A stretch of DNA of 63,829 bases, counting the filler, from Collodictyon triciliatum (lineage: Eukaryota), in the NCBI GenBank assembly GCA_043381765.1. It is 4 parts of 4 records of this genome, joined end to end, with 100 filler letters (N's around TTAATTAATTAA, not from the genome) between each part and the next. Parts side by side here need not be neighbours in the genome. Positions count along the whole stretch, not along the records: positions 49,619 to 63,829 come from JBHJMP010001607.1; 3 more parts are not named here. One strand, given 5' to 3'. The notes beneath the pieces were generated by a model. That model saw only the letters and a program-made list of their open reading frames with translations. It made no database searches and was not told where the DNA came from. Position 1 is the first letter of the stretch, and every line of letters begins with the position of its first letter. Of the stretch, positions 1 through 63,829 are shown piece by piece. Both the position numbers and the translations under genes were made by a program.

Positions 1-102
1 TAAAATAAAATAAAATAAAATAAAATAAAATAAAATAAAATAAAATAAAATAAAATAAAATAAAATAAAATAAAATAAAATAAAATAAAATAAAATAAAA
101 TA
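1..102. repeat. (TAAAA)n microsatellite at segment start
   Basis: Perfect TAAAA tandem array seen directly. Confidence 0.95.
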
Positions 103-211
103 ATTACTTTGAATGATAACTGCGATAATAGCGAATTTCTATTAAAAACAAAAAATAATGAAATTTAATTTCAATTAAAACAGCCGCTTCAAACTTCCTA
201 CGCTCATTGAT

Positions 212-3200
212 ATGGATGGTATGCATATATTATTATGTGGTGCCCGTCTACCAAGATTTTTTTTAAATTATAATAGTTTTTATTTGCTACAATATGATGG
301 TTTTTTTTAAAAAAACAGAGAAGAAACTTCGTTATATAAGGAGACCGAGTTTCTCAAAGAAGCACGTAATTTTTTTTTGTTACGCTCTGATATTTTACAT
401 CAATTTACCATTTTTTGCTTGAGTCAAAGAGCACAATTATAAAATTATAGATAACTAGATTCCATAAATCTGTGACCAGGTATCAAACACAAATTCTTTA
501 CAAGAAAGCATAATAGACGGCCATGACCATCAGACAGCTGATTTACAAAGGACGAAGTCATTTCGTTCCTCATTTCTCATATATGTTCACGAACTCAATT
601 TCCAAAAAGTTGGCCAATATCTTGATTCTCAAGAAGAATATCAACTATTCGAACGCAACATAAGAATTGATTTGCGAGATTTTCCAAGATCAGAACTGAT
701 GCTTCAGCACCTCTCAAAGTATATTTGAAAAAAATTCGATTTTTTTCTTGGAATACATCATAACTTTACCAATTTTTTTCTTTGGATGACTTTTAAACTC
801 AAACCAAATATAGCACCAAGAGAAAAAGGTTTTTAGACGTATCCGCAGTTTGTGTCATCTTGCTTAGTGAATTTTCAACTGACATAAAAGAAGTTCTTCT
901 ATCATCTATTAAAGATAAGCTTGGACATCTAATGATTCCATGCGACTCTGACGGGCGCACTCCGATAATTATAGGTAACTTGAAAACTTCACATCCGTCT
1001 TTAGGTACTCTTCTGGTTTATCGCATGATTTTTTTTTGTCAAATCTCATAAAAAATACAATAGCATCTGCATTGAATGACCTAGACTGCGTAAAAATCAT
1101 CTTAATGGATCTCACACTTGAAAATCGACCACCGATTAAAAATTCATGTTCTTCAAGTAAAGTTACAACCGACTTTTTACAAAAAATTGAGGATATTGAA
1201 TGCCCAAACGAATTGCAGAGCTCGACTTCAATAGAGCTCTTTAGTGGAGTGTATGAAATAATTCCTGATAGAAATACTGCAAGAATGGAAACAATGGAAT
1301 ATCAAAATGATGCGCCGTGTAATTTTTCACTTCATAACAGTCCCACATCAGCAGAAGAGATACACAATTTCAGTGACCAAGGTGAATATTCAATATTGGA
1401 TGTGTGTAGCGAGTCTAATTGTGGTACATCACATGGTGGCAAAAACGAAATGCTTGGTGTGAGAATAAAGGAAAAATTCTTGACTGTGTTGCCGCTAGAA
1501 ATTTGCAGGCAAAACACTCAAGACCAGAGTCGAACTGTGCGAGAAGCGGATGATCACAACATAGTTTTCAACTTTTCAAAAGAAATTAACTCTTACTCGG
1601 ATGGTCAAGGATGGAATTACATGCATTATGCGTCCTTTAACCACTCATATAATTGCATCGAGTACTATTTCTCAAATATATACAAAGAGATTTTAAAAGG
1701 TTGTCTTCGATCAACTGATTTCCGAGGTGAGAACTGTTTGCATCTATTGATGCACCACAAGATTTATGAAAGTATGAACCATCCATTGGAAATTGATGGA
1801 CAGCTTTTGTTCAATATATTTCAACCGCACGAAAAATCAACATTAAGCAGTTTCTTGTGCACATATTTTGCCAAAAGAATGATAGAATGCGGGGTCGATA
1901 TAAATGCACAGAGCAGCATGAAACAGACGGCCTTACATTTAGCCATCAAAAGTGGGTGTGCAAATTGTGTACAGTTGTTAATTGAATCTGGGGCATCACT
2001 AAACCTATCTGATGAATATGGCAGATATCCTATCCATTTGGCAGTAATACACTCAAATAGGATAAAGGCATGCAATGAAGTAAATAATAGAATTTATGAA
2101 GAAGTGATAATGCATTTCGCTCTGGGGTCCGGAACAAAAGACACCGAAGGATTACGCAATAGAAAATTTGAAATTGGAGCCTGTTCACATGCTATACTTG
2201 ACGACCTTGTGGTTCAAACCTCGTCCAATCGTAACGAATCTGACCAAGGGCAGGGTAATGTAGAAAGTAGAAATGACAATAGGGCATACTATTGTCTAAA
2301 TGAAGAGATGGGTGCTAGTTGGCAGTTAAAAAGCATAGACAAGAGTCCTGTTCAATGCAGAATACTTGACCTTCTCTTAAAGGATGAATCATCAATCAAC
2401 AGCAAGGACATAGAAGACAAGACTGCAATCCATTATGCAGGATTACACTATGATTTCGATGTACTGAAAAGGATTTTGAATGCGCGATGCAATCTTAATG
2501 AACAGGTAAATACAGTAATAATAAAGATGTTTTCAATAAATAAAATGGAATTTTATTATATTTAAAAATGATTACACGATTGCAGGATAAGAACGGGAAA
2601 ACCTTACTGCATTATCTTTCATGTAATAAAGTGGATGACTTAAGGTATTTATGAGAAACAAACCAAAGAAAATAATGCAAAGTACATTTTCAAAAATTTT
2701 AAAATTATTATTAGGGGGTGGTCACTTCTACTGCATGACTATGGAGCAGATCCAAATATTAGAGATTCGAAGGGTAGGACTTGTATGCACGAGATGTTCT
2801 CATGGGAAAGTAAGGAGGTAAGATTTAATTCATAATTTAAAAGATGGACGAATTGTATACTTATTGAAGAAAAACGTACAGAATGTAGAGTTTGTAGAAG
2901 GACAAGTAAGGAAAGTTTCGAGGCTGTTTGATTTGCTTGATTCTGGGAAGATAAAGCCAAAGTATAACGTACCTGATTTCGAAGGCACAACAATAGTTCA
3001 CCAATGCCTTCGAAAAGTTGGATCCATTGAATCTTACAGCATCATAGGGAGGCTGTTTTCAAAAGGATGTAACTTAAATACCCCTGAATATGTATCTGGG
3101 ATGACACCCCTTGCATACGCACTAAATTCTTGTGAGATTGAGCAAAATATTGGTGGTCTTTTCAAACGTATGTATCTCGATAGTATTTTACACAATAAAA

Positions 3201-6200
3201 TATTTTCCTATCACTGGATTTTTTCCCTATCGCCGTTTACATTATTGCAGAAATATATATATATAAATTTGCATTTTTGATAGTTTATCCTCACTTATCT
3301 CGAGAGAGAGTCGATACATTGGGCAAAAGCCTTTTGCACCATGCTGCACGTAACGGCTCGCTGGTTCTCTCAATTATTCGATTTTTATCATCTTAAACTT
3401 ATTTTACAAGAGGAAAGAGGCTAACAAAAGATTTAATAAATTATTTTGTTCAATAATTCAGAGAGATGTTAAAGATCTTGTCTCCTTGAATATGAACATC
3501 AATGCCAGAGATGCTTTGGGCAGAACACCACTTCAAGAGGCAATCATTTCTATAAAAGACGAAAAGGTAGAGTAAATTAGATATGTCAAAATACTATGAA
3601 GCACCAGAATAACGTGATTTAACCATTTTTGCTGTCTGTGATAATTATTCTATTATTCTACAATTTTTTGATTACAGGGAGTAGAAAAAACTTTGTTTTT
3701 GATAGAAGCCGGCTCTGATGTGAATAATAAGGTTCAAATAAATTTCTATTCGTGAACGCTATTAAATACCTTTTATTCTTCATTCTTGGTAAATTTCCTT
3801 AGTTGTGACAGAGATAAATATATTCTAGAGTAAAAATTTGTACAAGTATACAAGTTTAATATTTGATACTTTATTAATACTCTAATTCTATTATCCAAAC
3901 TAAGAAATAAAATTACCCTTTTTTAACATATACTGCTTGAAATACTTAATTAAAGGATAACCTGGGTATTTCACCGATCCATGATGTTTGTTCTCTAACA
4001 TATAAAGGTAATGTGATATTCTAATTTTGAAGTGTCTTTAATAATACTAATAATTCCATGTTTAAGGCTGGTCATTAAATAATTATAATTTCTCAGACAA
4101 TAGCATATCAGCAATAACTGTTATCATACAAGAATTGTTGAAAAAAGGGGCAAATATAGATTCCCAGGATTTTAGGGGTACTATCCTGGACAATATATTT
4201 CAGAATATCATATATGACCAATACTCCTTTACAAAAACACATATTAACCTTTTCTCAATACCATGCAAATTTGTAAAGAAGATTGAAAGTAAACCGCAGT
4301 TCATTTTTATTTTCTATTTAAGGGAGAACCCCTCTACACATAGTGGCATCATCAAACAGTTTATTTGTTTGTGACCAACTCATTAAGGTACAGTTTTTGA
4401 ATTTGTTGTGGTTTTAAGTAAATAACATACTCGCCAACATCTTCACCATCCCGCACAAAATTGAAAATAAGAATAAAAAAAAGTAAATAACATACTCGAA
4501 AGGGTTAACTAAGAACAAATATTGTAAATAGAATCAAGCCTCTATTTCTGTTGTTGATATGAAGAATAGAACAGCTTTGCATGAGGCTGTAAGAAATGGA
4601 TCGGTAGATTTTACTATTACAACCACCTAAAACAATAGATATACATTTTTAGTACATAAAACGCGTGCATGAATAATAAATTCAGGCGAATTTATTAATA
4701 GGAGGAAATAGTGATGCATTTGATAGAAAGAGGATGTGAGATAGAAAAGTGCGATTTTGACGGAAACAGTATTCTTCACGAAGCGGCAGGACGTAATTTG
4801 GATGAAAGAATAATACAGAAATTACTATCTTCCAAGAAAATAGTTCGATTGATGATGCGTACAAGAAACATGTCGGGAAATACACCTCTACTTTGCTCTT
4901 TAAATAATCCACACTTCAAGATATCAAGAATGTTCATAAGTCATGTAATTATTGCAGTTTTAAATATTTTTTTTTGAAAATTCCAACCCATGCATCATAT
5001 GCAAATATTAACTTATCGAGGGATATTGTTAAGGGATTTTCATTAATTTTTCATGTTATAAAAGGATCTCACCGAGGCCAAAGATTTAGAGCCTGCAATC
5101 GAATTTTTGAATCAAAGAAAAAAATTTTCCAGCAATATCATACCTACTATAGGGAGAAAGCTGTTGGGTATTTTCATTTATGCTTATTAACCAAAAATCA
5201 GGTGGTTCTTTTTCGTGTTAGTATATAAAATCCCATATATACTCATTTTTATTGAGATATTTCGATAGAACTAGGAATAATAGGAAAAAATGATAAAGAT
5301 TACATCGGTAAATTTATACATTTATATTCATGTTTTATTATACCATTTTAAAGTAAATGAGTAAAAAAATATTTTTTTACTCGTCAGGCATTCGTGATTT
5401 ACAAGCTGCAGAGGCAAGATCGAAATTCGATGATATGTTGCAAGTTTGAATGCTTTATTAGATGAATAAAAAGGCATTTAGTTGTTAATAACCTGTAATA
5501 TCAAATGATTTTTATTTTATCAAGGAAAAGTTTTGAATAAAATGGAATAAATTGATTTTCCCCTTTTTTATTATCCACAGTCCTTCGAAGTTCTGTCATT
5601 GTTCACAGAAATAGAAAAAGAATGGGATTTCAACAATCCTTTCGACATCGAAGCTGAAGAATCAAAGATCAATCATTGCTTTGGCAACCTAAGGCGAATG
5701 ACACATAAGGTATATTGAATTTTTTTGGATTTCAGGAAAGTTCTAAAATAGTTTTGTAGATAGTGTCAGAGATGAGATTTCAGAAACGAAAATCGAATCT
5801 GGTTGAAAAAATAGAGCTTGAATGGGTGAATTCTAAAAAAATGTACGTAGCAACAAATTTAAATTATTATTGAGATGTTTTCTAACATATATAAAATAAA
5901 GGCTTTGTGCTTTAATATCGACGGTGGAGGAAAATATCCATTACATTACAAGAAAGTTGAAAATGGTAATAAAAGGGACATTTTTTTAGTAATTAAGCTA
6001 AGTAAGATACTACATTGATGAAAAATGGAAAACCAATCATTCTAACGATTTGTAACCAAAATAAAGATCAAAAAGATGGAAAATGAGACAATTATTGCAG
6101 CCAAGAACCTACCTCACGAAATTACAGGACTAGTTGAAGAAAACAGTCTAATCGATTCCCTGGAAATATCTATGTCAGCAATTAATGGGTGCAGTGAAAA

Positions 6201-9200
6201 AGTGAAGTCTTTGTCCCTTTTAGAGGATTTGGGCAAAGCCTTGTTGGCGATTTACACAAGTTTTTTCGTAGGGAAGCTTTTTTTTTATGAAACATTGAAT
6301 ATAGTAATTTTTGTTTCACTGCAGTGTAACGATGCGTCCGTAAATTAGGATTTTAATTCGACATCCACGCTAAATTTTCAAAGAGAGAAATTTTCGAGCC
6401 TGTTCTCGGTTAATTCATCAGAGTTTCAACATAAATTACTTGTAATATTTTCTCTTGATGCATCAATAATGATCTATTCTAACGCTTATAAATCATTTAA
6501 TTTAAGGAGCGCAAGCTTTTGAAACAAGAAAGTAAAATTTGGAAAGAATTCAAGCAAATTATGAAGCAGGTTCCTTATTTGAAATGGAGCTTTAAACATC
6601 TTTTTTAGTTTTAATTTTGTTTACTCTGATAACAGATGCTGTCTCGAATGTCTCTCCTAAACATTTTTGGAAAAATAAGATACAATCATGGAAGAATAAG
6701 AGACATGCTTGAAAATCAAATGAAAATAAGAGAAGTTTATCAACAAAAGCTCAAAGAAGTATGTTATTTTAGTATAATGTATAATATAATAATTTTTACA
6801 ACATAAATAAGGAAATTGTATAACGATTTGATAAATTAGGTTGAATCTGTTTTTTTGAAACGAATGGAATGCAATAATGTGATCAATATGGTGCTGATCC
6901 AAGAAAAAGGGATATTAGCAGGTGAAAAATTAATCATATTAATTGATGAGGTAAGAAATATACCACCATATCAATTTCACCTTTGTTTCATTTATATTGA
7001 TTATATGTAATCATTATTTATTATTACAGCTCGAACGAAAAAAATTAAAATAAAGGCGGAAATTAAAGTCAGCATTATCGAAGGAAGACCTAAAAATGAA
7101 GTTGATTTACTTGAAAATCAATTGAACTACCAAAGAAAAGATATCAAAGGGCTAAAAATAGAATCTGAAGTGAATTGGAGTCTATTGCTGAAGTGGTTAC
7201 CGTCAAAAGTTACATTTGGTGAATTGAAAATATATGGTACGTCAGTGGTATAAAACAAAGTTGATGAAGAAATCATGCTGGAAACTAAAATGAGGAAATA
7301 AAATAGACACATGCGATTTATTCTGGAGGGATGATACCAGAGGAATCGTTTTTTCCAGAATGGAGCAGTTAGAATCGAATATGAGTTCACGTAATTATTT
7401 ATCAATATTTCTAGTGTATCTACTGAAGGGGTTACGGGGCGTAAAATCTGAATATCCATACTTTGTGAGTGATATCTAATGCCAGAAAAGTTGATGTAGA
7501 TTCATTTTTGAAGCTTAGCCAGTCTTCCTTTGAATTATATATTCCTCCCGATGACGTTTTCGAAAAGCCAGCTCTATCTTTTGAGGTATACATGACAGTA
7601 CCTATATTCAAAATAAATTTCTTGGATAGGATAAACTCTGAATATATTAATCATTTATAATCTAACAGATATACAGAAGACTTTGGGATTATGAGAATAA
7701 AAAGGTTTTGACCAGAAATTTGATTGAAGCGTCTTTGAACGGTAAACTCCAATATAGTTATATACACAAAAGATATATTGATACATAATTGATGACAGGA
7801 GAAAAATGTGTTCTGAAATATCATCACCTGGATAACAAAGACCAAAGGGAATCTTTCACAAATGAGGTTACATTGAATTTAATCTGAAATTAAAAATTGT
7901 TCCTTTTTTACGCTAAAGGCGATTTAGTTATGTTCTTTTTTTTAGATTAGAATATTATCGAAAGTTAAGCACCCAGCTTTAATAAAAATGGAAGGTCATT
8001 TTGTAGATTTCAAGGTATGTAAATAAAAATCGTAATATCTGTAGAATATCCATATGATAATGTTTCATATTTATAATATTTATAACGAGGCTAACATGAA
8101 TATATAGATAGGATTTATACATTTTAAAAGTATTGTAAAAAAAGACATAGGACAATGGATACAGGTCTGAATAATACATATATTTTTATGAGCAGAAAAT
8201 TGATTAAAAATCTTAGATGAAGAGCAGAAGTTTACTGGAAATAAGGCACGTATTCCAAAGGATTTTAAATGGGATTGTGTACCTCCATGAGCACGATGTA
8301 AAGATAATTTAATAAAACAGAAAAATGCAATCCTTTGTGAAATAATTCATCTATTACAGATAGTTCACCGGAAAATAAATCTTCAATCCATTATTTTCGA
8401 TGAAGGAGAGTCTCCGATAATATGCCACTTTGAAAATGCTGTGGACATAAGCAGAGTTCAACCATATCACTCTACATGTATTTTTCCTGGTCAATACTAT
8501 ATCTTTATTTTACGAGATGAACCAAAATTTTGATATAATCTAAATTATTAAATTGTTTAGATAATATTTCCATCTTCTCTGCGCCAGAGTCTCACTGTTA
8601 GTATTTGGATGTGATCCAATTTTTGATTTTTTTTCAACAAATCTAACACCTTTCCTGTGATACTAGCAAATCCGGATATCGTATCTCAAAAGCTTGACAT
8701 ATGGTCTTTCGGCATTTTAATGGTGAATAAAATATAAAGACAGTTTTTTTGCGCATACTAATGATTTAATCACAAAAGTTGTATGCTCATCACCCTCAAT
8801 TGAAACTGGAGACATTGGTGCTCGAGGTAGTCTTTACCATATGATTATCTTAGATTAGTTTTGCGGATTATGGATGCATTTTTGAAATAAGATGGGCGAT
8901 ATTAATGCAGCTCTGAAGATACATTGATTTTTTTTCACTAGAGCGAAAATTTTCAAATTCCAAAGCATGAGAATGAGGCACTACAAATCATATTAAAAAG
9001 GATGCTCAATTCTGACCCAATGAACAGACCCACTGGAATTGTAATATTTATCAACACTAAAAATTATTACTGATAATTAATGAATGGTTTTTTACATGTA
9101 GGAAGTTCTTGATTCCTCTTACTTTACATCTGACAAGTTTTTCAAAAAGACGAAGCAATTGTGGGATACGAGTTCAAAAATGAGTATATTCAGAAATCAC

Positions 9201-11473
9201 GTATCTGGAATGAGAAATCACAAGTTGAAAGAAGGTTTGTTGAATGATTTAAACTTACTGTTATATCAAAAATAACTCATCCGTTTTTATCACATTAAAA
9301 AAATAAGGCAGGAAAATCGAAGTAGTCATTTCAAGGGAAAATATCGTAGATGAAGTAATTCATGCGTTTGCTAGTCTTCATGTCGAACAACTCTTATACC
9401 CCATAAAAGTCAAGTTTCGCGGAGAGCATGGTCAGGACATGGTAATAAAGAGTAGAATAAAAAGAAATTCCAATAATATAAAGCAAAAATTACACCAAGT
9501 TTATCTTTCATTAGGTTCACACACTGGCTGGAGGACTGACGGCAGAGATGTATACGTTGTTTTTTGAGTCTTTATTATCGTGAGTTAGACATTATCAACA
9601 ATCCCGCGACTTATTTTTTCTTAAAAAAATACGTCATATATCACTGCTACTATTGTTGCTGCTATTGCTAATGTTATTATTACAACTAAGCTTTCAACTA
9701 TTCTGAAATCTCGTGCGAATAATTAGGCCGAAATCTAGGCTTTTTGAGAGTGCACCAGAAGGTGAATCACCAGCTGTGCCCACGTACATTCCGAAGGCAG
9801 GATATATAAATGACCCATGGGGGTACTTCGTAATAGGTAATCTAAAAAATAAATGAATTACTAATTCAACGAAATTTGCTGTAACTTGATAAAATATTCA
9901 GGGATGATTCTTACAAAGTGCTTGATTGATGGAGTTACTGCACCAATAACTTTTCCATCCTTCATGTTCAAATACCTCCTCGGAAATGAAGTCATGAACC
10001 TGGAAGATTTAGAACAAGTTTTTGCCAGATTATATTAGATTCATAAAAGCATGTTGGATATGGTATTTGCGAAATAATACTTTGCATAACCCATAATATG
10101 TTGCATTTGTTTCAGTATAACTGGCAATTGGCGCGAGGTCTTCGTCAAGTGCTTTTGACTCCGAATATACAAGTGAATTAGTTATATCGTTAGCAGTTTA
10201 TGAGGGGTTATGCTTTTATCTCTTAAAAAGTTAGAGACAAAATAATAATAAAAAAATAATAATTGAAAATAGGAGGTTCTACCTTACACGTTTGGGGGTC
10301 TGACGACCGGAGGAGAGGATGTAGTGTCATAAATTTGAATTATTGTAGTAAGAGTATACTTGAAAGTTAAACTTTTGACATCCAGGTGGAAGTTACAGAT
10401 GACAACAAGCAGCATTTTGTGGAATTAAAGGCCAATCATTCAATATACCACTGTCGAGAGAAGCAGTTGCAAGCATTTCGAAACGGTATATAATTGCTTT
10501 TTTCCTTTTGTTTATATATCTTGTTACAATTGTATCGATAATCTAAAATAATAATGATATACAATTAGATAAAAAAAAAGGTATGTGATTGATAATAATG
10601 GTTCTCACATAATTTAATCCGCAGGATTCTTCTCGGTCTCTGAGGTGTCTGCTGTGTTGGCAATATTTAACCACCATGAATTGCAAATGCTGTGTTGTGG
10701 AGAGGAACACATAGATGCTGAAATGGTTATTGCCAATATGGTCTTCAGTCCAGCAGAGGATGACCCTCGTTGGGAAGTATATGAGACTGGTAGGGTTGAT
10801 TTCAATATATGTCTAAATGATTGAATGAGTAAAAAAAAAAAAAAGAAAAAAGAATAGTGCAAATTGAAAGGAATACTAATGATAATGTTAATATTAGTAA
10901 TGTTAATGAAATTTATAATAAAGCCCTTACCAAACCTTGCTCTCAGAATTAGGCTTCAAAAGCACAACAGCGAAAGATTTGATCAAAATAATTCAGGGAT
11001 ATGACCGTGAAAGTATAGCATATCTTACATCAAGCATTTGCCCTTTAAAAGACGAAATTATGTGACATGTTTTGTATGTAAGATGCTTTCTTTTATTTTT
11101 ATTTTTGCATTTTATTAAAAAAAAAAATCTAGGTTTGCGCAGATTTATTCGATTTGCGACTGCAAAAGTGAGGATTCCAGAGGGCGGATTCGACCCTAAG
11201 ATTCGTGTTATGCGTTGCCCAACCAGCAACCAGTACCCGAAAGGACATTGCTGCTTCCATTCCATAGCTCTCCCAGATTACAAGGCAGTTGAAATTCCAT
11301 GAACGTAACATTATTGCTGGAGTAATGGTGATGACAGAGTAGTGTAATTGTAATACCCAAAAAAAAAATGACGATTATAACTCTCCCTTTTTTTTTTTTT
11401 TCCTTAGTGCTTCAAGATTCTCGAGGAGAAATTGAAAGAGGCATTGCACTCTGAGGGATTTGGCATCGAGTGA
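212..11473 (+). CDS. Multi-exon ankyrin-repeat / helical linker / pseudokinase / HECT E3 ubiquitin ligase fusion protein (start codon uncertain)
   Basis: Ankyrin motifs across ~1600-4950 (KQTALHLA, GRYPIHLA, DKTAIHYA, GKTLLHY, GRTPLQEA, GNTPLLCS). Kinase-fold motifs in exons ~7800-9040 (CVLK, VKHPALIK, GIVYLHEHD, IVHRKINLQSI, SAPE, DIWSFGI, MLNSDPMNRPT). HECT motifs ~9300-11473 (IKVKFRGEHGQD, GGLTAEMY, VTDDNKQHFV, RFIRFATA, YPKGHCCFHSIALPDY, LEEKLKEALHSEGFGIE-stop at 11471-11473). That it is one continuous gene is inferred from an unbroken chain of same-strand exons. Confidence 0.8.
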
Positions 11474-11947
11474 TTCGGCATTATGCTTTTTTCCCGACAT
11501 TTGTAGCGATGTAAATAGGATAAAAAGAACTACTTTTCAAGAAAAAAAATATACAAGGAATCAAGTATGCAGAGTGATTCTTTAAGAAAACTTTTGCTTA
11601 AAATGGAATAAAAGAAATATTTCCTGCCTTGAAAGAAAAATTGCCGACTTATTGGATTGTTGGAAGTATCAAGGATGAAATCCATCTATTAATCTCAAGG
11701 CGTGTTTATTTTGTTCTGCCAAATGTGAGAAAGGATTGAAAGAAGGGACTCCAGCACGTGGATGGGGAAATTATGTCCTTCAACTCGCTTAATCGAATGA
11801 TTTTAGGGGAATCAAAAATCCAAGGAATCAGTTGCAGCTAAAAGAAAGAAAGAAATAAGGCTCAGAAAAAAATCCCAAGAATCCATCGCAATAACCAATA
11901 AATCATCAAGGAAAATGATCAGAAACAGAAATTAAAACATGTTTATA

Positions 11948-14900
11948 TTATATAAGGGGGGTTAAAAGGATATCACATGTTTTCCCGGCTACTGAGGCTG
12001 TGAAGGAAGAAACATATCGTCTGAAAAAATCGTAGTGTCTGTACACAGAGAATTCTTTCTTTCTTATCAGATCCAAGTTCGTGAGGGAGTCTAGTTTATA
12101 TATTTCTTAGAATGTCTATTTCAAAAGGGGTTATTGCTTATTCTGAATTATTTCTAGAGCTCCTGATTACATAACAGAATGGAAACGAATCATGTTCAAG
12201 TAAAATTATGGTGAAAAGACATACCAGATGGATTAGAGCTAGGGTTCTCCCGCATGAATCGGTTAATTTCATCTATTAACTGAGACACTAACAATATATA
12301 TATATTTAGGTCAAGACAGCTCTGGACGAAGATGTTGATCGTTTGCTTTCGATGTCTCAGCGAATTTTACTTTCATTTTTAAATATATCAAATATATGTC
12401 TCATTCATTTATGTTCTTTACTTACAGGTTACAACTTGGTTCGGATCGAAACTTTCACATCTGTCCGGGTCGATGGGGACGCATATTTTCCCTTTTTGTT
12501 TGTTTGTTTGTTTGTTTGTTTGTTTGTTTGTTTGTTTGTTTGTTTGTTTGTTTGTTTGTTTGTTTGTTTGTTTGTTTGTTTGTTTGTTTGTTTGTTTGTT
12601 TGTTAGAAGCCATCAATTATAATAATTTTGTGTTTATATTATACGTCTGTGTTTATTACACAGGGCTATTTGGCGAAAGTAGAAGAATATTCAGCACAAT
12701 TAAAGAAGTTGCATACCTGTTACAGGATGCACACAGAAAGGGCTCTTTAGCAGATGTTCTGGTTGCTCACTTTATTTTGGAATCAGGAATCATAAAATCA
12801 AAAAGTAAAAATCATGAACCAAAAAAATATATACAAAAAATGATAGAGTGCCCATGTTTGATTCAAATTATTTTTACCTCACTTTCATATCAAAACGCGG
12901 GTATGTATATCTTATAACGATTTCAGAAATAACTAATGATCAAATATGAGCATCATTGATGGTAATCAAATAAAGGGGGTAAAGATGGTTATCCTGATTG
13001 GTATTGTAAAAAAAAATTGTGTTGAAATTATCTACGAAGGTGACTCGCATATTTTAGAGTAGGGAAACTTTAGAAATAAACAAAAAAACTATTATTACTT
13101 TACTAATTTTACACATATTGGTACCATTATAAAGCAGATACTCAAATATAAGCCATACCAGTTTCATAGTTAACTCTCTGCTTCTTACTGTATTTCTCCA
13201 AAGTTTTCTTTAACTGAACCCATCTATGATATATCATTTTAAAAAAGGAATTATTATTAAGTACTTAGATTAACGGAGAGTGATTTGGCAAAAAGAAGGA
13301 AATAAAGACAAACTTTCCAACTCCGTCCAAATTACTCTGTATCCATTCAGTGTTTATTTCGTCTCGTATTTCTGCAGTGAAATGTCAATTTTAATTAAGG
13401 ATACCAGTATTAAGAAAAAGTAATTATACAGGCTTTTTTTTTTTTTATTGCTTCATAGATATTCGAATTACTCTCATCATCGATAAAAGAGAGAACTTTA
13501 TTCCAATCATCTGGTGAATCAAATATCTTCTGCTCGCTATCACGTTTTATTTGTCAAGAATTTGAAATACTTCTTTTTTCAATAGTTCGAATAAATAAAG
13601 CACTACATTATTTTCACTGAAAAACCTGACAACACGCTCGCTAAACAGAGGAATAAGTATCTCTTGGACAATATCTCTAATCCAGATTTATAGTAATAAG
13701 TATAAAATGTTCAACAAGACATTTATCTCAATAGCAGTGAAAAATGATGCACTTACTCAAATCCTGGGTGGATATCTTTACCAAATGCGTGTTGGTAAGT
13801 ATGTGCGGAGTTGGGTGTTGATAAACTCAAGGAGCTCTAATGATTTATGCGATAAAAAAAAGAAGAGAAAATTCAAAATTGCAGAAACAAGGCGATTGAT
13901 GGAATATATCAGATGAAAATAGATGGAATTGGTATTGTATAAATTGGTTGAAATAATCCAGCGGCATACCACAACAAGGTTAAGGTATAACATCATTTTT
14001 CTTCTTTGCTCGTGGTTCATCTGGCGTGCTTTATTATCAGAAACCCAACAATGCACACCTCGTCGACCACTAAATACGAACAGGATGTTCTTGAAACCAA
14101 AGTGACCTGGTCATACACTCTTGGTTTAATGATATCGTTTATATGAAGGTAAAATCATGGAAAGTTCAAATTTTTTTTAAGAAAAATAAATATTACGAGC
14201 AGAAATTTCTATAAAAGTAAAACAAAATAGAAATGAATTGATATATACTTACGCCTCAGGATATGATTAATGGTTTTCACCGCTGCTGTCATAAAAACCC
14301 AGCACTTACCGCAAATGCTGCCTCTTGTGCCTTGATTGCAGCATTTTCGTATCTATGATATAAATACTGTTACAGTGATAATGTATAAATGGTAGATGAT
14401 GGATTTTCTTAGAGAAAGAAAAATTGGTATTTGTATATATTTTTCTAAAGGAAAGAATTCACTCCGTCTTCTTGCATGTAAGTGAAAAGGTTTACATCAT
14501 TGTAGTCATCCATATCGACGTCAAAAACAAGCTCTTTTTCAACAAAACGGAAGTTGTCAGGGTAGTTGTGCTTTTTGGTGGGCTACAGAACGATATTTTT
14601 TAATTGAAATAGATATAGATATATGACATCAGCCTGCATGCTTCAATATATTTATATCCAAGTTGAGATTTGTATTTACACCAGCCAACTTAAATACCAG
14701 CATATCTTTTCTTTGTACACACCAAACACATTACTAATATGAAGGACAACACCATCGCATTCGAGCACACTTCGAATATAGAATACAAACCTGAACAGAG
14801 TACACGGCACCAAAATCTATCTTTTGCGGAATATGTTTCATCACCCTGTGAATATATCATTTAAACATCATGCACGTTTACTTTGAATCGGATAAAGGAA

Positions 14901-15426
14901 AAAATCATAGACGTTTGATTGTTTTTGTCCCTATTTGATTAAGTTTAGTTAATGATATCATTAAAGTAAATTGAAGATAACCAAATCTTGAATTCAGTAG
15001 GTGTTATGAAGCTCTTGAAACGTTGTATGATTGCATCTTCTAATTGAAAGGACACTTCTCTTTGAGTAAATCCCTCTTCTGTTCATTTTTAGGGGCATAA
15101 TTTAGTAAACTTGTTGACATAACAAATGGTATTGAAGTAAACAATACCGAGTATTTTATCAGCATAGTTAATGTTGATCATGGTTCAGTTGTTTATTTGA
15201 TACATTTTAGAATTTCGTAATAGTAACCTTTTCCATAGGAGAGCCAATCACGGACCAAATCAAATGGATAGAATTTATCTATAGATGAACGTTCAGTCAT
15301 TCCTGAAAATCGGGTATTTGCAAAATCACGAATATTATGGCTAATTGAACAACTATTATATTATCATCCCATGATTTTGTAAATACCATAGTATAATGCC
15401 ATCATAGAACGGAGTTCATCGCTCAT
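11948..15426 (-). CDS. PRI1: DNA primase small (catalytic) subunit, multi-exon; may have additional 5' exons up to ~16146
   Basis: Minus-strand exons give FYPFDLVRDWLSYG, REVSFQL, KIDFGAVY, EKELVFDVDMDDY (catalytic DxD), VFSGRRGVHCWV, HLLKSPFCVHPVTG and VPIDP, all hallmark PRIM1/Pri1 motifs. Stop TAA at 11948-11950. The ATG at 15426 is preceded by an in-frame acceptor, so an upstream exon is possible. Confidence 0.93.
12495..12604. repeat. (TTTG)n microsatellite in a primase intron
   Basis: Perfect tandem array seen directly. Confidence 0.95.
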
Positions 15427-16372
15427 TTTGTTCTCGCCTTTCGAAGCCTGATGTATTTAGACTTTAATCAAACACAAATATTATAACATACTACATTTGT
15501 TTTACTTAACTCCTCACTTACATTTGAATAATGCCAATTGCAATATTAATACCAACATATTTAATTAAATATTGCATTCAAGCGAAATGAGATTTGATTT
15601 TTTCATCAGACACTTTTAATAAAAGAAATCACGATTTAAGGAAAAGCTCTGATAAGTTCCTCATTTTATTTATATATATGAAAATGCGACCTGTTTGCTC
15701 TCTATAATTGACTCAGGTCCTTTTGCAAAATTGTGTGTCGTGGTATTTGAGTTTAACAAAAATGAATGAAAATATTAAAGAATCTAGTGTAAAATTGACG
15801 CATGTAGAAATTGTGCATTCAAAATAAATAATCAGATACAAACGAGGCTCCGAGTCAGCTTGCTGTCCATGCGAATTTAAAAAAAGACCGCAAAGGTGTA
15901 TGTCGCATTTTAGTTAAACACACCAACAATATTAAGAAAAGTCAATAGGATAATTTCACCAAACTTGATATATATCATTTCATGATAAAATCACAACACA
16001 ATTCCGGTTAATATACCAAAACGAAAGCTTTGCCTTATCAATGCTACGCTAAGGATAAGAGTTGAGCGATGTGAATCGATGAAACATACCCTCCGCTTCT
16101 TTGTGTCCGACTCTTCAAAAAGAGAACTTGATTCCGGTTCACTCATCGTCTTTTTGCTAGCTGAGGTGGCCTTTAGGCTTTATGGCGTGTCAGCTATTTA
16201 GGATCGCTAAGTCTTTGGTGAAATTATTTACTTTTTAATACGAATACCACGCAAGTTCTTTGTTTTTTGTCTTGTGTATCTATTTTTGTGTTTTGTGTTG
16301 TGTTTTTTGTTTTTTTGTTTTTTGTTTTTTGCTGATTTTATGTTTTTATGTTTTTATGTTTTTTTGTTTTTT

Positions 16373-16458
<86 letters not shown>

Positions 16459-16558
16459 NNNNNNNNNNNNNNNNNNNNNNNNNNNNNNNNNNNNNNNNNN
16501 NNTTAATTAATTAANNNNNNNNNNNNNNNNNNNNNNNNNNNNNNNNNNNNNNNNNNNN
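16459..16558. other. Artificial contig spacer N-TTAATTAATTAA-N
   Basis: 100-nt spacer with a six-frame stop linker at 16503-16514, flanked by poly-T and TTTTTTG-type repeats. Confidence 0.97.
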
Positions 16559-16648
16559 TTTTGTTTTTTTGTTTTTTTGTTTTTTTGTTTTTTTGTTTTT
16601 TTGTTTTTTTGTTTTTTTGTTTTTTTGTTTTTTTAGCACCGTGGGATA

Positions 16649-19102
16649 TCAGATTATATGGTAAATATTTACAGGATACATAAAGTCGCATAGAGCTGCT
16701 TTGCAGACTATGGTAAAATTATAATGCACAAATCCTGGAATTGAACCCACGAAAGAAAATGGAGGAGTATACCTTTTGCGAAAATGTCTTCAATGATTTG
16801 CATTTCTTCAGAGTCGGACCATATGTTGATGGAAATGCTGACATCTTCTGTGATGACACGGTGATACCAAAAGGGCGGGACATATATAACATCCCCTGGC
16901 TTCAGCACAACCTGTGTTGAGGCGAAGGAAAAGACAAAGCTGTGTGTCAGAATTTCTTCACTAAAGAAAAATTATGAGGCTGCGATATCACATACATGTT
17001 GGTGAAATAAATAAATCATTTTAGAACCGCATCATCATGATTTATAGAAAATATATTCATAGTATATTGTCATCAAAATTACACGCCATGGACGAATGTG
17101 CTCACCTTAAGCACGTCAATCTCGTCCTGAATATTTTGATAATCATCGATGAAATTGGCAGGGTTGAGTTGAGACTGTCGATGACTTGGATGAAGTCTTG
17201 GATAAAGACTCAAATGAGTCCATGCAGTTGGCGGAAATAGGTAGAACGTCTTTGTTCCGTGAATTTGGGCGTAGATATTATGATATGTGTCATAATGTGT
17301 ATGCGCGATGACTCCTGTACCACGTAATATATATAAATCGTATTGCGGAGTGCAACCTAGGAAAGAGCAAAAAAAAAATAGCATCACATAATTTGGATAT
17401 ATATATTTCTTGCCTGGGGATGACAGGAATACATTCAATGACTTAGATTCCTTTGAAAAGACAAATGGGGTGGTGGGCTCGATATCTTTAACTATGTTTT
17501 CGCCTAGGTGACCGAGCTGGCTGTTTGAAAAAAAAAATATCAGCAGCTGGTTTTGATGTCTGAATTGCCATATTCAAGCGGTTGCCTACATCCTAAAACA
17601 AAATAGGACTTTTGAGAGTAAAATGACATTTCTAAATTTAAAAGCTGTACACCGCTGGCGAGATGAGCGTTTCCAAAAAAAAAAAATTCATTCTGCTCTA
17701 GCTCAGTATTCCAATAGACAAGTTTGTATGTAGTATCTGGCATTTTCTTATCACCTGCTCCAATAATAATAGCGATGATATTTTTCTTTTTCTACCATCT
17801 CGAAAAAATCGTTCAACTTTGGATTCAATAATGTACGAACCGGAGGGACCCAACTGCATAGTGATTAATTGAAATGTTTCTATAACAATATGAGTATAAA
17901 ATGTGCATGGTTCATGCATGTCTCAATTAGTCTATTACATTTGTAGTGAAAGGATTCGCTATGTGGGTTGTATCATTAAATGACTTTGTTTCTTTTAAAA
18001 AAAGTATTCAAGAATAATTTAAATTACTTTAGAACTTTCGAATGTTCTGCAAATGGTTTTGTATTATCGTAGTATAGAAAATAAGGACTTTCAGAAGCCT
18101 GTGTCATATTTAAAATAACGTCTTTCCGAGCGTTTTGCATAAGATATTCTGGGCTCCATCCAAACCTACACATATATTTATCAACCGCTACACTCACCTA
18201 CAGTCAACATTTCAGCCTCAAATCGCCGTAAAAAAATGATATATTGAAATACATCTGCAACGCTTATGAAAAAGCAGTGGTGTGTTTACAATGATTTGAT
18301 TACAATTATACTCTATTAGATAACAAACCCTGGCTCAGCTCCCCTGGTCCAGACCATCCAATCAACAGATGGTGAGTGAATGACCCGCACAGGTATCCTC
18401 TGTTTGAATATCTGTTCTGGTTCAATTTTGTGTATTATTCGAAAAAAATATAATGTGAGGACCATAGAGTATAGAAGGCATCAAAGTATACTGTTGCCAA
18501 GAACTGTTTTAAGGGAGTATATTTTTTAATTACGTCACCAAAAAGATTTGATATTGTATCGTAGGAATCGTGTGATGTATATATTGATTGCAATACAGAT
18601 ATAGATTATCCAATAGGTATTCGAATCATTATAATATTATGTATTCTTGTTCACCTTCAATATCCCGCCGTTTGACCAATACACGTTTGCTATGTTGAAT
18701 TTATTGTACCAGTAAAAGACCAGAGTGATGAGCGAAACCATAGTTAATCCAAAGATCATGACTAAGAAGCGCTGCGATCTGGCACGTATCACACATTTAT
18801 ACAAAATATTATATATATATTATTCTCCTCATTCAAATGAATATGTTAAAAAAGGAAAGAAGGAAGGGAATAAAACGTAGGAAAGATAGAGTGAAGCAAG
18901 AAGAAAACTCAGCGGCTCACTCCGTTTTTTGTCTCTGCGAATGTTTCCCGCTTGGATCGTAATCATCTTCTCCAACTTCTTCCACAAGCCTCCCTCGTTT
19001 CCCTTGAGGCGCTCGTCTTTGAAGCGGAATAAAGTCCATCTGTGTAGCAGGGTTGTTTGTTTGTTCTGCTCTTTCTTCTACTCTTTGTTTCTCTCCAGCC
19101 AT
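16649..19102 (-). CDS. JmjC (cupin) Fe(II)/2-oxoglutarate oxygenase with an N-terminal transmembrane anchor; 3' end may run off the contig; alternative start at 19195
   Basis: AHTHYDTYHNIYAQIHGTKTFYLFPP (HxD plus 2OG-binding Lys) and VLKPGDVIYVPPFWYHRV (distal His). The upstream exon at 18920-19102 splices in frame to the hydrophobic stretch FLVMIFGLTMVSLITLVFYW (~18707-18768). Confidence 0.85.
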
Positions 19103-19728
19103 CAAATCCCGGCAAAGCTGATCACACAAACACTGGTTATTCAAAGCCGCAACCCACAGAAAAATTAAGAGTCCTCCACACTTTGCTTCATCCATTTATA
19201 TATGATATACGATTATAATATATTACAGAAATATCATGTATTTGGATATACAAATCTATACCATGTTAATTTTATACTTTTACCTTATATATTCCAGATT
19301 TGACAGTTAGACCAAGCCCCAGGTTTCAGCGCGCATTTTATGTAAAGGGCTTTTTTCATCGTTGCCGTTTCCCGCGAAATTCCTGGAAGATTCACACGAG
19401 TCAGGCAAACAAGTTTGATCACAAGAACGATCAGAAGAAGAAATTAAAGAGAACAGGAAAACAAGAAACCACAAGAGTTGTGATCACAGTTAGGCTTTCA
19501 GGTTCAGATACGAGCAATAGAAGTGTTCCGTTATAACCTCTTTGTCGATATTCCCTGCGGTTTACGCCCGTCTGACTCTGGCAGGTTGGATTGGGGCAAT
19601 GATGACTCGAAGCGAGTGAAGGGGCTTGTGCATGGATTCATATGTTTCTTTGCAATTTGTTGTATGTTTTGCTATTGATATTGACAAACTTTGTTCTGGA
19701 AGGAGGCAAAGAATCTCACGCGCTGGAG

Positions 19729-19964
19729 ATGGACAAGAAAGGGTTTTCCGTGCGTCAGGGTGCGTCTGTAAATGTGCCCGGATATCATGGACTGGAGCTT
19801 TTGGATCAGCTCAGGAGCGAGTACGAGTCTTTGTCCCAAGAAGCCCTTACATACAAAAACCAAAAGGACGACTTTGAGAGAAAGCGTGAGTCTCTTTCTT
19901 GGGTAACTGTTCGCGCATACGTTTGATTGCCTTCTTTTCATATTGATATCAGCTGAGGAATCAT

Positions 19965-20019
<55 letters not shown>

Positions 20020-23000
20020 TTTTCAATACTAGTTCAATCACAACTGAACGAGCTTGGGACAATTCAACAAACACTTATGGAGATGGAAAGAAATCATCTG
20101 AGGATGAAACAACAGTAATTCACTCTGCCATTTCGACATGATTGTGCATATTACTTGTCCTCTATTTCTATCTAATATAGTTTGATCTTTTATTATTATT
20201 ATTTGGAACGTGTAAAGACAAGTCTTTAAGACAGCACAAAATTAAGAATGAAATATCTGAAATCAATATTCAAACCAAACTAATACAAGTTCCCTTTTTT
20301 TTTTTTCATTTTTGTTCTCGTCATGCAAAGGTACGAAGAAGAGATTGTTAGATATCGTCGTGGGCCTGAAAAAATCGAAAATAGTCGTGACGTCCCTTCA
20401 TTTATGGGTATAATGATAATAAAAAAAAATAAAGTACACCATTATATGCATATATATTTACAAACGTGTAAAGATATGGCATCTTCTGTATCGATGTATT
20501 ATATAAAGTGGCTTGCACACAAAACAGATAAAGCCATGCCTTTTGCAAATTCGCTTTCCCGACCTCAAAGTAAGTATTCAGTTATACACTATCTTCCTGT
20601 GATTTGAATTAAGCACATACAAACGCGCACGCACACTCAAATAGTCTTTTGTCTTGACTTGAAATATCATTCAATCAAAGTCTTCACATAAATATCAGAC
20701 ATCATACTCTTACATTCCTTTTAAAGAACGTCCGCGATATATACCTGATTGTTTTGAAGATTTATTGGAATAATCCTCTATATATTATTTTGTAAATTAA
20801 TGTTCATACTCATGTATTATGTTTCGTTAATAAAAAAAATGTATGCATCATTAGATACTCCACTCCCCACTAATATCATGAACAGCGCACCTCCATTTAA
20901 CACTTCACTTCCTCCAACCAATGCCGCCTCACATGACAAGCGCCATCTACTTCCTGCTCCGATCCAGGCCACTGTACAGAGCCAAATACAAGCGGCTATG
21001 CCAGGGCAGGGAATCATGCAGGCCCAGAGCCAAACACAGGGTATTTTCTCGTCGCAGTCATCTATCAACCCAAACACCGCCAAGAGACCACGTCCAGAAG
21101 AGAACATGTATTCAATGGGGTCAGTCCAGGGTAAACTCAGATCTCTTTCTCATCCTTCAATATGAATATAAATTTTATGCCCATTGTTTATTTTTCTTTC
21201 TTTTTTTTCGTATTCTCGTGTACAGGCCTTGGAAATCGAATTGGGCACATTCCAGAGGTTATTCGAATATATATAAAGATGAATTTGTTCCTGTGTAAAT
21301 TCCATTTGAGATGATACCTTTATTTTTTTTTATTTTCTCGATGCTTTTGTGATGATCTTTCTTTTACCTTTTTTTTCTGTTTATGTTGAAGGCCATGGAA
21401 AAATATGAGCTCATTGTAATTGTATATAGCACCGCGATACCAAGAGTCCAGATGTACACAATCAAATGAATTCTCGCTCAAATATCCTTCAACTAACCTC
21501 CTTCGTCCATTCAAGATTCATAACCGTCCAATAGCAGTCTCTTTTCTTTTCTTTTTTTTAACCTTTTACTTAGTTATATTTCTTCGTTTGTATATTGAAT
21601 CGAAACATCCTTCACTCGCTTGAACATCGTATTTCGCATATGGGGGATAACACACCTAAAGATTTTCGCTCAAGAACACCTGTTGAAGAATCAGACTCAA
21701 AGATAGAACCAAGTCGATATCCCCAGTAATTCTTCAAATCGTCATTTTACAATAGTGTACGCTTTGGTTTAAATAATAATAAATAAATAAGAAATCATGT
21801 GATAATCAAAATTTGCTAATACTCTGTAGCATGCGTGATGAGGGCAAATCATACGGAGAACGAAAAAACAAGGATTCGAACGACTGGCAAGTATTGTAAG
21901 TATATCCTATCACTCAACATACCAACTTTGTGCTGGGGATAGAATATCTTCATTAATGCACATGATTTATTGGAAAGGAAAAACTCATCAATCCCAAACA
22001 ACAACGTCTCTGTGGAGCTCACACACACTCTGGACCACTCAAGTGTTGTCTGTTGCGTCAAATTCAGCTGCGATGGTAGATATTTGGCCACGGGGTGCAA
22101 TAAAAGCGCACAGATATATGATGTGGAGACGGGGGAAAAGACAAGGTTCCATCTCTTCCCCAATTATTTTTTTTAGAGAAATATAAAACATTATGTATGC
22201 AATCCATTAACTTTTTGTATGGTACGATGCTCATAAATGTGTTATGTATCATTTCCCGATTTCTCTGTCGCTCAATTATATAGTCTGGTTGAATATGTAT
22301 CAATATATATATGAATTCTGTATGACACTTGATACATATTCAGTTTGTTTTCTGATGAGCTACTTGAAGTCGATGGCACACGCAAGGACGGAGACTTGTA
22401 TATTCGCTCTGTTTGCTTCAGCCCCGACGGGAAATATCTCGCCGCTGGTGCAGAGGACCAGACCGTCAAGGTATCTCGCTAAAAGTATTGAAGTGCAGTT
22501 CATTCATCTAAAAATCGGGCTTGATATAATATTAATTATTATTTAGCCTTAATGAATTGACTCTATTAATTTTTTAATTTAGACCTAAGGCTGTCGTGAA
22601 TATAAAGAAAAATCATTACTTTCATTGAATAAAGGAATGGAGACTGTCAATAATTATGATAATACCCCATGAAAGATTAATCTTGGTAATAACCAGGTAT
22701 GGGACATTTTGCATCGTCGGACTCGTCAAGTATTCTGTGGCCATGAGTTGGATATATATTCTCTTGATTTTTCACAAGATGGTCGCATTATTGTGTCTGG
22801 GAGCGGAGACCGGAAAACAAAAGTGTGGAATTTAGAGAAAGGCGAGGTTTGTCTTTATGATTCCCCAACGGGTTCAGATACGTGCGGGTGTTATCTGGCT
22901 GTCATGAATAATCATGTCCATTGTTTACAACCGCTTGCCTTGGAATCTATCGTTAATGCTGCATCTATGTCGATTAACATTTACTCTATCATTGTCGACT

Positions 23001-24242
23001 GTCCTGTAGCTTGTTCACACACTGCACAATGAAGAAGTTGGCCCGAAGGATGGTGTCACTTCGGTTGCAATCAGTCCAGATGGGCGCTATGTTGCCTGCG
23101 TACGTCTCGCTTTTCTCCATAAGCCATCTCCTGCCTTGGGAGAATCTGTAGATAAGGGTAGTAACCTTTTCTTTTCTGTTACTACAAATCTACAGGGCTC
23201 CCTTGATCGGATTGTACGCATTTGGGACATTCAAACAGGCGCATGCAAAGAGCGATTCGAAGGACATGATGACTCGGTCTATTCTGTATCGTTTTCTCCA
23301 GATGGTGTGTTTTCGTATCAACCACTATGATTGTCTCCTCAAGATATAGCTTCTTTTTTCTTTCTTTTTTCTTTCTTTTTTTCTTTCTTTTTTTCTTTCT
23401 TTTTTTCTTTCTTTTTTTCTTTCTTTTTTTCTTTCTTTTTTTCTTTCTTTTTCTTTTCTTCTTCTTTTCTTCTTCTTTTCTTCTTCTTTTCTTCTTCTTT
23501 TCTTCTTCTTTTCTTCTTCTTTTCTTCTTCTTTTCTTCTTTTCTTCTTCTTTTCTTCTTCTTTTCTTCTTCTTTTCTTCTTCTTTTCTTCTTCTTTTTTT
23601 CTTCTATTTTTCTTCTATTTTCTTTTAACACGACAATCTGAGCCACACTCACCCTTCGTCTACAGGAACGAAACTAGCGTCTGGGTCTCTCGACACCACA
23701 GTAAAAATATGGGATTTGGTCGGCTCGCGTTCGCAAAGGAATCGTCCACCCATGACTCTCGGTGTGTCCACCTTTGATTCGTCCGGCCGTGTCTCTAATG
23801 GACACAAAGTGAGTCGCCCAACAAGCCGATAAGAAGGGAACAAGAAGACAACATTCGATCCTTTCCGTGCCACACCTTTTTTTATTCATTATTTTTTATT
23901 CATTATTTATTTATTTATTTATTTGATATTATTTTACTTCTCCATCTGCTTCTCCTTTTGACTCTAAATGTCCGTTTGAGCCGAGAAACTCGACAAACGC
24001 TCGTTTCCTTGTTGCAGGACTTTGTGCTCTCTGTGGCTTTCTCGCCGGACGGCAACTGGCTTGTTTCCGGGTCGAAAGACCGCACCGTGCGATTCTGGGA
24101 TCTGCGCTCCGTCAACTGGTTGGCCCAGCTTCAAGGCCACAAAAACTCTGTGATCAGTGTTGCGGTGAATCCCACTCGCGGCCTTCTTTCCACAGGCAGC
24201 GGTGACTTCAGGGCGAGGCTCTGGAAATACAGCATCGTCTGA
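19729..24242 (+). CDS. TUP1: Tup1/TupA-type WD40 transcriptional corepressor, multi-exon
   Basis: Tup N-terminal coiled coil ([17 protein letters not shown]...[30 protein letters not shown]) and Tup1-diagnostic WD40 segments: [103 protein letters not shown]. Confidence 0.95.
23350..23625. repeat. T/C low-complexity tandem repeats in a TUP1 intron
   Basis: TTTTTTTC and TTC/TTTTC arrays seen directly. Confidence 0.9.
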
Positions 24243-24318
24243 TGCGGGTGTCGGGATCCTCCTCAACAACGCAACAACACTTATCATGATTTCATTCCTT
24301 TTTTTTTTCTTTTTTATT

Positions 24319-24365
<47 letters not shown>

Positions 24366-24384
24366 TCCTCTTGTTCTTGACATA

Positions 24385-25040
24385 TAAAGCCATGAATGAA
24401 TCCGGAATCAATGATCCACTCCTGCAACTTTGTCGTGAAGCGACTACATTCCTTTCCGGCTCCCCTTGGCTGTGCTTACCTGGCACTACCGCCATTCTGT
24501 CCATTCTTTTCTTCTCTTCTGTTAACCTTTTTCCTTTTCTTTTTCTTTTTCATGGGTCAATCATTCCGAGAGATTTCCTGAGTAATCAACCACGCGATTT
24601 ATTGCTGTCGCTCAGGGAGCGCGTTTGCTATGTGCACTAGTGGGCTCTCACTTCAGATACCTGACTCCGGAAGGTTGGTTGTGAACCCAGCCTTGCCTTC
24701 AGTCCTTCTTTTTGTTGTTGTTTTGCTCTTTTCTTTTTTTTTACCTTTTTTTCTTCTCTCACCCTCGAGGCTCACTTGAACAAACTTCGCGGTACATATA
24801 GGCTTTCTCCAACCCCTGGTTATTCAGTACGGCTCATTTCCTGCCACGCAGGGGCTGCGAGAGTCGGCCTTTGGGTGGGTTCGGAATGATATTCGGCCAG
24901 CAAAGAGTGTTCTGCAAGGTTGATTTGTTTGCTGTTGCCTGTCCGTTGGTTTTTCGCCGACAAAGGGAACCGTTTGGCTAAGCCCAGACTATGGACAGAA
25001 AACCAGAAGACGTACGTAGCGGTGAGCGAGTGAGCCACAT
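24385..25040 (-). CDS. Possible small multi-exon gene, divergent from RPL18; product unknown
   Basis: Minus-strand donor sites (GTAAGC ~24479, GTATCT ~24661, GTACGT ~25015) and an ATG at ~25040 giving MWLTRSPL, then KRFPLSAKNQRT. The full structure was not resolved. Confidence 0.3.
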
Positions 25041-25352
25041 ATTCTATATTTGAACTATAATATAGTTATTTTGAGTAATTTCTACATAGTTATTGATATA
25101 TGATTGGTTTTGTAAAAATTAATATGGATTTATTAGTAAATTCCGCTTTTGATTTACCATAAGTGGACATTCTGTGAGCTCGATACTCGATACTGGGAAA
25201 ATATTCTAGGCTGTGAAATTTGCAGTTAATTATTCTGAGACTGATTTGCGCGTCACCTAAAACACAAATTCTCTTTTCGTAACCCCCCTGACAAATCCTA
25301 AGCTCTTTGGAGTTTTAGTTTCGTTCAATCGAAAGCCAAGGCATCAGACACA

Positions 25353-26834
25353 ATGGTAAGTGAAGCCCTCATGCCTCCAGACCCGAATCGCCACTCGCTC
25401 TGTCCCTATTAGTCGGTTGTGCAGGTGCTCAGGGATTTTCTAAGAGAGAGCAAATGGTGATGCGCCAGGACTATGTCAATATCCCAGCACTAGAGTTTCA
25501 TCACAACAGATCAGAGTACATCCAGTTACACTACCACGTGTACCCTCTACTTCAGCTTGTTGGACGGGGTAACCCGATCGAATTCAAGGTAGCACTGGTG
25601 GGAGGACTGAATCGATCAATAAATCCCAGAGTCTTACGTAAAGCAGGGTTTCCAATGAAATTTGCCAACCGGTTTGGCGCCGACACCGACACCTCCGGAA
25701 AAATTACCACACGCACTGTACCATGATGAAAATATACAGGCTGATCGAGAAATACTTCAATTTTTCCGCAAAAACAGAATTCACAACAATGCCACCCAAC
25801 GCATGACTGCACAATCGACCAAAAATTCCATCAAAAGATCCTTACTTTTTTTTTCTAATCATCATATGCGATCATCGAAAGCATTCTTACCTATTCTCGC
25901 ATAGGGTATCGATCTCAAAGCCGGAGGACGCAACACCACCAACCACCGCACTGAGCTTAAGAGCAAGAATCCCTATCTTGCTCTCCTGGTCAAGGTTTGT
26001 GTAACACTTATCCACGAGCCAAAACTTCTACTTCGGTCGCTGTAAATGATCGTCGATCACTCCCATTTTCTCCTTGCAAGTCGCCTCACCCCACATACCT
26101 TTGTTCTGGTTTTTATAATTCTATGGACGAAGAGTGTGTCATTTCAGCGGACTATTAACAACCTGAAACATCCTCAGCTCTACAGCTTCCTGTCCCGCCG
26201 CACAAACTCCCGCTTCAACAAGGTTATCCTCAAGCGTCTCTACACCACCCGCATCAATCGCCCCCCAGTCAGCTTGTCCCGCATTGCGCGCTATGGTAGC
26301 AAGGCCGGAGACTCCAAGATCATTGTAGCTGTCGCCAGCATCACCAATGACATCCGTCTGTTGGAAGTCCCCAAGGTTCAAGTGGCTGCCCTCCACTTCA
26401 CCGAGACTGCCCGCGCCCGCATTGAGAAGGCCGGAGGTGCCTGCCTCACCCTTGACCAGCTTGCCCTGAAGCGCCCTACTGGCTCCAACACCATCCTTGT
26501 CCGCGGTCCTAAGAACGCCCGTGAGGCCGTCAAGCACTTTGGTGCTCCTGGTGTCCCCGGAAGCCACGCCAAGTATGTTGTGGTTCTCTATACCCTATCT
26601 TGAAACCATATTACCTAGTCGTTAATGAAGGGGATTCATACTATCATTTAATGTCCGACAGCCCACACTTTTGTTCATCACCTTCTTTTTGTTGACTTGG
26701 TGAATTCGATTTGATACACACTTACAAATGCCTCTACTCTACTGTAAACCCATGACAGGCCCTACGTCCGCGCCAAGGGCCGCAAGTTCGAGAAGGCCCG
26801 CGGTCGCCGCAGCTCTCGTGGTTACCGTGTGTAA
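25353..26834 (+). CDS. RPL18: 60S ribosomal protein L18 (eL18), 4 exons
   Basis: ATG|intron 25356-25903|GIDLKAGGR...[33 protein letters not shown]...[10 protein letters not shown]...LDQLAL...[44 protein letters not shown]-stop at 26832-26834. Confidence 0.98.
25395..25511 (+). ncRNA. Candidate box H/ACA snoRNA in RPL18 intron 1
   Basis: Hairpin (TCCCT..AGGGA), H box AGAGCA (ANANNA) at 25447-25452, second hairpin closed by GTGATG (25457-25462)/CATCAC (25499-25504), then ACA at 25506-25508. No target identified. Confidence 0.35.
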
Positions 26835-27221
26835 ATGCACCCATAAACACACAACAAAGAACGAAGGTTGTGCCAGGCTGGAGTCGCGTCACCTTTATTA
26901 TTGAACCCCTATTCTTTTTCGTGTATATATTGTTGTGCTGTGGATAACAACGTTCAGGAGCGGATGAAATATCAGACTCCCTCGCGGGTTCCCCTCTGCT
27001 TATTTAATTTAATTTTTTTTTTATTTTTTTTATTCTTTCTTGCGCTTCACCTCTGGCAGGGAATCATCTATGATTTTTTTTGGATGGACAACAGTGATAG
27101 TGATAAATTAGTGACGTCAAGTATTTTTCTCCTTCCTCTATGCCTCCCTCAACTCTGTATCCAAATGTGACAGCGTCGTCTAATAGTGATGGTAGTGATG
27201 ATAGTGGGGTGATGACAGCAA

Positions 27222-30200
27222 TTATGCGCTGGGGCCATTCTCGTCGCCATCGTCATCGTTTTCGTCTACCTCGAGAGAGCTTTCGCTCAGGTCCTGCAGA
27301 ATGGCCCACCACGCGTCGAACTCTGACTGTGTCGGGGCCTGGAAGAATGAAAGAAAGGTAGAAAGAAATAAAGGTAGAAAGAAAGAAAGGTAGAAAGGAA
27401 GCATCATCAGACGATAGACAAAGATGCCAACAAGGTCAGGCGCCACGCACCTTGAAGGTCCACGTGACATCCCGCGACTTTAGCACAAAGCCAAGTGTGG
27501 AGGATTCTGCATTCAGCGGGTCGACCTACAAGATGACAGAAGGCGTCAAAGCCTGCCTCCAAGCGGAGCACCAACAATAGGGATTACACACTGTTTTTTT
27601 CTCCTAAAATAAAACAAAAAACAAAAAACAAAAAACAAAAAACAAAAAACAAAAAACAAAAAACAAAATAACAAGAAAAAAAAAACAAACGAAACAAAGA
27701 AACAAACGGTGAAGGGGAGACTGAGGTCCAGCTCTGCCTGCAACGGACGGACGGTGTCTGGGTAGATGGAGATGCGGCGGTAGACGTAGTCGAGGACAAC
27801 AAACTTTGAGGACCAGAGGAGGGCGATGGCGCCCATCTGCTTGGCGAGATAGCCGCTCTTCCCGGAGATGAAGGGACACAGGTCCTGGAAAGGCATGTGG
27901 GTGTTCAGACGGGCGTGGCACTCGAGACAGAGCCATCGGGTCTGGTCATTGGGGAGGCGGGTCAGGCGCAGGAGCGGGGCCCACGAGTTGTACGGGTCGG
28001 CCTCCTTGAGCCACAACTCGACCGCATCATCCGCATCGGCCTCCTCGAGCGCATCGTACTGCAGGTCCGACGCCACGCCCATCGCCTGCCGATACAGGTC
28101 CGCGCCGTGGATGACGCTGCCGCCCTGGTCTGTGGACGGCCGATGCGAAGGGACGGGCGGGGCAGAGGCAGAGGCAGAGGCAGATGCGGATGCGGAGGGC
28201 GAGTCGGCGGCAGAGTCTGCAGAGAGGGGAGGGCGATGCGGGACGCGATGGAGGGAGAGGGAGAGGGAGGATTTCCTGCGGGGGCGCGGGGCGAGGTCCG
28301 GGAGGAGGAGGAGGGAGGAGGAGCGGGCGTGGGAGAGGGAGTCGGCGAGGGAGACGAAGTGCGGGCGGCGGGCGAAGAGGCGGGCCGGGGAGACGTCTGC
28401 AGGGGGGCAGTGGCGCAGGGAGTCGAGGATGCGCATGGCCCAGTGGCCGTGGCGGCGGAGGAGGGCGGGGAGGGCGACGCGGGGGAGTTGGAAGGCGGGG
28501 TGGGGCAGGGGGTGGGGGCCGAGGGGGTTGTCGCAGAGGAGATGCAGCTGCAGATGGGGAGGAGAGACGCCGAGGCGCAGGTCGAAGAGGACCGGGAGGT
28601 CCAGGACGGCAGGGCGGGAGGCTGGACTGGGGCGGATGCGGCCGGCCATCCAGTCTGCGGCGGGGAGGGTGTGGCTGTTGCAGCAGCGGAGCGGGTCCGG
28701 GGCGGCGTGGAGGGGCGCGTCGAGGAGGCGGACGCCGCAGTGGTCGGGGGGGATGCCGCGGCGCACGCACTCGGGGCACAGGACGAGGCGCTCGCAGGCC
28801 ACGCCCGGGTAGGCGTCGAGGAGGGAGCGGGCCTCGAAGAGCAGCAGGTTGAGGGCGCGCCAGGGCGAGTGGGCGGGGTGGGGCGAGCGGGCGAGGAGGA
28901 CCAGGCCGGGGTCGCGGCCGGGCAGGGGCTGGATGCAGACGGCGATGTCCGGGTGTGCGCGGCCGGCGGGCTCGACGGGGAAGTCGAAGACCAGGTGGGA
29001 GGCGGAGCAGTGCCACCAGGCGGCGTCGGGGGCGGCGTGCAGCAGGCGCATCTTTGCGTGGACGGCGGCGGCGAGGCGCGGCAGGAGCGCGGCCGGGGCG
29101 CGGTCGAGGCGCAGGGCGCAGGCGGCGGCAGCGGCGGTCCCCTCGCGCGGCGCACGCACGGGCCAGCGGAAGAGCGGCGGCAGCCCCCGCGGCAGCAGCA
29201 GCGCCACGGCCTCCACGCCGCCCGCCGTCGGGACCAGCACGCCCGCCGCGCGCAGCAGCTGCACCAGCCGCCCCTGCGTCCCCGCCGCCAGCGACTCGGC
29301 CAGCACGCGCACCGCCCGCGTCCCCACCGCCCCCGACCCCGCCCCGTGCCGCCGCGCCCCGCACACCACCGCCCCGACCACCCCGAGGAACCGCCCCGGC
29401 GCGCACACCACCGTCTCCCGCGTCTCCGTGCCTTTTGCGTCCCACAGCGCCAGGCCGTGCTGGTGCACAAACCCCGCCGCCTCGTGCTGCTCCCCGCGCC
29501 CGCCGCCCTGCGTCGCCTCCTCCAGCGTCAGAAGGTCGAGCCGCGTCCGTCGCCGCCGCAGCCGCGCAGCCGCCCCCCGCAGCACGGGCTCTCCGACAAT
29601 CGCCTGCAGATGCGGCAGATGCTGCGCCGCCTCCTGGATGCTCTCCACCACCCGCTGCGCCCCCTCGCCAGACATCGCCTCTCCGCTCCCGCCGCTCACG
29701 TCGATCGGCCCGATGATCTTGATGTGCTCCCGGTGCGCCTCGCAGACCCGCTCCAGCTCCTTCTTTTCCTTTGCATATGCCTCTGCTTCTGCTGCTTCTG
29801 CTGCTTCTCTTGCTTCTGCTCCCCTCTTCGTCACAAGAATCACCCGTGCCCCCGGCGTCGCTGCTGCTAGCTCCGTCAGCCAGAACGACAGGCGGCTTCG
29901 CTCCACGCCCGCTGCCATGTCCACATACACAATCGCCATCGTGTATGTGTGGAGAACAAACTGGCTAACAATCGAAAAGAACACACTGTCGGTAAACTCC
30001 CAGATTTGAAAGTGCAGCGACGCCATCTCGGGAGTGGCGCTCTCCGCTGGCACGTGCAGAAGCTTCTCGTGGATGCGGAACAAAGAGGACACTTCTTCAG
30101 GTAGAGCTTCTTCTTCACCGCCTCCACTTCCTTCTATTTCTTCTTCTTCTCTTTTCTTCTTTTCAATTCGACATTCATCTTCTTTGTTCTCATCTTTGTC

Positions 30201-32487
30201 TTCTTCTTCAATTTGGTTATGCTCCTCTTTTGTAGTCTCTTCTCCAGCATCAGCATCAGCATCATTAGCATCAGCATCAGCATCATTAGCATCACCATCA
30301 TTAGCATCACCATCATCATCAACATCATCATCGACTTCAAATGGATATGGAGACCAGAAATGCACAGGGGACGGGGAGTACGACAGCAGCGACTTTACAA
30401 AATTTGACGAATCATACACAGCTTCATCCTGAAGAAACAAAATTCGTGACCGTGTCCATGTACATCTTGCTCGCCAGGCTTGTTTCAATGTTTGTAGCAA
30501 CTTCTCTGGTCCTGCAGACACAAGGGCCTTGTCCTTTGGGCACAACGTATCTCCGTTATTTGCCACATACAAATACAATAATCGGTCAAGTCCACCCAGA
30601 AATGCAGGGATGCGCACAAGGCTATTTGCTTTCAAATTTAAATGCACAAGATGCTTCATGTCCTCAAAAAAGTTTGGAATCGAGGAGATTCGATTCTGAG
30701 CCAAATCCAGATGACTAAGCAGGGTCAGGGTATGAATCACAGGTGGAACCTCTGAAAGTCCAATATCAGACGCCAACAACACACAAAGTTTCTTGCAGAG
30801 GGAAAGTGACTCCGGCAACGAACCAAGCGGGTTATGGTTCAAACTCAACTGAGTCAAAAGCCCCATGGCTGGGAATACCCTTTCAAGAACAGGAAGCGAC
30901 GTCACCCCAACGATTTGGTTATCTTCAAGGCGGAGTGTACTCACATCCAAATCCCGCTTCTTTAATACTTTTGCAGACTCTGCAACATACATTATAGACT
31001 CTGGTAATCTAGCCAGGTCTAAAGAACTCAAATCCCAGACAGTTGACTTTGCAACATGCGCTGTCCATACAACAAGATCGGCATGCAATATGTCACTGTT
31101 ATCATGTAAGGTCAAGTGTGTCAGATGAATAAGAGAACGCAATAGTCGATTCGGGATAGACGTGATGCGGTTGTTGTCCAATGTCAAATGACACAAAGGA
31201 AACTCGTGTTGACTGCTTGTATCCTCCTCGGAATTCATCAAAGGCAACGCAATAATCTTATTTTGATGAAGTAATAGCTGGGATAAAGATGGACATGAAG
31301 TTAAAAGCCAGTCAGGAAAATGTGTCAGGCCATTCTTGTGCAAATCTAAAACACGGAGTGAACTGAGCCACATCAAGGTTGCTGGAAACCCTGGGCCGAT
31401 GCTATTGTCCGACCCGTCCAGCTTGTACAAAGATGTCAGATATTGTAGAGTCTCTGGTAGCTGAGAAAGTCCCCTTGCACTCACATCAAGAATCATTTCT
31501 GAGAATATCAACAATTATTTTGTTATAAAAAAAATCAACAATTATTTTGCTGCTGCTATAATTGATAACATGGTTCATATGTATAAAGATTATTTATCGT
31601 TGTACAAAAAAATATTCATTTTTTCCATCTTCCTTCCTTTCTTTATTTTATTTATTATTGCTGATATGTTATTATTACTACTACTACTCTATTTTACAAT
31701 TCACTTGCTTTGTCTTTTTTTGTATATTTCCTCTTTTGTATATTTTTTTTATACAAATGAAAAATACAATAAAAATAAAAGATGGCTTGAGTACCACATG
31801 TTCCAATGTAAGATTACCTGGCGTGCTTACAAAGGCAGACTTTTGTGTAATAAACAAACTCCACACAGCAGCCTCATTATCGGGAATCGGATTCCCATCC
31901 ATCGGAGCAAAGCGCAGCACATTCATATGGAACAGAAAAGATTCAATGCCAGTAAGCAAATTGCGCTGCACATCCAGCGTCTGCAGACGAACCAAAGCAC
32001 TAAGTTCCTGGGGAAGCAGAGAGACACGATTATCAGACATATGGAGCGACTGCAGATTGGATAGGCGGCCGATTTCTGGAGGCAGTGACGTAAGTGCGTT
32101 GTGTGAGAGGGTGATAACTTGAAGACGGTAGAGAAGACCGAGGCCGAGGCCATGAAGAGTTGTGATTCTGTTTGCGTGGAGGAAAAGCCGCTCCATGCGC
32201 GTGAGCCTGGACAACTCACGAGGCAGAGATAGCAGCTGGTTGCTCTGCACATTGAGCTCAACAAGACGCTCGAATCTGCTGAGGATTGCGGCATCGATGG
32301 CCTGCAGTTGATTGTGAGGCAGCCAAAGGATTTCAATCTGCGTCAGCTGCGAAAGGTAGACAGGGAGTTCGTGGAGGCCTTCGCGATCCAGCTTGACTTC
32401 AGTCAGATCCTGCAGATCAGCCCCGCTCAAGTCTGTAAAGCGTGTGCGGCTGCGTCCCGTGAAGCTAAACGATACTCGTCGCGACAT
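27222..32487 (-). CDS. LRR / degenerate Roc GTPase / COR-like / zinc-ribbon / PH-domain protein (Roco-like), about 4 exons
   Basis: LRRs in ORFs 31684-32487 and the first ~340 aa of 27546-31514. Roc-like remnants RSRILFLQ, FQIWEF, LSFWLTELAAATPGARVILV. COR-like FVHQHGLAL and LLPRLAA. CPEC...CCNSH zinc ribbon. PH domain SGYLAKQMG...WSSKFVVL, completed by small exons VDPLNAESSTLGFVLKSRDVTWTFK and APTQSEFDAWWAILQ; stop at 27222. Confidence 0.8.
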
Positions 32488-32608
32488 TCGTTCTGTCTTG
32501 CGAAAGGTATGTGCTTTCTTTATCCCTTTTTCTTTTTCCCTTTCCTGTGCTCCTTTGAATCTTGCTTTGTCCTGGGCAGTTCTTTTGTTTCAGGGGGATG
32601 AAGATTGC

Positions 32609-33003
32609 TTTAGTTTAGTTTAGTTTAGTTTAGTTTAGTTTAGTTTAGTTTAGTTTAGTTGTTGCTGAGTTCTGCTTTTGTTCTACTCTGTTTGGTTTTG
32701 ATCAGGAAAGGGAGTATGATTGCGGTGGTGGTCGCGCGCAGGCTGATATGCTTTCCGAGCAGTCTTGAAAAAATGAGGGCGACGGGGAAGAAGGAAAAGA
32801 AGGAAAAGAAGGAAAAGAAGGAAAAGAAGGAAAAGAAGGAAAAGAAGGAAAAGAAGGAAAAGAAGAAGAAAAAAAAGAAGGAATAAGAAGGAATAAGAAG
32901 GAATAAGAAAGAAGGAATAAGAAAGAAGGAATAAGAAAGAAGGAATAAGAAAGAAGGAATAAGAAAGAAGGAATAAGAAAGAAGGAATAAGAAAGAAGGA
33001 ATA
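32609..33003. repeat. (TTTAG)n and purine-rich tandem repeats (AAGGAAAAG, GAAAGAAGGAATAA) at contig end
   Basis: Arrays at 32609-32659 and ~32788-33003. Confidence 0.9.
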
Positions 33004-33103
33004 NNNNNNNNNNNNNNNNNNNNNNNNNNNNNNNNNNNNNNNNNNNNTTAATTAATTAANNNNNNNNNNNNNNNNNNNNNNNNNNNNNNNNNNNNNNNNN
33101 NNN
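33004..33103. other. Artificial contig spacer N-TTAATTAATTAA-N
   Basis: Linker at 33048-33059. Confidence 0.97.
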
Positions 33104-33206
<103 letters not shown>

Positions 33207-33304
33207 ATGCACACGTAGCATTTTAAAATCGAAAGGTTGGAAAGTCATCCCTTCTAACAGCACAGAAATATTGAAATACTCGATTATTTTTCCCTGTGGA
33301 TTAC

Positions 33305-36300
33305 CTTTGTTGTGAAGTGCTCCACAATAGATAGGATTTCAGCCACTTTCCCTTCCTCGGCACACGTTTTGATTTGGTTGATGAGCCTGTGCGTATGAAG
33401 GTCGATACTAGCAAGGTCTCGATGAGACAAGGGCTCCCGAATCTAGTTTGATTCCATATCATATTTGATGTTATGTATTTTTTTTTAAAAAAAAATAAAT
33501 AATTAATTTAATAGTTGTTCCTAAACATATTTCATTAATTCAGCTCCAACGTGACCAGCGAAAAATAAAAGTAAAATAATGATTGTATACAAACCAGCTT
33601 CTTCCAGAAAAAGTCGGCCATGTTTATATTCAAAGGGGTTGCTTGGGAAAGAAAAATTAGGGTGTTGCTTTTGTCAGAAAATTCATGGACTGCCGCTTTG
33701 TATAGAAAATAATGAATGAATATGATCTCACATGATGTAACTGCTATTCCGATGAGTTTTCCGACGCACATGTACAGTTGGTTATATTTGACATCAGTGG
33801 ATGATGGGTTGATAATCCATCGATTTCTGTTTTCCCCGACTGCATCGTGTCCACGTTCAGCATCTGCAGAATTGGGGCACTGAATGAACAGAGAGACAAA
33901 CGTCGATTGCAACTCATTGCATACAGATGCCACAGAATCACGATACGGGCCACCTATTCAAAGCAAGTGGTTTTATGTGTGCAGATACGAATGGCGAGCA
34001 TCTTTAAATAAGGTATGCTTCAAATATGGAGGAATGATGGGATGAGAAGAGCGTGTCCATTTCGTGTATGTGCGTCAAAAGGAATATTCTTGATTTGTCG
34101 TTGTACCGTGGTCATTGGCTCTTTCGTTGACGAGCTCAACCTTCCATCCTCTCTCAGAGTTTCGGAGTGCGGTGTTGCTTTGAGAATTAAGCTCATTTGC
34201 AAGTTGGTATATAAGTGAATCTTTGATACCTAAGCAGAGATATAGCATGATTAGGGGGTATAGATAAAAGAAAGTGTTTTGTGAGTTGTAAGTGGTTTTA
34301 TATTCTCGAGTAGTGGAACAGAGGATAAAAAAAAAAAAATACTAGATGGATTTGAAGCCAGAATTCGGTTCAGCTTGATTGTCGGTACACTTCCACTCGG
34401 GGCATGTGTCTTGGACCGAACCAAGTTGAAGAAGTGCCTCTTGATCGGTAGCAAGATGAATTGCTTGTATTTTATCATATTGGAGAAGAACATGGAAGAT
34501 TCCTATTGCAAGAAAAAATTATTCATGAAGCAGGGGGGCTGAATGGGAATCCCGTGGTACGAGTCTAAATAATAAATAGTTTGCGAACTGGCTGTAGAAC
34601 CAAAGATATATATTCATCGACAGAAAGAAAAGACCCACCAATCCTCTTGAATTAGCAGATTCGATCAAGAGCTTGAAAACAGTGGCATTGAATCGGAGGA
34701 TGACAAAAGCATGCAGGTAAATTGATTGTTTGGGTACTTGATACTTTGATTCGATTTTCTCAACTTCAACCATGTTTAGTGATTTGAATGCGTCGTTGGT
34801 ATTAAACTTCCAGGACGACATATCTGAGGAACCGAACGAAGGAGGCTTTATTTTGCCCTCCATGAATTTCATGATAGCATCACAACAAAGATCAGGAACT
34901 CTCTCCTCCAGATATTGTTGAATAGATGCATCAGTAAAGGTTACTTGACTTGGGATTAGTTGCACGAAAGTCGTCAGTTTTTTCACAAGTATTGTAGGCA
35001 GTGGGTCAGTTTGACTCAGGGTTTGAGAGCATACTTTGATTTTTTTTACCCGCGTCGAGAGTTTTTGAAGCTTCTGCTCTATCTCCGATAGCTTTACTGG
35101 TGTTGACGAAATTTGAGCTGACAAGAGTTTAATGTCGAGTCGCGGCTGGGAGTCCCCTTCAACAAAATCGAAGCTTTGTCCCGGCTCCACTACGAAAGGA
35201 ACGCTGGCCGGTGCAGTTCCTTGGTGTCTAATTTGCAAGAGACTGCGGCTTTTGTAATTGACAGACAATGACATCTTTCCGCCCTCTCCCTCCTTGAGCT
35301 CGATTGTCAGAGCATCAATTAGCATCAATAATGAAATCATGGAGCTTAAGAGCCTCATCGATTTTTGCTGAATGTGAAGTGAGAGGATAGCACATATGCG
35401 CACCTGCTTTCCACTCACCAAGGGCACGTCGAGTATAAAGGTCTCTTCAATATCAGGAAGGGTAAATGAAAGTTGTATTATATGAGTGTTCTCTGGATTT
35501 CCATGAAGACCACCTTCGGAAAATGCAGATAGGATATCCGCAAATGGAAGTAACACTTCTGTGGAATTGGAGGATGTCTGCAAGGCTTTTTTCCAAGTGA
35601 ATTCATGTAATCGCTTGCGGTACTCCGCGTTCAGGTGGTCTACAAGATTTAACATCCATAAGAGATACCATGGGACTTCTTTTGTGTTGGAAGACTCGGA
35701 CGCTCCATTCAAGAAAACATCGATAATGGGACGATATATATCCACTTCTTGGTTTCTTGTAATAAGCAAGTGTGCCAAGCATAGTGACATGCAAAAATCA
35801 GGCCCACCAGCTTCAAAAGCCGTGGGAACTTCCTTTATATTTTCTTGGATAATTTGCACCAATTTTTGGATGACATCCTTGGAAACTGTAGGATTGTCAC
35901 TCTTGATCAGAGAGTCTATCTTTACCTCCAGTGCCAGTAGAATGGATGGTTTGACATGGCTATCCCTAGCCAGCTCTAGTTTCAGGATGGAGTCATAGTT
36001 TTCTACAGCCAGATTATGTATAATGTGTCTGAGAATGTGCAAGGGCGGTGAATGAGAGTTCCATTCGTTGGTACCGAGCCAAATATGAGTAAGGCATTGA
36101 GTGGCGTACAAGCGACTGAAATGGTTTTCCAGTTCGATGCCTATTCAAACCGAGATTGAGTCCCAGGTTTTTCGTTATTTTTTTGTTATTATTTTTTTAT
36201 TGTTATTTTTTATTGTTATTTTTTATTGTTATTTTTTATTGTTATTTTTTATTGTTATTTTTTATTGTTATTTTTTATTGTTATTTTTTATTGTTATTTT

Positions 36301-39300
36301 TTTATTGTTATTGTTATTGTTTAGGAGATTATACATTGATATATGAAAAGAAAGCATGGTATATCGTATAGAAACGACCGAAAGAAAAAAATTATCAATA
36401 GTAGGTTTAAGGTTCTTTAGGCTTCTCTGGATATGGCTATCTAGTCTAGATAAATATATACCTTCGTTGGTAGAACGCTCAAAGCCCCACGACAACAATA
36501 CTGGATAAAAATTCTTCTTTTTGGATTTCTTAACTTCGTCTATTGGCCATATCCTGTTCTGATTTGGTGCAACCTCTTTGTCTACTTTGATGTATTTCCC
36601 GTCCTCTGATATGGAAACAACCTGAACAATCTGATTTTTTTGATCGAAGTAAGGAAAAAAATTCAGTATAAAGTGTCGTTCAATTTTTTGGATGTAAATA
36701 ATCAATCTAATCATGCGGCCAATTCCGTGGGGATATACAATCCATCAATCAAGAAAATTTTGGGTTTTGCAAATATAGCCTCATATGATTAAATCGTGAA
36801 ACTAGAAAAGTGCAAGAATATCCACAAACTTCATCTTTTATGATGACATAATCGCCAATACAGTAAGACGGTGGGGGAGAATAGCGGCTGTAACCCTTTT
36901 TCCATACATCACTAATATGACCCTCGATAGCCTCTTGGGACATCTTTTGAAGGTATTTGTATGAATAAATAGAAAGTATGTCCGTATGCGCATATGAGAC
37001 AGAGAATGGGAAAAATAATGCTAATCATCAATCAGTTTCATAAATGTATAAAATTGGTATATACGAAAAACATTTGGACTCACTTCTTCTGTTTTCACGA
37101 TAGAATCCGAGTTAACGATGTTCCATAATTCTGAGTCGAATACTCCCGACAATTGCACATCCCCAGTATTCATTTGGCTAAGAGCAAAGCTTGCAAGATC
37201 AAATTGGAAGGCATCTCTTCCAAAGTTAGCTTTGATGGAAACGCAAGATTGGCCTAGATTTTGAAAAGCTGGGTAGAGGATTCCTTTAACATGCGAAAAG
37301 GCATATCCTAGTAATGAAAGTTCAATCAGAAAAGAAGGCACAAGACGTGCTGAGATATTATTTTTCATGTAAAGATATATGCAAACACATGGCTGTGTTG
37401 AATTAATACACTCGAAAAGGGAATCAAAAATGTTTGCAGTAACCGAACCTATAAACATGCCGTTCTTTGTAAAGAAAATACGGTTTTCATTCTTTGTCCA
37501 ACCAACTCCAATAACATCATCCGTTTCGATTGGATATCCAAAAGGCAACATCTGTTCGTATTAAATTATTGATAGTCAGGCTGCAATTGCTAAACTCTCT
37601 GTATGAAATTTGTTTGCGTTCAGTCAAAGCCCTACCTTCTTGGCTTCGCTCTCTGTTTTTGAATTGATAACTAGTCCGGGCCAGAAGCGGAAGCCCTTTT
37701 TCGCCCTGGACCCATAACCGTATGTATTGATGACCGATGAAGACCCAGCCTTCGCTGTCGGGGTGAAAAAGCCGAAACCAAACTCACTAAATAGAAGAGG
37801 TTTCTTTTAATCAATTTGTGATATTGTTGTTGTTGCTGGTGTTGTTTAAATAATAACAAGATTTGTGTTTCCTAGGCAAAGCAAAAATACATTTTTTGTT
37901 GTTGTTAAGTGAGCACATATTTTAGTGATTATTTTGCAGTAACTCGTGTTTGATATGCTCAAAAAAAAAAAACCTTTTTTCATCTGACCCAGTGATAGTT
38001 ACTTCGAAATAGTACAAACAAGCAGTTGGTGGGATAGGTTGGTCTGTAATCGCGACCATTGGATGTCTACAATTCATCGTTTGAAAAAAAAAATCGAATA
38101 AAAAACTGGCCTCTCGTTTAAAATTATTTTCTTAGTGAGATTTTATATTTAAGAAATGAAGGGAACCACGTCCTTATTTACTGAAATTTCTTACACGCCT
38201 GAGCGCAGATGATTCTTCATGTTAAAAGCATATTCTGAATTCCAGAACTGAGGGAAATTTCTCGTGGATTCGAGAGAATCTTTGTGTGTTGCCTCCATGG
38301 ATAGCATTTCATCGGAAAATATGGAGTGAAGGATGGGATGAAGCCCTCCTTGTGACCAAGCATTGATACTCCTGTACTGGTTTTTGAAGTCGAGATGAAC
38401 TGACTCTAAATCACGAACTGTACTCAGGGGCTTCGATGATGAATGAACGAGGATATCATTCACAGATGAGGAGGAGTTTGTTGTGTGTGTAGGTAGAATG
38501 AAGGCGGCGATGGAATCTGTAACAATAGTTTAGTATTAAACACGCTTTTGACGTGACAGAGAATTTTATAAACTCGGCGTTGTATGAGAATTAAAATATG
38601 AGAAGACAAATTAACGGAAAATAAATTAAATGCATGTATTTAAAGAGAAAGTGGACTGTTTAAATACATGAGTAGCTTACTGATTGTCTCCTCGTCAAGT
38701 TCTCTTGGAAATAGATTGGCTATATTCCTGAAATATCTTATCAATGAACATCTCGATTGGGACCACAGATACTTTTCAGTGATATCAAGAAGGTTGTATT
38801 TTGAATTCGAAATATCCAGTAGATTTTTTGAGATAAGCAAGAAGCTCATGGGGGATTGAATCTAATTTAAGGCTCTTAGTGTTAGTAATTCCTATGACAC
38901 TTACAAAGATTTCCTCGTGATTTCATGGGACACAAAAGAGAAGAAAAAAGAAAAAGAAAAAAGAACATTAGACTTACACTGTACGCAGGTATCAGATTAT
39001 GGAGTGGAATGTTTCGAGTATGGTTTGATTTATCCATTAATACTGATGCTGTGTTGTTTTCTCCATCAATCAGTTTTACCACACCAGAGTCCGTCAGAGA
39101 GGGAAGAACTGTAACCTTTGAATTTACTCTACATCTGTCATACACACCCCCTGTAATAGATATCAGTATTGCGAATGATATTAGACTTAAAAAATGATAT
39201 GAAATCGATTTAGAAAAAATCGATTATGGTTCTAACCTAACATGGCAGAGCAACCCACAACTAGCTCAATATCCAAGATGTGTTTGCGAAGTTTGTATTG

Positions 39301-42300
39301 TCGTAATAGCCATTTAGCTGTGCTAAGCATTTGAACCACAGCTCGGAATCGAATACGCAAATTAGGTTTATCAGCTTCTCTGTCTGCATTTTTTTCAGAA
39401 TAATAATTATTTGAAAAGTAAAATATATAATTCAATACATTTTTATTTCATTCATAAAAAAAAAAAAAGCAAATAGTGAAGAAAAAAAAGGTAAAGAACA
39501 TGTATTAGTGAAAAAAATCATACCAAGAGAGACACTGCCAGCTATCGGAGGCTTCAATATCATTGAAACTTGATTGGAATGTTTTGATAAGCTATGAATG
39601 ACCGAGTGAACGATGTCCTTGATAGCGCTTTCCCACAAAGGGTCTTGAGACAAATGATAGATAAGCCCAATTATTTCAAGGAGAATGTCGCGGTCTCCAT
39701 CATTATAGATATTGGCTGATGGCTGAAATTCCTCAAAACTCGCTTCAGTCCCTTTCTTAGGTTCTGGTATGTGTATGTTCTGGCTATGTGTAACAATGAG
39801 ACCTTCGTGCTGGTCATAGGCTGAGTTTCGGTATGTATATCGAAGTTTAGTACATTACAATATACAAACATAATTCAGTGTATGTGAGATGGTTGGTAAC
39901 TAAAATAAATCTTGGTAATAAATCAGAAACTAGCATAAGAGTACCTGTTTCAAAAAATTGAAAATCGGCTATTTTTAAAGCTTGACATTCGAAATCTGGT
40001 AAGAAACCCAGTAGAGAATCGACATAGCTGATGGGAGATGGTCGCTGGTTTCGATAGCTGGTTTGCTTTGTGACAAAATCAATCAAAAAAGATATGGTTG
40101 TTTTTGACTTTGAACTCTGTAATATGGGCTTCAAATCAGCACTAAAGCTTAGCGACATGGGAATATATAATTGAGGTGGACAGTCTGATAAAATTATTCT
40201 GAGTAAAGGTATCATCGTTTTTTGGATAGCGTAATCTCCATTCTTGAACCAATAGAGTACAAGTTCAACAAAGCTCTCATTTTTCAAGAAAGCCAGCAGT
40301 TTTTGGTTGTTAATGAATGTACCAAAAAAGGAAACAAAGCTTAAAATGTCTGAGATCGCTTCTTCTTTCCCAGTCTCTGAACCACTGTCGTTGTACTCTG
40401 TTTTGAGTTTAAGGTTCTTTATCAAATATATCTTGAATTGCGAAATCAGTCTATTGAGTAAGTGCCTTTGGAACTGATTGAGCTCATCAAACTCTCTTCT
40501 GAATGACCTCAAAGTTATAATGCATAAGAGATACTTAAAGTATTTATTTGCCGATTCAGGATCTGATTTCACCGAGAAGGTCCCCTTGAATAGTATGTCG
40601 ATGAATTCTAGAGAACTAGACTCATCACCTTCGACTACTTTGATGGGTAGAATCCCAATAATATACGAAACAATCGGGTATGCCTCCTTGTGTTCATTAA
40701 TCATCTGAGTAATCTTAAGGAAAAGTCTATGCTTGTGGAAAACAATCAACTGTTTGGTCTTGTTGGAACACCCCTGTGAATAAATTCAGTTTTAGTAATC
40801 CAAAGAATATGAATAGTTTGAATGGATATATCGATTGGATGGTGAGAAATATCTTGTTCGATCACCATTTAAATATAGTAAGTGGTAAACAATAAATGAA
40901 AAGGTACGTATATGTCTGCTAGAAGGTCATATGTCAAGAGTCGCTTGGAAGCCACAGTAGCATGAACTGATGACATAATTTTTTTTACAATATCCATCTT
41001 GTGTTCAATTTTCTCTGTTGAAAACATCATCAGTATTTTTGAAAGCAAAATGACGCGTAACTCTCCAACATGTTGTCTTGCTCGTAATAGATTTGATAAC
41101 TCTTTTGCACTTGTATCGATTCGAATAATTATATTCTGCACTATATTTGGGCTTGACGTCTAGGTAGTATGATTAGATTGTTTAGCTGCATAAAGGAGCG
41201 TACATATGACAAAAGAGTGTTTCAAACTTGTGTAACCAGTCTAAATATTTTACATAGCATATGTATCATCATATCTTCATAGTATTATGTATAGGAACGT
41301 TTTGTATATGCACTTGAATGCAATGAGCATGAGAGCGTACTTAAAATTGATTGAATGAAGTAAATACAAAATCAGAAACTTACATCGACATTCCCGCTCG
41401 ATAGCGATGACCTCTGTCGTATAAATGACCACAGCTGCTTCACTTTTGACGTGTTTTCTTCGGATAGAAATTCCATCGAAGGAGACGTTTCCAAGACCCG
41501 ACCAGCACCTTTGTTGGAAAGGATTAGTTAACGAATAGTCATAATCAATTACTGTAGATGAAAGTTGTCTGTTCTCAAGAAAACCGTTTTGACTCACTGG
41601 GTCCGCTACGGTCTTGTCCTCGCATGAGCGCAGGTTTTGTCGGGGGTGCAGAGAGTTTAGGTGCAGATTTAGACTCCTCTTTAGGTTCTTTGACATTGAC
41701 GAGTGGGTGCATACTCATAATCAGCTGGCTTCTGTCATCTATCTCTGTGAGGAAATCCTCAAACATCTTTTCAAACCTATTTTGAATAGGTAAAAAAAGA
41801 GCAAATCGGAAGTTTGATTATCTCTTAACTTGCACGAAATTGTTCATAGGGTTTTAAAATGTCACTTTTTTTATTTGATATTATTGTAAAATGGTATAAT
41901 TATCAAATACATACGCATCCTCTGATATTTGCATGAAATGTTGTTTCCTTTGAACGATGAATGATAGAATCTAATAGAGAAAAATGGGAAGATAGTTTTG
42001 AGCGGTAAATAAATTGTTTATGTCAATCCCATTTTCAAAAAAATAATAATTGAGCAGCAATAAAAGTAACTTATTTGGCTCATGGCTACAATTAAACATG
42101 GGCAAGAGATTTTTATACCTGCAGCATGTTGGAACATATGGGCATTATAGTGGAAGGGAGGATTGGCTGTTGGCTAGATTCGTTTGCCTCCTTGAGCTTC
42201 TCACAATATGACTTTAGGTCATTTTCATGACCAAAAACATGAATGTTAGCCGCGATGCAGTACTTTAGTGTTTTCCAAACTATTAATTTTTTAACATTCC

Positions 42301-45300
42301 AGTGAGCAAATTTCTTTTCCCTCACGCATTTTTTTTTTTTTGGTGATGGTGATGATGGTGATGATGGTGATGATGGTGATGATGGTGATGATGAAAAGGG
42401 AAAAATAGAGAAATATACTTCTGTTGTTGATTCGCGCATGAAAGGGTGACTTTTTCATTTGTTGTAAAAGAGCTTTGTCTAATTGTGTAGGATTTGAGAT
42501 ACTCCCTTCTGAAAGGATTGTCCAGATGCTACTTGTAGTGGACTGAATATACGGGTCTTTGAACTGCAATAGGTGAACTTGATCGCTCTGTGTTGTTGGT
42601 TTACGAGAAGGAAATAAGTAAATATAAATGAATCCATATCAATACGAAACAAGCCAAATATAGGGATCAAACGAGTATAAAAATAAAAAAAAAAGGCGTG
42701 CTGTGATATTTGAATGGAACATAATGACACTTACAGCGTATTTAAAGCCTTTGGAAAATAGTTTTGAATTACACACAGATAGCGTCTCATCAGTTATAAT
42801 CGAAGGAATCAATGAAGTTGGGTCGATATTGGTAAGGTTGATACACTAATTAAGGTGATAATAGGTTGAGTCACTGTATATGTTTCAAAAACCAAATTAT
42901 ATTCCAAGACAAAAATAAGATGCATTTATTTTGTTCTAGAATACGGCGAACTGTCACCATGGAAACTTTGTAGTATTGATTTCTTGACTTATTTGGTTTT
43001 AAAGAAAGGGCAACCAGATGAGGATATAATGCAAATATGATGGATAATTTTAAAGAAAAAAAAACCTTTTCGACAATACTGTCTGCAAAGCTGGGCTCGA
43101 TCTCCCTCCAAAATTGAGGACATTCAACTTCTTTGAAACTGTCATACCGAATGAGAACGCATAAATCTATTAGCTCAGATAGAACTGCGGGTGACATATA
43201 TTTAACGTTCGCAAACGCAACATTGGTTGGTGTCAAGATTACTTCGATGGAGCGAAGAAGTAAGAGGGTTTGTTGGAAGTGAGAGACCAGTATATGTTTT
43301 GGAATAGATTCCTTCTTCAAGCAGTGAGCTTTCGACCTTTGAATGTAAGATAGGCACAGACTTGAAAACATATTCATAGTGCGTGTATTGAACGGCGCCA
43401 GGTCAGATTCTCCTAAAGAGAAGGAAATGAGAGAGTCCTTTGTGTAAAGGTCTTTGAATTTAGCCGATGAACTAGTTTTCCCAGATTTTTCTAGAATTTG
43501 GGATAATCTCATGAGTGGGCTGTGGTCAGGCTCGATGGACACAAAGTTGACCAGGTACTTTCGATTCATCGGATGACCAAGTAGAATGGATACCTCTTCG
43601 GGAGAATAAGCAGTGCACCATTTCAAAAGACTCCAGAAATTGGCAAGGTATTCTTGGCCTGCTAATTGAAACTGAACAGATGCAGAGAATGCCAGCTCCA
43701 AGTATTTTTGAAGCAAGTAGCGGGGACCTTTTTGATTCAAGGTTTGAGCATTTGAGTAAAGTAATGAGCCGAATGAGGATATGGTAAGCTGAGCCGCGTG
43801 CTTCAAGTCTGTCTCAATTTTCATCTCTGTTCTGCCTTTTTGTGCCTTTAGAAGACCAAGGTTGAGATGGAGTAAATGCACCAATCGGCCAAGCACAGGG
43901 GAATACATTAAGAAATTTTCTGAGCTCAGATTGCTTTGCTTGATAAATTCGTCAATAACCTGAAATAAGCTGATAAAGAAATCGACACTAAGGTCCGGAA
44001 CAAATGAAATTGAGACCGGTTTTCCTGATGGCTCCAAGTATTTGGAGTACAGTTCAAAGCAGTCGCATATTTTGATAACAAGAGCTGTTAGTGTTTTCAA
44101 GTAAGTGTCCCACTCGTCGAAGTGGGAAAATTCAGAGCCCTTCTCCAAGTCATATGATACGAATCTTTTTCCTCGGGTAGAGTAGCACCACAATTTTTTG
44201 TTCTGGAATTCGTGGCAGACCGAATCACCTGAAGCGATGAAATAGAAATATTGGTGTTATACGGTATTTACATTTTGCATATAACATGGATTACTCCTGA
44301 AACAAATTGAAAAGCACAGAAAAATTGAGAAAAAAATGCAAACTTGAGTGAAAGATTGAGCCTGCATTAGGGTCCATGTCAAAGTCACCGTTAAACACTC
44401 CATTAGCACCAAAGACTCGGATCACTACTTTATTATTGCCTTTCGATATGTCGAAGTAGCTTTGTGGCGAGAACATAACTGTTGACTCAGCAAGGGTGAT
44501 AACAATACTATTTGCTGCGAGGTCAGCAAAAGACAAGTGAGCCTGTAGAATCTATGATTTTAAGGGGTTCAAAAATTAGAGAGAGAAAAAACGATGAGAG
44601 TACCCCGTTCCAGATTTTTCACCGTATGATTTTAATGCAATACTCTATTCAAACAGAAATTTGGATGAAATATAAATTTTCAAATTGGGATTGAGATACT
44701 TCGACGGCGAAACGGATTTTGTTATGATGAATATGTAGAAAGAAGAAATTATTAAAATAAGCTGCGACAAAATTTGGAGTTATAATTCTATTCAGATCGG
44801 TTCGAAACCTGCAGTTGCTCAGGCGATTCTCCTGTAGTGTTTATTGAAAAAAGGCCGCTACGGATTATAATATGTGACAATAGTTAGAAAGGAAGTATTT
44901 TTTTGTCATTTCCTTTTACTATCAAAGAATATTCAATGTTATGTGATAGTAAACTTGCCTATCACCATTGTAGGATAGTATTTGTCCTTTCCAAGCCGCT
45001 TCAATTAAAGGAACAGGGGACGATTCCAAAAGGCTGTTGGATGAGGGGTCAAAAATATGTTTCTGATATGTTACTCCTGACTTTGTGTACATCCGCGGTG
45101 CACCAGACCCTAAAATTTATTTAATTCAGGGTTAACTATTTGCCTGTGCTTCACTCGAGAATATAAAGTATACTTGAAGTAAAGATCTTATTATCATAAT
45201 TTTTTCAAGAATATATTATGTGATTCGGAGCAGCCGTTTGATGTTTTTTATTGAGCTTGGAAAATATTTTTCTTTCATTCGATTCAAAAAAAAAAGTCGG

Positions 45301-46571
45301 AAATAGTATTTGTCTCTGATTGGAAATGCACCTGAATAAAATGGCACGACTTGATAGGAATCACATGAGGAATCTAACGGCATTTGTATTTCTTCCCATC
45401 GCAAAGCATCAAGCTTCAACTTCATGATTTTTTTGTTGGAGGAAGTAGAACCATTTGTTGGATAGAGCACAATATTATTCTCACAGAACTGGCCCTGATA
45501 TGAAGAGACATCCACACTGGGATTGTTACCAAGCTCTAGTTCCATCCAAAAGAGACCACCAATATCAAATATGTGGACTTTTTTCATCGGTAATTGGCGT
45601 TCATTTTTCCCGCCAAGCAAGTAAATCATAGTTGGCTCCACGAAGACTATGACGTGATTTCTACGTCCAGGAGGCATATCACCTTCAGCATCATATCTCA
45701 TCCAACTTCTGATTGAAATGTCGTACACGAAGATGTCGCTCTAATACATAGATGACTGTTGTGAATAAAATACACATGTATAAATAAAAGAGCAATCGTT
45801 AGTGTTTTCATGGTGGGTGTTATGGGCTAGACCTCTGGTTCATCTCTGAGACAAATCAAAATGTGATTCAAGAACTGACCTTGTAAACATTTCCATCGTA
45901 TCCTCCAACAAGATACATCGAGTCCCCGATAATTGTTACAGCGTGGCCGATTCTTGGGGATGGTGTAGATGAACTTGATGGTACCAACATCCACGACCAG
46001 TTATCTGCATGAGTGAATTTCTTAGGAGAGACGAACAAACAAAGACGAAAACAAAAACAAAAAATAAAATAAAAACCGAAAGAAAGGATAAATCGATGAA
46101 TAGAAGTGTGCGTGGAGGTAAGATTCAGAACAAACGCTCAAGAAGAGACAAACCCATGTTAATTTCGATTAAATTGTCGGTTAGCTTCCACACTCCTTCA
46201 TTGTACACTTCACCCCCAAATATGATTATCTTATTGTAGTATGAAACCCATGAGAATTGGCGAATTTGGGGCAGAGGTTCAGGCTTAAGTCTAACGTCCA
46301 ACCAAGGTTGAATTGTTTTGAGAGATGTGGTTTCTGTGAACACAGGCGGTTTTTGAGTCATCTTTGCATCCTTTTTTGATGCCAGAAGTTTCTTTGATAT
46401 TATTGTAGAGCAGGCAGAGCAGTATATAGATTTCATAGCTGCATGCTCGAATACTGGTCCAGTAAAGTTGTAGCGCCCACATTCATGGCAATAAATTGAG
46501 TTTGTTGAAGTAATTTTACTTGGCTCGATTATGCGTCGGTGGGATATATGAATGAATGCATCTACATGGAC

Positions 46572-46669
<98 letters not shown>

Positions 46670-49294
46670 AAAAAACATTTTAGATCGATTATGTATCTGA
46701 AAAAAGTGTACAGTTGAGATTTCTCTTTTCCCTTCTTTCCTAGAGATTTTTCAGAGGAAAGGTAGAAAATGAATCTTCTCTCGCTGTTTAGTTGTTTTCT
46801 TCTGGAATGGGTGAGTGTTATAACTACCTAAATCCGGTGTCAGGGTGTATCGGTCAATCGTCACTCTAAATGTAAAAGAAAATTTGACTTTGGGTTATAT
46901 ATAAGATAACTCATCGATAATACATTAAAAAAAACTAGTATTAATGCAAAGCTAATTACAATCATGACGTCTATATAATTTAAATTGTTTGACATATACA
47001 TATTCGGATAAGCGGAATCTACTCGAACAGCTTCAATTATAGATTCTGATGCTTGTACGATAGATATCGTTTTCATCGATTTGGTGGGCTCCTGCAAACT
47101 TTGCAGCTCTTTGTGGACTTCCTCAGAAAGCAAGACATCAAACTTTCGGCCAATCTACATGACATATGATAAATTGATTGTGCTATGGTTAGTCTAATTT
47201 CTTGTGCTAATATGGTTATTGTTCGCATTTCTATAGTGTTTATTTTCTATAAAATAAAATAATGAAAAATGAAAAATGAAAAAAAGGAGGGGGAGGGGAG
47301 GGGGAGAAGGGGGAAGGCATCAGTCACCAATACCTTCAACGATTCTTTATCCACAAGTATGGGTGCAAAAATTAATTCAGTGCAGACAAAAACGAAAAGT
47401 TTCGACCTTATTGACGACAAAAAAAACTTTGGCTTTTCCCCAGTTAAAATGCACGCAACACTTTCATGTAAAATCAAATTTTCAGAGGACTGGTATATCT
47501 GAGCCCTCTCCGTATCATGGTACCCTGTTCCGATCTTGTATATGGTAGATTCCAACTCAACAAAGAAGTAAGCACCATCTGTAGTAAAGTTTGAGTGTCC
47601 AGAATCTGGTAATCCAGGGCATTCAAAGGAATCCAAAAATGTATTCGAACCCCCTGTAAAGTGTTGATAGATGTATTATTGGGTATATGAAAAGGATGAC
47701 AATTTGTTTGCTTATATTTTCCAACTTTTCAAAAATGTTGATGGTATTCAAAAATTGATTAGATATCTGATTTTAGAGGAAGGTGGTTTGAAAAGTACGG
47801 CCATATGGATACGCAACTAACCTAAAGGAAAAGAACCATCGTCTAATCTCCGAATGTCAGGGAGAGATGAATTGAGCCATTCAGAAATAGGTGTATTGGG
47901 GTCAAATATGAATCTTTCTCGCTGCCCCCTCGAAATCCCTTCCAAGTGACCTTTTAAGAGATTTTTCATGTGTTTCACCATTGAGGAGTGTGAATAAGCT
48001 GCAAAATCCAAACAAATTTGCAGTCTGGTAATCTCTGAGAAGATTTGTGTCGAATCACAGCTTTGAATGAGTTCCTCAAGAAATTCCTGATGTATTCGAG
48101 GGTAGCAAAATGGAAATTAAATACAAGATAGGAATTCTTTTCAAAGCGAGTATAGTTATATGATAGCTGAAGAGTCGTGGGTTAAACTCCATAGTAACAA
48201 TATGTCCGTTGAATAGATGATAATTACTGAAATTGATGAGATCGTCTGAGCGTGAAACTTCTTCCATTCTCCTTCTTTGGCACTAATCAGCATAGGAATT
48301 ATGGTTGACAGGAATCTGTCTCTCAGCTCAGAAAATAGGGCCTACAAGACAATGGAAGTCAATTAAATCAAGAAAATGAACAACAGCTGGTCCAACAAGG
48401 AGTAAAAAAAAAATTCTCATCAGCACATGATTGTGTGTCAAAAGACCATCAGCATTAGATCCGCAATTACCGAATCATTTTGGCGGCGTGTACTTCTCAG
48501 TAACGGTAGCAAGAATTGTTGTAAAATGGATTGAAGTAGGGAGACCTCTTGGTTGACTATGTCTGATATCTAAGATAAAAATAAATGTTAAAATTAAACT
48601 GAGAGCATCGATTAATCATCTGTTTTTTACGACGAAATATTATTGCTCGCCATATCAAGCGAACTATTACAGCATAAAGGTTTGGTAATTTTATACTTAG
48701 TTTGTAAAACGTATGTGGTATGGGTAGAATACATACAGGATTTGCGTTGAACAGAACACCGATGGCCTCTTCGTTGAAGAAATCGTCAGGTGAAACTGAT
48801 ATAATTTGAGCGAATCGAGATGAACTGTCCACAGGTTCTTTGTCACTGAAAGTGTAACCAAATATCGAGAAAAAAATTCAGAATATTAATAATGGAAAAA
48901 TATCCCTTTGTGTTGATATGAGATGGAAAAAAAATGGCCCATGGACTATGGTGTGTCCTTTCATGGACTTGATATATGAAAATTAAGTATTGTATCCAAC
49001 CCATACACAAGCGGTAACAATTTTTGAAGTTCATTGATAAATTGCTCGAGCTCGGCATCCTTTAGAAAATCATCAAGTAATTATTCGATAAAAAAAAAAA
49101 AGCATCGTATACAAATAGATATTGACCATGGGGAAGTGTTTTCAGTAGAAGAAAAAAATCATACGTTTTCTGTTTGGACTGGTTTCTTCCTCTTGTGTTG
49201 GAGAGTAGGAGGTACTGGTGCGTCTAAATCGCTAGTGTATGAGTCAAGAAGCTTTCTTTGGCTCAAGATTTCGACAGGGAGTCGAATGAAGTAC
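33305..49294 (-). CDS. Giant HECTD4-like E3 ubiquitin ligase (CxxC-CxxC finger, Kelch repeats, SPRY, SH3-like, HECT N-lobe); 3' truncated by the contig end, 5' end uncertain
   Basis: TTDGAYFFVE...IYKIGTGYHDT (~47520-47590, HECTD4/PHR-like region). CHECG...CSAC (~46410-46490). Kelch motifs KIIIFGG, SPRIGHAVTIIGDSMYLVGG, PPGRRNHVIVF..IYLLGG. SPRY motifs LYYFEVTI, DDVIGVGW...IFFTKNG, LYPAF...KANFGRDAFQFD. HECT start GGPYRDSVASVCNELQS...LFIQCPN...NRWIINPS, GKLIGIA, FFWKKLV. The catalytic C-lobe is not in the contig. Confidence 0.85.
46576..46665. repeat. (AG)n microsatellite, intronic
   Basis: Perfect array seen directly. Confidence 0.95.
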
Positions 49295-49518
49295 TACACA
49301 ATTTCATTAGGATGAGTGACTAAAAGGCAAGGCAAAAATGAGCCAATACACGTAATTATTGGAGAAATGTATTCAAGCAGCACCATTTCTTTTTTTATCT
49401 TTTTTTATCTTTTTTTATCTTTTTTATCTTTTTTTATCTTTTTTATCTTTTTTTATCTTTTTTTATCTTTTTTTATCTTTTTTTATCTTTTTTTATCTTT
49501 TTTTATCTTTTTTTATCT

Positions 49519-49618
49519 NNNNNNNNNNNNNNNNNNNNNNNNNNNNNNNNNNNNNNNNNNNNTTAATTAATTAANNNNNNNNNNNNNNNNNNNNNNNNNN
49601 NNNNNNNNNNNNNNNNNN
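49519..49618. other. Artificial contig spacer N-TTAATTAATTAA-N, flanked by TTTTTATC and GAAAGA repeats
   Basis: Linker at 49563-49574. Confidence 0.97.
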
Positions 49619-49819
49619 AAAGAAAGAGAAAGAAAGAGAAAGAAAGAGAAAGAAAGAGAAAGAAAGAGAAAGAAAGAGAAAGAAAGAGAAAGAAAGAGAA
49701 AGAAAGAGAAAGAAAGAGAAGAAAGAAAGAGAAAGAAAGAAAGAAAGAGAAAGAAAGAAAGAACTCCATTAACTTTATTAGGAATAGGTAACCATCCGCA
49801 CCCTCTTCAGTTCGCCAAT

Positions 49820-51090
49820 ATGGCAGAGGACACGGAAAACCTAGAGGAATTGCGTCTGATAACGCAAGACAAAGACATTGTCACCCTCAAAAAACGAACT
49901 TCGCTGCATCTTGGGTCACCCTTCAATAGTATAACACTTTCTGCCATGCCATCAGGGGTTTGGAAGCTTGAAGAACTCAACGACTTACAGCTTTGGGGGA
50001 ATCAGATTTCTTGCCTTTCTCCAGATGTATCGAAATTAAGTGACCTGAAAGAGCTTCGCATAGAAAAAAACAAACTTACTTCGCTACCTCCAGAAGTGTC
50101 CTATTGGACAAATCTTGTGCATCTCAGTGTCGATGAAAATCTTTTGTCATGTTTGCCCCTGGAAATATCCCGCTTGATATCGCTCACTGAGTTGCGCATC
50201 AGCAAAAATCAGATTACTGCTATACCACCAGATATATCCACATTAACCTCTCTGAGAAACTTATTCCTTTATGAAAATCAAATTTCTTATCTACCTCCAG
50301 AAGTATCAAGACTGATCAATCTAGAAGGACTTTATGTTTTCGGTAACCCAGTAAGAACTATAAAATCACTTGAATATTCCTAATATTTTGATGTTATCTC
50401 AAAATCCGTTTTTTTTATGGTGATGGCGATAATAATAATGATAATAATACACTTACAGATAGAAGAGCTACCACCACATATTACAGCGCTAACAAACCTG
50501 AAAAAACTCTTTATTGAGAAAAGTGGGAAGATTAACATTAAGCGATCACCAAGTGGAATATCTAACCTCCCATGTTGGAACCATCTGGAAGAGCGTGATC
50601 ATTTAGGCTTAACCATTGCTCGCTCTAATGCTCTGAGAAAGATGCAGCTTTACGACATTGTAAGTGGTAACTAATCTACAACACAAATTTTCGAAATAAG
50701 TTAATAATTTAACAAATAAAGGATGATATCCTGAAGCCAGGATGGGTTCCGAATGAAATATTTCTTCGATTGCAATCATTGGATTTCACTGGAAAGGGTT
50801 TATCTGCCCTACCAGATAACATTTCCCTCTTGATGAACCTGCGATATCTTAGTATCAGCCAGAATAAAGTACAAATGACCACATTAATCTATAATGTCGT
50901 TAAGAAAAATATTATTACCATACTCTCTTTCCTATCAAAACAGAATAACATACCTTGTTTCATCGTAAACATTATTAAAAAAATAGTTCAATCAGCTCCC
51001 CGTATTTGTGCGTCATTTATGCCTTGTAGATTTTCTCGACCTGTCGTACAATCAGGTATACATCACCTTATTCACTACAATCAACGCCAA

Positions 51091-51173
<83 letters not shown>

Positions 51174-54100
51174 NTACTACTACTACTACTACTGTTTTAT
51201 TATCATTATCATTATATGAGCATGATAATAAGCAAATTGCTTTAATATTTTTTATGTTTATTTTACCACTATTCCTAGATATTTCTACTATCTGAGAAAA
51301 CTTCAGACCTGAAGAAAGTATCGAACATCAATCTCAGTCACAATAAGGTACTAGGCAATGTTGTAATGATTTTTCTATTTTTTTAAAAAATAAAAATCTA
51401 TCTCTGATATCAACTGACACTGAAATTTTCTCTTTCGCATTATTTTTTTTAAAAAAAAAAAAGTTTATCCAATTTCCGATCCCTATATTCGCCATGACGA
51501 GGATGGTGAAATTAGATATTTCCAACAACCAGGTTTATTTTTGGAAAATAATGCAACCCTGAGTATTGTATTTTTTTGGATACGGAACAGCACGTCCATT
51601 TTGATGTAATAATATTCTCTCAAAATTAGATATCTTTATTGCCTGAAAAGGCTTCAGCTCTGAAGAATATATCAAACCTCAATCTTAGTCACAATAAGGT
51701 ACTAGGCAATTTTGTCATGATTTTTCTAGTTTTTTTTTTAAAAAAAAAGTATGAGGTATATGTTATATCAAGTGACACTGAAATTTTCTCTTTCGCATTA
51801 TTTTTTTTTAAAAAAAGTTTATCCAATATCCGATCCCTATATTCGCCATGACGAGGATGGTGAAATTAGATATTTCCAACAACCAGGTTTTATATTTTCA
51901 TTATATGATGCTATCATCTTCAGGACGGAGAAAATCATACATTTCTTTATTTTCATGTTAGATATCGACATTTCCGGACAGATTATCAAGTTTAACAAAC
52001 CTAATTCATATCAATATGGGCAATAATAAAGTATCTACATTATATTATTATAATATTTTATTATTATCATCTTTATAATGTATTGTGGCCTTTCTTTGAT
52101 ATTAAAATGCTTGAAGTTTAATCAGGTACCTTCATCTATCTGCAGACTAAGTTTGTTGGCAACTATAAATGTATCAAACAATCAGGTAGATATAAAACGT
52201 TTTAATGGGTATGTCATCGACACACATAAAGTAAAATCAACGCCTATTCATTGTCAAAAATATGAATTTCCTTTCATTTATTACTATTTTTACCTTTCTT
52301 TTTTTAGATTTCTTCTCTACCGGCTAATGTATCCCTACTGAGCAATCTTACATACTTGAATATCACACAAAACAAGGTTGCTTGCTCCTACTTGATCATC
52401 ATTTTAATACAAAACAAAATTAAACAAAGTTCATAGATATCAAGAATTCCAAATTTAAGAGGTCTAGCCCATCTCCGAGAGTTTTACACGTATCAAAATA
52501 CATTTCCAGCCCTCATTCAACAGTTTCTAGATTCTTTGAATCTATCAAAACATGATGATATTGAATTTTCGAGTAAAGAAATCAAAGAGGTGCCAATCGA
52601 AATATCGTTATTGCCTATCAAGCCTAGGAGTGTTTATTTATCTAAAAATGAGGTTCACACTTGTTAATAAATAATATTTTGTAAAAGCTTCTCCATTTTT
52701 CACCAGACATGTTTAATAAACATTTTTTTTAAAAAAAATAATTAGATAACTGAAATCCCCTCATGGTTTGGCGAGTTGACCTGGATTGAAAAACTTGATA
52801 TCAGCCACAATAAGGTCATTTTTTCTATTTAAATGTAATTCCTAAAATTACTTTTTCGTAACTCGAATCATAATTTGTCATCTTTATCATCGAATATTTG
52901 TGATTTTACAAATATTTATGTTTACAATTTTTAGTTAAGTTGAGTAGGTAACCAAATTAAGATTCCAATTTATTTTAACAAGAAAGTGACAAATATTCGA
53001 CTCACGCAAATTCTATTATCTTTCCTTCAAATACCAACATAATTATTTTTTTTAAAAAAAAACAGGTTGTTATGTTGCCTGTGAATATGTCTCTTTTGAC
53101 CAATATGACCTATCTGAATATGAACACAAACAGGGTAAACTCCATTAAAAAATCTATTTTAGATACAAATTAATTAAATACTCCCTAATTGCGACTTTTT
53201 AAGATTTCAAAGCTCCCTGATATGCGAGCTATGAAGAACATGAGGGAATTGAATGTCCGACAAAACGCATTTCCTTATGCTATTCAGCAGTTTTTGGACT
53301 CCGTCTATCTTGCAAACAGCATTGTAAGTTATTCAGGGAAAGGAATCAGAGAGATTCCTCAAGAGATGATGTGGTTACCTATTTCACCAAGCAGCATCGA
53401 CTTTTCAAAAAACGAAGTAAATATGATCATTCTGATTTCCTTGTTATAAGTTGTCTATCACACAATAATGCAAAGTCCATTCAACCGTTCTTTTTTTTTT
53501 TAATACTACATTAATTTTTTTTTTAAAAAAAAAAAGTAAAATTGTATTTTTATTATCAGATATCCAGTATCCCGAGATGGATTTTCGAAATGACATCGAT
53601 TGAAATCATACATATCGGCCATAATAAGGTTCACATGCTTTCCATAGATCTGAACACCAAATTTTCTCCAAAAAAAACTTTCTTGGTGGATATATTTTCT
53701 TGAAAATGCTTCATCACAGCAAAATTTCAAGAAAAAATGTTATCTGTTTTGTGTATCACATAATAAACCTTTTTCATATAGACATCAATTTTAATTTCAC
53801 TACAGATTTCTCATCTACCGGAAGAAATATCTATTTTGTGCAACTTAAAGTGCATAGATCTGAGCCATAATAAGGTAGAAATTTATTTATTTAAAAGCAT
53901 CTAATTAATAATGAAGAAGAACTCATTTAAAATAAAAGCTAAGTCGACTCCCAGCATCCATCCGAGCGCTTGAGTCACTTACAACGTTGAATATTTCAAA
54001 CAATCAGGTACATCTAATCAATAGTAAAGAAACAATATGTTCATATTATTACGTAGAAACATTTCCCAAAATATTCTACAAAAATGGAAACACTTTAGAT

Positions 54101-54229
54101 TCCCATATTGCCGGATGAAATATCTATTTTATCAGACTTGATAAATCTTAATGTCAGTGAAAATAAGGTTGGAAATTGATCAATATAAACTATGTAGATG
54201 GCTCAGTTTTAAATGCGAATGATAAACTT

Positions 54230-54275
<46 letters not shown>

Positions 54276-57200
54276 ACACTTTTTTTTTTTTGTAGTTAAA
54301 TCAATTTTCTGCATCCATAAATACCTTGACACAACTACATATTCTGGATATTTCGCACAACCAAGTTTGTTGTAAAAAAACATTTTAAATTATGTAGTTA
54401 CATGCAGTTTTAACTTTCTTATTATTGATTATTAACAACAACAATAATAATACAGATACCTTCGTTGCCCGAAGATATATCAACCTTAAGAATCTTAAGA
54501 AACTTCAACGCTAGCCATAACAAAGTAAGCAATAGCAAAATACACATAAAATCGTTTTACTAAAATCTTAAATAAAAATATAAAATAATCTATTCATATA
54601 GTTAAAACTTTTTCCTGCATCCACCAGTACGATGACTCTGTTAGAAACTCTCGACATTTCAGAAAATCAAGTTTTTATTCAAATTGAAACACATATAATA
54701 GTCCTGAAGCTGATATTTTTCAAAAAATAGGTCCTTAATTGGTCTCATTACAAAGTCATGCTTGTGTATTCATATCATACAATAAATTCAATTCAAACAG
54801 ATAACATCATTGCCAGAACATGTATCAATATTTGGAAATATGAGGCATTTAAATACTGGTTATAATAAGGTTATATTGTGACCATCAAAATAAAGTGTTG
54901 AATAAATGAGGTTAACCTTAGATATCATATAGCTTAATCATTTGGATCCGAGTATCAGTGGGATGACCTCCTTACAGACTCTCCAAATTTCGCACAATAA
55001 GGTTTTATGTGAATATGAGGAAATCATATACACTTCAATAATTCATGTTTTTTAAATTGCATTCAATTGTTTGATTAGATATCTAAAATTCCCGAGGAAG
55101 TATCATCCTTGACAAATTTATTACATTTTGACTTCAGCAAGAATAAGGTATGTATATAATTAAAATGAAAAATCTGAATGTAAGATATATTCATGTACTG
55201 AATTTCTGATTCAATGTTCAATAAAATTAGTTTCATCATCTACCGATTTCTATTCATAAAATTAAATCAATGGTGGAACTCAACATTTCTGAAAACCAAG
55301 TAATTTTTCTCGTGATTAATGTTTTCTTTAAAGATTGGTCACTTGTTAGATTTTATTTTGGATATATCAAGAGTCTAATGTAGTATAAATAGATTTCTTT
55401 TCTACCAGAGGAAACATCAGTGCTTACGAATCTAACAAAATTAGACATTAGTCATAATAAAGTTATTTTCGATTCATAAAACCTAATGATTACAATAACA
55501 ACAGTAATAGTTATAAGAGACCCTAAAATTTATCTCCATTAAACTCCAGACAAAGACGGATATTTTAAAAAATAATCCACTTAATACAAATAGTTCGGCC
55601 ACTTTCCCATATCCATACACACTATGACACTTATCGAGAGTCTAAATGTGTCAAATAACCAGGTTTATTTCAGTTATAGTATTCTTTTATTGATAAATTT
55701 GTTCTTATTATAAGATTGTATTATAGAACTATTTTCTGCAAACATTAGATTGTTTACATACCTGACTCAATCGTCGGTCTCTTAAATCTCAAAGTATTGG
55801 ACTTGTCCAGTAATAAGGTTATTCCTGTCATATGTATCTTGAATAATCCAAAGGTGTAATCAATTGCCTCAAGCATTTTTCTATCTTGAAATAATGAGAT
55901 TGTTTTGGCTATAAAACTTTATTATAAATGACTTTTTACAATCTTTCATACAGATTGGCACTCTCCCATCATTTCTCGCAAAAGTCGAGACATTGAGAAA
56001 TGGATTATTTATTCAAGATAATCCGATTAAAAACATTCCAGCCAACGTCATTAGAAAAGACTCTGGGGCAGTGTATGATTTTTTAAAAGCTTCTGCAGAG
56101 GGGATAACTAGATGGACAAATGGAAGGCTTTTGCTCCTTGGAGAAGGATTTGCTGGGAAAACTACCCTCATCAAATCGATCATGCAAAAGCATCTATTCT
56201 TCAAAAAAACTACTGACCTAGACAGAGAGAGAACTAATGGCATCGCGCATGTTGATATTGATGAATCTATGATGGGCGGACTCTTTCAGACAAAAATTTC
56301 TATCCGGATTTGGGATTTTGGTGGACAAGAAGACTTTCAAGTGACACATCCTTTTTTTCTTTCATCCGGGGCACTGGTCTTGATTTTATACAGACTTGAT
56401 CAAACTAAGGATAAAAATAACCTCAGAAGATGGATCAAAATGCTCGATGACTTTGCTCCTGGATCTAAAATCATTATAGCTGGAACCCATCATGACAGGC
56501 AAAACCCAGAATGTAAGCGTGAAATGCTTGAACAAATTGCAAGAATAAAAAAAGATAATGAACAAAAAAAGGAAGAGGCCAAGCGCCACATATTCATCAA
56601 CACAGAATTACGTGTGAGTAACAAGACTGGAAAAAGAATTTCGGACCTGAAGAGAGCTATCCATGGAGGAATGATGAGACTTGATAACATAAACAAAGAC
56701 GTACCTAAAACATATGTCAGGCTGAAAGAATATCTAGAATCTAAGGGACAATTAATGAAATACGAAAGCATTCAGGAGACCTATGAATTCGCAGAAAAGC
56801 AATTGAAAATGGATCGTGGCCAATGTGACAGTGCTTTGGAATTCTTGCATGACCTTGGCTCCATAGTTTGGTACTCCTCTTTTAAAAATGTTAAGGACAT
56901 TGTCTTTCTGGATCCCCTCTTCCTCATAAACATCTTTCGGTGTGTTTTTAGTTTCAAAGGCGTTGAAAAAAGCACGGATGGGATTGTCTTGCTTAATCGG
57001 CTGAAAGAAAAAATTAATAAAGAATTGAACGTTGGATTGGACGAGCATGTATTTAATACAATTATCAACATCTTTGATCATTTTGGATTGGGGATTAATT
57101 TCAATAAGGAGTGTATTGCTTTTCCATCCTTAATGGAAGATTGTAAAAATCTTGCAGCATTATGGAATAACGCGCCAGAGTCTAATTGTGTGTCTGAAAT

Positions 57201-60200
57201 ATCGATAAAATTAATAACCCATGGTGAAATCCAACTTTCAGACAAAAGCAACATAATTGTCCAAGCCCTTCGCTTGACCAAAGGTGCGCCATCTGGTATT
57301 CAATTTGAAGACCATTTTTTTAAAGATGTAGCTCTAATTCACTTAAAGGCTCGCTATCTCCAAGAAGCAAGTGATGTCAAACTACTTCCAGGGAATTCTC
57401 TGATTGTATTATGCCGCATCCTTTCTGATAGAATTTTAATTAAAATTCGTAAATATGATGATGATTTCGACGAACGCAATCAATTTGTTCGTATTTTTCA
57501 CATATTAAACTTTTTCGTCAGAGAGATATCAAGCATTCGACAAAACTTCATCAAGAGTTGTAAAATGAGATGTCCGCATTGCCGAAAAAATCGCGTCAAA
57601 GGTTATGTTGTAACCACAATCAGAATGAGTCATACAGATATGAATAAATGCACAGAAGGACACACGCTTGATCCGGAATTTGTGAAACAAGGTCGTGTGT
57701 ATCAAGAGGAAGGTAGATTATATTCTCCAGTTGACATTTTTTTAAAAAAATAATAAGACAAATATATTTTTTTTATAAATTAGATAATACCCCTCATTTA
57801 ATGTGGAAATTGCACATCATTACAATAACATTCATTTTTCCTCTTTATTTTACATGCAATCATAATGGAATATCATTATTAACCACGTCCTATACAAAAA
57901 GGAATCTCTAAGAGATTCAACTCTGCAATAAAAGTAAAGAAGAAGAAAAATCAAACTCCTGAATCTATGTCATACCTAACTTCAATCGAGCAAGAGCTAA
58001 ATCAATGGAAGGATGTATGGATAAATCAACCGGTGGAATTGATCGAGTATATTGGTAAAGGGGCTTACGGCAGAGTTTATAAGACGTACCACAAAGAACA
58101 AGATGCAGTTGTTAAAATTCAAAATATAAAAGGGTGTTGGGAACATTCCATGGGCGAGATAATTGAATCTCTCATACATGAAACAAAGTTCCTGCATGAA
58201 TGTAGCGAGCACGAGAATATTGTAAAGTTATTTGGAGTGTATCGGAAGGATGAAGACTTTTTCATGGTAATGGAGTATGCTGGAATTTCGTTAAAAACAA
58301 AAGTTGAGAGAAAAAAGGAAGTACTTGATATTTCACAAGTACTTTCCTACTCGAAGCAAATTTGCATGGGAATGAATTTTATGCACTCCAGAAATCTGTA
58401 CCATGAGGACTTAAAGGCAGACAACATCATGATAGTAAATGAAAATGTGAAGATAGCAGATTTTGGAATAGTCAGCCGCCGTGAAGCTGAAAAGGTTGGA
58501 TCCCTTCTACCGACTCGATTCGGTGAGGAGAAGCAAGGGGGAACGTCAAATTGGCAGGCCCCCGAAATTCATGAAGTAGTTTGTAAGCCTCATTTCTTAG
58601 ATGGAGCTATTTACGGTGAAGAAGGAAATAATATAGGTCATAGAGGAGAACCAAGCAATGTGTATGCTTTTGGGATGCTGCTATGGTACATGTTTTCTGC
58701 TATTGAGCCATTTAAGAATGAAACACAACCGCAAGGCTTTATAGTGAGAGGTTTGCGTCCTGAAATTCCACCAAATACCCCACTTCATTTTCGGCATCTT
58801 ATAAAGGCCTGCTGGAAACAAAATTACAAACTAAGGCCGAGCTTGAAACAAGTGCAAATTTACATGGATGAGTCTTTTTCAGATCAACGAGAAGTTTGTT
58901 CCAAAAAAATGATTGAAATTTTGCCAATAAGATATTCTCAATATACAGATATGTATCGCAGTGAATTCGTGGAATGGCTGGGTGATATTTCGTATACAAG
59001 GTTAGCAGAGAAGATATCTGATGAGAATTGGGATAAATTTTGTGATATTCAAGAAAAATGGAGCGAAGATAATATGATCCGTATTTACCATATCAATCGG
59101 TCTGATGTATCTGCATTTCTTAACTTATCTGAACAGAGTATAAAAGAATGCAGCTCCAGCTCTAAGAAAAAAAGTATTAAAGAGCTCAGCTACTATCAGA
59201 TCACTGGTCATTTATCATCGATGAGTGATGAGTTATCTAAAAGATTGCTTGAAAAAATGAGAGCTTTGAAACTTAATGGAGATATTATATCTAAACTTGA
59301 CCAACCAGACATATATGCGAGGTTTTCATTTTCTGAAAACGATGTCTCTTTTGCTTCTCAAGTGATCAATGACGAAACAAAATTAAGTGGGGGCGTGGAA
59401 CCCCATCTTTCGTGGGACAGTATAGGATATTCCCAATTCAGAGATATTCTGCAATTTGATGCCAGATATACCCCTTACTGCCATGGAATACAAAATGCAA
59501 CATCATTGTGGCTGGGTTCGATGAATTTATTCCAGCTCCCGGATTCTTTGAGCAATTTGACCAACCTTAGAAGGCTTTATTTGCACTCAAACAAGGTGTG
59601 ATGTTCTAAATATGCAAGTGATGTAATAAAATTTTGATATACATATCTGTAAACAGCTATTGCGTTTAATTATGAAATTTCTACATAGATAACTTCAGTT
59701 CCTGGGCTGTTCCACTCTCTGACAAATTTGATAACGTTGGACTTATCAGACAATATGGTATGGCATCAATAAAATAAATTGTAAAACTTCGTCCTTTCAG
59801 GGAACTCAATGAGTAATAAGCATATCTTCTCAGCTCTGAAATAATGTTAATGATATTAGAAAAAAATAGTTTGTTGAAAAAAAAAGTAAAGCATATTGTA
59901 TCTAATTTTCCAGATATCTATCGTGCCCTCTGAAATTTCTTCCTTGACCGCTCTGTCACGTTTGGATGTATACGAGAATCCGGTTACAATTATTTTCGAT
60001 GGTTGTTGGGAAAATATAGCCAAATTTAACACAATTCTATTGATTGTAGATGCCAGAGCTTCCGGTCCAAATCACATGTTTGAAATGTCTATGTCATTTG
60101 GGCATTGTTGGTAAATCAGGAGAAGTTTGCATAAAAAAAGCGCCGCGTGGTGTCATCGACTTGCCTTGTTGGAAGGAATATCGTTGCCCTGATTTTATGC

Positions 60201-60299
60201 AGATTAGGGAACTGACCCTCTATGAACATGAAGATCAGGTACTCGTACTAATATCTTTTCGATGATTCACAGCTTACTGAATCTTTTAATTATCCATAG
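49820..60299 (+). CDS. Roco-family kinase: LRR array / Roc / COR / zinc ribbon / TKL-like kinase / SAM-like / second LRR block; about 35 exons; stop at 60263-60265 or 60297-60299
   Basis: LRR exons 49820-55818. Roc: GEGFAGKTT, WDFGGQ, GTHHD, VSNK. COR: LEFLHDLGSI, VFLDP. CPHC..CTEGH. A phase-1 splice (57712/57902) joins in frame to the kinase: GKGAYG, VVK, HEDLKADN, DFG, APE, GLRPEIP, CW..RPS. Further LRR exons at 59500-60238. Confidence 0.92.
51091..51193. repeat. (TAC)n microsatellite in an LRR-array intron
   Basis: Tandem array seen directly. Confidence 0.95.
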
Positions 60300-61556
60300 T
60301 AACCATCGGCCGACTGAGTCTGCATCTGCATCTGCGTCTTCTTTGACAGCAAATTGCATACGATGCTCACGTTCTTGAGAGAAACATCCAACCTCCATAA
60401 TATTCTTTCTCTCCTGCTCGCGAGAGCCAACAAGATTGTTTTTTTTTTCGTTTCTCACCTACTCGCGAAAGAGCCAATAAGAGCTCGTTTTTCGCCAGAC
60501 ATTCGAATAAATGAATACTGAAATATCACATATTTTTTTCATCTCTTTAACGAGCCGGCATTGATTTGAAGAATTTAATGAAAGATTAAAAAAAAGCAAC
60601 TAAAGGTGAATAAATTATGCTGTTCGCCTAGCTTGTCTGTTTGGTGATAGGACGTGCTCTTAACATATTAAGTAACAATAATAATAAAGGTGAATGAAAA
60701 AGACGGAGCGAGCTCAAGCCACGGACCCATAGGTAGAAGGATAATTATGAATATAGTGCTCAGTATAAGTTTCTCTGATTCATTCACCCATTTCTTCTTT
60801 TTCTTTTTCCTTTCTCTTCGGTCTCATTCAACCAGTAAATGGATTAACTTTATTACAAAGGTTGTGACGAACTTGGTTTTATCCCTTTCAAGGCACAACA
60901 CTTTTTGTACAACGAAAGTGTACCTATTTATAGCAGTTTATTGCACAGACAACCATCGAATTAAATATGGGTTGACGAAACCAGGAGCTTTGATGAACCC
61001 AAGAAGCAACCTGAATAATATAATATACGATTAGAATATATAACAAGATTAAAAAAGACTTCATAATCTCATTCTATTCCCGTAATCAATTTAAATTTTA
61101 TTTCTAATTTTGTAATATTAATCCAAAAATTCAAAAATTGCAAACAAGCCTTTGCCTTGGCCCAGAAAGAACCCACCCTATAAACCTTCCATCAAACATG
61201 CATTTCAAAAAAGCATTCTATCCACACCTGCGGCGGTAACCATGTTGCTTGGGGCCGATATGTTGACTTTCAGTCGAAATGGCTATACAGCCGTCTTTTC
61301 GAACTCGCAAAATCAGCTCTCAGAGTTATACCTCAAATCACTTGTAAAAATAAATAAAAACTTGATGTGTCTGATTGCCACAATGCGCACATTTCGAGGG
61401 TCTCGGTAGATGCTTAATTTTAACTGAATTGATTTTGTGCAGTTTTTTTTTTTTTTAATATTTTAATTACTTATTAAATTGACTGATTGACTAGAATTTA
61501 TTAAAATTGAAAACTCGGTAGTTTTCTAAAGAAAAAAGTAGACCAAAGACTTTCAG

Positions 61557-63500
61557 ATGAAGAAAAGAAAACGTCTTGAGTCTGAGAATATAAAGTCTGT
61601 AAAACTAGACTGTCGAAATGTGAAAACATCTCTAAAGTCGATTGTAAAGAATGTGGATGACTATGACAAAATCAGCGATACGGTTTTATTGTGTCATAAT
61701 TCGGTTACCGACACTTATCTGTTTGCAAGATGTTACACATTGAAATAACAGCTCCCAACAATCGATGAAAAGTGCTTCTTTTTTTTTGTACGCTTTAAAT
61801 ACTGTCAGAATAGCTTCACGTGATAGAACCGCAAGATTAAAAAAAAAACCAGATATGAGTGATGGCATGATGACTTTTTATCTTAATGATTTTCGATTCC
61901 TTTTATCTTGAGAAGAACGCTTTCCGTTGGTTAGACTGTCTCATCTATTACCGTACTTGGCGAAACAAGTGTTAACAGCTTATCATAATTACATTAATGA
62001 ACATTTTGTAAAGAGGTTACTGCGCTTTATAAATCAAACCGTTTTTTATTCTAAAAATCTTTGTTTTTGAGCCTTAAATCAAAAAGTTCCTAAAATGAGG
62101 ATATGATGGAAGCTATTAAAAGGCAGAGTTACGAAAGTTAAAAAAAAGCCATCTCCAAGAAACTCGAAATACCAGAACAATATAAAGAACGAGCTAAAAT
62201 GCATTTGCATCATATCATTCCCAGCGACATTGAAAATGGTATCGAATATGACATCAAAGTCAATCCAAATAAGCACATTCCGTGTCTGATTTACATGAAT
62301 CGCATTTTTGAGGAAATAGGAACCAAACTGCTTTAACCAATCCCTATAAGAACTACCAATATACCATGTCATATTACTCTAGATACTGCATGTTTGACAG
62401 ATATATCTATTAGTATCAGCTGGAAAGAACATTATTACTGAAGAATATATCAAGATGCAAAGAGACCCTATGGGATAATTTCTTTGAAATGAAGAAGAGA
62501 GCCTTTCACCAAAGAGACTATGATTTTAAATACACAATACAAACAGAAGGCTTGGCGGTTTCATTACTATTTGGAAAGAAGGATATTTCAAATTCAAATT
62601 CAAAATATAATCAAAAACCCCAAGATTATTTTTATATAGATGAACTTTCCGAAGAGCTGTTATCTTTATTAGCGGAAAAAAATAAAATAGTTTGAGTGGA
62701 CGCAGGCAAGTTTAGTTTGGTTTACATGGTGGATGAGATAGGCAGGTAAGAAATTACGTTACACGGCACACCAAAGAAGACATTATACCAAATCTCTTAA
62801 AATCACAAAATACTCTTGCACGAGAAAAAAAAAAGTACAATGCTTCAGGGATATACATGACAACAGGTTTACAAAGTGCTATTTCTTTTGGTCTCAGGAC
62901 TTTTGAAGAGAATCAGCAGTTTGAGACATCAAGAGCATCTTTAATCGATTTAGAGACAGAACTGAGTAAACATAATTCATACGCTGTCGATTATGAAAAA
63001 TTTCCAGAATATGTATCTATGAAATCAAGATGCCAGATAGGATTATCCATATTTTATGGACACGTAACTTCTCGAAAGATGAGATGGATACGGTATGTTG
63101 GTACAAAAAGAAGTGAACAACTGTTTATGGACAGAGTCGATAAGACATTTGGCAAGGATGTTGTACTGGCGTAAGGAGACTGGAGCAGGAAATGTCAGAT
63201 GAAAATATTATATGGCAATAATCGGAAGATGGTTACGAAAAATACTATCCAAACGTTTTGAAACGGTCAGCGTAGATGAATTTAGAACCTCCAAGATGTG
63301 TTGTAGCTGCGAAAAAGAACTGGAATGTATGAAACTGATATGAAATACAAAAAAGTTGTATAGATGTCTCATGTGTAAATAACGAATCGCTCAGAAAGCA
63401 AACAAAGTGTATTCTTGACAAGGGACTTTAACAGCGCTAATTTTTTTTTCCTTTATTCGATTTTACTTTAACAGCGCTAAAAATATACTCAAGAAAGTTC
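61557..63500 (+). pseudogene. Fanzor1 (TnpB/Cas12-like RuvC nuclease) pseudogene, intronless, with several stops and frameshifts
   Basis: Joined fragments: VKTSLKSIVK..ISDTVLLCH..VTDTYLFARCY; LPYLAKQVLTAYHNYINEHFVKRLLRFIN; YDIKVNP..PIRTTNIPCHITLDTACL; FKYTIQTEGLAVSLLF; RuvC-I KIV*VDAG (Asp 62699-62701); VVLA*GDWS; VDEFRTSKMCCSC (Glu 63278-63280); RCLMC; RuvC-III TRDFNSA(K)NI (63418-63486). Confidence 0.9.
63425..63480 (-). mobile_element. 24-nt poly(A)-tailed insertion flanked by a 16-bp target-site duplication
   Basis: ACTTTAACAGCGCTAA at 63425-63440 and at 63465-63480. The insert reads AAAATCGAATAAAGGAAAAAAAAA on the minus strand. Confidence 0.7.
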
Positions 63501-63524
63501 TTTTAATCCTTCAAAATATGCATA

Positions 63525-63670
63525 CACTTCGTCTAAAAAATAGGCTGTTGGGTCTTTCCTGGCAGGCTGCGCCAATACACGACCCTTTGTGAAAAAAGTG
63601 GCGAGACCTTGGATACTTGCGGACCAGGTTTACCAATCTTTCGATTGGTATAATCTTCCAGTATACCAAA
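63525..63670 (+). ncRNA. Candidate Fanzor omega-RNA scaffold / element right end
   Basis: Relatively GC-rich tract immediately 3' of the Fanzor ORF with a perfect hairpin TACCAATC-TTTC-GATTGGTA (~63630-63649). The position matches known TnpB/Fanzor omega-RNAs; boundaries are guessed. Confidence 0.45.
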
Positions 63671-63727
63671 ATAGAATCAAAAGGGTATCAATGAAACCAT
63701 AAAAAAGAGAGAGGGGAGGGTATACTC

Positions 63728-63829
63728 NNNNNNNNNNNNNNNNNNNNNNNNNNNNNNNNNNNNNNNNNNNNNNNNAGAAAAAGAAAAAGAAAAAGAAAAA
63801 GAAAAAGAAAAAGAAAAAGAAAAAGAAAA
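63728..63829. repeat. Assembly gap without linker followed by (GAAAAA)n
   Basis: N run 63728-63775, then a tandem array. Confidence 0.9.

Follow-up and report, generated by a model that had tools for sequence, protein, structure and literature searches.

A Roco gene of the freshwater protist Collodictyon triciliatum, a relative of Diphylleia rotans, is intact in the order LRR-Roc-COR-kinase-LRR, with a predicted product of about 2,266 amino acids, and carries an array of 24 exons of exactly 69 nt, each of which codes for a single LRR. We consider it probable that the product is a cytosolic Roco kinase whose LRR arm grew by old duplication of a repeat unit and now acts as a constrained, constitutively spliced scaffold; we infer the constitutive splicing, the cytosolic location and the scaffold role. 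Within the literature searched, exon-per-LRR Roco genes have so far been described only from brown algae, and the gene presented here is a second case.

The gene and its predicted product

The window, i.e. the whole stretch of DNA that was analysed, comprises 63,829 nt. The gene model within it consists of 35 exons that join to 2,266 codons with no internal stop, and all 34 introns are GT-AG and in phase 0. Two tentative 3' exons, the last two listed below, are included in this model and have no transcript behind them. The GC content is 35.5% in exons versus 25.1% in introns. From the N-terminus, the predicted product shows an LRR arm of about 990 aa with about 40 repeats, the Roc GTPase, COR, the protein kinase and a short C-terminal LRR arm. 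The exons outside the array are:

49820..50350, + strand: exon 1, with the probable start codon (ATG 49820), a leader and 6-7 LRRs; intron-free, ending after N-P in phase 0, donor after 50350
50459..50659, + strand: exon 2, one LRR and a non-LRR module ending in L-P-C-W
50722..50868, + strand: exon 3, a linker and one LRR, 147 nt, ending Q-N-K and then GT; AG/GT flanks, open frame
55954..57729, + strand: Roc-COR exon, 592 aa; donor alternatively at 57712
57913..59595, + strand: kinase exon, 561 aa; acceptor alternatively at 57902
59689..59757, + strand: 69-nt LRR exon 3' of the kinase, class A-like (profile E = 0.0023)
59914..59982, + strand: 69-nt LRR exon 3' of the kinase, class A-like; shares 62% nt identity with exon 20
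60050..60238, + strand: tentative exon, an LRR and L-P-C-W module that repeats the exon-2 module at the C-terminus (aligns locally with exon 2 at a score of 95); AG/GT flanks, open frame
60350..60400, + strand: tentative terminal exon, containing the stop codon

Exon 1 matches the Pfam models LRR_4 (6.1e-19) and LRR_8 (7.8e-16). As the first-pass annotation had it, Roc-COR and the kinase each occupy one long exon. In the Roc-COR exon, Pfam identifies Roc (2.4e-19) and, directly after it at exon residues 251-385, COR-A (7.4e-14), with no separate COR-B match at E <= 0.01. The Roc motifs are intact: the P-loop reads G-x4-G-K-T, the switch II DxxG reads D-F-G-G, and G-T-H-H-D forms a G4-like motif whose T-H-x-D we take to match that of LRRK2. 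Among solved structures in the PDB, LRRK2 is the best match to Roc-COR (8e-19, residues 42-401), and the Chlorobium-type Roco also matches (4.5e-17). The kinase exon contains the kinase domain, a roughly 230-aa stretch without assignment and the first C-terminal LRR, which ends in S-N-K and then GT. The kinase (Pfam Pkinase, 1e-41) is TK/TKL-like and possesses the G-loop, the beta-3 Lys, the catalytic Asp, DFG and APE. Its catalytic loop reads H-E-D, with Glu instead of Arg before the Asp, and is thus of the non-RD type. Homology searches with the kinase exon returned no close homologue; the best hit was a giant-virus kinase at 27% identity. Roc together with COR places the predicted product in the Roco family, and the kinase lies C-terminal to COR with its catalytic residues in place.

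The nearest relatives are the Roco transcripts of Diphylleia rotans in EukProt EP00002 (P0042/P0001, P0002, P0003, P0004 and P0005), at 29-35% identity. Roc-COR is 33-35% identical to theirs, and P0042 is collinear over both the LRR arm and Roc-COR. The spliced model product aligned with the transcript-derived P0042 in one HSP over model residues 112-1392 (E = 1.6e-151), and this single-HSP alignment supports the exon joins of the model. The N-terminal leader, the L-P-C-W module and a long module of three LRRs are shared as well: the N-terminus resembles those of P0042, P0004 and P0003, and the exon-2 L-P-C-W module also occurs in P0002-P0004 and P0042. By contrast, the D. rotans proteins, which are known from transcripts alone, carry DUF4062/AAA-type or PH-type C-termini (Pfam) in place of the kinase. 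Short contigs from two small-share sequencing sets, one tagged "RNA?" as a guess and one a freshwater metagenome, matched the stretch in nine cases, with no splice joint among them, and covered only a minor part of it. One 363-nt contig of the "RNA?"-tagged set runs unspliced, with two differences, from exon 19 through exon 20 into the beginning of exon 21, both introns included; as its introns are retained, it behaves as DNA and is uninformative on splicing and expression. Scanning the metagenome with Roc-COR gave one locus at 22% identity, probably an unrelated Roco. An Rfam search of the whole window gave no match.

At a distance of 18 kb there is a second Roco gene, and this degree of clustering counts against the scaffold reading. 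The LRRs of the second gene are encoded in long exons, and it has lost the P-loop and DxxG. This loss, together with that of the conserved Pro in the second exon of the array, would fit a decaying, non-functional duplicate in which the regularity of the exons is a fossil. However, the gene is free of stops over 2,266 codons and 35 exons, all 34 pairs of splice sites and the catalytic motifs are intact, and dN/dS stays below 0.4. Such a pseudogene is extremely improbable, and we rejected this reading on the open 35-exon model with its intact splice sites.

The cassette array

The array spans 50987..55817 (+ strand) and contains 24 exons, each an open frame of 69 nt between AG and GT whose 23 codons make up one LRR. 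Two longer exons lie between them:

50987, 51279, 51464, 51630, 51818, 51962, 52117, 52308, + strand: starts of 69-nt exons 1-8
52746, 53066, 53560, 53806, 53939, 54099, 54296, 54456, + strand: starts of 69-nt exons 9-16
54602, 54801, 54933, 55079, 55231, 55393, 55594, 55749, + strand: starts of 69-nt exons 17-24
52437..52652, + strand: long exon in the array, 216 nt, 72 aa, about 3 irregular LRRs, phase 0
53204..53416, + strand: second long exon in the array, 213 nt, 71 aa, 3-LRR, phase 0
51091..51193, + strand: (TAC)34 microsatellite in the first array intron

These units were identified by scanning positions 50600-56200 for stop-free 69-nt frames between AG and GT, which yielded 25 candidates, 24 of them LRR units. 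The remaining one (54978-55046) arises by chance where exon 19 runs into its intron, and is not an exon. At lengths of 60, 63, 66, 72, 75 and 78 nt the array region held 4, 7, 6, 0, 1 and 4 candidates, respectively, compared to 25 at 69 nt, and 200 shuffles of the region gave on average 1.5 and at most 5 candidates of 69 nt. A profile built from the 69-nt exons recovered all 24 array exons. The 27 array introns are GT-AG, in phase 0 and 60-251 nt long (median 93). Every unit is interrupted at the same position, directly after N-K/Q/R: N22 is invariant, and it is followed at the exon end by K (14 exons), Q (nine) or R (one), with AAG or CAG as the final codon in 18 of the 24. Exon 2 of the array is the one that lacks the conserved Pro. 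The layout of 24 such exons with phase-0 GT-AG introns had been described in the first-pass annotation and is confirmed by the scan, the shuffles and the 34 uniform introns. Two of the four exons it gave as examples were exact, while the other two were one base off and correctly lie at 53806-53874 and 55749-55817. Its point that any cassette may be dropped or duplicated in frame also holds, all being symmetric phase-0 exons of 69 nt.

Three features go beyond that description: the two long exons break the array, the N-terminal LRRs are intron-free, and two further 69-nt exons follow the kinase. Single-LRR exons thus number 24 in the array plus two after the kinase, and LRRs are not arranged one per exon in exons 1-3, in the two long array exons and at the end of the kinase exon.

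Growth of the array

The 69-nt exons fall into two alternating classes, A (I-x-x-L-P ... N-K) and B (F/L-x-x-F/L-P ... N-Q), in the order B A B A B A B A [long] A A [long] A A B A B A B A B A B A B A. All 26 have their best partner within their own class, and nucleotide identity is 0.52-0.53 within versus 0.41 between classes. The array hence grew by duplication of a two-exon unit. In the account that we prefer, this unit consisted of one class A and one class B exon with phase-0 introns after the N-x position, and unequal recombination produced many tandem duplications of it as well as a duplicated three-exon super-module. The latter consists of the 216-nt long exon with exons 8 and 9 and has a homologous module in D. 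rotans P0042/P0001. The 213-nt long exon, flanked by exons 10 and 11, represents an older duplicate, with 68% nt identity between exons 9 and 11 and 59% between exons 8 and 10.

Judged by the identity of about 52% within classes, most cassette copies are old. Only one exon pair exceeds 80% identity, and introns are unalignable among units except in one recent pair, which belongs to the following tract:

51276..51900, + strand: recent tandem duplication or gene-conversion tract, A exon, intron and B exon (exons 2-3 versus 4-5)

Within it, 68 of 69 nt agree between the B exons and 54 of 69 between the A exons; the intron, with 98 matches in 112 aligned nt, is less similar than the B exon (Fisher p = 0.010). 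This is the only recent duplication or conversion tract visible and shows that the process continues at a low rate.

The same exon boundaries might instead stem from independent insertion of introns at a repeated proto-splice site (the A-A-G/C-A-G codon), e.g. through a mobile element that generates introns, the one-LRR-per-exon layout being a by-product. The AAG or CAG at the end of 18 of 24 exons, the introns that align only in the recent pair and the exon-1 LRRs of like repeat type that lack introns would all agree with this. Nevertheless, duplication of whole units is expected to yield just this strict A/B alternation and similarity within classes, and in the recent unit the intron was duplicated together with the exons. 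Both three-exon super-modules share their intron places, and neither in length nor in sequence do the introns resemble one another as members of a family would, for instance through terminal repeats. We therefore regard independent insertion as highly unlikely and duplication of the two-exon unit as the better account of the array.

The introns also contain eight self-complementary T(5+)A(5+) tracts:

51378, 51443, 51730, 51801, 52723, 53046, 53515, 57737 (within 51378..57750), + strand: T(5+)A(5+) tracts in introns

In five cases an acceptor site is no more than about 25 nt away. The 3,780 intron bases of this gene hold eight of the ten such tracts in the 63,829-nt window, whereas shuffled introns contain 0.16 on average and never more than 2; the A-then-T order was found in no case. 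Recurrent tracts of this kind could be relics of inserted introns, or, speculatively, could loop out cassettes. The scaffold reading leaves them without explanation.

Selection, donor cassettes and isoforms

The first-pass annotation had read the cassettes as a possible combinatorial, diversifying receptor system and had put forward dN/dS as a check. No signal of diversification emerged: dN/dS was 0.16, 0.38 and 0.23 for three duplicated exon pairs, and pN/pS was 0.49 overall (136 within-class pairs) and above 1 at none of the 23 codons, at saturated synonymous sites (pS about 0.8). For exons 8/10 (pS saturated) and exons 3/5 (no synonymous difference) dN/dS was not computable. These tests are of low power, given the 69-nt exons, saturated synonymous sites and a crude per-codon pN/pS, and positive selection at a few sites may accordingly be present. 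Conservation is seen at LRR positions 18 (N/D), 20 (S), 22 (N) and 23 (K/Q). In the beta-strand segment, positions 15 and 16 rank with the most variable ones (entropies of 3.39 and 3.22 bits), a point against the scaffold reading.

A search for orphan or donor cassettes found none in the 64-kb window. Apart from the array, nhmmer with the 24-exon profile gave 17 extra matches, nine to coding exons of the same gene, five to the neighbouring Roco gene and three elsewhere at E >= 0.11; none at E < 0.1 was intronic or intergenic. Similarly, none of seven comparisons between D. rotans isoforms showed an indel of an LRR unit (23 aa). Across the family, the LRR arm ranges from 246 to 990 aa (246-981 aa in D. 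rotans), and in the closest D. rotans pair it is 30% identical, compared to 56% for Roc-COR. In these sequences the LRR arm diverges faster than Roc-COR, and a diversifying arm would look alike.

Combinatorial use of the cassettes would mean that skipping or alternative splicing, together with shuffling between paralogues, creates many specificities in an intracellular, immune-like kinase receptor. The gene offers the structural half of such a system: any subset of its symmetric 69-nt cassettes stays in frame, the recent tract attests to one duplication or conversion, the same-class LRR exons beyond the kinase suggest intragenic movement of cassettes, and the arm is far more plastic in length and sequence than Roc-COR across the family. 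The kinase is non-RD, a type that is linked to innate immune signalling across kingdoms in the account of PMC8463890, and the brown-algal precedent comes with documented splice variants (as given in PMC11378527). For the function, however, direct support is missing, and the available tests lean against it: most cassettes are old and diverged, dN/dS and the per-codon pN/pS give the values reported above, strand positions 18, 20 and 23 vary little, the window holds no orphan cassettes, the neighbouring Roco paralogue keeps its LRRs in long exons, and the D. rotans isoforms lack cassette indels. The receptor reading is thus unproven, and we judge it unlikely. A more specific version, in which U(n)A(n) pairing loops out cassettes to give LRR-arm isoforms that gate the non-RD kinase, would make the gene a convergent combinatorial intracellular sensor in a Diphylleia relative (CRuMs-type). 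We consider this doubtful to a still greater degree; if true, splice-based receptor diversity would have been invented a second time, convergently, by a unicellular predator.

The constrained, constitutively spliced scaffold is the reading that we prefer. Purifying selection would maintain the mostly ancient copies as components of a single long solenoid, and by analogy with LRRK2 and the Dictyostelium Roco kinases, the LRR arm may serve as a binding and autoregulatory scaffold that controls a GTPase-gated kinase.

Comparison with known systems

LRRK2/LRRK1 and the Dictyostelium Roco kinases share the order LRR-Roc-COR-kinase with the gene described here. They differ in that identity amounts to only 20-27%, in that ankyrin, armadillo and WD40 domains were not found here, and in that this product has a far longer LRR arm, an extra C-terminal LRR arm and an H-E-D loop instead of the RD type. 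The literature searched gave no exon-per-LRR structure for either group.

Lamprey VLRs are assembled from banks of silent donor LRR cassettes that lie beside an incomplete gene. Modular LRR cassettes are common to both systems, but the gene here is complete and the window contains no orphan cassettes; as no silent cassette bank occurs in the window, assembly of this type was rejected.

Gonadotropin receptors likewise encode one LRR per similar-sized exon, with phase-2 introns and about nine units, through duplication of a prototype exon, according to the description in PMC11378527. One LRR per exon, in-phase introns and growth by duplication are the points of resemblance, and in the receptors the layout plays no part in generating diversity. 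Those units belong to the extracellular domains of animal GPCRs, are only about nine in number, have another intron phase and stand without Roc-COR.

The closest parallel, already drawn by the first-pass annotation, is real: in the brown algae Ectocarpus and Saccharina, LRR-ROCO genes carry one LRR per exon and show tandem exon duplication, and they underlie the proposed algal receptor-diversity system, as presented by Zambounis et al. 2012 (PMC3341825) and Teng et al. 2024 (PMC11378527). The algal exon-shuffling genes are further characterised by frequent exon recombination within and between genes, with near-identical exons and reservoir LRR loci, and by positive selection on concave-face residues; of such recombination, the present gene shows one recent tract. 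Both layouts place the LRR arm N-terminal to Roc-COR and build it from tens of equal-sized, symmetric one-LRR exons. The algal exons, as described in PMC11378527, measure 72 nt with phase-2 introns, whereas those of C. triciliatum measure 69 nt with phase-0 introns, and the boundary falls directly after N-x here and two residues further on there. The algal proteins are LRR-ROC-COR only, in contrast to the kinase and C-terminal LRR arm of the present gene. In addition, the cassettes here are mostly old, with no positive selection detected at the saturated sites and no reservoir loci in the 64-kb window, and the host lineage is unrelated. Taken together, these differences in exon size, phase, boundary, domains, cassette age and host suggest an independent origin of the layout, and the gene is probably a convergent variant of the brown-algal one.

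A second case in an unrelated and poorly sampled eukaryote lineage, with another exon size, phase and boundary, suggests that amplification of an LRR unit with in-phase introns is enough to produce the layout convergently. Since the cassettes here are old and constrained, architecture alone is no evidence of diversification. The implications for the brown-algal hypothesis run both ways, and C. triciliatum would lend itself to work on cassette splicing, as a simple unicellular system in which the output is directly a kinase.

Architecture of the 69-nt LRR exon array

A scan of positions 50600-56200 for an AG, a stop-free stretch of 69 nt and a GT returned 25 candidates, and translation of these matches yielded 23-residue leucine-rich repeats (LRRs) in 24 of them. 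The remaining candidate, 54978-55046, overlaps exon 19 of the array and its intron and was rejected as spurious. In the same region, lengths of 60, 63, 66, 72, 75 and 78 nt gave 4, 7, 6, 0, 1 and 4 candidates, and shuffling the region (n = 200) gave a mean of 1.5 candidates of 69 nt with a maximum of 5; the 69-nt exon pattern is far above chance. Exons are richer in GC than introns (35.5% vs 25.1%), and the introns between exon 3 of the gene model and the Roc-COR exon (n = 27) range from 60 to 251 nt in length (median 93).

The full model of this Roco kinase gene comprises 35 exons and 2,266 codons with zero internal stops. At the Roc-COR/kinase junction a phase-1 alternative (57712/57902) is equally good, and the last two exons are tentative. 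Pfam places LRR families in the intron-free first exon. The other main features are as follows.

Features of the Roco kinase gene
52437-52652, plus strand: long phase-0 exon within the array, 216 nt, about three irregular LRRs
53204-53416, plus strand: second long phase-0 exon within the array, 213 nt, about three irregular LRRs
55954-57729, plus strand: Roc-COR exon (Pfam Roc 2.4e-19, COR-A 7.4e-14)
57913-59595, plus strand: kinase exon (Pfam Pkinase 1e-41)
59689-59757, plus strand: 69-nt LRR exon 3' of the kinase
59914-59982, plus strand: 69-nt LRR exon 3' of the kinase

The first-pass annotation had described 24 exons of 69 nt with one LRR each, which holds and is now extended by the two long array exons and the two 69-nt exons behind the kinase. 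Two of its example coordinates were exact, while two were one base off and correctly read 53806-53874 and 55749-55817. Its phase-0 GT-AG introns recur in 34 of 34 introns of the model, and their position after N-K/Q/R is confirmed by an invariant N22 followed by K (14 exons), Q (9) or R (1). It was also right that Roc-COR and the kinase occupy one long exon each; at 1.7 kb apiece, these mark the dense introns as a local peculiarity of the array.

Domains and relatives in Diphylleia rotans

The P-loop and DxxG of Roc are intact, as are the G-loop, beta-3 Lys, catalytic Asp, DFG and APE of the kinase. The catalytic loop (58400-58420) reads H-E-D, not H-R-D, which makes this a non-RD kinase, a class tied to innate immune signalling by PMC8463890. 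Among solved structures, Roc-COR best matches LRRK2 (8e-19), and the kinase best matches tyrosine/TKL types such as EGFR, JAK and RIPK1 (about 1e-22). The C-terminal end of the gene (60050-60238) repeats the N-terminal LRR and L-P-C-W module (50459-50659; local alignment score 95), so that related LRR arms flank the Roc-COR-kinase core on both sides.

The five best Roc-COR matches are all Diphylleia rotans transcripts from EukProt (33-35% identity), beyond which scores drop from 1e-51 to 1e-24. A DNA primase exon of the window (13781-14110) also has its best match in D. rotans, at 73% identity; the window accordingly belongs to a Diphylleia relative distinct from the source of those transcripts. 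The spliced model aligned to one of these D. rotans Roco proteins, P0042, in one HSP across model residues 112-1392 (E = 1.6e-151, 29% identity), which supports the exon joins. Both share the N-terminal leader, the L-P-C-W module and the three-LRR long module. At their C-termini the D. rotans Roco proteins have DUF4062/AAA-type or PH-type regions in place of a kinase; a search with the kinase exon found no close homologue, the best match reaching 27% identity. A literature search for Diphylleia with leucine-rich repeat returned nothing.

Duplication history of the array

Two classes can be distinguished among the 69-nt exons: class A starts with I-x-x-L-P and ends with N-K, and class B starts with F/L and ends with N-Q. 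They follow the order B A B A B A B A (long) A A (long) A A B A B A B A B A B A B A. Each of the 26 69-nt exons has its closest partner within its own class, and mean nucleotide identity is 0.52 for A-A, 0.53 for B-B and 0.41 for A-B. This pattern is the mark of a two-exon unit duplicated repeatedly in tandem and of a three-exon super-module duplicated once (exons 8-long-9 vs 10-long-11).

In the sole recent event, the unit 51276-51545 recurs at 51627-51900. Mismatches between these copies number 1/69 nt in the B exons, 14/112 aligned nt in the intron and 15/69 nt in the A exons. Similarity is significantly higher in the B exon than in the intron (Fisher p = 0.010), and it also differs between the A and B exons (p = 0.0002). 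Such a gradient is consistent with a recent conversion tract that has the B exon at its centre and overlies an older duplication. The remaining array introns are too diverged for alignment.

Self-complementary T(5+)A(5+) tracts, each 13-21 nt long, occur ten times in the window, eight of them in introns of the Roco kinase gene; shuffled introns contain 0.16 on average, and no tract has A(n) before T(n).

T(5+)A(5+) tracts
51378, 51443, 51730, 51801, 52723, 53046, 53515 and 57737, plus strand: introns of the Roco kinase gene
301 and 33478: outside the gene

Five of the tracts are about 25 nt or less away from an acceptor site. Two tract pairs arose as copies in the recent duplication, and the tracts preceding exons 9 and 11 may have persisted since the older one.

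Proposed diversification of the LRR cassettes

The first-pass annotation had proposed that the cassettes serve as a combinatorial receptor, with a putative role for splicing or shuffling, and had named stable exon number among paralogues as evidence to the contrary. Number is not stable: LRR arms across the family span 246, 535, 641, 866, 981 and 990 aa, and in the closest pair of D. rotans Roco proteins (P0003/P0002) Roc-COR is 56% identical vs 30% for the arm. Both this wide variation in length and the lower identity of the arm speak for plasticity.

Pairwise dN/dS was 0.16 (exons 2/4), 0.38 (9/11) and 0.23 (15/17), and was not computable for exons 8/10 (pS saturated) and 3/5 (no synonymous difference). 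Over 136 within-class pairs, overall pN/pS was 0.49, at low power since synonymous sites are saturated (pS about 0.8); with the same low power, none of the 23 codons exceeded 1 in these pairs, the highest single-codon values being 0.95 (site 15) and 0.92 (site 10). Within the strand segment, positions 15 and 16 vary (entropy 3.39 and 3.22 bits), and positions 18 (N/D, 1.41 bits), 20 (S, 1.02), 22 (N, 0) and 23 (K/Q, 1.18) are conserved. As the convex positions 2, 3, 6, 7 and 10 vary to a similar degree as 15 and 16 (2.73-3.39 bits), variability does not concentrate on the concave face.

A nucleotide profile built from the 24 exons and searched against the window recovered 24/24 and both C-terminal exons. 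Its 17 extra matches comprise nine LRRs in longer exons of the same gene, five in a second Roco gene and three weak ones elsewhere (E ≥ 0.11); this search found no spare cassettes in the array introns and no bank in the 64-kb window. Among D. rotans isoforms, none of seven comparisons from four Trinity genes showed LRR-unit indels. What separates the isoforms is truncation at the N-terminus, one insertion of 49 aa resembling a retained intron, an alternative C-terminus in one case, and point differences.

A second sample (run X1) differs at 12 listed sites (53986, 55135 and 59145-59531 included), too few for selection testing: two in exons of the array (a synonymous change and an F-to-L change at LRR position 19), eight in the kinase exon tail (five non-synonymous) and two in introns. 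A freshwater metagenome run contains short contigs identical to parts of this DNA.

Taken together, we consider a combinatorial receptor unlikely. The gene rather probably encodes a giant, constitutively spliced Roco kinase, whose LRR solenoid would have arisen as a two-LRR unit with introns was duplicated in tandem long ago, and would now be under purifying selection.

A second Roco gene and further features of the window

Further features of the window
979-5000, plus strand: ankyrin-repeat gene
13781-14110, minus strand: DNA primase small subunit exon (best match D. rotans, 73% identity)
22673-24239, plus strand: WD40 protein gene
27549-32589, minus strand: second Roco-family gene (1,322-codon open frame and 301-codon LRR frame)
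34500-47700, minus strand: large gene with SPRY and Kelch parts

The second Roco gene lies on a separate record, 18 kb upstream of the Roco kinase gene along the joined stretch and on the opposite strand. It is homologous to D. rotans P0005, a Roco protein of LRR-Roc-COR-PH type (E = 1e-30), has lost the P-loop and DxxG, and encodes its LRRs in long open frames instead of one exon per repeat. GC content reaches 73% in a patch (28001-30000) inside its open frame, which stays open across the change; the rest of the window has about 30-38% GC. The patch could stem from biased conversion, from a foreign source or from a join in the assembly.

Paired runs of 44 N with 12 bases between them (16459-16558, 33004-33103 and 49519-49618) are the filler joints between records, and a single run of 48 N lies at 63728-63775; each adjoins a low-complexity (AAAG/CTTT)-type repeat. 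The last pair, at a record edge, lies just 5' of the Roco kinase gene start, so its promoter region is partly unreadable.

Comparison with exon-per-LRR genes in other lineages

A full-text literature search combining Roco, LRR and separate exons returned the brown-algal study PMC11378527 (2024) alone, and titles and abstract openings on exon shuffling, ROCO, Ectocarpus and LRR pointed to exon-per-LRR Roco genes in no other organism. Every ROCO LRR of Ectocarpus and other brown algae occupies a 72-nt exon of its own, according to PMC3341825. PMC11378527 describes phase-2 introns, an LRR-ROC-COR layout without kinase, four positively selected concave-face sites, up to 9 splice variants, and LRR-only loci proposed as reservoirs; it also notes gonadotropin-receptor LRR exons, where one LRR per in-phase exon has no diversity role. 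Compared with the brown-algal genes as described there, the Roco kinase gene uses exons of 69 nt, not 72, in phase 0, not 2, places the exon boundary two residues earlier, adds a kinase and a C-terminal LRR arm, and belongs to an unrelated lineage. Given these differences in exon size, phase, boundary, domains and lineage, the exon-per-LRR layout is best read as convergent with that of brown algae.

What the first reader, a model, noticed from the sequence alone, without database searches (positions are those of the whole stretch)
61557..63500. Decayed Fanzor1 (eukaryotic RNA-guided nuclease) hidden as ORF fragments
Seen: short fragments in several frames join into one collinear, intronless protein in an otherwise intron-dense genome. 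It has RuvC-I (V*VDAG), *GDWS, VDEFRTSKMCCSC, a second CxxC and RDFNSAKNI. Known: this motif order, with Gly at the canonical RuvC-II position and the catalytic Glu shifted to a VDE motif just before the zinc finger, characterises Fanzor proteins; the helical N-terminal motifs fit Fanzor1. All three putative catalytic residues (D, E, D) are still readable, and two stops are one substitution from the expected codons (TGA for GGA, TAA for TAY). Inference: a family with intact copies may exist elsewhere in this genome, or a consensus could be reconstructed. No transposase is adjacent, so the carrier element is unknown.
Basis: partly seen in the sequence, partly recalled or inferred. Interest (0 to 1): 0.85.

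Follow-up and report, generated by a model that had tools for sequence, protein, structure and literature searches.

The report
Dead Fanzor1 nuclease gene relic
This stretch is the badly decayed remnant of a Fanzor1 gene, a known kind of transposon-borne RNA-guided DNA cutter of eukaryotes; as a single dead copy it is an ordinary finding.

Summary
Window 61557-~63530 (+) is one collinear Fanzor1 coding sequence broken into ten frame segments. A profile of 60 full-length relatives hits five pieces there (i-E 1e-32 to 1.6e-21). The closest intact relative, P0003, aligns over 566 residues, 241 identical, residues 2-585.

Read piece by piece against all PDB chains, 4 of 7 pieces have a solved Fanzor1 (SpuFz1, PpFz1 or GtFz1) as best hit, in collinear order. 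No Fanzor2 or TnpB chain appears at E<=10. The codons for catalytic D, alternative E and D, and the Gly at RuvC-II, are still readable.

The gene is dead. It has 9 frame changes, one caused by a 40-nt insertion, at least 6 stops at positions where relatives have residues, and one lost zinc-finger Cys. No transposase, terminal repeat or second copy lies in the window.

The nearest intact relatives (43% identity) sit in 3.3-kb Tc1/mariner-type elements on giant-virus-like metagenome contigs. Other decayed fragments of the same family exist in public data; one shares two of this copy's lesions. No intact close copy was found.

It is a new member of a known kind, of low interest.

The parts
61557..61748 (+). 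Segment 1 (frame 0): start codon ATG 61557, basic N-terminus MKKRKR (NLS-like, inferred), first helices; TAA at 61746
   Evidence: Aligned to P0003 from residue 2; part of the A1 profile hit 61572-62591. No PDB hit on its own.
61792..62061 (+). Segment 2 (frame 1): helical REC-like region; TGA at 61909 where P0003 has Arg
   Evidence: Best PDB hit is GtFz1 506-566, E 0.0055; P0003 and P0002 alignments.
62061..62432 (+). Segment 3 (frame 0): REC/WED region; a 17-codon stretch without counterpart holding two stops (62091, 62139); TAA at 62334 where relatives have Gln
   Evidence: PDB hits: PpFz1 740-793 E 5.6e-4, GtFz1 E 1.3e-3, SpuFz1 E 0.096; P0002 alignment.
62435..62740 (+). Segment 4 (frame 2): WED strands (YTIQTEGLAVSLLF) and RuvC-I; TGA 62693 in place of Gly; catalytic Asp GAC 62699-62701; DAG instead of the family's DPG
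   Evidence: PpFz1 811-912; invariant D372 of A1 maps here; P0034 also has VDAG.
62742..62820 (+). Segments 5-6 (frame 0, then frame 2 from 62801): KLRYTAHQRR...NHKILL
   Evidence: P0034 reads through both frame changes, so they are private to this copy.
62821..63201 (+). Segment 7 (frame 1): ~33-residue insertion shared with P0113, helical region, TAA 63172 in place of Tyr, Gly GGA 63175-63177 of GDWS (canonical RuvC-II position)
   Evidence: SpuFz1 794-903 E 7.8e-4, PpFz1 and GtFz1 weaker; P0113 alignment; invariant G496.
63203..63379 (+). Segment 8 (frame 2): alternative catalytic Glu GAA 63278-63280, TS-xx-CxxC, TGA 63341, third Cys 63374-63376; TAA 63380 and loss of the fourth Cys at the next frame change
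   Evidence: PpFz1 1139-1185; sub-threshold PF07282, E 0.0053.
63379..63440 (+). Segment 9 (frame 1): SESKQSVFLTRDFNSA, RuvC-III Asp GAC 63424-63426
   Evidence: A DNA-level profile of the relatives' 3' region hits 63366-63440, E 1.5e-6.
63441..63480 (+). 40-nt insertion: 24 nt plus a second copy of the 16-nt repeat ACTTTAACAGCGCTAA; shifts the frame by +1
   Evidence: Repeat family D8. Shared with the locus behind P0001, absent from P0056.
63466..63530 (+). Segment 10 (frame 2): FNSAKNILKKVLLILQNMHTL, last recognisable coding part
   Evidence: Aligned to P0056 residues 114-133; A1 profile reaches position 587 of 632.
63531..63670 (+). Structured, G+C-richer block just downstream of the coding relic: candidate remnant of the guide-RNA (omega RNA) scaffold, weakly supported
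   Evidence: MFE -46.9 kcal/mol, z -3.79, 0 of 200 shuffles as stable. Background: 3 of 240 window-strands at z<=-3.0. G+C is 0.426 for 63531-63728 against 0.34 for the coding relic 61557-63440. No Rfam, tRNA or Pfam match.

Best explanation
Window 61557-~63530 (+) is a pseudogene: the relic of a Fanzor1 gene, the eukaryotic branch of the TnpB/Cas12 superfamily of RNA-guided DNA endonucleases.

The ancestral state is inferred from the family, not shown here. It would have been a protein of about 630-650 residues with an N-terminal basic patch for nuclear import, a helical REC half, a WED domain and a split RuvC domain. The RuvC catalytic triad is Asp (RuvC-I), a relocated Glu just before the zinc finger, and Asp (RuvC-III). 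The protein bound a guide RNA transcribed from the 3' end of its own element and cut matching DNA next to a short motif. It rode on a cut-and-paste DNA transposon; in the nearest intact relatives that is a Tc1/mariner type.

The copy in this window can make no such protein. It has 9 frame changes, at least 6 premature stops and one zinc ligand lost. It has no recognisable transposon ends or transposase left. It lies between host genes, about 1.3 kb downstream of the last recognisable exon of an LRR-Roc-COR-kinase gene. It belongs to a family of which several other decayed pieces exist in public data.
For: Homology
- A1 profile against the six-frame window: five collinear + strand hits at 61572-63517, i-E 1e-32 to 1.6e-21, covering profile positions 6-587 of 632.
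- tblastn of P0003 (634 aa, intact): residues 2-585 at 61563-63438.
- Frameshift-aware alignment to P0003: 566 aligned, 241 identical.
- The representative search with the frame-2 read found 302 proteins at E<=1e-3 and 54 at E<=1e-10.

Family
- 4 of 7 window pieces have a Fanzor1 chain as best PDB hit, at collinear positions. The combined frame-2 read hits PpFz1 at 1.7e-6.
- A1 against PDB: SpuFz1 1.3e-107, PpFz1 7.9e-104, GtFz1 8.3e-83; the next hit is at 1.2e-5.
- AF2 model of P0003 has pLDDT 90.3. All 7 top Foldseek hits are Fanzor1, TMq 0.68-0.79; ApmFz2 scores 0.24 and ISDra2 TnpB 0.21.
- The A1 invariants D372, G496, E530, S534 and D581 are all readable in the window.
- The motif D-X(125,275)-[TS][TS]-X-X-C4-X(5,50)-RD and the conserved G and E are the published hallmarks (PMC3627910, sections 5-6 read; PMC10530073, passages read).

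Decay is real, not sequencing error
- The two neighbouring host ORFs run 612 and 572 codons without a break.
- Six stops are base substitutions at conserved residues.
- The independent contig behind P0001 shares the frame change at ~63203 and the 40-nt insertion.
Against: - Pfam gives only a sub-threshold hit on the window's pieces: PF07282, 17.3 bits against a cut-off of 26.3.
- Two word-based searches for long relatives found nothing.
- The N-terminal piece (61542-61748) and the C-terminal piece (63419-63592) have no Fanzor hit of their own in the PDB.
- No transposon ends, target duplication or transposase were found. Membership in a mobile element is therefore inferred from relatives only.
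- The guide-RNA part is not shown. The structured block 63531-63670 was chosen after looking at G+C content. It has no detectable similarity to the relatives' 3' regions. The conserved hairpin of the relatives is not kept here (z -0.90).
Confidence: 0.93

Rival explanations
1. The relic came in as part of an integrated piece of giant-virus DNA (an endogenous viral fragment) and not by transposition of a cellular transposon. It is still a dead Fanzor1, but of viral origin.
For: - The nearest intact relatives (L003, L006, L008, L009 and others) lie on contigs of up to 254 kb. These have dense intronless ORFs (coverage 0.80-0.89) and encode an mRNA capping enzyme, ribonucleotide reductase, a MutS-like protein, a DEAD helicase and ankyrin proteins.
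- The nearest Atlas clusters are 92-100% viral, mostly Nucleocytoviricota.
- Bao & Jurka argue that viruses spread Fanzor elements (PMC3627910, sections 7 and 16 read).
Against: - Identity to those relatives is only 43%.
- Nothing viral flanks the relic. Upstream lie exons of an LRR-Roc-COR-kinase gene with short gaps between them.
- Several differently decayed fragments of the same family exist (P0001, P0034, P0060, P0104, P0056, P0113). That pattern fits a multi-copy transposon family.
- Only about 200 nt of right flank can be read before an assembly gap.
Confidence: 0.1
2. The gene is alive. The apparent breaks are assembly or sequencing errors, short introns or programmed frameshifts.
For: - The assembly is a draft with N gaps.
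- Several frame changes lie at or near homopolymer runs, for example T9 at 61779-61787 and A10 at 62825-62834.
Against: - At least six stops replace residues conserved in relatives.
- There is a 40-nt insertion inside RuvC-III, and a zinc ligand is lost.
- Adjacent host ORFs of 612 and 572 codons are unbroken.
- P0001's separate contig shares two of the lesions.
- Nearly invariant family positions are substituted: D319E, P373A, E399Y.
Confidence: 0.02
3. It is a Fanzor2, a prokaryotic TnpB/IS605-type OrfB, or a Cas12f-like gene (for instance contamination), and not Fanzor1.
For: The C-terminal Zn-ribbon piece weakly matches PF07282, which all these groups share.
Against: - No Fanzor2, TnpB or Cas12f chain appears at E<=10 for any window piece. 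Cas12i2 at E 0.37 is the only other superfamily hit.
- The N-terminal 350 residues match Fanzor1 chains only.
- The profile and the fold strongly prefer Fanzor1.
- The surrounding genes are eukaryotic.
Confidence: 0.01

Closest known systems
Solved Fanzor1 nucleases: SpuFz1 (PDB 8GKH), PpFz1 (9CF0), GtFz1 (9CER)
   Same: Same domain order over the whole length: helical N-terminal half, WED, RuvC-I Asp, Gly at the RuvC-II position, relocated Glu before a CxxC...CxxC zinc finger, RuvC-III Arg-Asp. The window's pieces hit these chains collinearly. The family profile hits them at 1e-107 to 8e-83.
   Different: The window copy is a pseudogene. Its family carries a ~33-residue insertion after the LRYT..QRR helix, shared with P0113. 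It has DAG in place of DPG at RuvC-I, shared with P0034. Pairwise similarity to the solved proteins is low: piecewise scores are 16-31 bits.
Mariner-type Fanzor1 elements of giant viruses and their hosts (PGv-1, HMa-1, PUl-1; Bao & Jurka 2013, PMC3627910 section 7)
   Same: The nearest intact relatives found here (L001-L008) have this architecture. The element is 3.3 kb with ~33-39-bp terminal inverted repeats. A DDE_3/HTH transposase (PF13358, E 1.3e-13) lies on the opposite strand. The Fanzor1 ORF ends ~50 nt before the right end. The contigs are giant-virus-like.
   Different: In the window neither the transposase (best tblastn E 0.32; no HMM hit) nor the repeat motif (0 matches with up to 3 mismatches) nor any inverted repeat between the flanks is detectable. 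Whether L001-L008 are the published elements themselves was not tested.
Fanzor2 (ApmFz2, PDB 9B0L) and TnpB (ISDra2, PDB 8H1J)
   Same: Same superfamily and the same RuvC/zinc-finger C-terminal core. Fanzor2 and a TnpB subset share the Gly/Pro-for-Glu rearrangement (PMC10530073, passages read).
   Different: They lack the long helical N-terminal half matched here. The fold match of the closest intact relative is only TMq 0.21-0.24. No sequence hit appears from any window piece at E<=10.

Membership tests
Fanzor1 | C-terminal motif D-X(125,275)-[TS]-[TS]-X-X-[C4 zinc finger]-X(5,50)-RD (Bao & Jurka 2013) | tested here: met
   Met in read-through. Asp is at 62699, Thr-Ser at 63287-63292 (about 196 codons on), CxxC at 63299-63310, third Cys at 63374, and Arg-Asp at 63421-63426. 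The fourth Cys is lost at the 63380 lesion; the related fragment P0001 keeps it.
Fanzor1 | Gly at the canonical RuvC-II Glu position and a conserved alternative Glu downstream (G500/E536 of SPu-1-1p) | tested here: met
   GGA at 63175-63177 and GAA at 63278-63280 map to the invariant G496 and E530 of alignment A1. The trait is shared with Fanzor2 and some TnpBs (PMC10530073), so it is necessary but not sufficient.
Fanzor1 | Whole-length similarity, including the N-terminal helical half, to Fanzor1 and not to Fanzor2 or TnpB | tested here: met
   Searches give N-terminal pieces hitting GtFz1, PpFz1 and SpuFz1. One search gives the profile over positions 7-598 against SpuFz1, E 1.3e-107. One search gives TM 0.77-0.82 against SpuFz1 and 0.21-0.24 against Fanzor2 and TnpB. 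No phylogenetic tree with named reference sequences was built.
Fanzor1 | Open reading frame able to give an active nuclease | tested here: not met
   There are 9 frame changes, at least 6 stops at aligned positions, and a 40-nt insertion in RuvC-III. It is a member by descent only.
Fanzor1 | Guide (omega/f) RNA encoded at the 3' end of the ORF and beyond | tested here: inconclusive
   Block 63531-63670 folds at z -3.79. It was picked post hoc and has no similarity to the relatives' 3' regions. The relatives' conserved hairpin (z -3.0 and -3.9) is decayed here (z -0.90). No RNA data are available.
Fanzor1 | Carried by a transposon with defined ends and target-site duplication | tested here: inconclusive
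   No inverted repeat links the flanks. There is no transposase and no TIR motif of the relatives. The right flank is readable only to 63727, and no paralogues were available to define ends.
Fanzor1 | N-terminal nuclear localisation signal (about 60% of Fanzors, PMC10530073) | not testable with these tools
   MKKRKR at 61557-61574 looks like a basic NLS and aligns with MKRKK of P0003. No NLS predictor was run.
Fanzor2 / IS607-type TnpB | Compact protein with an HTH_OrfB_IS605-type N-terminus, clustering with IS607 TnpB | tested here: not met
   No PF12323 or PF01385 hit on the window pieces. PF01385 matched 1 of 60 relatives. No Fanzor2 or TnpB chain was hit.

The most novel reading that the evidence does not exclude
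The relic marks an undescribed Fanzor1 subfamily, distinguished by a ~33-residue insertion after RuvC-I and DAG for DPG. Under this reading the subfamily still has at least one intact, active copy elsewhere in this unidentified eukaryote. The structured 140-nt block at 63531-63670 would then be what is left of its guide-RNA scaffold. The genome would in that case offer a new natural RNA-guided nuclease together with its RNA.
Probability: 0.12. Interest if true: 0.45.

Novelty: new member of a known kind. Interest (0 to 1): 0.2.

Why it matters
Fanzors are the only known eukaryotic RNA-guided DNA endonucleases and are being developed as compact genome editors, so each new lineage is of some practical interest. 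This copy is dead and adds no new mechanism. Its value is as a marker: Fanzor1 elements once moved in this genome, and their nearest living relatives ride Tc1/mariner-type transposons in giant-virus-like genomes. That gives a probe for finding intact copies in the full assembly.

Tried and rejected
- Whole-genome search for paralogues: not possible, because no genome is held.
- Word-based homologue searches. Piece 62737-63261 with 'longer' found none. The frame-2 read with 'longer' found none. With 'shorter' it found only P0001 and P0104.
- Pfam on the seven pieces: only sub-threshold PF07282.
- Rfam on the whole window at gathering thresholds: 0 matches. On 63300-63728 at E<=10: six matches, all far below threshold. 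No tRNA was found. No Pfam family matched six short ORFs of both strands in 63489-63702.
- Folding 63440-63727 as one RNA: z -0.46.
- C-terminal tail. By eye 'RPFVKK...QSFDW' (63577-63660) resembled P0003's 'RPSVFRR...QSVDF'. The frameshift-aware alignment scored 24, and 61 of 200 shuffled tails scored at least as high. Rejected.
- An intron at 62835-62897 (GT...AG, 63 nt) as an explanation for the extra sequence after EKKK. Rejected, because P0113 carries a homologous in-frame insertion.
- Terminal repeats. The repeat finder on 60000-63829 gave only low-complexity or intragenic pairs. blastn of the right flank against the left flank gave nothing better than E 0.049, and that match was a T-run.
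- The relatives' TIR core: 0 matches with up to 3 mismatches, against 0.6 expected by chance.
- The relatives' transposase: best tblastn E 0.32, and that hit lies elsewhere in the window; the HMM search returned no rows.
- The sliding fold scan stopped for time at about 61600. Only 62900-63589 was added afterwards, so 61640-62900 was not scanned.
- Earlier findings of this scan hold nothing for this genome or this sequence.
Full report
**1. The observation**

- V*VDAG has TGA at 62693 and Asp GAC at 62699-62701.
- *GDWS has TAA at 63172 and GGA at 63175.
- VDEFRTSKMCCSC has Glu GAA at 63278.
- YRCLMCK lies in the same frame after a TGA at 63341.
- LTRDFNSA has Arg-Asp at 63421-63426.
- A 16-nt repeat (63425-63440 and 63465-63480) brackets 24 inserted bases. 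'RDFNSA' and 'NSAKNI' are therefore 40 nt apart and in different frames.

**2. Is it more than chance, and what family?**

Pfam on the seven pieces gave only a sub-threshold PF07282 match: E 0.0053, 17.3 bits against a cut-off of 26.3.

I then searched the pieces one by one against all PDB chain sequences at E<=10.
- 63203-63343 hit only PpFz1, E 1.3e-3.
- 62737-63261 hit only SpuFz1 (7.8e-4), PpFz1 (0.015) and GtFz1 (0.095).
- 61744-62070 hit only GtFz1, E 0.0055.
- 62142-62441 hit PpFz1 (5.6e-4), GtFz1 (1.3e-3) and SpuFz1 (0.096). Cas12i2 (0.37) and a cytochrome b (1.2) followed.
- 62414-62749 alone gave one unrelated hit at E 0.98. Read in one frame together with 63203-63343, it aligned to PpFz1 811-912 and 1139-1185, for a total E of 1.7e-6.
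- The N-terminal piece gave only weak unrelated hits, best E 0.096. The C-terminal piece gave none.

So 4 of 7 pieces have a Fanzor1 chain as best hit, and the matched positions in the chains rise in step with the window coordinates. No Fanzor2, TnpB or Cas12f chain appears.

**3. Relatives**

No whole genome is held.

An exhaustive HMMER search of 1.84 billion representatives with the frame-2 read 62414-63382 found 302 proteins at E<=1e-3, 54 at E<=1e-10 and 1 at E<=1e-30. Of the 150 listed, 84 are 560-780 residues long.

I aligned the first 60 of those as A1. Its invariant columns are T318, D372, G496, E530, S534, D581, N583 and N587 in P0003 numbering. These include the RuvC-I Asp, the Gly of GDWS, the relocated Glu and the RuvC-III Asp.
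- The A1 profile hits SpuFz1 at 1.3e-107 over profile positions 7-598, PpFz1 at 7.9e-104 and GtFz1 at 8.3e-83. The next hits are LaTranC at 1.2e-5 and weaker Cas12m/TnpB-like chains, over the last ~65 positions only. There were 8 distinct sequences at E<=1.
- 44 of the 60 members match PF07282.
- The AlphaFold2 model of P0003 has pLDDT 90.3 and pTM 0.88. Its seven best Foldseek matches are all Fanzor1: SpuFz four times, PpFz twice and GtFz once, TMq 0.68-0.79. After them come Cas12o1 (0.24), ApmFz2 (0.24) and ISDra2 TnpB (0.21).

**4. Anatomy of the relic**

The A1 profile against the six-frame translation of the whole window gives five + strand hits between 61572 and 63517: 99.1, 44.0, 88.3, 85.4 and 62.1 bits, with i-E from 1e-32 to 1.6e-21. 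They cover profile positions 6-587 of 632. Nothing else in the window scores above 1.0 bit, so this is the only copy here.

A frameshift-aware alignment to P0003 gives 566 aligned residues, 241 identical, 8 frame changes and 9 stops.

Closer but partial relatives refine the path.
- P0113 carries the same ~33-residue in-frame insertion after EKKK. That stretch (62835-62935) is therefore a family feature, not junk or an intron.
- The final path is: frame 0 (61557-61748), frame 1 (61792-62061), frame 0 (62061-62432), frame 2 (62435-62740), frame 0 (62742-62801), frame 2 (62801-62820), frame 1 (62821-63201), frame 2 (63203-63379), frame 1 (63379-63440), the 40-nt insertion, then frame 2 (63466-~63530).
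- That makes nine frame changes.

Stops where relatives have a residue lie at 61746, 61909, 62334, 62693 (Gly), 63172 (Tyr) and 63341. Two more lie in a 17-codon stretch without counterpart. A TAA sits at the 63380 frame change, where the fourth zinc-finger Cys is lost.

Nearly invariant positions are also substituted: D319E, P373A and E399Y. The codons for the catalytic D, E and D, and for the Gly, are intact.

**5. Real decay or bad sequence?**

Several points show the decay is real.
- The two host ORFs just upstream run 612 and 572 codons unbroken: Roc-COR and protein kinase.
- The stops are substitutions at conserved residues.
- P0001 is a 136-residue prediction from a separate 582-nt NCBI contig. 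It is 88-95% identical over three tblastn segments: 90.5% over 95 aa, 88% over 25 and 95% over 20.
- P0001 reads continuously through the out-of-frame/in-frame junction at ~63203 and through the 40-nt insertion. Its locus therefore shares those two lesions.
- P0001 lacks the lesions at 63341 and 63380, and it keeps CKEC.

So the gene was already dead when the two copies separated. Whether P0001's contig is an allele, a paralogue or an orthologue cannot be told here.

Other fragments carry different lesions: P0104 (45 of 58 identical), P0060 (35 of 48), P0034 (60 of 83), P0002 (155 of 268), P0056 (74 of 131) and P0113 (108 of 199). Word-based searches found no full-length close relative, and among short proteins only P0001 and P0104.

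**6. Carrier element and relatives' context**

The window itself:
- It holds eukaryotic host genes: ankyrin, cupin, ribosomal protein L18e, LRR proteins, kelch, SPRY and LRR-Roc-COR-kinase.
- Further LRR exons of the kinase gene reach about 60.1-60.3 kb, so the relic is intergenic.
- No transposase domain, inverted repeat between the flanks or repeated flank was found.
- The right flank ends at an N gap at 63728.

Relatives on metagenome contigs:
- A scan with P0003 gave ten loci.
- Pairwise blastn shows a 3.3-kb element with ~33-39-bp terminal inverted repeats.
- A 346-residue DDE_3 plus HTH transposase lies on the opposite strand: PF13358, E 1.3e-13.
- The Fanzor ORF ends about 50 nt before the right end.
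- This is the Mariner-type Fanzor1 architecture described by Bao & Jurka (PMC3627910, section 7).
- The flanks are dense intronless ORFs that include an mRNA capping enzyme, ribonucleotide reductase, a MutS-like protein and a DEAD helicase.
- The nearest Atlas clusters are labelled 92-100% viral, mostly Nucleocytoviricota.

Neither that transposase (best E 0.32; the HMM returned no rows) nor the repeat core (0 matches) is detectable in the window.

**7. Guide RNA**

In the relatives:
- The last ~300 nt show a conserved predicted structure. 20 of 72 pairs have a change on both sides in at least one of six sequences.
- This includes a hairpin over the zinc-finger/RuvC-III coding part: L003 z -3.0, L008 z -3.9.

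In the window:
- A DNA profile of that region matches the window only at 63366-63440, E 1.5e-6.
- The homologous hairpin is not kept there (z -0.90).
- Just downstream of the coding relic, 63531-63670 folds unusually well: -46.9 kcal/mol, z -3.79, 0 of 200 shuffles as stable.
- In a local background of 240 window-strands, 3 reached z<=-3.0.
- My own 40-shuffle z values for this block ranged from -2.9 to -4.9.

The block was chosen after seeing its G+C content and has no known family. I therefore rate it only as a candidate scaffold remnant at the position where Fanzor guide RNAs are encoded (PMC10530073, discussion passage read).

**8. How it works**

Now it does not work at all.

The ancestral mechanism is inferred from the family. 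A guide RNA from the element's 3' end loads the nuclease. The D-E-D RuvC site, with its relocated Glu, cuts DNA matching the guide next to a short motif. This activity is shown experimentally for other Fanzors (PMC10432273 and PMC10530073, passages read).

That TnpB-type nucleases help their transposon persist by cutting the emptied donor site is my recollection of the TnpB literature.

**9. Comparison, novelty and verdict**

The relic meets the sequence hallmarks of Fanzor1 and fails only those that require a living gene or a recognisable element.

Fanzor1 relics, including ones tied to Tc1/mariner elements, are known (PMC3627910). Earlier notes of this scan report them in another genome (not checked here).

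It is a new, dead member of a known kind. The host is an unidentified eukaryote, so I cannot say whether its lineage is new for Fanzor1. Interest 0.2.

**What I saw of each paper**
- PMC3627910: outline, abstract and sections 5, 6, 7 and 16.
- PMC10530073: 12 of 24 matched passages.
- PMC10432273: 3 matched passages.
- All other titles: search listing only.

Noticed in passing
window 27546-31514 (-), especially 28000-30000: A 1322-codon open frame with LRR repeats holds a ~2-kb block of 73% G+C in a window that is otherwise 30-38% G+C. All six frames are open there, and the translation is rich in Ala, Arg, Gly and Pro. It could be an odd compositional island, a low-complexity linker or an assembly chimera.
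   Followed up: no
window 49619-60300 (+) and 27546-32589 (-): There are at least two LRR-Roc-COR-kinase (ROCO-type) genes or gene parts. The one at 49.6-60.3 kb is split into several ORF blocks, with short gaps between LRR exons at 59.6-60.1 kb, which fits an intron-containing host gene.
   Followed up: partly
L003 6688-6740; L008 5370-5420; alignment A4 columns 10-59: In the intact giant-virus-like relatives, a hairpin overlaps the coding sequence of the second zinc-finger half and RuvC-III. It is very stable (z -3.0 and -3.9) and keeps pairing through changes on both sides between L003 and L008. The last ~40 nt of the ORF are also almost invariant at the DNA level across 51% protein identity. 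This is probably part of these elements' guide RNA.
   Followed up: partly
L003 3631-6952 and the matching stretches of L001, L002, L005, L006, L008: A 3.3-kb Tc1/mariner-type element carries a DDE_3 transposase and an intact Fanzor1. It has ~33-39-bp terminal repeats, is found at 74-80% DNA identity on several large metagenome contigs with giant-virus-like gene content, and is inserted at different places.
   Followed up: partly
window 63425-63480: A 24-nt T-rich insert is flanked by a perfect 16-nt direct repeat inside the RuvC-III coding part. It is shared with the locus behind P0001. It looks like a small insertion with a duplication of the target, or a replication slip.
   Followed up: partly
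window 63728-63829 and other N runs: An assembly gap of 48 N is followed by an (AGAAA)n microsatellite at the window's end. ORF translations also show X runs, and therefore N gaps, in ORFs spanning 32655-33055 and at the start of ORF 49571-50383, plus a single X in ORF 50713-51219. The draft quality limits any statement about the relic's right flank.
   Followed up: no
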